Positions 1 to 64,000 are shown, counted from the first letter of the stretch. The stretch is 64,000 bases of DNA from Leucoraja ocellata (GCA_036785375.1 JAWMAR010001256.1:124001-188000), one strand, 5' to 3'. Program-made: numbers and translations. The notes: generated by a model from the letters alone, not told the origin.

Positions 1-235
1 AGGGTGACTTTGGGTGATTGCCTCCGATCATTGTCCAACTACAGTTGGATGTAGAGCCATAGCTAAAGTCAATTAACCTACAAACCTGTACGTCTTTGGA
101 GTGCGGGAGGAAACTGGAGGACCTGGAGAAAACCCACACAAGTCACGGGGAGAATGTACAAATTCCGTACAGACAGCACCCATAGTCAAGATCGAACCTA
201 GGTCTTTGACACTACTATAAGGCAATTACATAAGG

Positions 236-748
236 TGAGAGCATGCTGACCGGTTGCATCGTGGCTTGGTTCAGCAATTTGAGCGCCCTGGAGAGGAAAA
301 GACTACAAAAAGTAGTAAACACTGCCCAGTCCATCATCGGCTCTGACCTTTCTTCCATCGAGGGGATTTATCGCAGTCGCTGCCTCAAAAAGGCTGGCAG
401 TATCATCAAAGACCCACACCATCCTGGCCACACACTCATCTCCCTGCTACCTTCAGGTAGAAGGTACAGGAGCCTGAAGACTGCAACAACCAGGTTCAGG
501 AATAGCTACTTCCCCACAGCCATCAGGCTATTAAACCTGGCTCGGACAAAACTATGATTATTAATAACCCATTTTCTGTTATTTGCACTTTATCAGTTTA
601 TTTATTCATGTGTGTATATATTTATATCATGGTATATGGACACACTTATCTGTTCTGTAGTAAATGCCTACTATGTTCTGTGTGCTGAAGCAAAGCAAGA
701 ATTTCATTGTCCTATACAGGGACACATTACAATAAACTCACTTGAACA
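236..748 (+). mobile_element. Rex1/Babar LINE 3' fragment nested in a SINE (paralog at 27025-27542)
   Basis: ORF 243-557 ...LQKVVNTAQSIIG...[10 protein letters not shown]...AIRLLN; 3' tail aataaactcacttgaac. The flanks rejoin into a minus-strand tRNA SINE. Confidence 0.85.
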
Positions 749-824
749 TTAAAATCTACCGCCGCGCCACCGTGCTGCTCTAAGCTTTGATAGGGTTTCT
801 AACAATATCTTTCTGTTGTTGCAG

Positions 825-1109
825 TTTTCTCCGAACCTGTAATCCAAGCATCACTGACCATCATTGATGGAAAACCGGTGAATATTACCTGCAGTGTGTT
901 TAATGTCTCGGGAGAACTTCAACTTACACTGAAGAATGGGAATATGTCTTTGCCAAGCGAGTCATCCAGTACAGAGCACACTATCTACCACACTTTGCAT
1001 CCAAAGATGGAGATGAATGGACAGCAGTTGACTTGTGTGGCTAAACTGACACTCCAAAATCACTCTGAACCCATTGTTAAGCAACAGAATATCACACTCA
1101 ATGTGCAAA
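825..1109 (+). CDS. ICAM/VCAM-like adhesion gene copy A, membrane-proximal Ig domain (D3) exon
   Basis: Acceptor ttctgttgttgcag ends at 824; donor CAA A|gtaagt at 1110. 285-nt phase 1-1 exon encoding xFSEPVIQASLTIIDGKPVNITCSVFNVS...MNGQQLTCVAKL...ITLNVQ with the Ig Cys pair. Upstream exons lie outside the window. Confidence 0.88.
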
Positions 1110-1165
1110 GTAAGTAACTTTACATTGGTGCCATCGAGTCTGCTCTGCCTTTCAATCATGAATGA

Positions 1166-1481
1166 GGTGGGATGATTTCGCAGCGGTAGAGTTGCTGCCT
1201 TACAGCCCCAGAGACCCGGGTTCGACCCTGTCTACGGGTTGCTTGTCTATATGCAGCTTTACATGCTCCCCCCCCCGTAAACTGCATGTGTTTTCTCGGG
1301 GATCTCCGGTTTCCTCCCACACTCCAAAGACGTAGTTTTGTAGGTTAATTGGCTTGGTATAATTGTAAATTGTATCTAGTGTGTGTATGATAGTGTTAGT
1401 GTTAGGAACCGCTGGCCGGTGCGGACTCTGTGGGCCAAAGGGCACGTTTCTGCGCTGTATCTTTACACTAAACTAAACTAA
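1166..1481 (+). mobile_element. tRNA-derived V-SINE in intron (paralog ~27961-28279)
   Basis: gggttcgaccc B-box, V-domain, (ctaaa)n tail. Confidence 0.78.
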
Positions 1482-3629
1482 GATAAAAAGATGGTATTCT
1501 AGAACCATTGCAACTGTGACTGTAACTTGTAGACTCTCTGTTCACATCTACCTGTTTAGGGCGGGAATATTGGGAATGCAGAATTATAATTTATATTGAA
1601 TGTACATTTTCTATCAGGTGAGGATCACAGGGAATAAATGGCCTCAGTACATGGATTGAAAAGGCTGTTTAGTGAATGCAACAAAGACCGCTATAACCAA
1701 TGGGTGTAGGAACGTATTGCATTGCCGCCTAGTGGATCTGCTTGGAACTGCATGCTTTTTCGTGGTTCTCTTCAAAAAACAGGATGCTTCCAATGTAGAA
1801 ACAAGGAGTGTGTAGGAAGGAACTGCAGATGCTGGTTTAAACCGAAGATAGACACAAAATGCTGGAGTAACTGAGTGGGACAGGCAGCATCTCTGGAGCG
1901 AAGGAATGGGTGACGTTTTGGGTCGAAACCTTTCAACAAAGATCTGATTTACAGACGAGGACACGGAGTGCTGGAGCAACTCAGCGGGTCAAGCAGCATC
2001 TCAGGAGACCATGGATAGGCCGCTCCTGAGATATTGCCCTACCCGCTGAGCTACTGCAATACTCTGTCTCTTCTTCAGGGTGCATGTAATGCAGAATAGG
2101 CATTAATATTGCACAACGCATCATTTACTGTTCTAAATGCAACTCACAATGCCAACCATAGACATGAAGGATACAGTCGTTAATCTTCAATGGTTCAAAG
2201 GTCTGTTTATTGTCACGTATACCAATTAAGGTACAGTGGTCGGTGAATTACCATATAGCCATACTAAAAAATAATGTGGCACCTCAGAGATTCTTTGTCA
2301 GTATTTCCATGGAATATCTTTGTGTCCCTGGAATATCCTGGTGTTTGGGACTTGAACCACTAATCTCCTGACTCCAGGCAAGAGTACCAGCTGTACGACC
2401 ACTCTCAGTCTAATGTAAAGGAGTCCGTTTGTCCACCAATGCCTTTGTTGAAGCAATCTTTGCCTTGTCACAACCCTCAGCATCCCCAGTGTCTACACCA
2501 AACACACTTAGCAGATAATTAACACAAGGAAACTTCCGGTAGTCTACAATAAAAGCACTGTTCTGAGAACTCTTGAGAATATTCTGTGATTTCACACCTC
2601 TTGTTTCTGATTAACCCATAAATAGTAACACCAAAATAATGAAATAACAGCAGGTAGAAAAACGAGCCCCTGTCAATTTCTGGACACTCAAATGTTTGCC
2701 CTTGTCTGCAGAAGGGTCCCGACCCAAAACGTCACCTCTCCATGTTCTCCATGGATGCTGCCTGGGATGGAGAACCGTAGTGACAGGATACCAAAAGTTC
2801 AGAGTTTCCCTTCTGGGTTAAACAGATGTGCTCTACAAAGCATCACCCAACTTGCTTTTGGTGAATAGTGGCAAAGAGTCTCTGAGGTGCCACCTTTCAG
2901 ACAAGGCATTAGAACATGCGAGCGGCACGGTGGCGCAGAAGTAGAGTTGCTGCCTTACACCACCAAACACATGGGTTCGATTCTGACTACGGGTGCTGTC
3001 TGTACAAAGTTTGTACATTCTCCCCGTGACCTGTGTACGTTTTATCTGGTATCTCCGGTTAGTGGGATAACATTGAACTAATGTGAATGGGTTATTGATG
3101 GTCGGCATGGACTCAGTGGGCCGAAGACCCTGTTTCCGCACTGAATTGCTAAACTAAGTTAAATGAAAATGGACTTTATTCTTCAAAAAATATTTAATTG
3201 TCCGTCGAGTAGCATGCTATGCCATTCGTACGCACAATGTGTTTATAAATATAATGAGAAAACATTGGTTTAGTTTAGTTTATTGTCACATGGAACTGAG
3301 GTACAGTGAAAAGCTTTTGTTGTGTACTAACCAGCCAGTGGAAAGACAATACATGATTACAATCGAGCCGTTCACAGTGTGCAGATACATGATACATGAT
3401 AAGGGAATAACGTTTAGTGCAAGGTAAACCAGTAAAGTCCGATCAAAGATAGTCCGAGGGTCCCCGATGAGGTAGATAGTAATTCGAGAGATTATAAGTA
3501 AATTATACCTGCAAATGAGTGCAGGCAAAATTCATGGATTTTGGAAAGAAAGGATCTGTAGTTTTACAGTAGATGTATTTGCTCAGAAAGGATGATGATT
3601 GTGTAATGGTTTTTGTGAATTATCCACAG

Positions 3630-3907
3630 GTGAAGAATCGTCATGGGTGATCATCATCATGGTCTTTTCAATTGTGGGGGCAATAATAATAATAATAGTG
3701 GCAATAATCTGCTATTGCCTGATCGACAGAAATCGGAAAACAGGAGAATATAATGTACTGAATCCAACACCCAGCAGAAACCAAGAAATCCCTCGTGTGA
3801 ATGAACCTCTGGACATTATTCCTTTGCAGGAAGTGATTTCAAACGGCAATGACAATAACTCACAGACTGGACCAAATAATAATAGTTGTATTACACCTGT
3901 GAGTTAG
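3630..3907 (+). CDS. ICAM/VCAM-like gene copy A, transmembrane + cytoplasmic terminal exon
   Basis: Acceptor tatccacag ends at 3629 (phase 1). TM segment WVIIIMVFSIVGAIIIIIVAIICYC, then RKTGEYNV (cf. ICAM-5 KKGEYNV, ICAM-3 RSGSYHV). TAG at 3905-3907. Confidence 0.88.
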
Positions 3908-4331
3908 ACGGACATATCACAACAATTGTCTGAATATTGTCACTGAGGCGGCTCCTGATGCAATGTTACAGTCGACTGATGGCACTTACTCTAGGAAATG
4001 TAACAACAGTTCATTCTCAGGAATGTTCTGAATTTTGGGTCGTTTTTGTGTCCATTTGTCAAACTCTGAACTGATACCAGAACGCTGGCATCAAAGCCAG
4101 CTCAGCACCGAGAACATCAGAGCCATGCGACTTTTCTTCCCATTGATGGGAATGGACATTGGATCACACACTTGGTGCAATAATCTTTCCAAGGTGAACT
4201 ACTTGCTTAAATTACGTGAATGTTGTCTGATAAAAAATTGTCATAAATGGATAAAATGTGAGTCGATGCCTTTTCCAATATTCTTACCCTCTTGTCTAGG
4301 GAGGAACTGCAGATGCTGGTTTAAACCGTAG

Positions 4332-4518
4332 ACAGACACAAAAGGCTGGAGTAACTAAGCGGGTCAGGCAGCATCTCTGAAGAAATTGAATAGGTGATGT
4401 TTTGGGTCGAGACCCTTCTTCAGTTTGAAGAAGGGTTTCAACCCGAAACGTCACCTATTTCTTTTCTCCAGAGATGCTGCCTGACCCTCTGAGTTACTCC
4501 TGCCTTTTGTGCCTGTCT
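4332..4518. repeat. Palindromic pair of Penelope-terminus arms (paralog ~31790-31978)
   Basis: Arms of about 90 bp around a 3-nt loop at 4423-4425. Confidence 0.85.
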
Positions 4519-4714
4519 TCTCTTCCTCTTGTTTCATTATTGGCATACTCTCATCCCTTCCTATCCCTGTAACCTCCTCCAACTACACAATGCTCAGTAT
4601 TCATTCATGTCCATTTACAAATTCTTATTCGTCCTGATTTCCACTCGTGAGAGTAAATCAAATGATCTCTCTGCTAGAGTAATCAGTGTAATTGCACTTA
4701 GTGCTCTAGAATAC

Positions 4715-5105
4715 TGCATTCCAGTATTATACATGACAGGTTTGCACCCTAGTGTTACACAATGACAGACCTGTCCCCACCAGTATTGTACCCCAGTGAC
4801 AGAGTTATCCCCATCAGTACTGTACCCCAGTGTTGCAGTGACGATCCTGTCCCCATCAGTAATGTACCCCAGGGTTACACGGTGACTGACCCATCCCCAC
4901 CGGTACTGTACCCCAGTGTTGTACAGGTACAGACCCGTCCCCACCATTACAGTACCCCAGTGTTGCACGGTGACGGACCTGTCCCTGCCAGTGCTGTATC
5001 CCAGTGTTACACAGTTACAGACGTGTCCCCTCCGTTACAGTACCCCAGTGTTATACAGTGACAGACGTGTCCTCACCAGTCCCGTACCCAAATGTTACAC
5101 AGTGA
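4715..5105 (+). repeat. 44-bp minisatellite (~9 degenerate units) in the putative 3'UTR; paralog 32170-32872
   Basis: The taccccag core recurs at 4865, 4909, 4953, 4997, 5041 and 5085. Confidence 0.85.
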
Positions 5106-5554
5106 TAGCCTCTTGTCTATTTGCACAAGTTGTAGTGTTTACCTTTTTCTCTTTCTTACTTACTTTTCATGCTAATTCAATTCTAACTCCTCGATCCATT
5201 TTTGACTCCCCCCATTTCAGCAGTACCCCGATAATCAGGCTAGCACTTTTCACAGGTTGGGCCTCCTGATGTTAACAACACTGTAGACTCTATCAAGCAA
5301 ATTGTTTATACTGTATTATATTGTGCCTGTTATAGCATTAATTTCACAGTCATATATTAGACTTTTGTTGCCACTGGTTCCTGAATACATACTGTGTATT
5401 TCACTGCATTTACAGCCTAAAGCCATTTCTTGTCAAGACAATTTTTCCAACGATGCTACTTATATTTGTAACCACTAAATGAAGATGTAGGTAATGATAT
5501 AACAAGGGCTGTTTCTAGTGATACATTTGTACAGGTAAACAGAATATATCTTTG

Positions 5555-5560
5555 AATAAA
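5555..5560 (+). promoter_or_regulatory. Candidate polyadenylation signal of copy A (paralogous AATAAA at 33318-33323 in copy B)
   Basis: AATAAA in non-repeat sequence about 1.65 kb after the stop, conserved in both copies. No transcript data. Confidence 0.35.
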
Positions 5561-7320
5561 ATATAGCTTATTGGTGAAGCAATATTAAATACAAATGTTG
5601 GAAAAAAGAACCTATTCACATCAGTGTTGGCATTGAAAGTAACTACAGCTGTTTTCTCACAGCATTGGCCACAGTCATAGGGTGATACAGTGTGGAAACA
5701 GGCCCTTCGGCCCAACTTGCCCACACCGGCCAACAATGTCCCAGCTACACTAGTCCCACTAGCCTGCGCTTGGTCCATATCCCTCCAAACATGTCCTATC
5801 AATGTCCTGTCCTGTCTAACTGTTTCTTAAACGATGGGATAGTCCCAGCCTCAACTACCTCCTCTGGCAGCTTGTTCCATACACCCACCACCCTTTGCGT
5901 GAAAAAGTCACCCCTTGGATTCCTATTAAATCTTTACCCTTTCACCTTGAACCTATGTTCTCTGGTCCTCGATTTCCCTACTCTGGGCAAGACTCTGTGC
6001 ATCTACCCAATCTATTCCTCTCATGATTTTGTATACCTCTATATGATCTATGGTACACCTCTAGAAGTCTCCGCACATACTGTCCTCTGCTAAAGTTTTC
6101 CTACATCTGTGGATTGTATATTTAACACTGCAACAGAGCCAGCCACTCATTGCTTCTGTGGTCAATCAGATCAACTACATCAAGTTCCTTCAGTTGGAAC
6201 CTATGACCCCTACGCCTACAGAAGCTATGATTCCAGGAATAGACGATAACTCCTTACAAGGTATAGAAGCTCGGCCCTATATCTATATCATCCTATAGCC
6301 TATTCAACAACACCATCAGCGTTTGCCTCATCTGTAAGCTGACTCCTCAGACTTCCTACATTCATATCCAAGCTGTTCATGTATAGAATGTCAGCACTAG
6401 TTGTTGTGGTACATCACTGGTCATGTGCTTGCATCAACAAAGCCCATACTCTTCATCACCCATGTATCTCCTCATACCAAGTCACTTTTGAATCTAATTT
6501 GGCGGCTTGCCCTCGACCCCGTGGACATGTCCTTCACCCACACCGCTTGTCATCTACATTTAGGGGCGGCATGGTAGCGCAGCGGTAGAGTTGCTACCTC
6601 ACAGCCCAGAGATCCAAGTTTGATCCTGATTACAGGTGATGTATGTATGGAGTTTGTACCTTCTCCCCGTGACCTCCATGTCTCGGCCAGTGCATTGTGT
6701 AAGTGTCCAACACAGACAGCACACATTACGCTGGTTCTCTCAGTGATCTCACTATTGGTAGAGGTGACCTAACTTTAAGGGGATGAAAATATAACCAAAG
6801 TGTACAGACTTTTAAACACAGGCTGGCTACGTTCCTACCAGGCTGGAGTTTAGTCTAATGTCACGTGTACCGAGGTACCGAGAAAAGCCTTTGTCACGTG
6901 CTAACCAGTCAGTGGAAAGACAATACATGATTACAAACGAGCCGTCCACAGTGTACAGATACACGATGAAGGGAATAATGTGAATAACATTTAGTGCAAG
7001 ATAAAGCCAGTAAAGTCCGATCAAAGATACTCTAATAATGAACTAAACACAAACACAAACTCAAAAAAGCAGCATTTATTGAGAGGATTCAAATGTGGCA
7101 TTCAAGTTTATTTTATACCTTCTGAGTTGTCGATGTGTTTCTATCTATTGGTGTTTGACATTGAATTAAATAACGGAAATTAATAGGTGAACATTCACTT
7201 TCAATCACAAGAGTAAAACTCCTTCCCCTTAGGCAAGAACACTAGCAGCAACATGCGAGTCAGGTCAGCTGGGCGTGAGAGGGTTGAGATATTACAAGTC
7301 ACAAAAGAAGGATAACTGAA

Positions 7321-7578
7321 GAAGTCGGAGGTTCGATCATCCCGACAAGACGGCCTGTACATCGGGCCGTCCGTAGAGGCAACTGCGGAGGGTTCATGGC
7401 CCCGATCACGGATGAACAAAGAAGGAAGACTGACTGAACGTTATTGCCTTCCACCACGTGTTCATGTTGTATTCTATTGTGTATTGTGCTCATTTTGATT
7501 GTGTGGCTGCATGGTAAATCAAATTCCACTGTACCTTAACTGGTGCATGTGGCAATAAATGTGAACTTGAACTTGAAC
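7321..7578 (+). mobile_element. Non-autonomous Rex-tailed retroposon, copy-A specific
   Basis: Ends aataaatgtgaacttgaacttgaac. Absent from B at ~36500. Confidence 0.6.
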
Positions 7579-7924
7579 TCTGGCTCAAAGGTGCGTAGTA
7601 ATCATTTTAGTTCCAAAACCATACACTGATGATGACCAACGTAGGCGTTAGGCTTGTCATCCAGAAATGTTTAAACGATTTCCAACCGAAATATACTGGC
7701 CAGAAATTGTTCCATGTGATATAATGTTTTTGTGGGCTACCTGATAAAACTTTATCAAAAATTAAATCATGTGGGTTCCAAAGTACAGAGTCTTTCTTCC
7801 AGCTCCTTCGCGTGTAAGATGTGGTAACCCATAGAGATGCCTGGACAATTGGAGTGGGATTTAACTGGGAACTGACATTAACTGATGACCTTTAAGCTAT
7901 ACCTTACCTTCTATACTTCAGACT

Positions 7925-8210
7925 TTACTTTAGAGATACAGCGCGGAAACAGGCCCTTCGGCCATCGGGTCCATGCTGACCAATGATTGCCCCACACTAA
8001 TTCTATCCTACACACCAGGGACAATTTATAGAAGCCAATTAACCTACCAACCTTCACGTCTTTAGAGTGTGGGAGGAAACCGGAGCACCCGGAGAAAACC
8101 CACACGGTCACAGGGAGAACGTACAAACTCCGTACAGACAAGCACCCGTGGTCAGGATTGAACCCGGGTCTCTGATGCTGTAAGGCAGCAACTCTACCAC
8201 TGCGCCACTC
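7925..8210 (-). mobile_element. tRNA-derived V-SINE (paralog 36687-36972)
   Basis: Reverse complement of the SINE consensus. Confidence 0.8.
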
Positions 8211-9894
8211 TGCACCTCATGGCAACTCTATCTCAATCCCCCTCCATAGTCAGCAACTAATTACAGCCATCTAGCCCCAGCAACATGACCCACTCTCCCT
8301 GTAGCCACGAATGATTCAACCCTACCTCACCACTCCACCCCCACCCCATCTCTCCATTGTTACCCTCTAAGCTTCATGGTCCCAATCCATCCAACTACCA
8401 CAATGGGACGTTCAACAAAGCATTTTACAGCAACCTGTATTGAAGCATATTGTCCAGCAGAGAGAGCAATTAAACCATAGGAGGTTTAGGATACTATTTT
8501 CAGTTGTTGAATGCTGAAACAGTAAACTTTACTGATAACAGAAGGAAGTCACTGTGTGGTCATCAGATCAGAGACTGAGTTTGATCATGGAAGGACACAA
8601 AGTGCTGGAGTAACTCAACAGGTCAGGCAGTATCCCTGGAGAACGTGGATAGGTGACATCTCAGATAGTCCGTCTCCCTGACTCAGATCAGTTTAATAAT
8701 ATTAAGCCCTCATAAATGTTAGCCTCTTGCACTCTAAGGAATAAGAAGGCCCTAGTTTACTCAACTTCAGCTCAGATGCTTCAATCCTGGCATCATCTTT
8801 GTAAGTCTTTTCAGCTTCATGCCATCTTTCGTTAGCAGGGCCAACACGGAACACAATAAGGGTGGCGAGACTAATATCTTGTACATCTTCATGCGTTTAC
8901 TATACCAACTATGTTAGTGTCATCTGCAAACATACAAATCATGCCTTGCACATTCTCATTCAAATCCAATAATGTGAGAGGGAGGTTTTATGTGCATTCA
9001 TAACCTCAATGGTGGCAGAACCAGCTCTTGAAAGTTAAAGACAAGGCAACATAAAAGAGTTTCAAATGAAAATCAAAGTCAAAGAGCCTTTATCAGAACT
9101 GAGAATGAAAGATAACAAGTTAACCAATTGGCAGATTTGTAGATTAATTGGTTAATTTACCAAAAAAAAGTGTTGGAGTAACTCAGGGGGTTAGGCAGCA
9201 CCTCAATTCCATGATTCATAAAACATTTATCACCTTCCAGTCTACAGAAGTGGCCTCACCACAGCCCAGTACAATTGAAACAATTGCTCCCTATTCTTGA
9301 ACTCCAGGTCGATGCTATTATTGCCAATATGCCATTTCCCTTGTAAATCATTTGCCAGCTGACTTTGTGCAGTTCATACAAGGACAATTCATCGGGTGGC
9401 AGGGTGGCAGCGGTAGAGTTGCTGCCTTACAGGGCCAGAGACCCGGGTTCGATCCTGACTATGGGTGCTTGTTGTACGGAGTTTGTGCGTTCTCCCTGTG
9501 AACTGCGTAGGTCTCTAAAGCTGTAGTTTAGTTTATCTCTAAACTACAGCTCTCTCTACACCACACCATCTCCTAACCTGCACCATGTAGATAATATGTG
9601 TAGGAAGGAACCGAAGAAGCTGCTTTAAACAAAAGTCCTGAAACACCACCTCTTCCTTTTCTCCAGAGATGCTGTCAGATCCGCTGATTACTCCAGCTTT
9701 TGTGTCCATGTAGATAATACTGCTTTTAGATTCCTTTTGCTGAAGTGCTTAAATTCCATTTGCCAAGTTTTTACTCATGCACTCAACCTATCTACTATAT
9801 ATCCCTTTGCAGACCCCAAATATCATCAATGTAACGTGACCTCCAACCTATTTTCTTGTCCTCACCTCGGAACACATGACAATAAACAAATCTA

Positions 9895-10825
9895 AACTAC
9901 TGGAGGACATCTTTAACCTCCCCCTACTCCACCCTGAGTTTTCTGTCTGCTTTAAGAAGATTATTATGCCCCCCCCCCCCCCCCTATTTATTGACCATAG
10001 CTCCAACAACCAATCTTCTGGACCTATATCTCAGCAACCTCCTCTGCAATTAAATGCTTGATTCCAACCTTGGGATCACCACCTCTCGTAAAGACCCTTC
10101 CCCAGACTCTCGGAGGGATCTTGGGGTCAGTTGCTACAAAACCTTGCAGATTCTCCTGATAAATTCACATCGAGTGAGTAAATCCTATCTCTGGGGTTTT
10201 CTCCAGAGATTTTCCTACACAACATGCTCGAAACTGGTGTCCCACAAGGTTGTGGTCTCAGCCGCTTTCTATACTCCCTTTGCACTCGTGACTGTGTGGC
10301 CACATTCTGCTCTGACACCACAGTGGGCCAGGCTGCAAACGACTCTAGGAACAAGTGGATGCCAACAATCTCTCCCTCAATGTCAGTAAAGCAAGGAAGC
10401 TGGTTATTGACTTCAGGGAATGGGGTGGAGCACACATCCCAGTCCGTGCCATCAATGCTGAGGAGGAGGTGGCCAAGAGCGATCGGTTTCTTGAGGTAAA
10501 TATCACCAACCACTTGTCCTGGTCTCACCATATTGATGCAACAGCCAACAAAGCACACAGACGCCTCTACTTCCTGAGAAGGCCAAGGAATTTTGGCACA
10601 TCTCCAATGACTCTTACTAATTTCTATAGACGTAGCACACAAAGTATCCTAATCAGATGCATGGCATCTGCTCTGCTCAAGTTTGCAAGAAACTGCCGAA
10701 ATGTGATTACAGCTCTGTGCCTCTCACAAACCGGCCTCTCCCCACCTCCCCCACCCACCCCACCCACCAGTGACTCCACATAAACACACTGCCTTGGGAA
10801 AGCAGCCAACATAATCTTAGACCAG
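9895..10825 (+). mobile_element. Degraded Rex1/Babar LINE RT fragments
   Basis: Frameshifted TGVPQGC..LYSLCTRDC, NNLSLNVSKARKLVIDFR and HLSWSHHI..RRLYFLRR motifs. Confidence 0.8.
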
Positions 10826-11519
10826 TTGGACAGGCAGCATCTCTGCGTAAACGAATAGGTGATGTTTCGGGTCCAGCACTGAGTTACTCCAGCATTTTGT
10901 GTCTATCTTTGGTTTAAACTAGCATCTGCAGTTCCTTCATACACATGCAATGCATTGAGCTTGTTGGGGGTGGAGGGGATGTGTTGTGATCAGCGATTCT
11001 GCCAATTCCACTGTGTAGCTGTTTACAGTGTACAAGGCTTGCAACGATCGACGTGAACCTGTGTGAATAATCTGCGACTCTGGCTTGGTATGGAGTGGAG
11101 ATGTGCAGGCAAAACTGCTTTACTTTTTTACAAATACTCTCATAATTAAAGGCAACAAATCATTTGTCTTCCTACTTGTTCGCTGTGTCTGCAAGGTGAT
11201 GTGTACATGGACATGTACATGCTTGTGAACACCCAAAATACCCTCCTTTTAGATTTTGTGCTCTAAAGTGGATGACCTCATATTTTTACTGCACATCCCA
11301 TTTGGGAATGCTTCTCTGCATCTTCCTGCATCTTTAATTTTTCTGAAGAGGGAATAATGAGTCCATTCAAGCATTTTGATGAAAATCAGTCAGAACAACA
11401 TGACATTCTTTCAATTCAAGATAATTTAGACTGTTAAATGATCCTGTTTACAGTTAAATTCAAAGCCATTGGCTATCTTCCAGTGTAATTGCAAATGGCT
11501 CAAAGATTCTTGGTTTTGA

Positions 11520-11780
11520 CACAGAGTGCTGGAGTAACTCAGCGGGTCAGGCAGCATCTGTGGAGAACATGGATAGGTGACATTTCACAGAGTGCTGGAG
11601 TAACTCAGCGGGTCAGGCAGCATCTGTGGAGAACATGGATAGGTGACATTTCACAGAGTGCTGGAGTAACTCAGCGGGTCAGGCAGCATCTGTGGAGAAC
11701 ATGGATATGTGACGTTTCACAGAGTGCTGGAGTAACTCAGCGGGTCAGGCAGCATCTGTGGAGAACATGGATAGGTGACA
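11520..11780 (+). repeat. 66-bp x4 tandem array of a Penelope-terminus-derived arm
   Basis: Unit cacagagtgctggagtaactcagcgggtcaggcagcatctgtggagaacatggataggtgacattt at 11520, 11586, 11652 and 11718. Confidence 0.92.
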
Positions 11781-12044
11781 GTCCCCAATCTTCTGGCACT
11801 TTGTGGCTAAAGAGAAAACAGAGAATCTCTGTCATAGTGTAGAGACAACGAACTGCAGGTGCTGGTTAGTGTACATGACACAAAGTGCTGGAGTAACTCA
11901 ACAGGTGTGGCAACATCTCTGGAGAACATGGCTAGGTGATACTTTAGGTCGAGACATAAAAGGAGCCTGATTCAAAACGCCACCTATCCATGTTCTCCAC
12001 ACATGCTGCCCGACCCGCTGAGTTACTCCAGCACTCTGTCCATC

Positions 12045-12570
12045 TCTGACTCCAGCAATCTCCTCACTTGCTTCCCTCAGAATCACCGGATAGATCCTAT
12101 CAGACTCCAAGAACTTATCCACCTTAATGTTTTTCAAAAGACCCAACATATTTTTCTTAATATAAATATACTGGATGAGTTCCTGAATATGGAAAGTTTA
12201 GTGGAATATGTGCCAAACATGGACAAATAGGACTAGCATTGATGGGGCATCTTGGTTGTCATGCATTAGTTAGACAAAGAGCCTGCTTCCATGTTGTATG
12301 GCTGGAGATGCAGCATGGAAATAGGCCCTTTGGCCCATCGAGTCCACGCTGACCATTGATCACCCGCACACTATATCTTTTGGCTAATGGAGTTGAAGTC
12401 TCTCTGTGAGGCTGTGGCATGTTTCCAAGCTGCATGTCTCCATAAAGATTCCCCACACTAATCTCACTATCATCCATATCCTTCTGCTTGGTGAAATGCT
12501 GATGCAAAGTACTCCTAAATAACCTCACCCACTTCCTCTGGCTCCACACATACATTTCTTCCATTGTACT
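12045..12570 (-). mobile_element. Degraded CR1 ORF2 fragments
   Basis: Minus-strand LLKNIKVDK..DRIYP..LREASEEIA and EPEEVGEV..EYFAS motifs. Confidence 0.65.
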
Positions 12571-12599
12571 TGAGTGAACCTACCTTTCCCCTGCCAACC

Positions 12600-12811
12600 C
12601 TCTGCATTGGGATACTCCTGGGAGCTGTGTTCATCAGCAGCCTGCATGTGTGGAGCAGACCAGCAAACAGCGCAGCACGTCATTTTCGACTGCGCTGTCC
12701 TCCGTCCCCCTGGTGGAGGGGTAGACCTCACGGCCCTCGACAACAGCACATTGAACTGGCTACAGCCCCTGCAGGGCGTTACATAACCTCTGCAAACACA
12801 CGAAGATGAAG
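12600..12811 (+). mobile_element. Short Ingi/Vingi-like LINE 3' end
   Basis: CMCGADQQTAQHVIFDC knuckle followed by a stop and an acacacgaagatgaag tail. Confidence 0.55.
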
Positions 12812-14727
12812 GGATACTTGTTAATCCTACTTGTCTACAACTATTATTGGCCTCTTTATAACTCCCAGTTTCTTTAGAGTCTAGAAATACAATGTGGAAA
12901 TAGGCCCTCAGCCCATCGAGTCCACCATTGATCACCGGAACACTAGTTCCAAGTTATCCCACTTATGTATGTTATCTCAATGCATCTCACACTATAGGGA
13001 TAATTCGGAGAAGCCAATTAACCTACAAACCTGCATGTCTTTGCATGTCTTTGGAGTGTGGGAGGGAACTAGAGCACCTGGAGAAAACCCACATGGTCAC
13101 AGGAAGAACGTACAAACTCTGCACAGACAGCACCCATAGTCAGGATCGAACCCAGATCTCTGGCGCTGTGAGGCAGCAACTCTATCGCTGTGCTACCTTG
13201 CCACCCAAAGTACTTAAATTATTTTCTGCGCCATTTGTAATCCTTTTGGGCCTTGTCTTTTTTCAACTTCCTGAACCTTTTCATTTTCTTTTTTCATTTT
13301 AACTAAACATCTAATGTCTCATCATCCCAAGTTCCCTATCTGTATCACAGCTGGTGTACTAGATACAGTTCTGGTCACCACACTAAAGGAAGGATTTAGA
13401 GTCATAGACTGATACAGTGTGGAAACAGGCCCTTCGGCCCAACTTGCCCACACCGGCCAACATATCCCAGCTACACTCGTCCCACCTGCCTGCATTTTGC
13501 CCGTAACCCTCCAAACTTGTCTTATCCATCCAGTTAGGAGAGAGGTTCTAATGTTGGAGGCAGGAGGATCATCAAATACACCACGTGGGAAGAATCAGGT
13601 AAGAGGTAGCTTCAATTGTTTCCTCCTGGTGTAAGGATAAGAGATATGTCAGAGTTAGTTGCTCACAGCTGACAACAATGGTAGTGAACCATCTCAATAA
13701 ATGGAACAGCGCCTCGATTATTGTCAGTCCGAAGAAGCAGCCTGATCCAAATCACCTATCCATGTTCTCCAAAAATGTATGACCCTCTGAGTTACTCCAG
13801 CACCGTGTGTCTTTTTGTACAAACCAGCATCTGCAGTTCCTTGTGTCTCCATTTTAAAAGAGCCATTGAGTCTCCACCCACTTCCCGACTCTTGGTTTGT
13901 AGCCTTGTAGTTTGTAGTTCACTTTAGTTTAGCTTAGAGATACAGCGCGGAAACAGGCCCTTCGGCCTACCGAGTCCGCACCGACCAGCGATCCCCGCAC
14001 ATTAACATTATCCCACACACTAGGGACAATTTTACATTTATACCAAGCCAATTAACATACAAACCTATCCATCTTTGGTGTGTGGGAGGAAACCGAATGG
14101 GTGACGGGCGAGAACGTACAAACCATACAGACCAGCACCCGTAGTCAGGATCAAACCGGGGTCTCCGTCACAAAGGGTGGTAGGTGTATGGAACACGCTG
14201 CCAGAGAAGATAGTTGAGGAAGGGACTATTGGAACATTTAAAGAGGTACATGGATAGGACAGATTTAGAGGGATATACTGTAGGTCAAACGCAGTCAGGT
14301 GGGACAAGGGTACATGGGACATGTTGGCCAGTGTGGGCAAGTTGGGCTGAAGGGCCTGTTTCCACGCTGTAAGCCTCTATGACTATTTATCCAGGCTAAT
14401 TATACCCATGGCCCAGAGCTGACCTTCCAGTCATTTCTCATCCTCTGGAGGGGAAGTCACTCACGATGTCTCTGTGTTTGCCCAGATACAACGTGTGCTG
14501 GAGGGGAGAGGTGAGGCTGTGAATCCGCTCACTACCACTCTGTGGTGCGGGCCGTGGGCAGGGGTTTGCAGGAACTTCTCTACCACTGTGTCAGCCCTGA
14601 ATCGGTGGAGAATGTGGAAGGGTCATGCCCTGGGCTGCAAAATGAAAGAACAGAAACTTCAATAGAATTAGGAGCAACGTGGGAACAACCGATAGAGAGG
14701 AAGTATTAAGGCTCGGTCATTTACAAA

Positions 14728-15389
14728 TTTGTAAAGTTTGGGAGAGATCATCCCATGCCAAGAAACTAGACCCAGCGTTGAATAACACCTGCCACTCAAT
14801 CACTGGCTGCTTGAAGCCCACCAACATAAACAACCTGCACCTCCTCGCTGGCATTGCCCCTGCTGATGTGAGACGGGAAGTCGCCAGCCGAGTAGAGATG
14901 ACAAAGGCCACGAGTGATGAACGCCACCTCCTCTACGGACGTGTACCCCCGACCCAACGGCTGAAGTCCAGGAGAAGCTTTCTCAGCCATGTCCAGCCCC
15001 TAATAGCATCACGGGAAGAAACCAGACTCCAACTATGGACAAAAAAGCTTGAGGACGACCCCCCTCCTACTGACATGGGTATCCCTCCTTCTGAAGCCCT
15101 CCCTCCGGGCTCAGAAGCACCATGGGTCCAGTGGAAGACGCTCAACCGCCTGAGAACAGGAACAGGGCGATCAAAAAGCTGCCATGGCCAGATGGGGCTA
15201 TGAAACTGGCCAAACCACCTGTGAATGTGGAGAAGAGGACCATACAATGCAGCACTGCCTTGTCTGCCCCCTACTACCCAACCAGTGCAGCCCAAAGGAT
15301 CTTGCCGTGTTCAATAAAAACGCAAAGGACTGTGTAAAGGAATGGGAAACTGTCATATAACCAACCAGCTTCAAAGACACGAAAAGAAG
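14728..15389 (+). mobile_element. Ingi/Vingi-like LINE 3' fragment
   Basis: WERSSHAKKLD..ITGCLKPT..LAGIAP..WKTLNRLRTG, then frameshifted CECGEEDHTMQHCLVCP zinc knuckle. Tail gacacgaaaagaag; 9-bp TSD atttacaaa at 14719-14727 and 15390-15398. Confidence 0.7.
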
Positions 15390-15913
15390 ATTTACAAAAT
15401 GGTGAATTGTAAATTAGCACACTTGGTATCATGTAGACACAAACAGAATCATTTACATTTGTTATAAAAACCCTACTGCATACTTTAGTAGTGTCAGGGG
15501 TTATGGGGAGAAGGCAGGAGAATAGGGTTGAGAGGGAGAGATAGAATCTATCTTTGCTGATCTATCATAGATCAGCAAAGATTGATTGGCGGAATAGACT
15601 TGATGGGTCTTTTCTGCTCCTAGAACTTATGAAGGTATGAACTATGATGGGGAACAGCGGTGGTGGGGGTGGAAGTTGTTACTGTGACGGGAGACTGGGT
15701 AGGGAGGGGGTTACAGTGAACGGAATGTAGGAGGTTTACTATGATGAGGCAGGAGTAGAGGAGTAGGGTACTGTGAAGCAAGGAACTGCCGATGGTGTTT
15801 TTTTTTATGATCGGAATGTAGGTGAGGGTGAGAAGGGTGGGGAGTAACACCCATTGCGCTGATTATCAGAGCCAGTGTGAATCTTCCACTGATGTACAGC
15901 AAAGATACTAGAA

Positions 15914-18396
15914 GAAGGATGATATTTGTTACATAATGATAAAGCATCTAAGTGAGGAGGGACTCCAAAAGATACTTGCACTATACAACAAGGTGTGGGA
16001 AGAAGGGCGAATACCGGAGAGGTGGAAGGAAGCAATCATTGTGCCTATTAGGAAACCAGGGAAAGATGCAAGTAATCCAGTAAATTATAGACCTATAGCT
16101 TTAACAGCACACATGTGTAAACTGATGGAAAGAATGGTAAATGAAAGATTAATGCATCTAATGGAAGAAAACGGTATAGTGGCTAATTATCAGAGTGGCT
16201 TTAGAAAAGGGAGAGGTACTAATGATCCAGTTCTGTGCTTGGAAGATGATATAAGGAAAGCACAAGTTAAAAAAGAATCTGTGGTTACTGTATTTTTTGA
16301 TGTAGAGAAGGCTTATGATATGTTGTGGAGAGAAGGTCTTCTAATAAAGCTCCATTTAATGGGAGTAGGAGGAAATATTTTTAACTGGATAATGGATTTT
16401 CTTAACGGTAGAAGTATCCAAGTTAAAATAGGGTCAGACATCTCTAGTAAATGTGTAGTCGAGAATGGAACTCCCCAGGGAAGTGCGATAAGCCCGATCC
16501 TATTCTCAGTCATGATCAATGATATATTTGCAAACATTCAGCCAGAGATGGGGCGATCGCTCTTTGCAGATGATGGCAGCCTATGGAGAAGGGGGAGGAA
16601 TATAGATTTTATCGTGGAAAAAGTACAGCAAGGGATAGCCCAGGTGGAAGAGTGGGGAGTGAAATGGGGTTTTAAATTCTCTATAGAGAAGACAAAGACA
16701 ATGGTTTTCACAAGGAAGAAAATTAAAGAGGATGTCCAGTTAAAACTATACGGCAACAATTTGGAAAGAGTAAAAGATTTCCGTTTCCTGGGAGTCCACT
16801 TTGACTCCAGATTAACATGGAGGGTCCACATTACAAAAATAATTGGAAAATGCAAAAAAGCCATCAATGTAATGAGATGCTTGACAGGTTTAGAGTGGGG
16901 AGCAGATATATTATCGCTTAAACATATCTATGTATCACTGATCAGATCCAGACTAGAGTATGGCAGTATAGCTTATGGATCAGCATCTAAGTCGGTGTTG
17001 TCCGAGTTGGATAAAGTCCAAGCGGAAGCTCTAAGAATCTGTATAGGAGGTGTGCGGACGTCACCTGTATGTGCACTACAGGTGGAAACTGGGGAGATGC
17101 CGTTGAGACTGCGCCGCAGACAACTAATGGCTAATTACTGGCTAAGCCTTAAGGGTCATGGAGAGAACCACCCAACAAAACAGGTAGTACAGGAGTGCTG
17201 GGAGAGAGGGGTGGCTCAGTCTGGAAGCTTCGGCTGGGTTGGAGGAGGTGTGGCAAGGGACATGGAAGTAGAGGACAAAGAGTTCTGCCCTGCAGTATTG
17301 TGGCCATCTGTCCCAATATGGTTACTGAACATCCCAAAAGTTGATCTGGAGATATGGGAGGCAAAAAGGAGGGAGGAAAATTCGGACCTAAAAACAGAAT
17401 ACCATAACCATATATATAATAGATACAGGGAACACCTCTTAATCTTCACAGATGGATCAAAGGACCAGTAGCTGAAACAACAGGAGCAGCTGTGGTAGTG
17501 CAAGGGTTGAATGTTGAGATTTGCAAAAGAACAAATAATTATTTGGCAGTATATACAGTGGAACTGTACGCTATTTTGATGGCAGTTCGGTGGATCGAAC
17601 AGGTGCAACCATGCAAAATATTAATTTGTAGCGACTCATTGTCTGCAATCCAGAGTATTGGGTCTGGTGCGTCCCATAGGCGGCCTGACCTAGTGTATGA
17701 AATTCTACTACTATTAAGCCAAGTAACAAGGAGGGGCAGTGATGTGACTTTGTTGTGGGTCCCAGCACACATTGGTGTGCTAGGAAATGAAAAAGTGGAT
17801 AAATTAGCAAAAGAGGCCGTTAAAAAAGAGAACATAGAGGTAAACCTACAATTATCCAAATCTGAAGGAAGACACATTGTGTGGAAGAAAATAAATCAGG
17901 AATGGCAACAATACTGGGAACAGGAGACAAAGGGGAGACACCTCTATTCGCTACAAAACAGAGTGGTCATTACAGCAAGAAGAGGGGGGAACAGGAGAGA
18001 ACAGGTAGTATTAGCAAGATTGAGGATAGGACACACCCACCTGAACAGCACATTAAAAATGTTGGGAAAACACCCTACTGGGATGTGTGAGGAATGCCAT
18101 CAGCCGGAAACAGTTCAGCATGCTCTAGTTGCATGTAGAAGATATGCAACTGAAAGAAGAGTTTTGATCAATGAAATGAAGAAAATTGGAATGACAGATA
18201 TATCAGAAAAGAACATTCTAAAGTATGGAGGGGAAGGAAAAGGAGTAAAGTTGTTGTTTAATTTCTTGAGGGCCTCTGGCCTTATAAAAAGGATATAAAG
18301 ACATGAGGACTGTGGAGTGAAGCCAGAAGGAGGCAGCAATGCAACATTGTGGATGCCGGCTGCCGTAAAACTCCAAAGAAGAAGAAGAAGAAGAAG
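15914..18396 (+). mobile_element. 5'-truncated Nimb/I-group LINE (RT + RNase H + CCHC), young
   Basis: ORFs 15936-17471 (YRPIAL, FFDVEKAYD, GTPQGS, FADD, IFTDGSK) and 17492-18298 (RNase H WVPAHIGVLGNEKVD; CEECHQPETVQHALVAC). (GAA)n tail; 13-bp TSD aaagatactagaa at 15901-15913 and 18397-18409. Confidence 0.9.
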
Positions 18397-18878
18397 AAAG
18401 ATACTAGAATCTTTGGTCTACAGAATTTTTGTTTGTGGGCTGTGGGAGCGCTGTGTTCATTTGGACGGGCGGTGATCGGAGAGGCAGCAGGCGCCGAGGG
18501 TCGCAGTCATGGTCTCTACACTCACTTCAAGCGGGAGATACCTTCACCTCGTCTTGTTCGTATTCACGTTAACAAGTTAGTACAATCCTCATATCAAATG
18601 GCATTCTCCCATGGCATGTAGCATTTTTATTTCATGGCCAAGCTATTAAGCGGAGCTCAATAATCAGCGGGGGGATATCTTGTCATTTATTAATATCCAA
18701 ACAAAAAGTAGGAATGTAAAAATCAAGCATGTAATTTATCCCATCAGATAAAGCATAAAAAGAACTTTAATTTGATACCTAATTCACTTTCAGATCTTCA
18801 GTATTAAAAATGTTATGGCCATTTTCATACTCGGAAATTAGTATCTTGTTCCCTATTGCTTTTCCAATGACTTAACAC

Positions 18879-19087
18879 NNNNNNNNNNNNNNNNNNNNNN
18901 NNNNNNNNNNNNNNNNNNNNNNNNNNNNNNNNNNNNNNNNNNNNNNNNNNNNNNNNNNNNNNNNNNNNNNNNNNNNNNNNNNNNNNNNNNNNNNNNNNNN
19001 NNNNNNNNNNNNNNNNNNNNNNNNNNNNNNNNNNNNNNNNNNNNNNNNNNNNNNNNNNNNNNNNNNNNNNNNNNNNNNNNNNNNNNN
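18879..19087. other. Assembly gap (209 N)
   Basis: Run of N. Confidence 1.
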
Positions 19088-19685
19088 TCCTCTCCCTCTC
19101 CCCCTCCTCTCCCCTCTCCCCACCCCGTCTCCCCCTCCCCCCTCTCACCCCTCCCCCCCTGTGTGTGTGGGGGGTGGTTAATGTGCATGTGACGCTGAAT
19201 GCCACCGATACCGCGCATTGGGGGAACCCGTTATTCCAGCTGTGATGCCCGTTCACCGCCCCGCCCGCCACATCTGCAGCCAAATCCCTCTCCCTCGTTG
19301 GCATTTTATAACCTTGTTACTATAAACACATGTCTTGTATATATAACAAACACCTTTAATTATTTCCCTGTACGAAATACCAGATGTGCCTTTTATTTTA
19401 TAATTCTATTCTCAATGCACCTGTTAACCTTAATGCTAAGCTCAAATGTATTGTTTATAGACAATAGGTGCAGGAGTAGGCCATTCGGCCCTTCGAGCCA
19501 GCACCGCCATTCAATGTGATCATGGCTGATCATCCCTAATCAGTACCAATCTCTATACTTATAAAACTCTGATCTTGGATGTGTATGTATTTATGCAATG
19601 TTCGTGTGCGTTTCCCCGTTTGTTACTTCCCGTTTTTGTCCGGTACTAAATTCTTTACAATTTTAAACGTTTGCGGTTATTTAAT

Positions 19686-20655
19686 CTTTAAATTCACCAG
19701 AATCAAAAATCTCTATCTTTCCAGAAAGCACTGTACCATCTACAAGTTCAGAGGCAACTACAACAGCTTCAAGCATCACATCAGTTCCCACATCAAGGAC
19801 AGTAGAAACAACTGCAGGCAACACAAGTGCATCTTCAACTGAAGCTACCACCACCTTCGTGATCGCAATTACACCCACCGGTGAGTCCAGGATGCAACAG
19901 TAATACAAAATAAATATGTTCCTTACTCATCCAGTGAATAAGAATCGTTACAGTAGAACAAGTTAACATGGATTGGCCATGTGTGCTCCATGGCATATAC
20001 TGTTGGCCTATCTTCTGTCAAACACACCACAGATTTTGTTTCCAAATTCTTTGGTCCTTTGAAAACAAATGTGGTCAATTTTCCAGAAACTTGAAGAAAA
20101 TTATCATGTTGTTACAAAAATAAGGCAAAATTGGAGTTCAATACATTTTCTGCCCTAATAACACCAGTCTTTAAATTTACCAGAATCAAAATTCATCACC
20201 GTACCAGAAAGCACTGTACCATCTACAAGTTCAGAGGCAACTACAACAGCTTCAAGCACGTGCATCTTCAACTGAAGCTACCACCACCTTCGTGATCGCA
20301 CCAATTACACCCACCGGTGAGTCCGGTATGCAAGAGTAAAACAAAATAAATATGTTCCTTACTCATCCAGTGAATAAGAATCGTTACAGTAGAACAAGTT
20401 AACATGGATTGGCCATGTGTGTTCCATGGCATATACTGTTGGCCTATCTTCTGTCACCACAGATTTTGTTTCCAAATTCTTTGGTCCCTTGAAAACAAAT
20501 GTGGTCTATTTTCCAGAATATTGAAGAATATTCATGTTGATACAAAATAAGGCAAAATTGTAGTTCAATATATTTCCTGCCCTAACAACTTCAGTCTTTA
20601 AATTTACCTGAATCAAAAATCTCCACCTTTCCAGAAACCACAGTACCATCTACAA
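19686..20655 (+). repeat. Tandem repeat of mucin exon + intron (~430-480 bp unit, 2.1 copies)
   Basis: Units start at ~19686, 20169 and 20596. Copy 2 exon (20184-20316) has a frameshifting deletion; copy 3 is truncated. Confidence 0.85.
19701..19880 (+). other. Ser/Thr-rich mucin-like exon (intact copy 1; alternative in-frame acceptor at 19724)
   Basis: cag|AATCA...ACC G|gtgagt; 180 nt, phase 1-1; SKISIFPESTVPSTSSEATTTASSITSVPTSRTVETTAGNTSASSTEATTTFVIAITPT. Confidence 0.65.
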
Positions 20656-21130
20656 ATGTGTGTGTGTGGGGGGGGGGGGGGGGGGGTGGTTTGTGTGCGT
20701 GTGAAACCGCAGCACACACACCCCTCCCCCTCTTCCTCTCTCTCTCTCGTTGGGGATCTATACTTGGTCTAGTATATATTTAAAATGTTGAAGATGTTTT
20801 AGTCGCATTTAAGATTAATCCTGCGTCGCAATCGTCCGGCAATTTTTTTAAAAACGCGAACGGAAGCGCGAACGATTTTTCTTCATCAGGTAGCAGCCCG
20901 AGGAAATCCCTCTCCGACAACCAATATAAACCTGCATTTTAATCCCACCCCAAAGCCACCGGAATCGCACGCGCCGGCAGTGGCAGATTTGTAGCGCCGC
21001 TGATGGTAGGTTTTGTAACAACGCTACGATAGCAGATGATTGCTTATTTTTGGTGGCGTGAAGCAGGGACGCAGTGGGAGAGGGACGCAGGGACTCTGTG
21101 ATCACGCCATTACCAGCACCGGAGCAGCTA

Positions 21131-21523
21131 GTGTGTGCGTATATGTGTGAGAGTGAGTGTGCACGTGCTTAAGTGTGCGAGCATGTGGAATGTGTACGTG
21201 AGGGTGAGTGTGTATGTGTATGAATGTGTGTGTGAGTGAGGATATATGAGTGTGCGAGAGAATAGATGTGTGCGTGTGTGATAGTGATGAATGTGTGTGT
21301 AACTGTGAGTGTGTGTGATTGTGAGAGCATGTGTGAGTGCACGTGTGTTTGTGTAAGTGAGTGCGTGTGTGAGTGAGAGGGTGTGTGTGAGTGTGCTTAT
21401 GAGTGTTTGTGGATGTGTGTGTGTGGATGTGTGAAAGAGAGAGTGAGTGTGAATGTTCGTGTGAGAGTAAGTGTGTGAGTGTAAGTGTGTGAGAGTAAGT
21501 GAGTGAGTGAGTGAGTGAGTGAG
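21131..21523. repeat. Degenerate (GT/GA)n low-complexity tract
   Basis: Seen directly; it produces the spurious His/Thr-rich ORFs. Confidence 0.95.
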
Positions 21524-22330
21524 TACCTGTGGACCGGGGCCTCTGGGCCGCCGGGCAGTGAGCATCACGGACGGGGGGAGGTCTCGTCTCCAGCCCCGGC
21601 AGTGATGCCTGTTCCACACGGGAACGGGGACCCGCTGCCCCGGCGGGTCAGAAACATCACCGGCTTTCCATCTGGAAGGAAGTTTGAACATGTTTTTTCA
21701 GAGGATTTAAATGTGATTCTCTTGTGATTTAAATGTTTGCCTGGAATGCATTTTGCCTGAAGGGTCCCGCCTGTCTGTTCCTTCCACACACGCTGCCTGA
21801 GCTGCTGAATTAACAATGGCCCGTTTCCTTTATCATTGTCACGTTTTTTGCATATCTTTCATCCGTTTGTTCTAAATCTCTCGTTTCCCTTTCTCCTGAC
21901 TGTCTGCAGAAGGGTCTCGACCCGAAACTTCACCTCTTCCTTTTCTCAAGAGAGGCTGCCTGACTCGCTGGGTTACTCCAGCATTTTGTGTCTATCTTTA
22001 AAAAAAAAGCATGTACAGTGTTGATATGGAACTCCGCCTTGTAAAATCACTTCATTCGTTTCTCTGTTGTCAAACTCTTTATTCTACTGTATATTCAACA
22101 CTTGCTAAACAGAAACATTCTTTACTTCAACACCGGGAAATGTTAAGAATCACCTCAGTCTCTAACACCGACTCCCAGTTCCTGAAGTTATAAAATTCGT
22201 AGAAAAATAACATTTTATTGGTTTGTGAGTAATTAGAAATGACTCTTTTAGATCAAGAAATTACCTTGATTTTGCCCTTTGTTTAAATGGATTCTGTATC
22301 TCTGTACTTATTGTGTTTTTTCTCTGACAG

Positions 22331-22606
22331 CTAAAGGGAATGGATTTGAGGTTCAGATAAACACAGACACTCCAGCTGTGGAAATCGGGGGCTCTTTGAA
22401 TGTGACCTGCAGAACCACATGTTTAAATCCTGAAATAAACATGGAACTAAAACCAGGGCTAGATAAATACTGCAATAAAGTTAACAACTCAAAGACATGC
22501 CAAATCCCAAATGTGAAGAGGTGGGATTTACCAATGGTTTGCAGTGTATCGTGCGAATCTGAAAGCAATACTCCAGTTGAGGCCAAAACAGTGATCATTG
22601 TGTACA
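22331..22606 (+). CDS. ICAM-like gene copy B, N-terminal Ig domain D1 exon
   Basis: Acceptor tttttctctgacag ends at 22330; donor TAC A|gtaagt. 276 nt, phase 1-1. Carries the CxxxC...CxxxC double-disulfide signature of ICAM/VCAM/MAdCAM D1 (VTCRTTC...VCSVSC) and NVKRWD like ICAM-4 DVRAWS. Confidence 0.9.
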
Positions 22607-24106
22607 GTAAGTGTAATTTCTTATTCTAACCGGTATAGGAGAGTTGGGCCGAAGGGCCTGTTTCCACTGTATCACTCTATAACCATTTGCTAGCAGAATA
22701 ATATGCAGAACCGGACAGCACAGTGGCGCAGCAGTAGAGTCGCTGCCTTACAGCGCCAGAGACATGGATTTGATCCTGACTACGAGTTTGTAGGTTTTCC
22801 CCGTAACCTGCATGGGGTTTCTCCGGGTGCTCCGGATTCCTCCCACACTCCAGGCTTGTAGGTTAATTACTGTCAGTAAAACTGTAAATTGTCCCTAGTG
22901 TGTGTAGGATAGTGCTAGTGTGCAGGGATCACTGATCGGCACGGACTCAAGAGCCTGTTTCCCTAAACTAAACTAAACAAAAAGCTTTGAAAACTTGTGA
23001 TCACAGTGTATAATAAGCGAAACCTCTTATTCTAAAATGTTAATTAATTAGTTACATAGGTAACATTGCAGAATATCAAGTATAGTCTTCCCGGTGACTA
23101 GTCAGCACACAACAAATGCTTCTCTCTGTACTTTGGTACACGTGACAATAAACTAAACTCAAACTCTGAATGTGTAGGAAGGAACTGCAGATGCTGGTTT
23201 AAACTGAAGATAGACACAAAATGCTGGAGTAAGTCAGCGGAACAGGCAGTATCTCTGCAGAGAAGGAATGGGTGATGTTTCGGGTTGAGTCTCTTCTTCA
23301 GACTGATGTCGGGGGAGAGAGAGGTACATAGATAAGGAAGTGAAAGGTGTGAAAACAGGACAAAGGGAATGGAGAGCAAGGAAAATTTAGAATAAATAAT
23401 GTAGAATGTAATGTAGAATAGATGGGTTAATTGGCCTCTGTAAATTGCCATTATTGTGTAGGGAGTGGATGAGAAAGTGGGATGACGTGGAACTCGTATG
23501 AACAGGTGATTGATGGTCGGATTGGAGTCAGTAAACTGAAGGGCCTGTTTCCATGCTGCATCTCTGAATTAAACTAAATCTGAAATACTAGAAACACAGC
23601 AGTCCAACCAGCATCTGTGGGGAGAGAACATTTAAGTTCTTGCTTACAATTTAGATTTGTTTAGATCAGCTTAGAGGTACAGTGCGGAAACAGGCCCTTC
23701 GACCTACCAAGTACATAAGGACCAGCGATCCCGGCACACTATCACTATCCTACACACACTCGGGACAATTTACACTTATACCAAGCCAATTAACCTCCAA
23801 ATCTGTACCTCTTTGAAATGTGGGAGGAAACCAAAGATATTGGAGAAAGCTAATGTGGTCATGGGGAGAACTTACAAACTCCATATTGACAGCACCCGTA
23901 TTCTAGATCAAACCCGGGTCTATGGTGCTGTAAGGCAGCAACTCTACCACTGCACCACTGTGCCACCCTAAATATTGAAGAACATATGTACATTCATGCT
24001 GTGTGTATATCACTTGAATAATCGGTGAATATGAGATGAGGTGGGACAAATACTATTCAGGTTCATTATTTCAGTGAATTTTATTAACATGATTCTCCTT
24101 CAACAG

Positions 24107-24421
24107 ATCGAGATCTTGTCATTGCACCACATCCAAAGGTGATGGAAATTAACAAAACATATCAGCTTAATTGCACCGGTCCAAGAGTGTATCCAAACAA
24201 CAAGCTCCATCTCAAGTGGCTCAGAGGGAGCAAAGTTGTGAAGTCAGTTAACCCAACGGAACAAAAGTTTCCAGAAGATGTGACTCCGGTGGTCAATATT
24301 CTCAATCTCAATGCAAGCATGGCTGAGGATGGACAAGTGTACACATGCTTGGCAGAGCTGGACTTGGACACAAATACCACAAAAGAAATCGAATCCTCCT
24401 CCGTGACTCTGCAAACATACT
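24107..24421 (+). CDS. ICAM-like gene copy B, Ig domain D2 exon
   Basis: Acceptor ttctccttcaacag ends at 24106; donor TAC T|gtgagt. 315 nt, phase 1-1. YQLNC...VYP...WLRG...EDGQVYTCLAELDL matches ICAM/VCAM D2 (ICAM-1 CRTELDL, VCAM-1 VYP). Confidence 0.9.
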
Positions 24422-26214
24422 GTGAGTTCCACTTGAACAATAATTGCTCTCCTCTGCTCAAGACTAAGTTGAAACAAACTGGAGTCGCATTTTGTAAAGT
24501 TTAGTTTAGATATACAGCGTGGAAACAGGCCATTTGGCCCACCGGGTCTGTGCCAACCAGAGATCCCCCCACACCAATTTATAATTGTAGCACGCCAATT
24601 AGCCGGCAAAACTTGCATGTCTTTGAAGTGTGGGAGGAAGCCAGAGCTCCTGCATAAAACCCACACAGGTCACGGGGAGAATGTACAAACTCCGTACAGA
24701 TAGCACCCTTAGTCAGGATTGATCCCTGGTCTTTGGTGCTGTAAGGCAGTAACTCTACCCCTGTGCCACCGTGCTGTCTGCTGACACATTTACAAGCAAG
24801 CCACACACACTAAACCAGGAGAGATGAGTTATCTACAGAACAAGCACTTTAAGTTGAGTTTACCCTGTCTGCAAGGTTTCCTCTGTAGAACACGTTAACA
24901 CAATGTGTGTTTCTGCACTGTTTAGTATAGTTTAGTTTAGTGATACAGTGTGGAGACAGTGACACATAGTCAGGATCAAACCCGAGTCTCAGGCGCTGTA
25001 AGGCTGTAATTCTACCGCTGTGCCAAGCAACCTCCCCCCCACCTCATTACAACTATTATAGTATAAATAAAGTCAATTTAAATAACAGATTTGTGTGGCA
25101 CGGTAGCACAGCAAAAGAGCAACTGCCTTGCAGCGCCCGAGACCTGAGTTCGATCTTGACTAATGGTGCTGAATGTATGGAGTTTGCACGTTCTCCCCAT
25201 GATCTGCATGGATTTCATCTGGGATCTCCGTTTTCCACCCACACTCCAAAGCCATATAGGATTGTAGATTGATTGGCTCGGATAATTGTAATTGTCCCTA
25301 GTGTGTATAGGATAGCATTAGTGTGCCAGTTGGCGCGGACTCAGTGGGCTCCATTGTCTACAGAAAACTAATAAGCAATGAATTCCTTGTGTTGAGGATT
25401 ATCCATTAAATCTAACAAGGAGTGCCAACATTTCCATTGAGGTGTACAGTAAGCATGCTGGATAACCGGAGATTATGATTGATGTCATAGTCATACAGCG
25501 TGGAAACCGCTTCGGCCCAACTTTCCCACTCCGGCCAACATGTCCCAGCTACACTCATCCCACCTGCCCACGTTCGGCCCATATTCATCTAAACCTGTCC
25601 TATCCATGTAATTGTGTAACTAGTATCTTAAACATTGGGATAGTCCCTGCCTCAACTATCTCCTCTGGGAACTGTTAAAGATCCCTTTCTACCTATGGGC
25701 ACCCATTGCATGGGGACATTTGGTATAGGAGAGTCACAAAACTTTAATCAGCCTGTACAGAAACCACAATAATTAGGGGGAAAAAGGCAACATGATGTCA
25801 CCTAGATTCAGCTACATTCTTATTAATGGAAGATAGACACAAAATGCTGGAGTAACCCAGCGGGACAGGCAGCATCACTGGATAAAAGGAATGGGTGGCA
25901 TTTAGGGTCGAGACCCTTCTTCATTCAAGAGCTGCCTCGTTGGAGTGTGTGATAAAGCCCTGCTCTTATTTCGTCTGTTTTTAATGTAGATCCTGTTACA
26001 GAGGCAGCTACCAGCAACTGAATTTATCAGAGCTACAAACTGAATATATATGCATAACATTTACATAAAGGAGAAATATTGTAGTACCTTCCTTACGCCC
26101 AGGAATTCAATCAGTGGACTATTTACCATTGTTTTGAAAGCAAAGAGTTCCCTGAAGTGACATAGAAGCCTCTGGCTTGTTACCAGCCAGGGTGGAGATG
26201 CTAAATACTATAAA

Positions 26215-26742
26215 TCCCCTCCCATTCCCACACCAACCTTTCTGTCCTGGGCCTCCTCCATTGTCACAGTGAGGCCCAACACAAATTGGAGGAACAGCTC
26301 CTCATATTTGGCTTGGGCAGATTACACCCCAGTGGTATGAACATTGACTTCTCTAACTTCAAGTAACCCTTGCTCTTCCTCTCTCTCCATCCCTCCCCCT
26401 TCCCAGTTCTCCCACCAGTCTCCCCAGTGACATTTTGTCTCCGTTTGCTTTGTGATCACCTTCTCATATTCTACATTCTGATCTATTCTACATTTTTCTT
26501 GATCCTCATCTTGTCTCATGTCATGATATTGTCATGACCTCATCTATTATATTGTCTCGGGTCTCATTTTGACACCTTCCTTATCGCTGTATCTCCCTCT
26601 CCCCTGATTTGCAGTCTGAAGAAGGGTCTCGACACAAAATGTCTCCTATTCCTTCTCTCCAGAGATGATGCCTGTCCCGCTGAGTTATCCAGCATTTTGT
26701 GCCTATCTTCGGTGTGAACCAGCATCTACAGTTCCTTCCTAC
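26215..26742 (+). mobile_element. Penelope-like element 3' end (GIY-YIG C-terminus + terminal repeat)
   Basis: HSHTNLSVLGLLHCHSEAQHKLEEQLLIFGLGRLHPSGMNIDFSNFK*, followed by the terminal repeat shared with the abundant short family. Confidence 0.75.
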
Positions 26743-27619
26743 ACCCGGTGATGAGATTGGTATAGGGGGTGAATGATGCCGGGAATAATAGGGAGACTTT
26801 GGGTAATTGCCTCCGATCATTGTCCAACTACAGTTGGATGTAGAGCCATAGCTAAAGTCAATTAACCTACAAACCTGTACGTATTTGGAGTGCGGGAGGA
26901 AACTGGAGGACCTGGAGAAAACCCACACAAGTCACGGGGAGAATGTACAAATTCCGTACAGACAGCACCCATAGTCAAGATCGAACCTAGGTCTTTGACA
27001 CTACTATAAGGCAATTACATAAGGTGAGAGCATGCTGACCGGTTGCATCGTGGCTTGGTTCAGCAATTTGAGCGCCCTGGAGAGGAAAAGACTACAAAAA
27101 GTAGTAAACACTGCCCAGTCCATCATCGGCTCTGACCTTCCTTCCATCGAGGGGATTTATCGCAGTCGCTGCCTCAAAAAGGCTGGCAGTATCATCAAAG
27201 ACCCACACCATCCTGGCCACACACTCATCTCCCTGCTACCTTCAGGTAGAAGGTACAGGAGCCTGAAGACTGCAACAACCAGGTTCAGGAATAGCTACTT
27301 CCCCACAGCCATCAGGCTATTAAACCTGGCTCGGACAAAACTATGATTATTAATAACCCATTTTCTGTTGTTTGCACTTTATCAGTTTATTTATTCATGT
27401 GTGTATATATTTATATCATGGTATATGGACACACTTATCTGTTCTGTAGTAAATGCCTACTATGTTCTGTGTGCTGAAGCAAAGCAAGAATTTCATTGTC
27501 CTATACAGGGACACATGACAATAAACTCACTTGAAATTGAACATTAAAATCTACCGCCGCGCCACCGTGCTGCTCTAAGCTTTGATAGGGTTTCTAACAA
27601 TATTTTTCTGTTGTTGCAG

Positions 27620-27904
27620 TTCTCTCCGAACCTGTAATCCAAGCATCACTGACCATCGTTGATGGAAAACCGGTGAATATTACCTGCAGTGTGTTTAATG
27701 TCTCGGGAGAACTTCAACTTACACTGAAGAATGGGAATATGTCTTTGCCAAGCGAGTCATCCAGTACAGAGCACACTATCTACCACACTTTGCATCCAAA
27801 GATGGAGATGAATGGACAGCAGTTGACTTGTGTGGCTAAACTGACACTCCAAAATCACTCTGAACCCATTGTTAAGCAACAGAATATCACACTCAATGTG
27901 CAAA
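27620..27904 (+). CDS. ICAM-like gene copy B, Ig domain D3 exon
   Basis: Acceptor ttctgttgttgcag ends at 27619; donor A|gtaagt at 27905. 285 nt, differing from the copy A exon at 2 nt. Confidence 0.88.
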
Positions 27905-28289
27905 GTAAGTAACTTTACATTGGTGCCATCGAGTCTGCTCTGCCTTTCAATCATGAATAGGGTGGGATGATTTCGCAGCGGTAGAGTTGCTGCCTTACAG
28001 CGCCAGAGACCCGGGTTCGACCCTGTCTATGGGTTGCTTGTCTATATGCAGCTTTACATGCTCCCCCCCCCCCCGTAAACTGCATGTGTTTTCTCGGGGA
28101 TCTCCGGTTTCCTCCCACACTCCAAAGACGTAGTTTTGTAGGTTAATTGGCTTGGTATAATTGTAAATTGTATCTAGTGTGTGTATGATAGTGTTAGTGT
28201 TAGGAACCGCTGGTCGGTGCGGACTCTGTGGGCCAAAGGGCACGTTTCTGCGCTGTATCTTTAAACTAAACTAAACTAAGATAAAAAGA

Positions 28290-28685
28290 TTTTTTTTAAA
28301 TTTCAAAATAGACTTTATTCATTGATAAATATATACAATTCCTGAACCATTCACACAAACAAAATTCATCCGACATTCTCGGAGACTATACAAGTTTTTT
28401 CAGTACAATTTTTTTACATTTTTCAAATTTCACCAAACAGTCCCCCACCCGTGCCACTCTGTGGCCCCCTGGCGTGGGATACCTTCCCTTAATTTAATTT
28501 GAGGGGCGTCTCCACCATACCGTGCCCCCTATGTCCAGCAGCAGAAGGACCCTAGACTGTGGTCCTCCCCCACCGAGCCTTGGCTTTGGCTGCACCAAGC
28601 TTCAGCGAGTCCCTTAGCATGTACTCCTGCAGTCTGCAGTGGGCCAGTCGGCAACATTCCCTGACGGACATCTCGCTCTGCTGCT
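28290..28685 (-). mobile_element. L1/Tx1-type LINE 3' end, copy-B specific
   Basis: Minus strand reads CRLAHCRLQEYMLRDSLKLGAAKAKARWGRTTV*, then AATAAA and an A-rich tail (poly-T at 28290). Absent in A. Confidence 0.7.
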
Positions 28686-28720
28686 GTAACTGTAACTTGT
28701 AGACTCTCTGTTAACATCTA

Positions 28721-28981
28721 GACATATATAGACCCTGACCTCGGGTGGACTATGAGGGGGAGAACTGGATATTTTTAGTGCCTTCCCCCACAGTGAATTC
28801 TGCTGTGGGGGGACGTTTCATGTTGATTTCTATAGTGTACTGTTCTGTTTTTTCTCTTTTTTGTTTTGTATGGATATATTGACATTTGATCTGTTCAATT
28901 AATTTAATCAATCTCTGTAAAGCACTTTGGTTCAAATACTGGTTTTGTTGAAAAGTGCTATATAAATAAATAAAGATTATT
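28721..28981 (+). mobile_element. L2-like retroposon 3' end, copy-B specific
   Basis: Tail gtaaagcactttg...aaagtgctatataaataaataaagattatt, flanked by short direct repeat atcta. Absent in A. Confidence 0.6.
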
Positions 28982-31081
28982 ATCTACCTGTTTAGGGCGG
29001 GAATATTGGGAATGCAGAATTATAATTTATATTGAATGTACATTTTCTATCAGGTGAGGATCACAGGGAATAAATGGCCTCAGTACATGGATTGAAAAGG
29101 CTGTTTCGTGAATGCAACAAAGACCGCTATAACCAATGGGTGTAGGAACGTATTGCATTGCCGCCTAGTGGATCTGCTTGGAACTGCATGCTTTTTCGTG
29201 GTTCTCTTCAAAAAACAGGATGCTTCCAATGTAGAAACAAGGAGTGTGTAGGAAGGAACTGCAGATGCTGGTTTAAACCGAAGATAGACACAAAATGCTG
29301 GAGTAACTGAGTGGGACAGGCAGCATCTCTGGAGCGAAGGAATTGGTGACGTTTTGGGTCGAAACCTTTCAACAAAGATCTGATTTACAGACGAGGACAC
29401 GGAGTGCTGGAGCAACTCAACGGGTCAAGCAGCATCTCAGGAAACCATGGATAGGCCGCTCCTGAGATACTGCCTGACCCGCTGAGCTACTGCAATACTC
29501 TGTCTCTTCTTCAGGGTGCATGCAATGCAGAATAGGCATTAATATTGCACAACGCATCATTTACAGTTCTAAATGCAACTCACAATGCCAACCATAGACA
29601 TGAAGGATACAGTCGTTAATCTTCAATGGTTCAAAGGTCTGTTTATTGTCACGTATACCAATTAAGGTACAGTGGTAGGTGAATTACCATACAGCCATAT
29701 TAAAAAATAATGTGGCACCTCAGAGATTCTTTGTCAGTATTTCCATGGAATATCTTTGTGTCCCTGGAATATCCTGGTGTTTGGGACTTGAACCACTAAT
29801 CTCCTGACTCCAGGCAAGAGTACCAGCTGTACGACTTTATGTTAGACTGACCACTCTCAGTCTAATGTAAAGGAGTCCATTTGTCCACCAATGCCTTTGT
29901 TGAAGCAATCTTTGCCTTGTCACAACCCTCAGCATCCCCAGTGTCTACACCAAACACACTTAGCAGATAATTAACACAAGGAAACTTCCGGTAGTCTACA
30001 ATAAAAGCACAGTTCTGAGAACTCTTGAGAATATTCTGTGATTTCACACCTCTTGTTTCTGATTAACCCATAAATAGTAACACCAAAATAATGAAATAAC
30101 AGCAGGTAGAAAAATGAGCCCCTGTCAATTTCTGGACACTCAAATGTTTGCCCTTGTCTGCAGAAGGGTCCCGACCCAAAACGTCACCTCTCCATGTTCT
30201 CCATGGATGCTGCCTGGGATGAAGAACCGTAGTGACAGGATACCAAAGGTTCGGAGTTTCCCTTCTGGGTTAAACAGATGTGCTCTACAAAGCATCACCC
30301 AACTTGCTTTTGGTGAATAGTGGCAAAGAGTCTCTGAGGTACCACCTTTCAGACAAGGCATTAGAACATGCAGGTGGCATGGTGGCACAGAAGTAGAGTT
30401 GCTGCCTTACACCACCAAAGACATGGGTTCGATTCTGACTACGGGTGCTGTCTGTACAAAGTTTGTACATTCTCCCCGTGACCTGTGTACGTTTTATCTG
30501 GTATCTCCGGTTAGTGGGATAACATTGAACTAATGTGAATGGGTTATTGATGGTTGGCATGGACTCAGTGGGCCGAAGACCCTGTTTCCGCACTGAATTG
30601 CTAAACTAAGTTAAATGAAAATGGACTTTATTCTTCAAAAAATATTTAATTGTCCGTCGAGTAGCATGCTATGCCATTCGTACGCACAATGTGTTTATAA
30701 ATATAATGAGAAAACATTGGTTTAGTTTAGCTTATTGTCACATGTAACTGAGGTACAGTGAAAAGCTTTTGTTGTGTACTAACCAGCCAGTGGAAAGACA
30801 ATACATGATTACAATCGAGCCGTTCACAGTGTGCAGATACATGATACATGATAAGGGAATAACGTTTAGTGCAAAGTAAACCAGTAAAGTCCGATCAAAG
30901 ATAGTCCGAGGGTCCCCGATGAGGTAGATAGTAATTCGAGAGATTATAAGTAAATTATACCTGCAAATGAGTGCAGGCAAAATTCATGGATTTTGGAAAG
31001 AAAGGATCTGTAGTTTTACAGTAGATGTATTTGCTCAGAATGGATGATGATTGTGTAATGGTTTTTGTGAATTATCCACAG

Positions 31082-31317
31082 GTGAAGAATCGTCATGGGT
31101 GATCATCATCATGGGCTTTTCAATTGTGGGGGCAATAATAATAATGGCAATAATCTGCTATTGCCGGATCGACGGAGCTCGGAAAACAGGAGAATATAAT
31201 GTACTGAATCCAACACCCAGCAGAAACCAAGAAATCCCTCGTGTGAATGAACCTCTGGACATTTTTCCTTTGCAGGAAGTGATTTCAAACGGCAATGACA
31301 ATAACTCACAGACTTGA
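31082..31317 (+). CDS. ICAM-like gene copy B, transmembrane + cytoplasmic terminal exon (12 aa shorter tail)
   Basis: Acceptor ends at 31081. WVIIIMGFSIVGAIIIMAIICYC-RIDGARKTGEYNV. TGA at 31315-31317 where copy A has GGA. Confidence 0.87.
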
Positions 31318-32214
31318 CCAAATAATAATAGTTGTATTACACCTGTGAGTTAGACGGACATATCACAACAATTGTCTGAATATTGTTACTGAGGCGGCTC
31401 CTGATGCAATGTTACAGTCGACTGATGGCACTTACTCTAGGAAATGTAACAACAAATGTAACAACAGTTCATTCTCAGGAATGTTCTGAATTTTGGGTCG
31501 TTTTTGTGTCCATTTGTCAAACTCTGAACTGATACCAGAACGCTGGCATCAAAACCAGCTCAGCACCGAGAACATCAGAGCCATGCGACTTTTCTTCCCA
31601 TTGATGGGAATGGACATTGGATCACACACTTGGTGCAATAATCTTTCCAAGGTGAACTACTTGCTTAAATTACGTGAATGTTGTCTGATAAAAAATTGTC
31701 ATAAATGGATAAAATGTGAGTCGATGCCTTTTCCAGTATTCTTACCCTCTTGTCTAGGGAGGAACTGCAGATGCTGGTTTAATCCGAAGACAGACACAAA
31801 AGGCTGGAGTAACTCAGCAGGTCGGGCAGCATCTCTGAAGAAATTGAATAGGTGACGTTTTGGGTCGAGACCATTCTTCAATTTGAAGAAGGGTTTCAAC
31901 CCGAAATGTCACCTATTTCCTTTCTCCAGAGATGCTGCCTGACCCTCTGAGTTACTCCAGCTTTTTGTGCCTGTCTTCTCATCTTCTTGTCTAATTATTG
32001 CCATACTCTCATCCCTTCCTATCCCTGTAACCTCCTCCAACTACACAATGCCCAGTATTCATTCATGTTCATTTACAAAATCTAACTCATCCTAATTTCC
32101 ACTCGCCGGAGGGAGAGTAAGTCAAATGATCTCTCTGCTAGAGTAATCAGTGGAATTGCACTTAGTGCTGTAGAATACTGTATCCCAGTGTTATACATGA
32201 CGGGTTTGCACCCT

Positions 32215-32603
32215 TTAGTTTAGAAGGTTGAGAGGATCTTATTGAAACATATAAGATTGTTAAGGGTTTGGACACGCTGGAGGCAGGAAACATGTTCCCG
32301 ATGTTGGGGGAGTCCAGAACCAGGGGCCACAGTTTAAGAATAAGGGGTAAGCCATTTAGAATGGAGACGAGGAAACACTTTTTCTCACAGAGAGTTGTGA
32401 GTGTGTGGAATTCTCTACCGCAGAGGGCAGTGGAGGCAGGTTCTCTGGAGAGCTGGATAGGGCTCTTAAAGATAGCGGAGTTAGGGGATATGTGGAGAAG
32501 GCTGGAACGGGATACTGATTGGGGATGATGAGCGATGATCACATTGAATGGCGGTGCTGGCTCGAAGGGCCGAATGACCTTCTCCTGCACCTATTGTCTA
32601 TTA
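32215..32603 (+). mobile_element. CR1 LINE 3' end, copy-B specific, inside the putative 3'UTR minisatellite
   Basis: LIETYKIVKGLD..SRTRGHSLRIRG..RKHFFSQRVVSVWNSLP motif and CR1 3' stem tail. Empty site at 4750 in A. Confidence 0.85.
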
Positions 32604-34956
32604 TAGTGTTACACAATGATGGACCAGGCCCCATCAGTATTGTACGCCAGTGTTATACAGCGACTGCCCATCCCTACCGGTACTGCACCCCAGTGTTCCA
32701 TAGTGACAAGAGTTATCCCCATCAGTATTGTACCCCAGTGTTACACGGTGACGGACCTGTCCCTGCCAGTGCTGTATCCCAGTGTCATACAGTTACAGAC
32801 GTGTCCCCTCCATTACAGTACCCCAGCGTCAGACGTGTCCTCACCAGTCCCGTACCCGAATGTTACACAGTGATAGCCTCTTGTCTATTTGCATAGTTGT
32901 AGTGTTTAGTTTTTCTCTTTCTTACTTACTTTTCATGCTAATTCAATTCTAACTACTCGATCCATTTTTGACTCCCCCCATTTCAGCAGTACCCCGATAA
33001 TCAGGCTAGCACTTTTTACGTTGGGCCTCCTGATGTTAACGACACTGTAGACTCTATCAAGCAAATTGTTTAGAATGTATTCTATTGAGCCTGTTATAGC
33101 ATTAATTTCACAGTCATATATTAGACTTTTGTTGCCGCTGGTTCCTGAATACATACTGTGTATTTCACTCTATGTACAGCCTAAAGCCATTTCTTGTCAA
33201 GACAATTTTTCCAACGATGCTACTCATATTTGTAACCACTAAGTGAAATGTAGGTAATGATATAACAAGGGCGGTTTCTAGTGATACATTTGCACAAGTA
33301 AACAGAATATATCTTTGAATAAAATATAGCTTATTGATGAAGCAATATTAAATACAAATGTTGGAAAAAAGAACCTATTCACAACAATGTTGGCATTGAA
33401 AGTAACTACAGTTGTTTTCTCACTTCAACATGGTTGATCTCACTGCATTTGCCACAGTCAAAGAGTCATAGAGTGATACATTGTGGAAACAGGCCCTTCG
33501 GCCCAACTTGTCCACACCGGCCAATAATGTCCCAGCTACACTTGTCCCACTAGCCTGCGCTTGGTCCATATCCCTCCAAACATGTCCCATCCATGTACCA
33601 ATCCAACTGTTTCTTAAACAATGGGATAGTCCTACCCTCAACTTAAATCTATTTCACATTGTTTCATACATCCACCACCTTTTATGTGAAAATTTCACCC
33701 CTTGGATTCCTTTTAAATCTTTACCCCTTCACCGTGAACCTATGCTCTCTGGTCCTCGATTTCCCTACTCTGGGCAAGACTCTGTGCATCTACCCAATCT
33801 ATTCCTCTCATGATTTTGTATACCTCTATATGATCTATGGTACACCTCTAGAAGTCTCCGCACATACTGTCCTCTGCTAAAGTTTTCCTACATCTGTGGA
33901 TTGTATATTTAACACTGCAACAGAACCTGCCACTCATTGTTTCTGTGGTCAATCAGCTCAACTACATCAAGTTCCTTCAGTTGGAACCTATGACCCCTTC
34001 GCCTACAGAAGCTATGATTCCAGGAATAGACGATAACTGCTTACAAGGTATAGAAGCTCGGCCCTATATATATATCATCCTATAGCCTATTCAACAACAC
34101 CATCGGCGTTTGCCTCATCTGTAAGCTGACTCCTCAGACTTCCTACATTCATATCCAAGCTGTTCATGTATAGAATGTCAGCACTAGTTGTTGTGGTACA
34201 TCACTGGTCATGTGCTTGCATCAACAAAGCCCATACTCTTCATCACCCATGTATCTCCTCATACCAAGTCACTTTTGAATCTAATTTGGCAGCTTGCCCT
34301 CAACCCCGTGGACATGTCCTTCACCCACACCGCTTGTCATCTACATTTAGGGGCGGCATGGTAGCGCAGCGGTAGAGTTGCTACCTCACAGCCCAGAGAT
34401 CCGAGTTTGATCCTGATTACAGGTGATGTATGTATGGAGTTTGTACCTTCTCCCCGTGACCTCCATGTCTCGGCCAGTGCATTGTGTAAGTGTCCAACAC
34501 AGACAGCACACATTACGCTGGTTCTCTCAGTGATCTCACTATTGGTAGAGGTGACCTAACTTTAAGGGGATGAAAATATAACCAAAGTGTACAGACTTTT
34601 AAACACAGGCTGGCTACATTCCTACCAGGCTGGAGTTTAGTCTAATGTCACGTGTACCGAGGTACCGAGAAAAGCCTTTGTCACGTGCTAACCAGTCAGT
34701 GGAAAGACAATACATGATTACAAACGAGCCGTCCACAGTGTACAGATACACGATGAAGGGAATAATGTGAATAACATTTAGTGCAAGATAAAGCCAGTAA
34801 AGTCCGATCAAAGATAGTCTAATAATGAATTAAACACAAACACAAACTCAAAAAAGCAGCATTTATTGAGAGGATTCAAATGTGGCATTCAAGTTTATTT
34901 TATACCTTCTGAGTTGTCGATGTGTTTCTATCTATTGGTGTTTGACATTGAATTAA

Positions 34957-36343
34957 ATTCAATTCAATTCAATTCAATTCAATTCAATTCAATTCAACTT
35001 TAATGTCATCGCACAAATACAAGTATCAGTACAACGAAATGCAGTTTTGCGTCAGTCCGTAGTAGTTGTACATAAAGAGAAAAGACAAGAAAAAAATAGA
35101 AAGAGAGAAGATACAGAATAATCAGGAAATACAGAATGATTAAACAAAGGGGGACGGAGGGACCAGAGAGTCTATCGTCGGGACTCCGAGTTCAGCAGTG
35201 TGATTGTGTTGTTATAGAAGCTTTTCCTCATCCTGCTGGTACGTGACCTGAGGCTCCTGTACCGCCTCCCTGATGGGAGGAGGGCAAACAGTCCATGGTT
35301 GGGGTGTGAGGGGTCTTTGATGATCTTCCCAGCCCGTCTCAGACACCGTTTTCGGTGGAGGGCATCCATGGCAGGGAGCGGGGCACCGATGATGTGCTGC
35401 GCGGTTTTCACCACCCGTTGTAGTGCTTTCCTGTCCGCAGCAGTGCAGCTGCTGTACCATACCGTGAAGCAGGTGGTCAGGATACTCTCTATGGTACAGC
35501 GGTAAAAGTTGGTCAGGATCTGGGGGGACAGGTGGGCTTTCTTGAGCCTCCTAAGGAAGTAAAGGCGCTGCTGTGCCTTTTTGATCAGCTTGGAGGTGTT
35601 GAGGGACCAGGACAAGTCCTCCGAGATATGCACTCCGAGGAATTTATAGCTGGAGACGCGCTCCACCTCAGTCCCGTTGATGTGGATGGGGGTATGACTG
35701 CCTCCTCTGGTCTGCCTGAAGTCGACAATAATCTCCTTCGTCTTTTTGGAGTTGAGGATGAGGTTATTGTCGGCACACCAGGTGGTCAGGTGCTGGATCT
35801 CATCCCTGTAGGCTGACTCATCGTTGTCGCTGATCAGTCCTACTACCGTGGTATCGTCAGCAAACTTAATAATGGCGTTGGATCCGTGCTTTGGGATGCA
35901 GTCGTGGGTGAAGAGGGAGTAGAGGAGAGGGCTGAGCACACAGCCCTGTGGCACTCCGGTGTTCAGTGTTATAGTGGAGGAGGTGAGGTTATTGACCCTA
36001 ACAGACTGTGGTCTGTTAGTGAGGAAGTCCAATGTCCAGTTGCAGAGGGAGGTGGAGATGCCAAGTCCACTGAGTTTGGTGATCAAGCTGGCTGGGATGA
36101 CGGTGTTAAAGGCAGAGCTGAAGTCTATGAACAGCAGCCTGATGTAGGAGTTGTTGTGGTCCAGGTGGGTCAGGGCAGAGTGTAGGGCCGCCGATATGGC
36201 GTCCTCTGTAGACCTGTTGGTCCGGTAGGCAAACTGGTGGGGGTCCAGTGTGGGGGGGAGGCAGGCTTTGAGGTGAGCCAAGATCAGCCGCTCAAAGCAC
36301 TTTGCAATAACAGGGGTGAGTGCCACTGGGCGGAAATCGTTGA
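34957..36343 (-). mobile_element. 5'-truncated Rex1/Babar LINE with intact 384-aa RT C-terminal ORF
   Basis: ORF 35172-36326 ([39 protein letters not shown]); (TTGAA)n tail at ~34957-34998. Absent from copy A. Confidence 0.92.
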
Positions 36344-38691
36344 AATTACATTAAAGGAAATTATTATATGAACCTTCACTTTCAATCACAAAAGTAAAAC
36401 TCCTTCCCCTTAGGCAAGAATACTTGCAGCAACATGCGAGTCAGGTCAGCTGGGCGTGAGAGAGTTGAGATATTACAAGTCGCAATATAAGGATAACTAA
36501 AACTCTCACTGAAGGATTCGTAGTAATCGTTTTTAGTTTCCAAAGTACAGAGTCTTTCTTCCAGCTCCTTCACGTGTAAGATGTGGTAACCCATAGAGAT
36601 GTCTGGACAATTGGAGTGGGATTTAACTGGGAACTGACATTAACTGATGATCTTTAAGCTATACCTTACCTTCTATAATTCAGACTTTACTTTAGAGATA
36701 CAGCGCGGAAACAGGCCCTTCGGCCATCGGGTCCATGCTGACCAATGATTACCCCACACTAGTTCTATCCTACACACCAGGGCCAATTTATAGAAGCCAA
36801 TTAACCTACCAACCTTCACATCTTTAGAGTGTGGGAGGAAACCGGAGCACCTGGAGAAAACCCACACGGTCACAGGGAGAACGTACAAACTCCGTACAGA
36901 CAAGCACCCTTGGTCAGGATCGAACCCAGGTCTCTGATGCTGTAAGGCAGCAACTCTACCAGTGCGCCACTCTGCACCTCATGGCAACTCTGTCTCAATC
37001 CCCCTCCATAGTCAGCAGCTAATTACAGCCATCTAGCCCCAGCAACATGACCCACTCTCCCTGGAACTACAAATGATTCAACCCTACCTCACAACTCCAC
37101 CCCCCACCCCATCTCTCCATTGGTACCCTGATCTAAGCTTCATGGTCCCAATCCATCCATCTACCGCAATGGGACGTTCAACATAGAATTTTGGACCGTC
37201 AATGACAACCTGTATTGGAGCATATTGTCCAGCAGAGAGAGCAATTAAACCATAGGAGGTTTAGGATACTATTTTCAGTTGTTGAATGCTGAAACAGTAA
37301 ACTTTACTGATAACAGAAGGAAGTCACTGTGTGGTCATCAGATCAGAGACTGAGTTTGATCATGGAAGGACACAAAGTGCTGGAGTAACTCAACAGGTCA
37401 GGCAGTATCCCTGGAGAACGTGGATAGGTGACATTTCAGATAGTCCGTCTCCCTGACTCAGATCAGTTTAATAATATTAAGCCCTCATAAATGTTAGCCT
37501 CTTGCACTCTAAGAAATAAGAAAGCCCTAGTTTACTCAACTTCAGCTCAGATGCTTCAATCCTGGCAGCATCTTTGTAAGTCTTTTCAGCTTCATGCCAT
37601 CTTTCGTTAGCAGGGCCAACACGGAACACAATAAGGGTGGCGAGACTAATATCTTGTACAACTAACATAACATCCCAACTTTTGCGTTCAATTCTCTGAC
37701 GCAGGCCAATGTGCCCAAAGCTTTCTTCACCACCCTATCTTTAGTCAGAGGGTGTGAATCTGTGGCATTCAATGCCACAGAGGCTGTGGTGGTCGTCAAT
37801 AGATATTTTTAAGCCAGAGATAGATAGATTCTTGGTAAGTACGGGTGTCAAGGATTATGGGGAGAAGGCAGGTGAATGCGGTTAAGAGGGGGAGATAGAT
37901 CAGCCATGATTGGATGGCAGAGTAGAGCTGATGGACCGAATGGCCTTATTCTGCTGCTATCACATGGTCATATGTTACACTGCTGTCAGAGAACAAAGCT
38001 CTTGTACTCCTAGATCTCTTGGCTCTAGAACACTTCACAGGACCCCACCATTCACTGCAAAGATTCTGCCATGCGTTGAATTCCCAAATTGCAACACCTC
38101 ACAATGATCTGGATTATTTTAATTTGTCATTCCTCAGTCCACTTGTCCAGTTTGCCAAGATGCTGCTGTAATTCTCAAAGAACATCTTCATGCGTTTACT
38201 ATACCAACTATGTTAGTGTCATCTGCAAACATACAAATCATGCCTTGCACATTCTCATTCAAATCCAATAATGTGAGAGGGAGGTTTTATGTGCATTCAC
38301 AACCTCAATGGTGGCAGAACCAGCTCTTGAAAGTTAAAGACAAGGCAACATAAAAGAGTTTCAAATGAAAATCAAAGTCAAAGAGCCTTTATCAGAACTG
38401 AGAATGAAAGATAACAAGTTAACCAATTGGCAGATTTGTAGATTAATTGGTTAATTTACAAAAAAAAGTGTTGGAGTAACTCAGGGGGTTAGGCAGCACC
38501 TCAATTCCATGATTCATAAAACATTTATCACCTTCCAGTCTACAGGAGTGGCCTCACCACAGCCCAGTACAATGTAAACAATTGCTCCCTATTCTTGAAC
38601 TCCAGGTCGATGCTATTATTGCCAATATGCCATTTACCTTGTAAACCATTTGCCAGCTGACTTTGTGCAATTCATACAAGGACAATTCATC

Positions 38692-38992
38692 GGGTGGCAG
38701 GGTGGCAGCGGTAGAGTCGCTGCCTTACAGGGCCAGAGACCCGGGTTCGATCCTGACTACGGGTGCTTGTTGTACGGAGTTTGTGCGTTCTCCCTGTGAC
38801 CTGCGTAGGTTTTCTCCGGGATCTCCCGTTTCCTCCCACACTCCAAAGACGTACAGGTTTGTAGGTTAATTGGCTTGGTATCATTGTAAATTGGCCCTAG
38901 TGTGTGTTGGATAGTGTTAGTGCATGAGGATCGCTGGTCGGCACAAACTCAGTGGGCCGAAGGGCCTGTTTCCGCATTTTATCTCTAAACTA
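38692..38992 (+). mobile_element. tRNA-derived V-SINE (HE1-type)
   Basis: gggttcgatcc B-box, V-domain and tail. The paralog at 9393-9550 is collapsed. Confidence 0.8.
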
Positions 38993-39162
38993 CAGCTCTA
39001 CACCACACCATCTCCTAACCTGCACCATGTAGATAATATGTGTAGGAAGGAACCGAAGAAGCTGCTTTAAACAAAAGTCCTGAAACACCACCTCTTCCTT
39101 TTCTCCAGAGATGCTGTCAGATCCGCTGCTTACTCCAACTTTTGTGTCCATGTAGATAATAG

Positions 39163-39210
39163 CAAAGATCTTATAGCGGATCTTATAGCGGCTCCGCTAG
39201 AAGATCTTTG
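39163..39210. mobile_element. 48-bp mini TIR element with 8-bp TSD (hAT-like)
   Basis: TIRs caaagatcttatagcgga / tccgctagaagatctttg (17/18). TSD gataatag at 39155-39162 and 39211-39218. Absent in copy A. Confidence 0.75.
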
Positions 39211-40309
39211 GATAATAGTCTGCTTTTAGATTCCTTTTGCTGAAGTGCTTAAATTCCATTTGCCAGGTTTTTGCTCATGCACTCAACCTATCTACTGTAT
39301 ATCCCTTTGCAGACCCCAAATATCATCAACGTAAAGTGACCTCCAACCTATTTTCTTGTCCTCACCTTGTCCAGGTCAACCAGCATTTGTGAACACTGCC
39401 AAGGAAAATCTATGGTCAAGTATCTTAGATTGATTATATGTTGTAACAGTCCTGACAAAAGTTACACCAAGCATGATAATGGGAATGAGAGAAAAAAGTA
39501 AGGAAGGAGAAAGCATGTGAATAGGTTTAGAATATGATGATGAAGAATAAAATAAGATTATAAGTTCATGAAATGCAGTGAGTTGAGACATTCAGCAGAG
39601 TCAATGCCTAGGGACAAGGAAGGAAAAAAGGTGATGTCATTAAAAGTGGTTCTTGTCCATCAACGTTAGGGATATTTGTTTGTGACATGTTTTATTGTCT
39701 TATGTACTGGGGGCCGAGCATAGCTCATCACAGCTGCATCCTTAATCAGGAAGAACATATCCTTTTAAACTTGTCTGCCCGGAGGAATAATGACTCCTGC
39801 ACTAAATTTATTTGACGTTTCCTGTTCATTAGCATTGGAGCAGAGATTCTCACGTGCCAAGAGGAATAGATCGGGTAGATGCACAGAATCTCTTACCCAG
39901 ACTAGGTGTGTCGAGAACCAGAGGAGATTGGTTCAAGGTGAAGGGGAAAAGATTTTAAAGGAATCTGAGGTGTAACATTTTCACACAAAGGGCGTTGGGT
40001 GTATGGAACGAGCTGCCAGGAAGCTAGTTGAGGCAGGGACTATCCCAAAATTTAAGAAACAGTTAAACAGGTAAATGGATAGGACAGGTTTGGAGGTATA
40101 TGGCCCAAACACGGGCAGGTGGGACATGTTGGTCGGCATGGGCAAGTTGGGCCAAAGGGCCTGTTTCCATGCGGTATCACTCTATGAACCGTGCAGGCTC
40201 CAGGGAAACTAATCTGTAAATCTCAATTCATTGTCATGGCTTACTCACAATTCACTCAGCAACTCCAATTTGTAAACATAATCAGTCAAGCAAGGATTGA
40301 CAGAAATAC

Positions 40310-40415
40310 GGTAAATGAAAGAGTGAAAATAGAATGAAACGTAAACTTTCATTTACTTTCCATTTTCCTGTTGCACACTTCCTGACATCAAGCCCATGTG
40401 GTTGCCATGGTTACT
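40310..40415. promoter_or_regulatory. Candidate enhancer/promoter motif cluster (IRF-like GAAA repeats, ETS+CRE-like, RFX X-box-like)
   Basis: tgaaagagtgaaaatagaatgaaac and actttcatttactttcc; acttcctgacatca 40377-40390; gttgccatggttac 40401-40414. All in non-repeat sequence. Confidence 0.35.
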
Positions 40416-41984
40416 ACAAAAAGAATTGATGGAAGTTACAATAGAATGGGTTACATTAGAATTTCTATTTCTCTGTGGCTTTCCCCATTTGAATCTGTTT
40501 GCTGCTTTACATATGCTCTTGTATGGTTCTCAGATATAAAGCCAGTATGATTCTCTCACCATGGCCTCTATTTCGAACTAATGCAATATTAAAAATCACC
40601 CACGTATGGATATATTCGTGTAGGACAGAACTGTTGATGCTGGTTTACACCGAGTCTACTTAATCAATCCGCATGTAACAAACTCCAGGAACAAAATGCT
40701 ATTTGACCCAATTATTCCTTGCAGAAGCAAGTTCCAAATACTCATCATGCTTTAGATTTTTTTTTAATCACTTGAACTGCTTTTTGGATTTGTTAGTCTT
40801 CTATTTATGGCCTATATTTTTGATGTCTCCCATGTGCAAACATCTTTGTCATTAAGCACTCATAGAGTCATAGTCATAGACTATAACAGCGTGCAAACAG
40901 ACCCTTCGGCCCAACTTGCCCACACTGGCGAACATGTCCCAGTTACACAAGTCCCACCTGCCTGCGTTTGGCCCATAGCCCTCCAAACCTGTCCTGTGCA
41001 TGCACCTGCCTAACTGTTTCTTAAATGTTGGGATAGTCCTACCTCCTCTGGCAGCATGTTCCATACACTCACCACTCTTTTTGTGAAAAAGCTACCCCTC
41101 AGATTCCTATTAAATTATTTCCCCTTCAACTTAAACCTATGTGCTCTGGTCCTCTATTCACCTATTCTGGGCAAGAGATCCACATACTCTGGGCAAGAGT
41201 TAAACTCCAGTTAAATTATCCTACAGTTTCATTTGTTTAAGAAGGAACTGCAGATGCTGGAAAAATCGAGTTGACAAAAAATGCTGGAAAAATTCAGCGG
41301 GTGAGGCAGCATCTATCACCTATTCCTTTTCTCCATGAGTTTCTCCAGCATTTTTTGTCTACAGTTTTAATTTCTCTACCTTAAACAAAACATGAGCCAG
41401 TTTAATTTTTTCTTGATAGGTGTAACCTTTCAGTTCCAATATCAATGCGTTAAATCTTTTTTTACACCTTCTCAGTTCCTGTAAAAAACGTATTTATTAC
41501 GTAGAAACTGTGCATAGTATTGTTTTATTTCCCCATGTTTTTATATAAGTTTAACATAAACACCTTCGTTCACCATTTTGTTTTACTGGTAAAAATGTTT
41601 GCTTTTTTTAAACCATTTTAACTCTAACATGTTATTTACTGTTTAATCTTATAGTAATCCCCAAATGCCTTTTTGGTCTTCCCTACCTATTTCTTTTCTG
41701 CAGTCTGTGGTCTCCTTACATTCCCTACACATCATTTCACATTTATTTTTTATTGAAATTCATGTGTCAATGTCTTTTCAGTAAAGCTTATATGTTAGCA
41801 TGGCCCTATTCAGTATTACCAATGATCATTTTTGATTTTACGGTGGAACTGTGTGTTGAATTCACAAAACCAAGAAAGTGTGAAAGAGATTTAACGCAAT
41901 GATAGTGAAGGTGAAAAGTGACACCCATCAAGGTTTTTTTTATATATGAGAAACAAGGCAGCAGAATAATTTGGCTGAGCTATT

Positions 41985-42835
41985 CAAGGTTTGGGTGGGT
42001 AAATGTCAGCGTTGCATTTTGGAAGTCAAACAAGGGCAGGACCTTCACAGTGAATGGAACAGCCCTGTGGAGGGTGGGGGGGGGGGGGGGGGGGGGAGGA
42101 TCTTCACAGTGAATGGAACAGCGCTGGGGGGATGGGGGTATTGTAGAGCAGAAGGATCTAGCAGCACACGTGTGCACAGTTCCCTGAAAGTGGCGTCACA
42201 TGTTGATAGAGTGATTAGGAAGGGTTTTGGTACATTGGCCTTCATCAGTCAGGGTACTGAGTGTAGAAGCTAGGACATAACATTACAGATGGACAAGGTG
42301 TTAGTGAGACCCGGCATTTGGAGCATTGTGTTCAGTTTTAGTCACCCTGTTATATAGGAAGGATATTATTAAGCTGGAAAGAGAGCAGAGACTTACGAGG
42401 ATGTTGCCAGAACTCAAGGGCCTAAGCTAAAGGGAGAGATTGGGCACGCTAGGAATTTATTCCTTGGATCATCACAAGAGGGTAAAGGGTGATTTTATAG
42501 ATGTGGATAAAATCATAAAAGGGGAATTGATAGGATGAATGCACTGGATCTTTTACCCAGTAGAGAGGAATCAAGAACCAGAGGACATAGGTTTAAGGTG
42601 AGTGGGGAAATATTGAATAGGAACCCGAGGGGCATCTTTTTCACTCAGAAGGTGGTGGCTATATGGAAATAACTGCCAGAGGCGATAGTTGAGGCAAGTA
42701 TAATGACATTATTTAAGTGAAACTTTGACATGTGCATGGATCGGTTTGGAGGGACATGGGCCAAAGGTTTGCAGGGACATGGGCCAAATGCGGGAAAAAT
42801 GTAACTAACAAATGGGGGATCTTGGTCAGCATGGA
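41985..42835 (+). mobile_element. Degraded CR1 LINE 3' region
   Basis: VHSSLKVASHVDRV..GFGTLAFISQG and agaaccagaggacataggtttaaggtg motifs. Confidence 0.75.
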
Positions 42836-44444
42836 CTAGCGCACACTGGGGACAATTTTACATTTATACCAAACCAATTAACCTACAAACCTGTACGTCT
42901 TTGGAAATGATGTCTTAGCTGAAATTAAAGAACACAAATTAACTCTTCTTAACTAAACCATTATCTTTATAAATTTGCATATCTTGCCAACAACTATATT
43001 TCTTGACTGCATTCTTTCATTGTGTAGTTATAACGTGCAGAGACATGCTACTCTAGACAGCTGCACGATTCTGCAACTTCACTGGAATGTGCCCAGCTAC
43101 CACAGAAGCCTCACCCAATGTTTGTTTGTTTCCTGTAACATAAGGAACGCCCCTGTGTGGTATGCACAAGGAAAGATCCTCTTTCAGGTCAGGTTTCACA
43201 CTAAGAACTATTCCTTCCTTTCCCTTGTCCCCCTGTTTATTGATTTGGTGCAAAGATGAATTTGTATGGAGGAAAGTGATACAAATGGGTTCACACAATC
43301 ATAGAGTTATACAGTGTGGAAACAGGCCCTTCAGCCCAACTTACCCACTCAAGCCAACATGTCCTAGCTACACTCGTCCCACCTGCCCGTGTTTTGTCCA
43401 TCTAATCTGTCCTATCCATGTAATCATCCAAGATAAAAGACAACAATTCATTCAGTTGGGCCCGCGACAAGTTTTTCAAAAGGAACTGTTGAAATTATTC
43501 CAAAAAACAGACTTTTCCCACAACCTGGATCCCACTCACATACGTAAAATGCTGGAATAAGTCAGCGGGATAGGCAGAATCTCCGGAGATGGAATGGGTG
43601 ACGTTACGGGTTGAGTTACACCAGTATTTCGTGTCTATCTTAGGTGTAAACCAGCATCCGCAGTGCCTTCCTACACCCCCTCATATACTGTATTTGTCTG
43701 GTTGCTTTTAACAGTTCCCAAGGAATGTACCTGCTTCCACTACCCTTGCATATATTATACTCCAGACCATGACAAACTCCTGTAGTGGGAAAAAAAACTT
43801 ACATTCCTCTTGCACCTTTGCCAATTATTTTTAATTTATGGCCTCTGGTTACTGCTCCATTTGCAATAGGAAACAGTGTCTCCTTACTTGTCCCATTATT
43901 AAAACTCTCAGCTTCAAGTATAATCACCAAGATGCGCTGACTGTCTTTCTGCAGTACAGATATAGATTGCTGCCTAATCTCTCTAGCATTTATAAAATCA
44001 TAATATTTGGTGAAAAGCTTTTGTTGCGTGCTAACCAGCCAGCAGAAAGACAATACATGATAGGGGAATCGCATTTGGTGCAAGATAAAGCCAATAAATT
44101 CCGATCAAATATAGTCCAAGGGTCCCCAATGACCCCTAGTTGAAATTTATTATAAACTGGTGTAAAAGAACTGATCAAATTCAGCACAATTGGAAAATCA
44201 GTTTATCGTCAATCAACAGAGCTGTTATTCAACAATTCTGTTACTACTTTCAACTGGTTTCATTTTGTTACATGCATCTCTGGGTCAGAGGAGTGTGGCG
44301 TCAGGATTTAACAACATCATCAATAGTAAGAGATTATTGAATTGTCAAAACCATTTTGAACAAATCTTCATAGTCGTTGTGCAAGTTCCCAATGAACAAT
44401 AAAAATGTAAAGATTTCACAGACTATCTGATAAGATCCATAAAA

Positions 44445-44735
44445 GGTGGCACGGTGGCGCAGCGGTAGAGTTGCTATCTTACAGAGTGAGAGACCTGGGT
44501 TTGATCCTGACTACGGGTGCTATCTGAACGGAGTTTGCATGTTCTCCCTGTGACCGCGTGGGTTTTCTCCGGATGCTCCGGTTTCCTCCCATGCTCCAAA
44601 GACGTACAGGTTTGTAAGTTACTTGGTTTCTGTTAATTGCCCCCAATGTGTAGGATAGAAGTAGTGTATGAGTGATCATTTGTCGACGTGGTGGGCCAAA
44701 GGGCTTGTTGCCATGCTATATCCCTAAACTAAACT
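44445..44735 (+). mobile_element. tRNA-derived V-SINE (HE1-type)
   Basis: Same A/B box, V-domain and (ctaaa)n tail. Confidence 0.8.
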
Positions 44736-47700
44736 TTTGAGTTCTTCCTATCCTATGGTACAGTTGCTTAGTAATCAATACCATTAACAAGAGTATTGGA
44801 ATTTTTCCAACTCTATTCTAAGATCAATTAAAAAAATTGTTAGGCAGTAATTCTGCACTATTTGGGGTCCACAGAAGAGAATTACAATCTTAGATCAGGT
44901 TACAGTCAGCAGGAGTGCTTCCATGAAAGGAAAGCAATGCAGGCCACATTGATCCTAGCAACTATTAGCAGTTTGCCACATAGCAATCACAGCAGGCTTA
45001 GCCCCCAAACGCACAGTTCCCACCAAGGTCAGGTAGAAAATCACATTATAGTTGGTACAAGGAATAGTTACAGGATGGTGAATCTGTGGAATTCATTACC
45101 AGAGAAGGCTGTGGAGGCCAAGTGAATGGATATTTTTAAGGCAGAGATAGATAGATTCTTGATTAGTACAGGTGTCAGGGGTTATAGGGAGATGGCAGGA
45201 GAATGGGGTTAGGAGGGAGAGATAGATCAGCCATGATTGGATGGGCCGAATGGCCTAATTCCACTCCTATCACTTGTGAATGTATGTACTTAGGGAAAGA
45301 GAATGAGCCCCAAGATTCACAGAATAAGAGCTCAAAATCTTGAGGATGGAATTATTTCCAGCATGTTAGAAGACTAATAACGGCTATGGATAATTATGTT
45401 CACATTTTCACCTCTGCAAAGGAGAACCTGAGAAGAATGAACGCAAGACTTTGCCTTTCCAGTTTCTCATGGTGGCATGTACCGCACTTGCTCTTTCACA
45501 GACGTCTTGGTTTCACTTCCCTCTTCTGCCTTTTGTGTAGAATTTGTGCTTCTTCTATTGCCCATTTAATCTTCCTAGCCTGGCTTTGAACTTTGCAGGT
45601 CTGTATGCACATTTCTCGAGGTAACTCTTTCCCATGTAATAATTTACGCAGATTACACAACTTGTCTGATAAACAGATCCTTCCAATCTGAAAAATCCAG
45701 ATGTTTGAGAAGGAACTGCAGATGCTGTAAAAATCGAAGGTAGACAAAAATGCTGGAGAAACTTGGTGGGTGAGGCAAATCTATGGAGCAAAGGTATAGG
45801 TGATGTTTTGGGTTGAGACCCTTAAAATCTAGATGATCTGCTAACAATCTTAGCCCTGTAAATAAAACAGTATCATAGATATTCTGCCATCTGTTTATGT
45901 GTGAAGAACTGGTAACATCAACTGATCCATTTCCATGTGGATTAAAGCACTTGTGCGGCATTCTCCAACATCTCACTTGAGAGCTCTGTGGTACAGTAAC
46001 GTTCTCATCTTTGTGATGAGTGAGATAGTCTCATCTGCTCAGGTTTATCTGCAACAGCCAGGGTGGCATGGTGGGGCGGAGGTAGAGCTACTGCCTTGCT
46101 GCGCTATCAACCTGGGTTCATTCCTGACTACGGGTGCTGTCTGTACGGAGTTTGTACTTTCTCTCCGTGACCGCGTGGGTTTTCTCCGAGATCTTCAGTT
46201 ACCACCCACTCTCCAAAGATGTACAGGTTTGTAGGTTAATTTGCCTGGTGTAAATGTATAAATGTACGGTCGGGGCGGACTCGGTGTCTCTAATTGTATC
46301 TCTAAACTAATAAACCCAGCTCAATATTCAGTTCAGCTGGAAATCCAGTGGCCCTGCTGTCTTTATTCGGTCAACCACAACAGAATCACACTTTGTTTTG
46401 TCTCTGGTACATATCCACGTGTAATCTCAACTAGGAGAGATTGTATCCAGCATTCAGCATTCCAGGGCTGACAGAACATCTACATTCCATGATTTTATCA
46501 ACCAACGCTGGCAGCAACTCTCAGTGTCTCTTCATAAGCTACTATAAAATAGATAAGAGTTTTAACCAGACAACAAGGGCACTTCAGTAAATAAAAACAA
46601 AGCTCACAATATCAAGATGTTATCTTAAGGGATTTGATAAGGTCCCTCATGGAAGGCTGATCCAGAAGATTAAGATGTACATTGGATTCAGAATTGGCTT
46701 ACCCATAGAAAATAGAGGCTAATGGTGGAAGGGTATTATTTTGGCTGGAGGTCTGTGACTAATAGTATTCTACCGGGATCAGTCCTGGGATATAAAGGAT
46801 TAGGTACAAAAACTGGATTCCCAGGGAAAGTGTTCCATTAAATTATCCCAATTTGATATGATGCAACTTGGAAACTCAATTATGATCTACTCCAGATAAA
46901 AATCATTTTCCATCACAATTAGGCGTTGAAAAATAGTATCGCGTAATCTAATTACAAGCCAATTCATTATTTATGGACACTTGCCATGTGGAAAATGAAG
47001 CAACAAAATAAATAATTGAGAATAATTTTGAGATAGTTGAAGATATTGTTATGCATTATATAAATACTATTTTCACTTTCCTAGTTTCCAACAAACCTTA
47101 TATCTATCAAACCCCAAAGAGAAAGGATTGAATGCATTTATTCACAGTGACCGAGGAAGGTACATGTTGGGACAAATGTATTATTTTCAGTGCAATTAAA
47201 TTTGCAAACTTGAAAAATCTACTTTATTATCAATAGTTGTTTTGACTTGTTGAATAGTGATTAGCAGAAATATTTTAAAGAGGGTTTTTTAGCTCTTGTT
47301 AGTTCTTCTTGTCTCTTGTGATGAATTATTAAATTGCCATTAAACCTACTAAGCCATTGTCAATTACCTGTTTCTATTCGGTTATACTGTAAGTGTTTTC
47401 TTTGTCATTTTTATCTGGTGAATTAAACAATATTACTGTTTTGAAATTCCAACTCTGCGGTTAACTAACCAATTGAAGGAATAGAGGAGATGTCATTGAT
47501 GGTTCTTCTTGAACTATTCTGTAAACTGACTGAATTATGGTCTCAGACGGTGCTAATAAATAGCCCTAAACTGGAAAACAGCAGTGAAACACTGGCAGAC
47601 TCAGTTCAGGTGCTCTGAAAACTGGGTGCCTAGGTCTTGGTCTTCCCAAACTAGAGAAGGCCATTTTTGGGCAGTGAATGCAGTTGACAAGTTTGGAGGT

Positions 47701-50281
47701 GGTTCTGTGAACCTTTACCACATTTGGAAAGGCTGTTCCCTGGGTGGTGACAAGGGAAGAAGTATGAGAACAAGCGTTGCAGAGGGAAGTACCATGAATC
47801 AGGGAATAGTTGATGGGGAGGGATGAAAGGATGGGGGAGTCACAGAAGGGGTGATTCCTCTGGAACGCAGAAAGGAGTGGGAAGTGGGAAGATATGGAGA
47901 GTGGTGGGATCCCATTGCAACTGGTGACAAGCTTGTGTTACGTGCTAGCCAGTCAGTGGAAAGACAATACATGATTACAATCTAACCACAGTGAACAGAT
48001 ACATGATAAAGGGAATATAGTGAATAACGTTTAGTGCAAGATAAAACCAGTAAAGTCTGATCAAAGATACTTCAAGGGTCTCCAATGATGTAGATAGTAG
48101 TTCAGGACCACTCTCTAGTTGTGGTAGCTGCGAGTCTCCAGCAGAATATTAAAGCTCAACCAATGTTGAGGGGGAAATTCTGTGATGTTTCTTTTCAGGA
48201 TCAGGGTGTGGAAAACATAGTTTATGGTTTTACTGATTTAATGCAGTGATCAACAGTTTAGATGCTTTTTTAACTTGGTTCAATTTGGTAGTCCTTGATA
48301 GATGTAGCCAAATAGTATCATCTGAACTTGCTTTTGTAACCCATGTAACTATCCACGTAGGCCGCTACTTATCAATGAGGGCGCATCCTGCACTTGTACT
48401 GTTTCCGTAATGCGAACAGGAAAAGGGATTGTTTAAGGTAGGTGTGGCTCAGGCTTCCTGTTCAATCTACAGTGAATAAATACATCTTCTAATGGAATAA
48501 ATCAAAAAATTGCCACCATAAGCACAAACAATTAGCCATTTGTTCTGTGCTAACTTCAAAAGATTAACAACAGCACCATCACATAAAAATCATTCAGTAT
48601 GTTTTTTGGCATACACTGTTTTCTCATATGCCTAACCATCTTCAGCTGCTTCAGCTACTTCATCAATAACCTTCCTTCAACCGGGTCAGTAGTAGAGCTG
48701 CTCTCTGATGAGTGTACAATGTTCATCCCCATTCATCACTCCTCAGATAATAAATTCATGTGATAGGAGCAGAATTAGACCATTCGGCCCATCAAATCTA
48801 ATCCGCCATTCAATCATGACTGATCTATCTTTCCCTCTTAACCCCATTCTCTTGCCCTCTCCCCACAACCCCTGACACGGGTACTAGTCAAAAATTTAAC
48901 TGTCTCTGCCTTGACTTGGCCTCCACAGCCTTTTGTGCCAATTAATTCCGCAGATTCACCAACCTCTGACTAAAGAAATTCTTCCTCATCTCCTTCCTAA
49001 AGGAACAGGTTTCCTTCCCCACTGGTGGACACTATTAATGAAGCAGCCCGCAGTCATAGACAGCAAGACCAGGACAACATCCAAGCCTAGGCTGATAGGT
49101 GGCAAGTTACACTCACGCTACACAGTGGCAGCCCATGACAATATACAACAAGAGAAAATGCAGCTCTCCTCCCCGCCCCTACCCCACTTCACTGATATTC
49201 AATAGCGTTACCATCACTGAATCCCCCACCAGCAATATCCATGGGGTTATCATTGACCACAAACAGAACTTCGAGCCAGCAGTGCTGGCTCGAAGGGCCA
49301 AATGGCCTCCTCCTGCACCTATTTTCTATGGAGTAGCCATATACACAATATAACTATAAGAGCAGGTCAGAGGCGAGGAATCCTGCAGCTAGAAACTCAT
49401 CCCCACACTGAAACATCTACAAGGCTCAAGTCAGGTGTTTGATATACTATCCATTTGCTTGGATGAGTGCACCTTCAACAGTATTCAAAAATCTCCACTC
49501 CACAGAAGACATCAAAACCTGTTTGATAAGCACCCAGACATCCACTTCCTGTACCACTGAAGCACAGCAGCAGCATTTTATACCATCTACAGGAGGAACT
49601 TCAGCTTGAGGGCAAACGTGACCAACGTGACCTGTGCGGGTTTTCTCCGGCTGCTCCGGTTTCCTCCCACACTCCAAAGACGTACAGGTTGGCAGGTTAA
49701 TTTACTTGGTATCATTGTAAATTGTCTCTAGTGTGTGTTATATGCCGTTAGTGTGGGGGGATTGCCGGTGGGCCGAAGGGCCTGTTTCTGCACTGTATCT
49801 CTAAACTAAACTAAACTACTGCCTTTTGAGTTAGATGACAAAACATTGGGGTCCGGATAGCTGATTTTGCTGCAACAGAATGGAAAACCTTATTGGTTTC
49901 TATTTGATATTTTTGAGAGAATTTTGATGCAAATATTAAACAAGAATAACTTTGCATCGATGTTATTGGAAAGTTTCGGTTGTAAATTCATATAAACACA
50001 CTGATCTTTAGAGTTACTGTTAACACTGTTAAGTATTTTTGAGTCAATCAACAAAAGGACATTTTCCAAAGTGGCCTGCGAATCTCAAGCAACATTAGTT
50101 CTCTATTAACAAACATGTGCTGCATAAAATAATCCAATAATAAGGTGGGATAAAGGTAAAGAAAAGGGAACGCTGTGTGCACTGCCCACAAGGACATCAT
50201 GGCCTGATGGACACATTATTTATGACCTATTCACCGGGGCCAAATGCTGGCAGAACGCCAAGATCACACAATGCTTGAGGA

Positions 50282-50586
50282 GGGCGGCACGGTGGCGCAG
50301 TGGTAGAGTTGCTGCCATACAGCGCCAGAGACTCAGGTTCTATCCTGACTACAGGTGCTGTCTGCATGGAGTTTGTATGTTCTCCCCGTAACCTGTGTGG
50401 GTTTTCACCGGGTGCTCCGGGTTCCCCCCACACTTCATAGACGTACAGGGTTTGTCGGTTAATTGGGCTTCTATAAAATTGTAAATTGTCCCTAGTGTGT
50501 TGGGTAGTGCAAGTGTACAGGGTGATCACTGGTCAGCATGGAGTCTGTGAGCCGAAGGGCCTGTTTTCATGCTGTATCTGTAAAGT
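50282..50586 (+). mobile_element. tRNA-derived V-SINE (HE1-type), full length
   Basis: A-box tggcgcagtgg, B-box ggttctatcc, V-domain ttctccccgt..gggtgctccgg, CR1-like tail gggcctgttt. Many related copies in the window. Confidence 0.8.
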
Positions 50587-52297
50587 AGGGACAGAACCAA
50601 TCATTGGATGATGGGACAGTATTTCAGACCATGAGACCAGTATTCAATCGGAAGAAGAAGCAGATTATTTATACCAAGAGCAGGATTGTTGTAACTTCAG
50701 AAAACCAACAGTGTGAAGGTACTGAGAAAAACCTATGAGTAAAATTGCTCTTCCCTGAGAGCCTACCACCTCCCTGTCCATCGTTAACATATTCACTGTT
50801 CTTGAAGCATGGGGAGGAATGAAAATTATTACCTAGAACAAGCCATAGTGAGTCTGTATTAAAGGGACAAGGCATTGTAGGTATGTGACCTGCACATCTG
50901 TGATACTATAATTCCTGAATATGACCTGAACCCATCTGGTGACATATACCTGCTCAAGGCTAACAAAGCAATGCAACTCAATGTTCCTATCATAACTGGT
51001 TGCAGATGCAGAAATTATGCAAAAAACTAATATTCTACTTCCTTTAACTTCAAATGTTACATGCATACAAAGCCCCATTAATCTCCATTTGATTTTAAAT
51101 ATTACTCATCCCAGCAATCACGGAGGAGGCTTCTTCCACATGTATAGACCAACCCTGTCTTCAGCTAACTTGCAAATTCCGAAGGTTTGCCCTGAAACAC
51201 ACCCATTTTATGATGCAGAAGGCATGCCCCCAACAATATACTGACGCATGTCCCCTTCGCCTTTAATTATACCATTACATTCCTATTTGTCTGTTAATGG
51301 ACTTAACCCTTAACATTAACACGCTCAAAGGCTATTATAGACAAACCTGGGTTTGCCAGGCATGATAAAGGTGGAGTTAAGAGAGGCGTGGCACAGTGGC
51401 TCAGTGGTAGAGTTGCTGCCTTACAGCACTTACAGCGTCAGAGACCCAGGTTCGATCCCGACTATGGGTGTTTGTCTGAATGGAATTTGTACGTTCTCCC
51501 CATGACCTGCATGGGTTTTCTCCGAGAACTTCGGTTTCCTCCCCCATTCCAAAGATGTACAGGTTTGTGGGATAATTGACTTGGTATAAATGTAAGAAAA
51601 TTATAAGATAGTGTTAATGTGCGGGGATCGCTGGTTGGTTTGGAGTCGGTCAGCCGAAGGGCCTGTTTCCGCACTGTATCTCTAAACTAAAAACTAAAAC
51701 TAAACTAAGATGGGTGAGTTGCAATTCTGATTATAGAAAATATCACAGCAATACATCGGGCGAATATTCTTTGGGATGGTCCAGTGAGCCTACACGATGA
51801 CACTTACAATCATTTTTTAACAGATTGATTTCTAGGATGAGATGATTGTGCAAATTTGGAAGAATGCATTACATGCCGATATTTTTTTGCGTTTAGAAGA
51901 ATAAGAGATGGCATTTAAGAGGAAATGATATTAAGAGACTTTCTTCTCTAAATGAATAGTTTTGACTTAGGAGTCAGTCGCAGTATACGTTTGTGGGTCT
52001 TTAGACCGAAGTAAAGAGAAATATCTTCATTTAGAGGATTGCAGGTTTGTAGAATATTCCCCACCAACAGTTCAGTCTTTGAGTATACCCACACTGAGGT
52101 CAATGGACTCAAAAAGAATCAAGAGAAATGGGGGTCAAACAGCAAGGTGGTGATGTTGAGGACAATATCATAATCTTCATTATTTGCCGAGGCTTAAAGG
52201 TTTTATGCATTATTCCTGCTGCTATGTTTTCTTTTCACTTTGAAAAAATGAACAATTGTGTCAAATAGTTTGTTGTCAACATGATCTGCCAAACCCT

Positions 52298-52715
52298 GGG
52301 CGGCACGATGGCGCAGCGGTAGTTACTGCCTCACAGCAACAGAGACCCAGGTTCGATCCTGATTGCGGGTGCCGTCTGTATGGAGTTTGTACATTCTGCC
52401 CGTGACCTACGGGTGCTCCGGTTTCCTCCCACATTCCAAAGACATGCAAGTTTGTAGGTTAATTGGCTTGGTATAATTGTAAATTGTCCCTAGTGTGTGT
52501 AGGAGACTGCCGGCATCACTGACTGACGTATCAGGTCACTGAAAAATTTGCAGGCGGGATGACGCGCGGTGTTTTTTCAAGAGTCGCAACATTTTTTTTG
52601 TCGCCGAAAAAATCGCCAAGTGGGACAGATCCTTTAGTGTGCTGGGATCGCTGGTCGGCGCGGACTAGGTGGACCAAAGGGCTAGTTTCTGCACTGCATA
52701 TCTAAACTAAGCTAA
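52298..52715 (+). mobile_element. V-SINE with a nested DNA-transposon-like (Harbinger-type MITE end) fragment at ~52503-52635
   Basis: SINE interrupted by a CpG-rich segment ending aaaaaatcgccaagtgggacagatccttta. Only one terminus is seen. Confidence 0.55.
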
Positions 52716-54109
52716 AAGTAAACCTGCTGGAGCTTATTCTCCATTTGCAGGCTTCTCATGACTGAGGTTCCAAGTCCTTTGAACAGAACCATTGAGAATG
52801 GCATTTGCAGAGAATGTACAAGAGTAAAAGTGTTGGGAAAGAATCAAAGAATGGCTCAATTGTAATCATGTAATGTCTTTCTGCTGACTGGATAGCATGC
52901 AACAAAAGTTTTTCACTGTACTTCCATATGTGACAATAATAATAAACTAAACTAAGTTGGACTTTGACCATGGAGGCAAGAAACAGACCAGGACTCAAGG
53001 CAGGAGCATTAAAATGAACAGGCACATTCGAGTGGTTGCTAACACAGATGTAAAGGAAACTGCTAACTTTCAGCTATTCAAATAAGTACTTCCTGAAAAA
53101 TGTAACTCCAGCTTAATTCCAAAACAAACTAAGATATCAACGTATCAGTCACTTGGCTCAATTACATGAATAAACATAGAGTCCAGCGGCGGAGCACAAT
53201 CAGGCCGCTTTGCATTACACCAGAGAATTTCTCCCTCTGATCATAAACTGATCTGATGTCGTGTAGGACCTGGTTCCTAATTGATCTGATCCTGAAGATT
53301 AAGATGGTGAAAACTAAAATTTGTTAATTTATATTTTTACTTAATTTAATATGTTTAGATATTTATTCGTGTTTAACTACAATTTAGCTTTTTAGCAATT
53401 TTAGCTCAGTTTAAATTTCTAAGTTTCTATAGACTATGTTAATAATTTTGGGAAATGCATTTATATTGTAGACTTTCACTTTTACAAAAGTTTCACAGAT
53501 TATGGCAGGATTCGAGCCTAGACATGCCTTCTGTCAAAGTTAACTAAATATTCAGGAGGGTGGGGCCTAATGGGAAGCTGCCTGAGGCCCAGTTATGACT
53601 GAGGCCTCACTAATACTTCACCACCCAACTTTAGGGTCAGAAGGTTAAGAACGTAACGATAAACACAACTGTAAAATGGTATTTTGGGAATGGGAACAAG
53701 ACACAGGGTCGAGTCCTGGCACAGTCAAAACAACAATCACATCTTTTTTAAAGATATATTACAATTCTGCTTGTTTGAATTAACAGTGCACAGACTAACA
53801 GTAAAAACACTGATCAATACTGAGCATGTACTTGAAAAAACACTGCTGATTTTGCAAGTCTTCCCACATGGAATTTTGTAATTGAGGTATATGTATCTTA
53901 CCGAGAATATAGACTTTAACTCTAACTGTTTTTCCTTTCCTAAGCAGAGGATCAAGAAACTATAGAACATTAATGACACTCGGCCCAGCGTATCCACGTT
54001 GATAAAAAAAAGACATTTTCAAGTTGATTGTTGTTCTTTATTATATTAATAATTTAGATGTGAATGCTTGTGGCTTGGTTAGTAAAATTAATAAATAGTG
54101 AGTTTGCAA

Positions 54110-54760
54110 ATGATAGTAAAGTAGCAACATAAGTAGACAGGGTGATAAGATGGCATTTGACATGCTAGCCTGCGTTGGTCATGACATTGGGTACAGGAGT
54201 CGGGAGGTCATGTTACAGTTGTACAAGGTGTTGATAAAGCCACATTTGGACTACGATGTACAATTCTGGTCTCCCTGCTATACGAAGGATGGCATTAAAC
54301 TGGAAAGGGGCCTAAAGAGATTTGAGGATGTTACTGAGTCTGGAAGGTTTAAGTTGTAAGGAGAGACTGACTGTGTAGGTTGAGTTTTTTCTCACTCGAG
54401 TGCAGGAAGCCGAGGAATGCACTTATAGAGTGATATAAAATCCCGAGGGCATAGATAAGGTGAATAAATACAATCAATTTTCCAAGGGTAGGAAATTCTA
54501 AAATGAGAGGGCATAGGTTTAAGGGAACAGGGGAACGATTGAAAAGGTACCTGAGGGGTAACTTTTTCCACACACATGGTGGTACGTATATGGAGTTACC
54601 AGTTAGAGGAAGTGGTAGAAGTGGGTAAAATTATGACATTTAAGATACACTTGAACCGATACATGGATAGGAAAGGTTTGAGGTATATGTGCCAATTTCA
54701 CTTGGACAGTATGGACATAATGGGCCGAAGAGCCCGTTTCCCCCAGGCTGCATGACTGTG
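54110..54760 (+). mobile_element. Degraded CR1 LINE 3' region
   Basis: IGYRSREVMLQLYKVLIKPHLDYDVQFWSP motif in ORF 54150-54359, followed by a CR1-type 3' tail. Confidence 0.8.
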
Positions 54761-57700
54761 ACGGTTATGATGACGATTACATCAAACGGCAACTCTGGAA
54801 CTGAACTAACAAACAAACTGTCAATGAATGGATTTATTCTACACAGTTTTAGAGAAAACTCAACAAGAATTCACTCGTCCATTCACCGGATAGGAAATGC
54901 CACAGAGTATGATGCATAGAATGACGTAGTATAGGAGGCTACTTCTCCTGCTTGTGCCTGAGTTTCCCACAGCTCTGTAAAACAAAATCTCCTTTAAGGG
55001 ACATGGGGATTAGAGTTAGTAATGCAAATAAGTAGGATCTTTGCAGGTTACTCTGGAGTCCATACTTAAAGCTGGTGGGAAGACATACATTTCATTGAGA
55101 TTAAGCTAGATTAATTCTGACGACAAAAACTAGAAATTAATTCCACTTTAACTAATCAATTATAAAATTATAGTTCACTTTTAATACTATATGCATATGC
55201 CAGTTCTATGGCTATGTTCATTGTGTCAGGTGTCAGAGGTTATGGGGAGAAGGCAGGAGAATGGGGTTAGGAGGGAGAGATAGATCAGCCATGATTGAAT
55301 GGTGGAGTAAACTTGTGGCCTAATTCTACTCCTATCACTTATGACCCTATGGCATTGCATTCTAAACCTAGAAGTGAATGCATTCTTGCATCAAACTCCT
55401 GTGTAGTACTTTGTTTTTAACACATGATCCTGACATGCAAGATTAAAGTTCCTTTCTTATTTAATGTTAGCTACACATGTGGTAAGATCTGTCTTTTAGA
55501 TATATTTTAGATATATTACACCACTTTAGAGGCCCATAAACTATATAAAACAAAGGATTTTGAAACATAGAATGACACAGTATAGGAGTCTATTCAGCTG
55601 ATTGAGCCTGTATGGGCATACTTCGCTTGTCAATAAATAATGTTTTTCCCCCACAGCTCCCTACAACAACATCTCCTTCGACTGAGATAAGCACAAAGTG
55701 TTGGAGTAACTCAGCGTGTCAGGCAACATCTCTGGAGAAATGGAATAGGGGACGTTTCGGGTCGAGACCCTTCTTCCGGCCCACCTATTCCTTTTCTCCA
55801 GAGATGCTGTCTGACACCAGCTGAGTTGCTCCAGCTTCTTGTGTCTATCTTCAGTTTAAACCAGCCAAGCATCCGTAGTCAGAATCGAACACGGATCTCT
55901 GGCGTTGTACGGCAGCAGCCACCGTGCCGCCCATGTATTGGGTAATTGATGGTGTGCATTATTATGAACATACTTATCAACTTCACACTATGTAAGCACC
56001 ATGATGAATGTAACCTAATAAATGACTGACATTGACAATGATATATTGCTTAATGGTAGAAACTGCACTGTTAGCAGGATATTACCTCTAATTATTTTAA
56101 TTTAAGAAATACATCCTTTCAATCAATCATCATGCATTCCTCGTCTTGCAGCCTGCACCACTCTGCACAGCTGCAATAACAACATCAGGCTCTTTCCCAG
56201 GACCCCATGATCTATATTGTCAAATTGTTGTGTGACATTTGTATTGTGAAATAAATCAACAGAAAATTTAACACTATGAGGATTATTCCGGACTGGCTAA
56301 CTTGAACTTCTAATAGGTATTAAAGATTCTGTGAACTTTTATACATGCTCCAGCTGCTTTCCATGATAGCTTGGCAAGTTTCCACCTTTAGCCAACTTGT
56401 TCTTCAGAAGGTAGACTAAAAGCTGGAGAAACTCAGCGGGTGAGGCAGCATCTATGTAGCGAAGGAATAGGTGACGTTTCGGGTCGAGACCCTTCTGGTA
56501 TTAGTGACCTTTGCTGATCAAGCATGGTTATGAAAGTGCAAACGTAACTGGTAATAAGGGGCTGTGCAGTCAATTGCTGATGAATTATTAAAAATAAATT
56601 TCTGTCTTAGCTCAGAATAGCATTCCCATCCCATTAGCTAAGTGATTCATGATTTCAGCCATGTTGCAGAGACTTGACCATCCAATGTAGGCTGACATTT
56701 TAAAGCAATATTGAGAAAGGTTAGTTCAATTTTCATATTAAAATGAGACTGCAACTATCCTCTCGATGGGCATAAATATACTATACCATTGGTCTACATT
56801 AAAAATGCCAGTCCAAGCTCAACATTTCAAAATACATCATGAGAAGAAATGATCTCAGATATTTGGTTCATTGCTGTTTGTTGTATCTTGCAATACACTG
56901 CTCCTGTACATTTCCAGAGCCAAACACCATGAAGCACTTTGAGACATCCTATGGTTTTCGAAGATGATATATTCATGCAAGTTATTTTCATTATTTCACA
57001 GCACTAACTGATAAATTTGCAATATGAACCAAAACATTGCAGTCACCATTTTACCAAGCAGATAGCTTGAGCAGTGAAAGCAATCTGTTTGGGATTACAA
57101 GACATACTATTATTACCACCAAACAATTAACATAGAAAATAGGTGCAGGAGGAGGCCATTTGGCCCTTCATGCCTGCACCACATTCATATAGCAATCATT
57201 CTGTCTTCAGTATGAAGCAGGTGTGATTTAGGCAAGTCTGCACAAGATATGAACTTTACTGTAATTTGAAAAAATTAATGAAAGGGTGCATAGTCTGTAA
57301 GTACACAGTGAATTGATAATTCCCTTTCAAAGTATACTGGCATGCCAGCCTGTGCAACCTAAGAACATAATTTCATTGAAATGTTATATGTTGGTCCGTG
57401 AATCTAAATTGGGGAAGTTAGATTGGTTTTTACTTGTTTTCTCCTTTAACCTTAAACTCCAAAGCAATCCAACAAATTATTCACAGTGGATAAAAGATTT
57501 GATTCTAGACAATAGAAATTAAAATGAAGAAGTTAGAAACAAGAAGAAATTCAGGGTAAATATACGCACAACCAATAGTTTTGTTGGCATAATACTCCAA
57601 TATGTACACATTCTACATATTCAGTGCACTGATACATCAGGACAAATTCAAGTTGCTATATTAGCATTTCACACTCATTCTGAATTCATTTTGCATTATC

Positions 57701-60149
57701 TTTCTTAATCTATCAAAAATTGTAATTTTCATTTTACCAATTAATCTTGCAAGTTTCATTGTTTTTCCCCTGCCCTTTACTATCCTCAGCCAAGAGAACA
57801 TACAATATAGATGGGCCACAAGTTGAATTCGCAGCTGAGTCTAAAATATCACATCAGCAGCAAAGTATAAGGAAATTGAATATTCATTTCATTACAAAAG
57901 AAGATTTTTCGGTCGATGGTTGTTTTTCACTCTTATCACAAACTTTCAGTTGCTGACCAGCCCAGAAATCACAGTTGAAGTGTTCCCACACTAGCAGTGC
58001 TGTTTTCTTACGACTACAATGCTTAAGAGATGCAGTCATTTCCTGACTGTGCTCCATTGTTGCAACCAAATGCTCACACTGGACTAGGCGATGCCATCCA
58101 CAAAAATAAGCAAGGTTTAGAACTCACTATGAGGGATGATCAGTCTATATGTTAGCATATTGAACAGTACCAGGACCTGTCAATGAATATATTACTAATT
58201 ATACAGATTACTTTCCATCAAAATCTTCTCGCAATCTCAATAAAACATTAAGGTGCCATTCTAATTCACCGGCAGCTCAAAGAAGAACAAATTGAAATAG
58301 ACTAATGGAGTTTTATTCTAAATTGATTTGTATTAACAATAAGACCATATGTTATGTGCCAGTCTCTGCAGGGTCAGGGCCATTGTTCTGTATTAATTGT
58401 AGAACAACACTATTCATAAATGTTTTCTGTGTAAATTATAGAAATTACTTGAGGCTTCAAGAATACACACAAATAATATTAGCTCCACACTGTAAAATAT
58501 ATATTTCTGGTAATATATTTGCTTTAGGTTCACTAAGAAAGATCTAATTAGATTGTGTACAACATTTTAGATAAATGGCAACAAAATTTAATGAAATATT
58601 TTAATAATTTTACTGTTTAAAAAAATTATACTATTTGGTATAGAGACATATTGATAGGGTGGTTTATTGATTGTATCTTTTCCTTTATTGGAATTCTATT
58701 TAAAATGAATGAAAAAAAAAATATTCTCATAAAATCAAACACTCTTTGTTATTACTGTTCGTTTATAAATAGAAGAATTGAGAATATGCAGAGGCTTTTA
58801 AAAAATGCTAAAATCTGATATCATAAAGAATTTGGTGAAAGACAAGTAAAAACAGGTAGGAAGTCAGAAAAATCAAAGGAACTGTGAAATGTAAGCTTGT
58901 AGTCAGTTACTTGCAATGGAGATAAACTGCAATAGAACCATCCTGTCAACAACTAGAGAGCAGTCCTGAGCTACTATCTACCTCACTGGAGACCCTCATG
59001 TTATCTTTAAATTGGACTTCACTGGACGTTATCTTACGCTGAACGCTATTCCCTTTATCATGCATCTCTACATTGTGGATGGCTCAATTGTAATCATGTA
59101 TAGTCTTTCCGTTGACTGGTTAGCACGCACAAAAGCTTTTAACTGCATCTCAGTACACATGACAATAAACTAACTAATCTAAATTAATCTAAGCTTGTAC
59201 AAGTATAGTTTAAATGTGACCTAAATCAGCATTTGGATTTCGAGAGGCTGTCTCATATTTTTCTTTTTCTCAAACAATTGCACCAAGGCATCCAATCTGC
59301 AATTCAAGTTCAGTCTTGGTATTAAATAGTTCAAGAGATTACAAAGTACAATTAATCCAAACTATTTGGTGCAATGTCAGCACCATTGAGCCGAAGATGC
59401 CATAGAAACACAAGCATCTGTGAATGCTGGTTTACAATAAGAGACTCAAAGTGCAGGAGTAACTTTACGGGTCAGGTAGCATCTCTGGAAGACATGGATC
59501 AACGTCATTTTGGGTTGGGACCCTTCTTCAGACTCATTGTAGTAAGGGAGAGAAAGTTGCTAAATAGGTGGGGTGGAATAAACACCTGGCAAGTAATAGG
59601 AGAATACAGGTATTTGGCTCCAGGCATCAGTCAAGATCCCAAATTCAATTCCTGCAACCACCCCACGTACTCCATTCAAAGAACCCTTATGACTGAAATC
59701 AATGTTGATGAATCTAATCTGGGAAAGGTTGAACAATAAATCCCCATGAGAGAGAGAGAGAGGGTCTCAGTGGTTTTCTAATACTGCATTATTTTAATAA
59801 AACCGAAAATGATGGATTTACTCAGTAAGTCAGGCAGCATCTCTGGAACCAATATCAACATTTCAGATCGATGATCTTTTAGTAGCACTGGAGAAAATGA
59901 GGGGAAAAAAAGTGAGTTCTAAGTTGCAGAGCAGAGAAGACATGGAGAAAACAAAGGGGGTGTCTATAATAGGGTGGAGATCAAGGTTGCCCAGGTGATA
60001 CAGACACTGTTGATGCCACCAAAAGAGAAATTAATGAATGTTTATTAATCATCGTTGATCTGTCTGGAAAGAGAAAGATGAAAGAAAGACAATGGAAAGA
60101 AAGTAAAGGAATAATTGAACTTTGAAATGCAAACACAGCAGTTGATGGG

Positions 60150-60845
60150 AATCTGAAATAAAAGAGAATGCTAGAAATACTCAGCAAATCAGGTACCACT
60201 GCAGAAAGAGAGAAACTAAGTTAATGTAACAAGCGGATGCACTAGTGAAAAAACTGGCTAGTGATGAATAAACAGGAAAAGCTGGTTATCTAAAATTGAT
60301 GAATTTGTTATTAAGTCACAAGAGCTGCATTATGCCTAGACAAAAGATGAGACACTGTCCCTTGAACTTAAGTTCAGCTTCACTGAACATGTAGAAGAGC
60401 AAGACAGAGAGGTCAATGTTAGTTTTGGAGAGAGAATTAAAATGACAGGCAACTGGAACCTTGTAAACTGATTGGATGTGTTCTGCAAAGTGATCACCCA
60501 ATAGAGGATTATAACCCAGAGGTATGAATATTAATTTCTCTAACTTCAAGTAACCCTTGAATTCCCTCTCTCCCCATCCCACTCCCCTTGTTGAGTCTCA
60601 TTGTCTGTACTCATTCTCACCTAACACACAACTAACAATGGCCCCTTTCCTTTATTATCATTACTTTTTTGCATATCTTTCATTCATTTGTTCTATTTCT
60701 CTCTATATTACCATCTATATCTATCGTTTCACTTTCCCCCATTACTTCTCAGTCTGAAGAAGGGTCTCGACCCAAAACGTCACCTATTCCTTTTCTCCAG
60801 AGATGCTGTCTGACCCACTGAATTATTCCAGACTCTTGTGTCGAT
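60150..60845. mobile_element. Two back-to-back Penelope-like 3' fragments
   Basis: Minus ORF 60316-60582 LGDHFAEH..PVACHFNS..LSVL (GIY-YIG region); plus strand ggtatgaatattaatttctctaacttcaagtaa followed by the terminal repeat. Confidence 0.65.
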
Positions 60846-63800
60846 CATAGGCTTCACCTCTTCAACATCAAAGAAACCGCATGGTGAGCAATGAACAATG
60901 AACAAAGTACCCTAAAACTGGAAGAAACCCAAATGAACTGCTTCTTCAGCTTGAGGGACCTTTTGGGACCCTGGATCTTGAAAGAGATGAAGAGACCCAG
61001 TCGATGCACCTACAGTTGCATGAGAAAGTGAAGAGAAATGGGATTAGTTGGATGAGATGGAAGAACAAACCTGACAGTCGTGGAGGGAAACATCCCTGTT
61101 CAATGCTGAGTGGAGAGAAGCAGTGCAGATTGATATTATAGTAGGCCCCCCTCGGTCATGACAGACCATGCATCCTAGTTTGGAGGTGATGTGTGGTCGG
61201 ATGCAAGCCTGGGCGATGTCATATGGAGGACAGTCTGTTGCCCATGCAGCACGTCCCCCCTCTCCACGTCGCTGATTGATCCAAAGGAACAGCAGGGCCA
61301 TTACAGTTTGTCACCAGCGCCGTCGCAGGAGACTCAAGGGGGCGGGAGCGACTACCTTCCAGTGCAAGTCTATAGCACCTGCCCACATATAACCATCTGA
61401 GAAAATAGTGTTGCGACTGTTTGCTGCTGAAATCAATCGGATATAATCTATAAACATTACTGATTAGTTGAGATTATTGTTGTCTCGACCTGAAATGTCA
61501 CCCATTCCTTCTCTCCAGAGATGCTGCCTGTCTCGCTGATTTACTCCAGCATTTTGTGTCTATCTGCAGATTTCAACCATCCATTCATCACATATCAACA
61601 TGCTAACCTCAGCTGAATTGGTTGAAAGGAAGAGCACATGACACTTTTCCCATCGGGAAGTTTAAATCGCTGGGAAAAAGAGGGAAGAAATGGGCTCTAG
61701 ATCCAATAATTTGATTCCACTTTTTTTTTGCAATTTAGGGAGAATACCATTCTAACCAAAAAAATTTGAAACAATTTGGAGTAGAATTAAGCCGTAATGG
61801 GCCACATGTCACTTAAATCTGTTCTGAATGGTTAAATGTGTGTTTTGGAATTTACTCCGCTAAATTTGTTTGTCCAGATTAGGCTGTAAAATATCAAGAT
61901 TTGAACTATTAAAATGTGTTTGCCACAATATGTACAATAAATGTGTGTATCAGGGGGTTTAAGACTATCTTTGATCGAACTTTACTGGCTTTACCTTGCA
62001 CTAAACGTTATTCCCTGATCATGTACCTATGCACTGTAAATGTCTTGAATGTAATCATGTGTTGTCTTCCCGCTGACTGGATAGCACGCAACAAAAGCTT
62101 TTCACTGTACCTCAGAACAGGTGACAACAAACTAAACTAACTGTAGAGTTAAATTACATTTGTTCTTTAAGTTTTGTCAGAATTTGTAACTATTTCCTCT
62201 GTTTGTGCACCTTGTACAGACACTGCGTGACAATAGTTTATTTCAGCAACAACTAAGAGTTCAATAATGTAGCAATAAGCATGTGTGAACATGTGTGTAG
62301 GTAGCTTTGCATGCTGTGTCATTGAAGTGATGGCTGAGTAAATTCTAAGTCACTTGTGTACTTTGGCCAAAGACTTTGCATTGGCAAGCATTTAGATACT
62401 GTATAACTACTTAAACAAAAATAAAAACAGAAAATATTTCAAAACATTTGGCAGATCAAGCAATACGTGTCAATTTTATTAACTGTTTCCTTCTCTGAAA
62501 ATTTTGCTAGACCTTATCTTTATCAACGTTTTGTATTTACTTCAAATTACCTGGAACAACTGCTTTTGGATTTAAAGTTATAGAGTCCAAATACTCTACA
62601 GTACAGAAATACTCTTCTGCCTGCCAAATTTACATTCTGGGCTAAAGTAAGAGGGGGGAAATTTAAAGGGAAAGGGACAACATTGTCACAAGAGGCTGGT
62701 GGGGATGTAGAATGGGTTAGCAGAGGAAGTTTTTAAAGGGAGGTACAATTATGACTTTTAAAATACACTTGGATAGGTACATGGATAGGAAAGGTTTTGG
62801 GGGATATGGCTAAACACAGACAAAGGGAACTAGCTCAGATAGATATCATGTGTTTAAGAAGGAACTGCAGATGCTGTAAAATCGAAGGTATGCAAAAATG
62901 CTGGAGAAACTCAGCGGGTGCAGCAGCATCTATGGAGCGAAGGAAATAGGCAATGTTTCGAGCCGAAACGTTGCCTATTTCCTTTGCTCCATAGATGCTG
63001 CTGCACCCGCTGAGTTTCTCCAGCAGATAGATATCATGGTTGATAAGGATGAGTTGGGCTGAAGGAACCTATTTCCGTGTCCTAACCCCATATGAAAATT
63101 GTTTCCATTAAAGGAAGTTAATTCTATCTCAAATGAACAGCTGGGTTTTTGCGTTTATTGTGAGTATAGTAGATCCAAGTAGATCAACTCAATTTGAAAA
63201 AAAAGTTAAAATGTAGAAACCGAAGACATTGGTTTGTTTAACGTAAAATAACAAAGCTTATTTAAACTCTCACCACAGATGATGATCAAAAACTCTTGAC
63301 TCTCGAGACTTCTAAAGTGTTTTAAAGAAAATGTATGCTGACAAATGCATAAAATTCACTATTATGATTGGAAATGGAATTGGTTTATTGTTTGGTGACA
63401 ATCTGAACATTAAAAAATAGACTGTTAATAGTATTCGTAACTTTCTTAAAGCACCGAGAAACATCAGTAACTAGATTATGTGCGGTTAAGATTTTAAAAA
63501 GTACCTCCACGCTTTTTCACGTCACCCTGGTGACCAAGTGCCACCACCGTGTGATATTTACTACCTGTCTATATTTATACGGCATTCGGGAGTCTTGGTA
63601 CTTCGGGTGACTTTTGTCCAGTCCATGATCTGTTACTGAATGAATTCCAAATTTGGAGTTTGTTCATTCCTTCTTGAACTGTTACATCTCTCAGTTTTCT
63701 CTGCCTCTCTCCCCTCCTAGTTCTAATCATTATTTTTAATAAGAGCCTTCCTCCACTTGTATAGGAAGGAACTGCAGATGCTGGTTTACACCGAAGATAG

Positions 63801-64000
63801 ACACAAAAAGCTTGACTAACTCATCGGGACAGGCAGCATCTCTGGAGAGAAACATAGAAATTAGGTGCAGGAGTAGGCCATTCGGCCCTTCGAGCCTGCA
63901 CCGCCATTCAATATGATCATGGCTGATCATCCAACTCAGTATCCCGTACCTGCCTTCTCTCCATACCCTCTGATCCCCTTGGCCACAAGGGCCACATCTA

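Follow-up and report, generated by a model that had tools for sequence, protein, structure and literature searches.

An ICAM-like gene of the skate Leucoraja ocellata carries, in its first intron, a foreign segment (19550–20772) whose exons are homologous to the repeat of a skate mucin-16-like protein, and lie on the strand and in the phase that allow splicing to the first immunoglobulin (Ig) domain. The explanation that accounts best for all the observations, and which we hold to be probable, is that a fragment of a MUC16-like gene was captured and brought into the ICAM-like gene by a carrier of the Helitron type, and that it is capable of producing a mucin–ICAM fusion. All positions refer to the window, i.e. 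the whole 64-kb stretch of DNA that was analysed.

The host gene

The window consists of vertebrate DNA with many short repeats, and the named proteins that are closest to its genes all come from skates (Leucoraja erinacea, Rhinoraja longicauda and Amblyraja radiata). It contains two copies of an ICAM-like gene: copy A, which starts mid-gene at base 1 and is represented by its 3′ half, the 5′ half lying outside the 64-kb window, and copy B, which is complete. A search with the first Ig domain (D1) retained three proteins from 27 candidates, P0001, P0002 and P0003, the last two of which helped to define the exons of copy B:

18509..18575, + strand: coding exon 1, signal peptide, 22 codons plus 1 nt, phase-1 donor (22 of 23 residues match the N-terminus of P0002; P0003 likewise)
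22331..22606, + strand: D1 exon, ICAM N-terminal domain (Pfam and PDB sequence matches, see below)
24107..24421, + strand: D2 Ig exon (homology)
25394..25447, + strand: remnant of the D3 exon, last 18 codons, the rest being deleted (18/18 identical to residues 300–317 of P0002)
27620..27904, + strand: D4-type Ig exon (homology)
31082..31317, + strand: transmembrane and tail exon (TGA at 31315; tail 12 residues shorter than in copy A)

The stop of copy B at 31315–31317 compares with a counterpart at 3866–3904 in copy A. When the mucin exons are skipped, the frame of copy B is open across 392 codons. The D1, D2 and D4 exons have the same phase, 1-1, as the first mucin unit of the insert.

D1 belongs to family PF03921 (ICAM_N; 34 bits for a cut-off of 21). 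Its best PDB sequence matches are ICAM-2, ICAM-1 and ICAM-3, and no MAdCAM is found among the 13 PDB matches of D1, nor any MAdCAM-1 among the 16 PDB matches of P0002. Foldseek with a model of D1 returns nothing at E ≤ 0.001, the top row being D1 of ICAM-3 with an E value of only 6e-3. As in ICAM-1, -2, -3 and -5, a PF03921 D1 is followed by Ig domains, a transmembrane segment and a short tail; contrary to these proteins, copy B has the option of an N-terminal mucin.

Since the signal exon precedes the mucin segment, and since P0002 and P0003 join the signal peptide directly to D1, this segment lies inside intron 1. The first-pass annotation had correctly located it upstream of the first Ig exon, but it is within the gene, after the signal exon (18509–18575), rather than upstream of it.

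The two copies of the gene result from a recent tandem duplication followed by copy-specific repeat insertions: positions 1–9512 align with 26790–38810 at 94–98%, and a reverse transcriptase-like fragment (about 35175–36350, minus strand) is present in copy B only and absent from copy A. Upstream of copy B, a 5′-truncated non-LTR retroelement of about 2.5 kb (15901–18409, + strand) encodes a reverse transcriptase (PF00078) and an RNase H (PF00075) in two overlapping frames. It has a GAA tail and is accompanied by a target duplication of 13 bp; its end lies 100 nt upstream of the ATG of copy B, whose promoter may have been displaced by the insertion. The sequence 18600–18878 is AT-rich, single copy in the window and looks like a truncated repeat; it runs into an assembly gap of 209 N (18879–19087) located in intron 1, about 460 nt upstream of the insert, which could hide more units or other elements.

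The structure of the insert

The insert consists of a captured array between two arms, as follows:

19550..19684, + strand: left arm, 135 nt, A|TC start, first 17 nt TA-rich, not homologous to the units
19685..20655, + strand: captured exon+intron array, 971 nt, which opens 16 nt ahead of an acceptor and breaks off 45 nt into unit 3
19701..19880, + strand: unit 1 exon, open, phase 1-1, homologue of the mucin-16-like 53-aa repeat; long form of 180 nt, short form of 156 nt from 19725
19881..20183, + strand: captured intron 1, 303 nt; it agrees with captured intron 2 at 276 of 294 aligned bases
20184..20316, + strand: unit 2 exon, 133 nt, with a 50-nt deletion and intact splice sites; stop at 20273 if included
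20317..20610, + strand: captured intron 2, from its alignment to captured intron 1
20611..20655, + strand: unit 3 stub, 45 nt; its downstream acceptor (20635) is intact, the upstream one has mutated to ctg, and it has no native donor
20656..20772, + strand: right arm, 117 nt, TG/G-run and CA/C-rich simple repeats, long fold-back at 20670–20737, ends CTAG|T

The description first given of this segment holds in its essentials. It runs from an A|TC junction (A at 19549, TC at 19550–19551) to a CTAG|T junction (CTAG at 20769–20772, then T), and the 2.1 tandem units announced correspond to a repeated block of two units plus 61 nt. Unit 1 is an intact exon rich in Ser and Thr (Ser, Thr and Pro make up 34 of its 59 residues), open in both its long (19701–19880) and short (19725–19880) forms. 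It is on the same strand and in the same phase as the Ig exons, and the distance of about 2.45 kb to D1 is that between the donor at 19880 and position 22331 (2,451 nt). The similarity between the units is not a matter of chance (547 nt at 82.5%, E 6e-168). The block opens just ahead of an acceptor, by 16 nt, and breaks off within an exon, so it must be a fragment of a longer array.

Unit 1 has the splice context ccag|...CCG|gtgagt, and the donor of unit 2 is the same (CCG|gtgagt). The short acceptor has 11 pyrimidines out of 15 in units 1 and 3, with a branch motif at −29, and this count equals that of D1 and D4; the acceptors of unit 2 have 9 out of 15. The long acceptor of unit 1 has lost everything beyond −16, while unit 2 keeps the native branch region. 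We infer that the short acceptor is native, the 8 additional residues of the long form being derived from former intron.

Units 1 and 2 differ by 1 substitution in 106 positions of the short exon and by 18 in 294 positions of the intron (Fisher p 0.032). This contrast hints at past selection on the exon, possibly while it was still in the donor gene; it is a single marginal test, for which selection in the donor and gene conversion are alternative causes.

The likely donor of the mucin exons

A phmmer search with unit 1 against 1,835,955,588 representative proteins gives only two matches at E ≤ 0.001, P0001 and P0004. The latter, named mucin-16-like [Amblyraja radiata], is a protein of 3,584 aa with 23 SEA domains; mucin-16 SEA structures lead its PDB matches, its N-terminus is made of a 53-aa repeat, and the model begins inside the repeats. 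P0005 is its counterpart in L. erinacea. An alternative mentioned in the first-pass annotation, that the segment is a piece of another mucin gene, is thereby borne out, the exon search pointing to skate mucin-16-like as the likely donor.

The short-acceptor exon, together with an extra codon that is seen in unit 2 and in P0001, amounts to 53 codons, which is the repeat period of P0004. The local score of unit 1 against P0004 is 169, compared to a mean of 80.5 ± 6.1 for shuffled sequences, and none of 2000 composition-preserving shuffles reaches it. The core of unit 1 aligns in register with four repeats of P0004 (31–34 of 45 residues identical) and with two repeats of P0005 (30/45, and 26/45 for the second, which is partial). 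The repeats of P0004 are identical to one another at 31–38 of 45 positions. Unit 1 is only 58–76% identical to the known donor repeats (26–34/45), against 39/45 for the best A. radiata–L. erinacea pair, and it is possible that the source was a paralogous mucin rather than this exact MUC16-like stretch, or that the sequence diverged later.

What was taken from the donor is limited. The repeat alone of P0004 and P0005 matches the window, which has no SEA domain or other mucin part; the insert holds only 2.1 repeats, with neither SEA nor membrane part, and its long acceptor adds 8 residues that are absent from the donor repeat. The residues at the predicted exon junctions are E, A, E, A and E in P0004, and E and D in P0005, with I in a partial first repeat. 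Except for I, all are encoded by codons that start with G, as given by phase-1 exons that end in G, an argument that is weak and not independent. The insert is a hint that each MUC16 repeat of skates has an exon of its own.

A word-based homologue search with the mucin unit among proteins of 105–2000 aa had returned only P0001 among 259 candidates; the length of the donor put it outside this range. No Pfam family covers the mucin unit. The retained introns exclude retroposition. Capture at the DNA level from a MUC16-like gene is very likely, the donor locus itself being putative.

A related protein in L. erinacea

P0001 is isoform X2 of the L. erinacea gene LOC129714544, an NCBI prediction called 'uncharacterized protein'. 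From the N-terminus, it consists of an 8-residue stub, two identical 61-aa units, an Ala, D1, D2, D4 and the transmembrane segment. The unit core is identical to that of unit 1 at 44 of 45 positions, and the Ala at the junction is what results from the G of the unit donor and the CT of D1 (in P0002, A and CT give Thr). The insert would also explain this 'uncharacterized' RefSeq protein.

Like copy B, P0001 has a mucin unit before D1, and the two have two further derived states in common: D3 is lost, and the tail is short, ending in NSQT in both. It differs from the window in that its two units are intact and identical and preceded by a stub, with no signal peptide, whereas the window has one intact and one frameshifted unit. 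P0001 is identical to copy B at 101 of 104 positions in D2 and 91 of 94 in D4, but at only 79 of 91 in D1. Its D4 is closer to that of copy A (92/93) than to that of copy B (91/94), and the pattern of D4 and tail hints at exchange between paralogues. The features assigned to P0001 in the ESM Atlas are generic ICAM/VCAM clusters only, MAdCAM coming at rank 10.

On the contrary, P0002, from an assembled 2,167-nt contig, and P0003, from Rhinoraja (Arhynchobatidae), have the signal exon joined straight to D1, without mucin; P0002 is of the 4-Ig, long-tail paralogue type. Since the cassette is common to copy B and to the LOC129714544 locus, it predates their split, be it a speciation or a duplication. 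The idea of exon shuffling caught in progress must be amended in this respect: the exons were indeed captured, but not recently enough to be specific to this locus. P0001 is carried by a sequence of 12,333,785 nt and P0005 by one of 31,094,262 nt; if both belong to one assembly, these different lengths argue against a local duplication.

Predicted splicing of the mucin exons in this allele

Nine isoforms were enumerated from the window. Skipping the mucin exons gives a protein of 392 aa, and including unit 1 alone gives 452 or 444 aa, depending on the acceptor. The six isoforms that contain unit 2 all stop at 20273. A stop located upstream of several introns leads to nonsense-mediated decay, so these messages are predicted to be degraded. 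The N-terminal mucin–ICAM fusion that the first-pass annotation envisaged is therefore supported by the compatible phases and by the mucin-to-D1 junction of the L. erinacea model, but that annotation did not take into account that unit 2 is a frameshifting exon whose splice sites are intact.

Altogether, it is fairly likely that the cassette is spliced, and a fusion transcript made, in some skate; that the allele examined here yields a functional fusion at the cell surface is doubtful. We found no description of this feature in the literature searched.

The most serious alternative, to which we give somewhat less than an even chance, is that the captured MUC16 fragment is silent or poisons the message: it would either be skipped, or be included with unit 2 and cause decay, copy B being a degenerating gene and P0001 a mis-joined model. 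This reading is compatible with a Helitron carrier. It agrees with the stop at 20273 in six of the nine isoforms, with a donor of unit 2 that equals that of unit 1, with a native branch region that unit 2 has kept and that the long acceptor of unit 1 has lost beyond −16, and with the three other lesions of copy B. The fact that P0001 starts inside a repeat and has no signal peptide also points in this direction, as does the contig of P0002, which is assembled without mucin; but P0002, being of the 4-Ig, long-tail paralogue type, is uninformative on copy B. Against this reading, the short acceptor of unit 1 is as rich in pyrimidines as those of D1 and D4 (11/15, with its branch motif at −29) and richer than those of unit 2 (9/15), the frame of copy B has stayed open over 392 codons, and the two units of P0001 are intact and have cores nearly identical to that of unit 1 (44/45).

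The putative carrier

Skate genomes probably carry Helitron families of high copy number whose ends look broadly like these. According to PMC11417382, PMC6591975, PMC12001565 and PMC4778049, HLE1 elements have a 5′ TC preceded by a target A, and a 3′ CTRR followed by a target T; both are found in the insert. The insert agrees as well with the TA-rich start that PMC12001565 describes for vertebrate HLE1. The 20 nt that follow the CTAG comprise 18 A/T, tied for the highest value among the 71 CTAGT sites of the window, in keeping with the 3′-flank preference described in PMC4778049.

HLE1 elements also have, according to PMC6591975, a GC-rich hairpin of 16–20 nt located 10–15 nt from the 3′ end. 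Near the CTAG of the insert there is no GC-rich hairpin: 20735–20772 folds at 0 kcal/mol, and a scan of the 3′ end for stems of at least 6 gives none before 20769. The only stable 3′ fold is a long G-run/C-run simple-repeat stem that ends 35 nt upstream of the end (z −4.05). Loss of the hairpin is reported in PMC4778049 to lower transposition and to promote read-through, so that the hairpinless insert would be largely stranded. The termini, the TA-rich start and the AT-rich sequence that follows the 3′ end agree with the Helitron identity proposed initially; the lack of a hairpin does not. We therefore describe the insert as Helitron-like rather than assigning it to HLE1, and we think it fairly likely that its carrier was a Helitron.

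The terminal motifs carry little weight individually. CTAGT occurs 38 times on the + strand of the window and 33 times on the − strand, and is found within 120 nt downstream of 6.9% of positions; the A|TC motif is also weak on its own. A start made of TC, TATA and an AT-rich stretch, a pattern defined after seeing this one, is found within 140 nt upstream of 1.1% of positions. Multiplying the two frequencies (0.069 × 0.011) gives a joint chance of about 8e-4 that both motifs lie no further than some 130 nt from the breakpoints, with the reservation that the left motif is post hoc.

No second copy of either arm was detected in the 64-kb window using nhmmer --max and mismatch scans, the best non-self matches of the arms being simple-repeat matches (for example 19167–19212, nhmmer E 0.14). 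The decayed sequence 19160–19330 has a TG/G-run layout like that of the right arm (nhmmer E 0.07–0.14), and is possibly an older relic of a related element. The match at 46298 to one of the arms, with 3 mismatches, was rejected as the tail of a common short repeat. A generic 11-mer pattern of the start gives 2 matches for 1.29 expected, which is uninformative. An 18-mer of the left arm is found at 28 loci of prokaryote genomes, none of which matches beyond 23 nt, and these were attributed to chance. The 25 Rfam matches of 20658–20751 at E ≤ 1 are all to microRNA models, far below gathering scores, and reflect the simple-repeat fold-back. Directly after the insert, 20773–21131 is CpG-rich, single copy in the window and ends in CTAG|T (21128–21132) without a hairpin; it may be another element, or the end of a longer read-through.

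Regarding published elements, Helitrons are numerous in skates, with 11,154 HLE1 for L. erinacea and two RepHel references of A. radiata in the supplement of PMC11417382. The word Helitron is absent from the available text of the little skate genome paper (PMC10115646). Sequences of skate Helitron ends were not found in the literature text or in the HELIANO supplement. Two non-autonomous HLE1 cases with gene capture, HelibatN3/Helraiser of bats (PMC4778049) and Heli1Xen1 of Xenopus (PMC12001565), resemble the insert: they have TC...CTAG between A and T, a TA-rich start and an AT-rich 3′ flank, and they contain a host fragment with splice sites, with the potential to impose intronic splicing on a host gene. 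The insert differs from them by the lack of a subterminal GC hairpin. HelibatN3 (PMC4778049) supplies a promoter and a donor that truncate the host protein, while the insert provides internal, frame-preserving cassette exons behind the host signal peptide.

It is rather unlikely that the MUC16 fragment came by another DNA route (templated insertion during break repair, ectopic recombination between repeats, or another transposon), with TC and CTAG ends that would be due to chance or be remnants of separate elements. Such a route would account for the missing subterminal hairpin, and the exact 9-bp direct repeat just inside both ends (19552–19560 and 20757–20765) may represent a target-site duplication, despite a third occurrence at 7910. 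Intron 1 is also crowded with repeat relics: a truncated repeat stops 1–2 nt before the TC of the insert, and the match at 19167–19212 is a weak relic of the right arm. However, the 25 longest of the 35 inverted pairs include no terminal inverted repeat that would match one end of the insert to the other, retroposition is excluded by the introns, and both the low joint chance of the end motifs, even with a left motif chosen post hoc, and the AT-rich 3′ flank are better accounted for by the Helitron-type carrier.

Two other explanations are very improbable. If the mucin exons were old and native to the ICAM-like family and lost from its other copies, their strand, their phase and their presence in a second skate model would be expected, but they are colinear with the mucin-16-like repeat and truncated at both ends, they are absent from P0002 and from P0003 of an arhynchobatid, and no other ICAM with this repeat appears among the 1,835,955,588 representatives. 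If MUC16 reads had been misplaced beside the 209-N gap, which lies close to the insert, in a region of tandem arrays that assemblies often collapse, an independent NCBI model (P0001) would hardly have the same unit before the same type of D1 with a different unit content, nor would the unit differ from the annotated MUC16 repeats.

Proposed mechanism

We propose that about 1 kb of DNA was copied, with its introns, out of the tandem Pro/Thr/Ser repeats of a skate mucin-16-like gene, and that the copy was carried between two transposon-like arms, most likely those of a non-autonomous rolling-circle (Helitron-type) element. It would have inserted, in the sense direction, into intron 1 of one of the tandem ICAM-like paralogues. 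As phase 1-1 is common to the captured exons and to all ICAM exons, splicing can place an intact unit between the signal peptide and D1, which would give the protein an N-terminal tip that may be O-glycosylated (452 or 444 aa instead of 392). Since then, the units would have varied in number and integrity: the L. erinacea model has two that are intact and identical, and the window has one that is intact and one that is frameshifted. In the allele under study, the outcome would be set by splicing: a plain 3-Ig protein if both units are skipped, the fusion if unit 1 is included alone, and a stop at 20273 and probable decay if unit 2 is included.

Possible function

In the fusion that contains unit 1 only, a segment of 52–60 residues, 58% of which are Ser, Thr or Pro, would cap D1 and, by analogy with other mucins, would be O-glycosylated and extended. 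This cap could shield D1 or present glycans. The integrin-binding Glu of ICAMs is at the end of strand C. Glu38 of D1 aligns with the Glu of ICAM-1, is invariant in 4 of 4 sequences and ends a predicted strand (33–38); the alignment with ICAM-2 puts a Lys at this place. The ICAM-type Glu is thus probably present at the end of strand C, and integrin binding is putative.

Among the window copy, P0001 and P0002, D1 diverges by 13–16%, D2 by 3–6% and D4 by 0–3%; the identities between skate copies are 76–79/91 for D1 and 98–101/104 for D2. The divergence of D1 suggests diversifying pressure on the very domain that the mucin would cover, a pattern typical of a ligand- or pathogen-facing surface.

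The first-pass annotation likened the combination of mucin and Ig domains to MAdCAM-1, which also has Ig adhesion domains and a mucin stretch in one chain. The analogy is poor. In MAdCAM-1, the mucin lies below the Ig domains and the integrin motif is of the Asp type, while here D1 is of the ICAM type and the mucin would precede and cap it, instead of lying between the Ig domains and the membrane. CD45, which has alternatively spliced N-terminal mucin exons, is a closer likeness.

It may be that rajid skates express an adhesion receptor of the form signal–mucin(n)–ICAM, which arose by Helitron transfer of MUC16 repeat exons between chromosomes, whose number of units varies with the species or the allele, and in which the frameshifted unit acts as a splicing switch between capped, uncapped and degraded products, thereby shielding or retargeting a fast-evolving D1; we regard this as an improbable scenario. 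The deletion of D3, the shortened tail, the retroelement 100 nt before the ATG and the broken unit 2 also fit a decaying copy, which is a live reading of copy B.

Implications

If the cassette only poisons the message, copy B is an ordinary duplicate gene damaged by a transposon. Transposon capture and imposed splicing are already known; what is unusual here is how well both donor and recipient can be traced, and few vertebrate captures in the literature consulted have an identified donor and recipient together with an in-frame protein product and living intermediates. In related skates, the empty (P0002, P0003), intact two-unit (P0001) and half-broken (window) states can be compared. The idea that phase 1-1 exons drive the shuffling of extracellular domains is therefore directly testable in this family, using existing genomes and RNA-seq.
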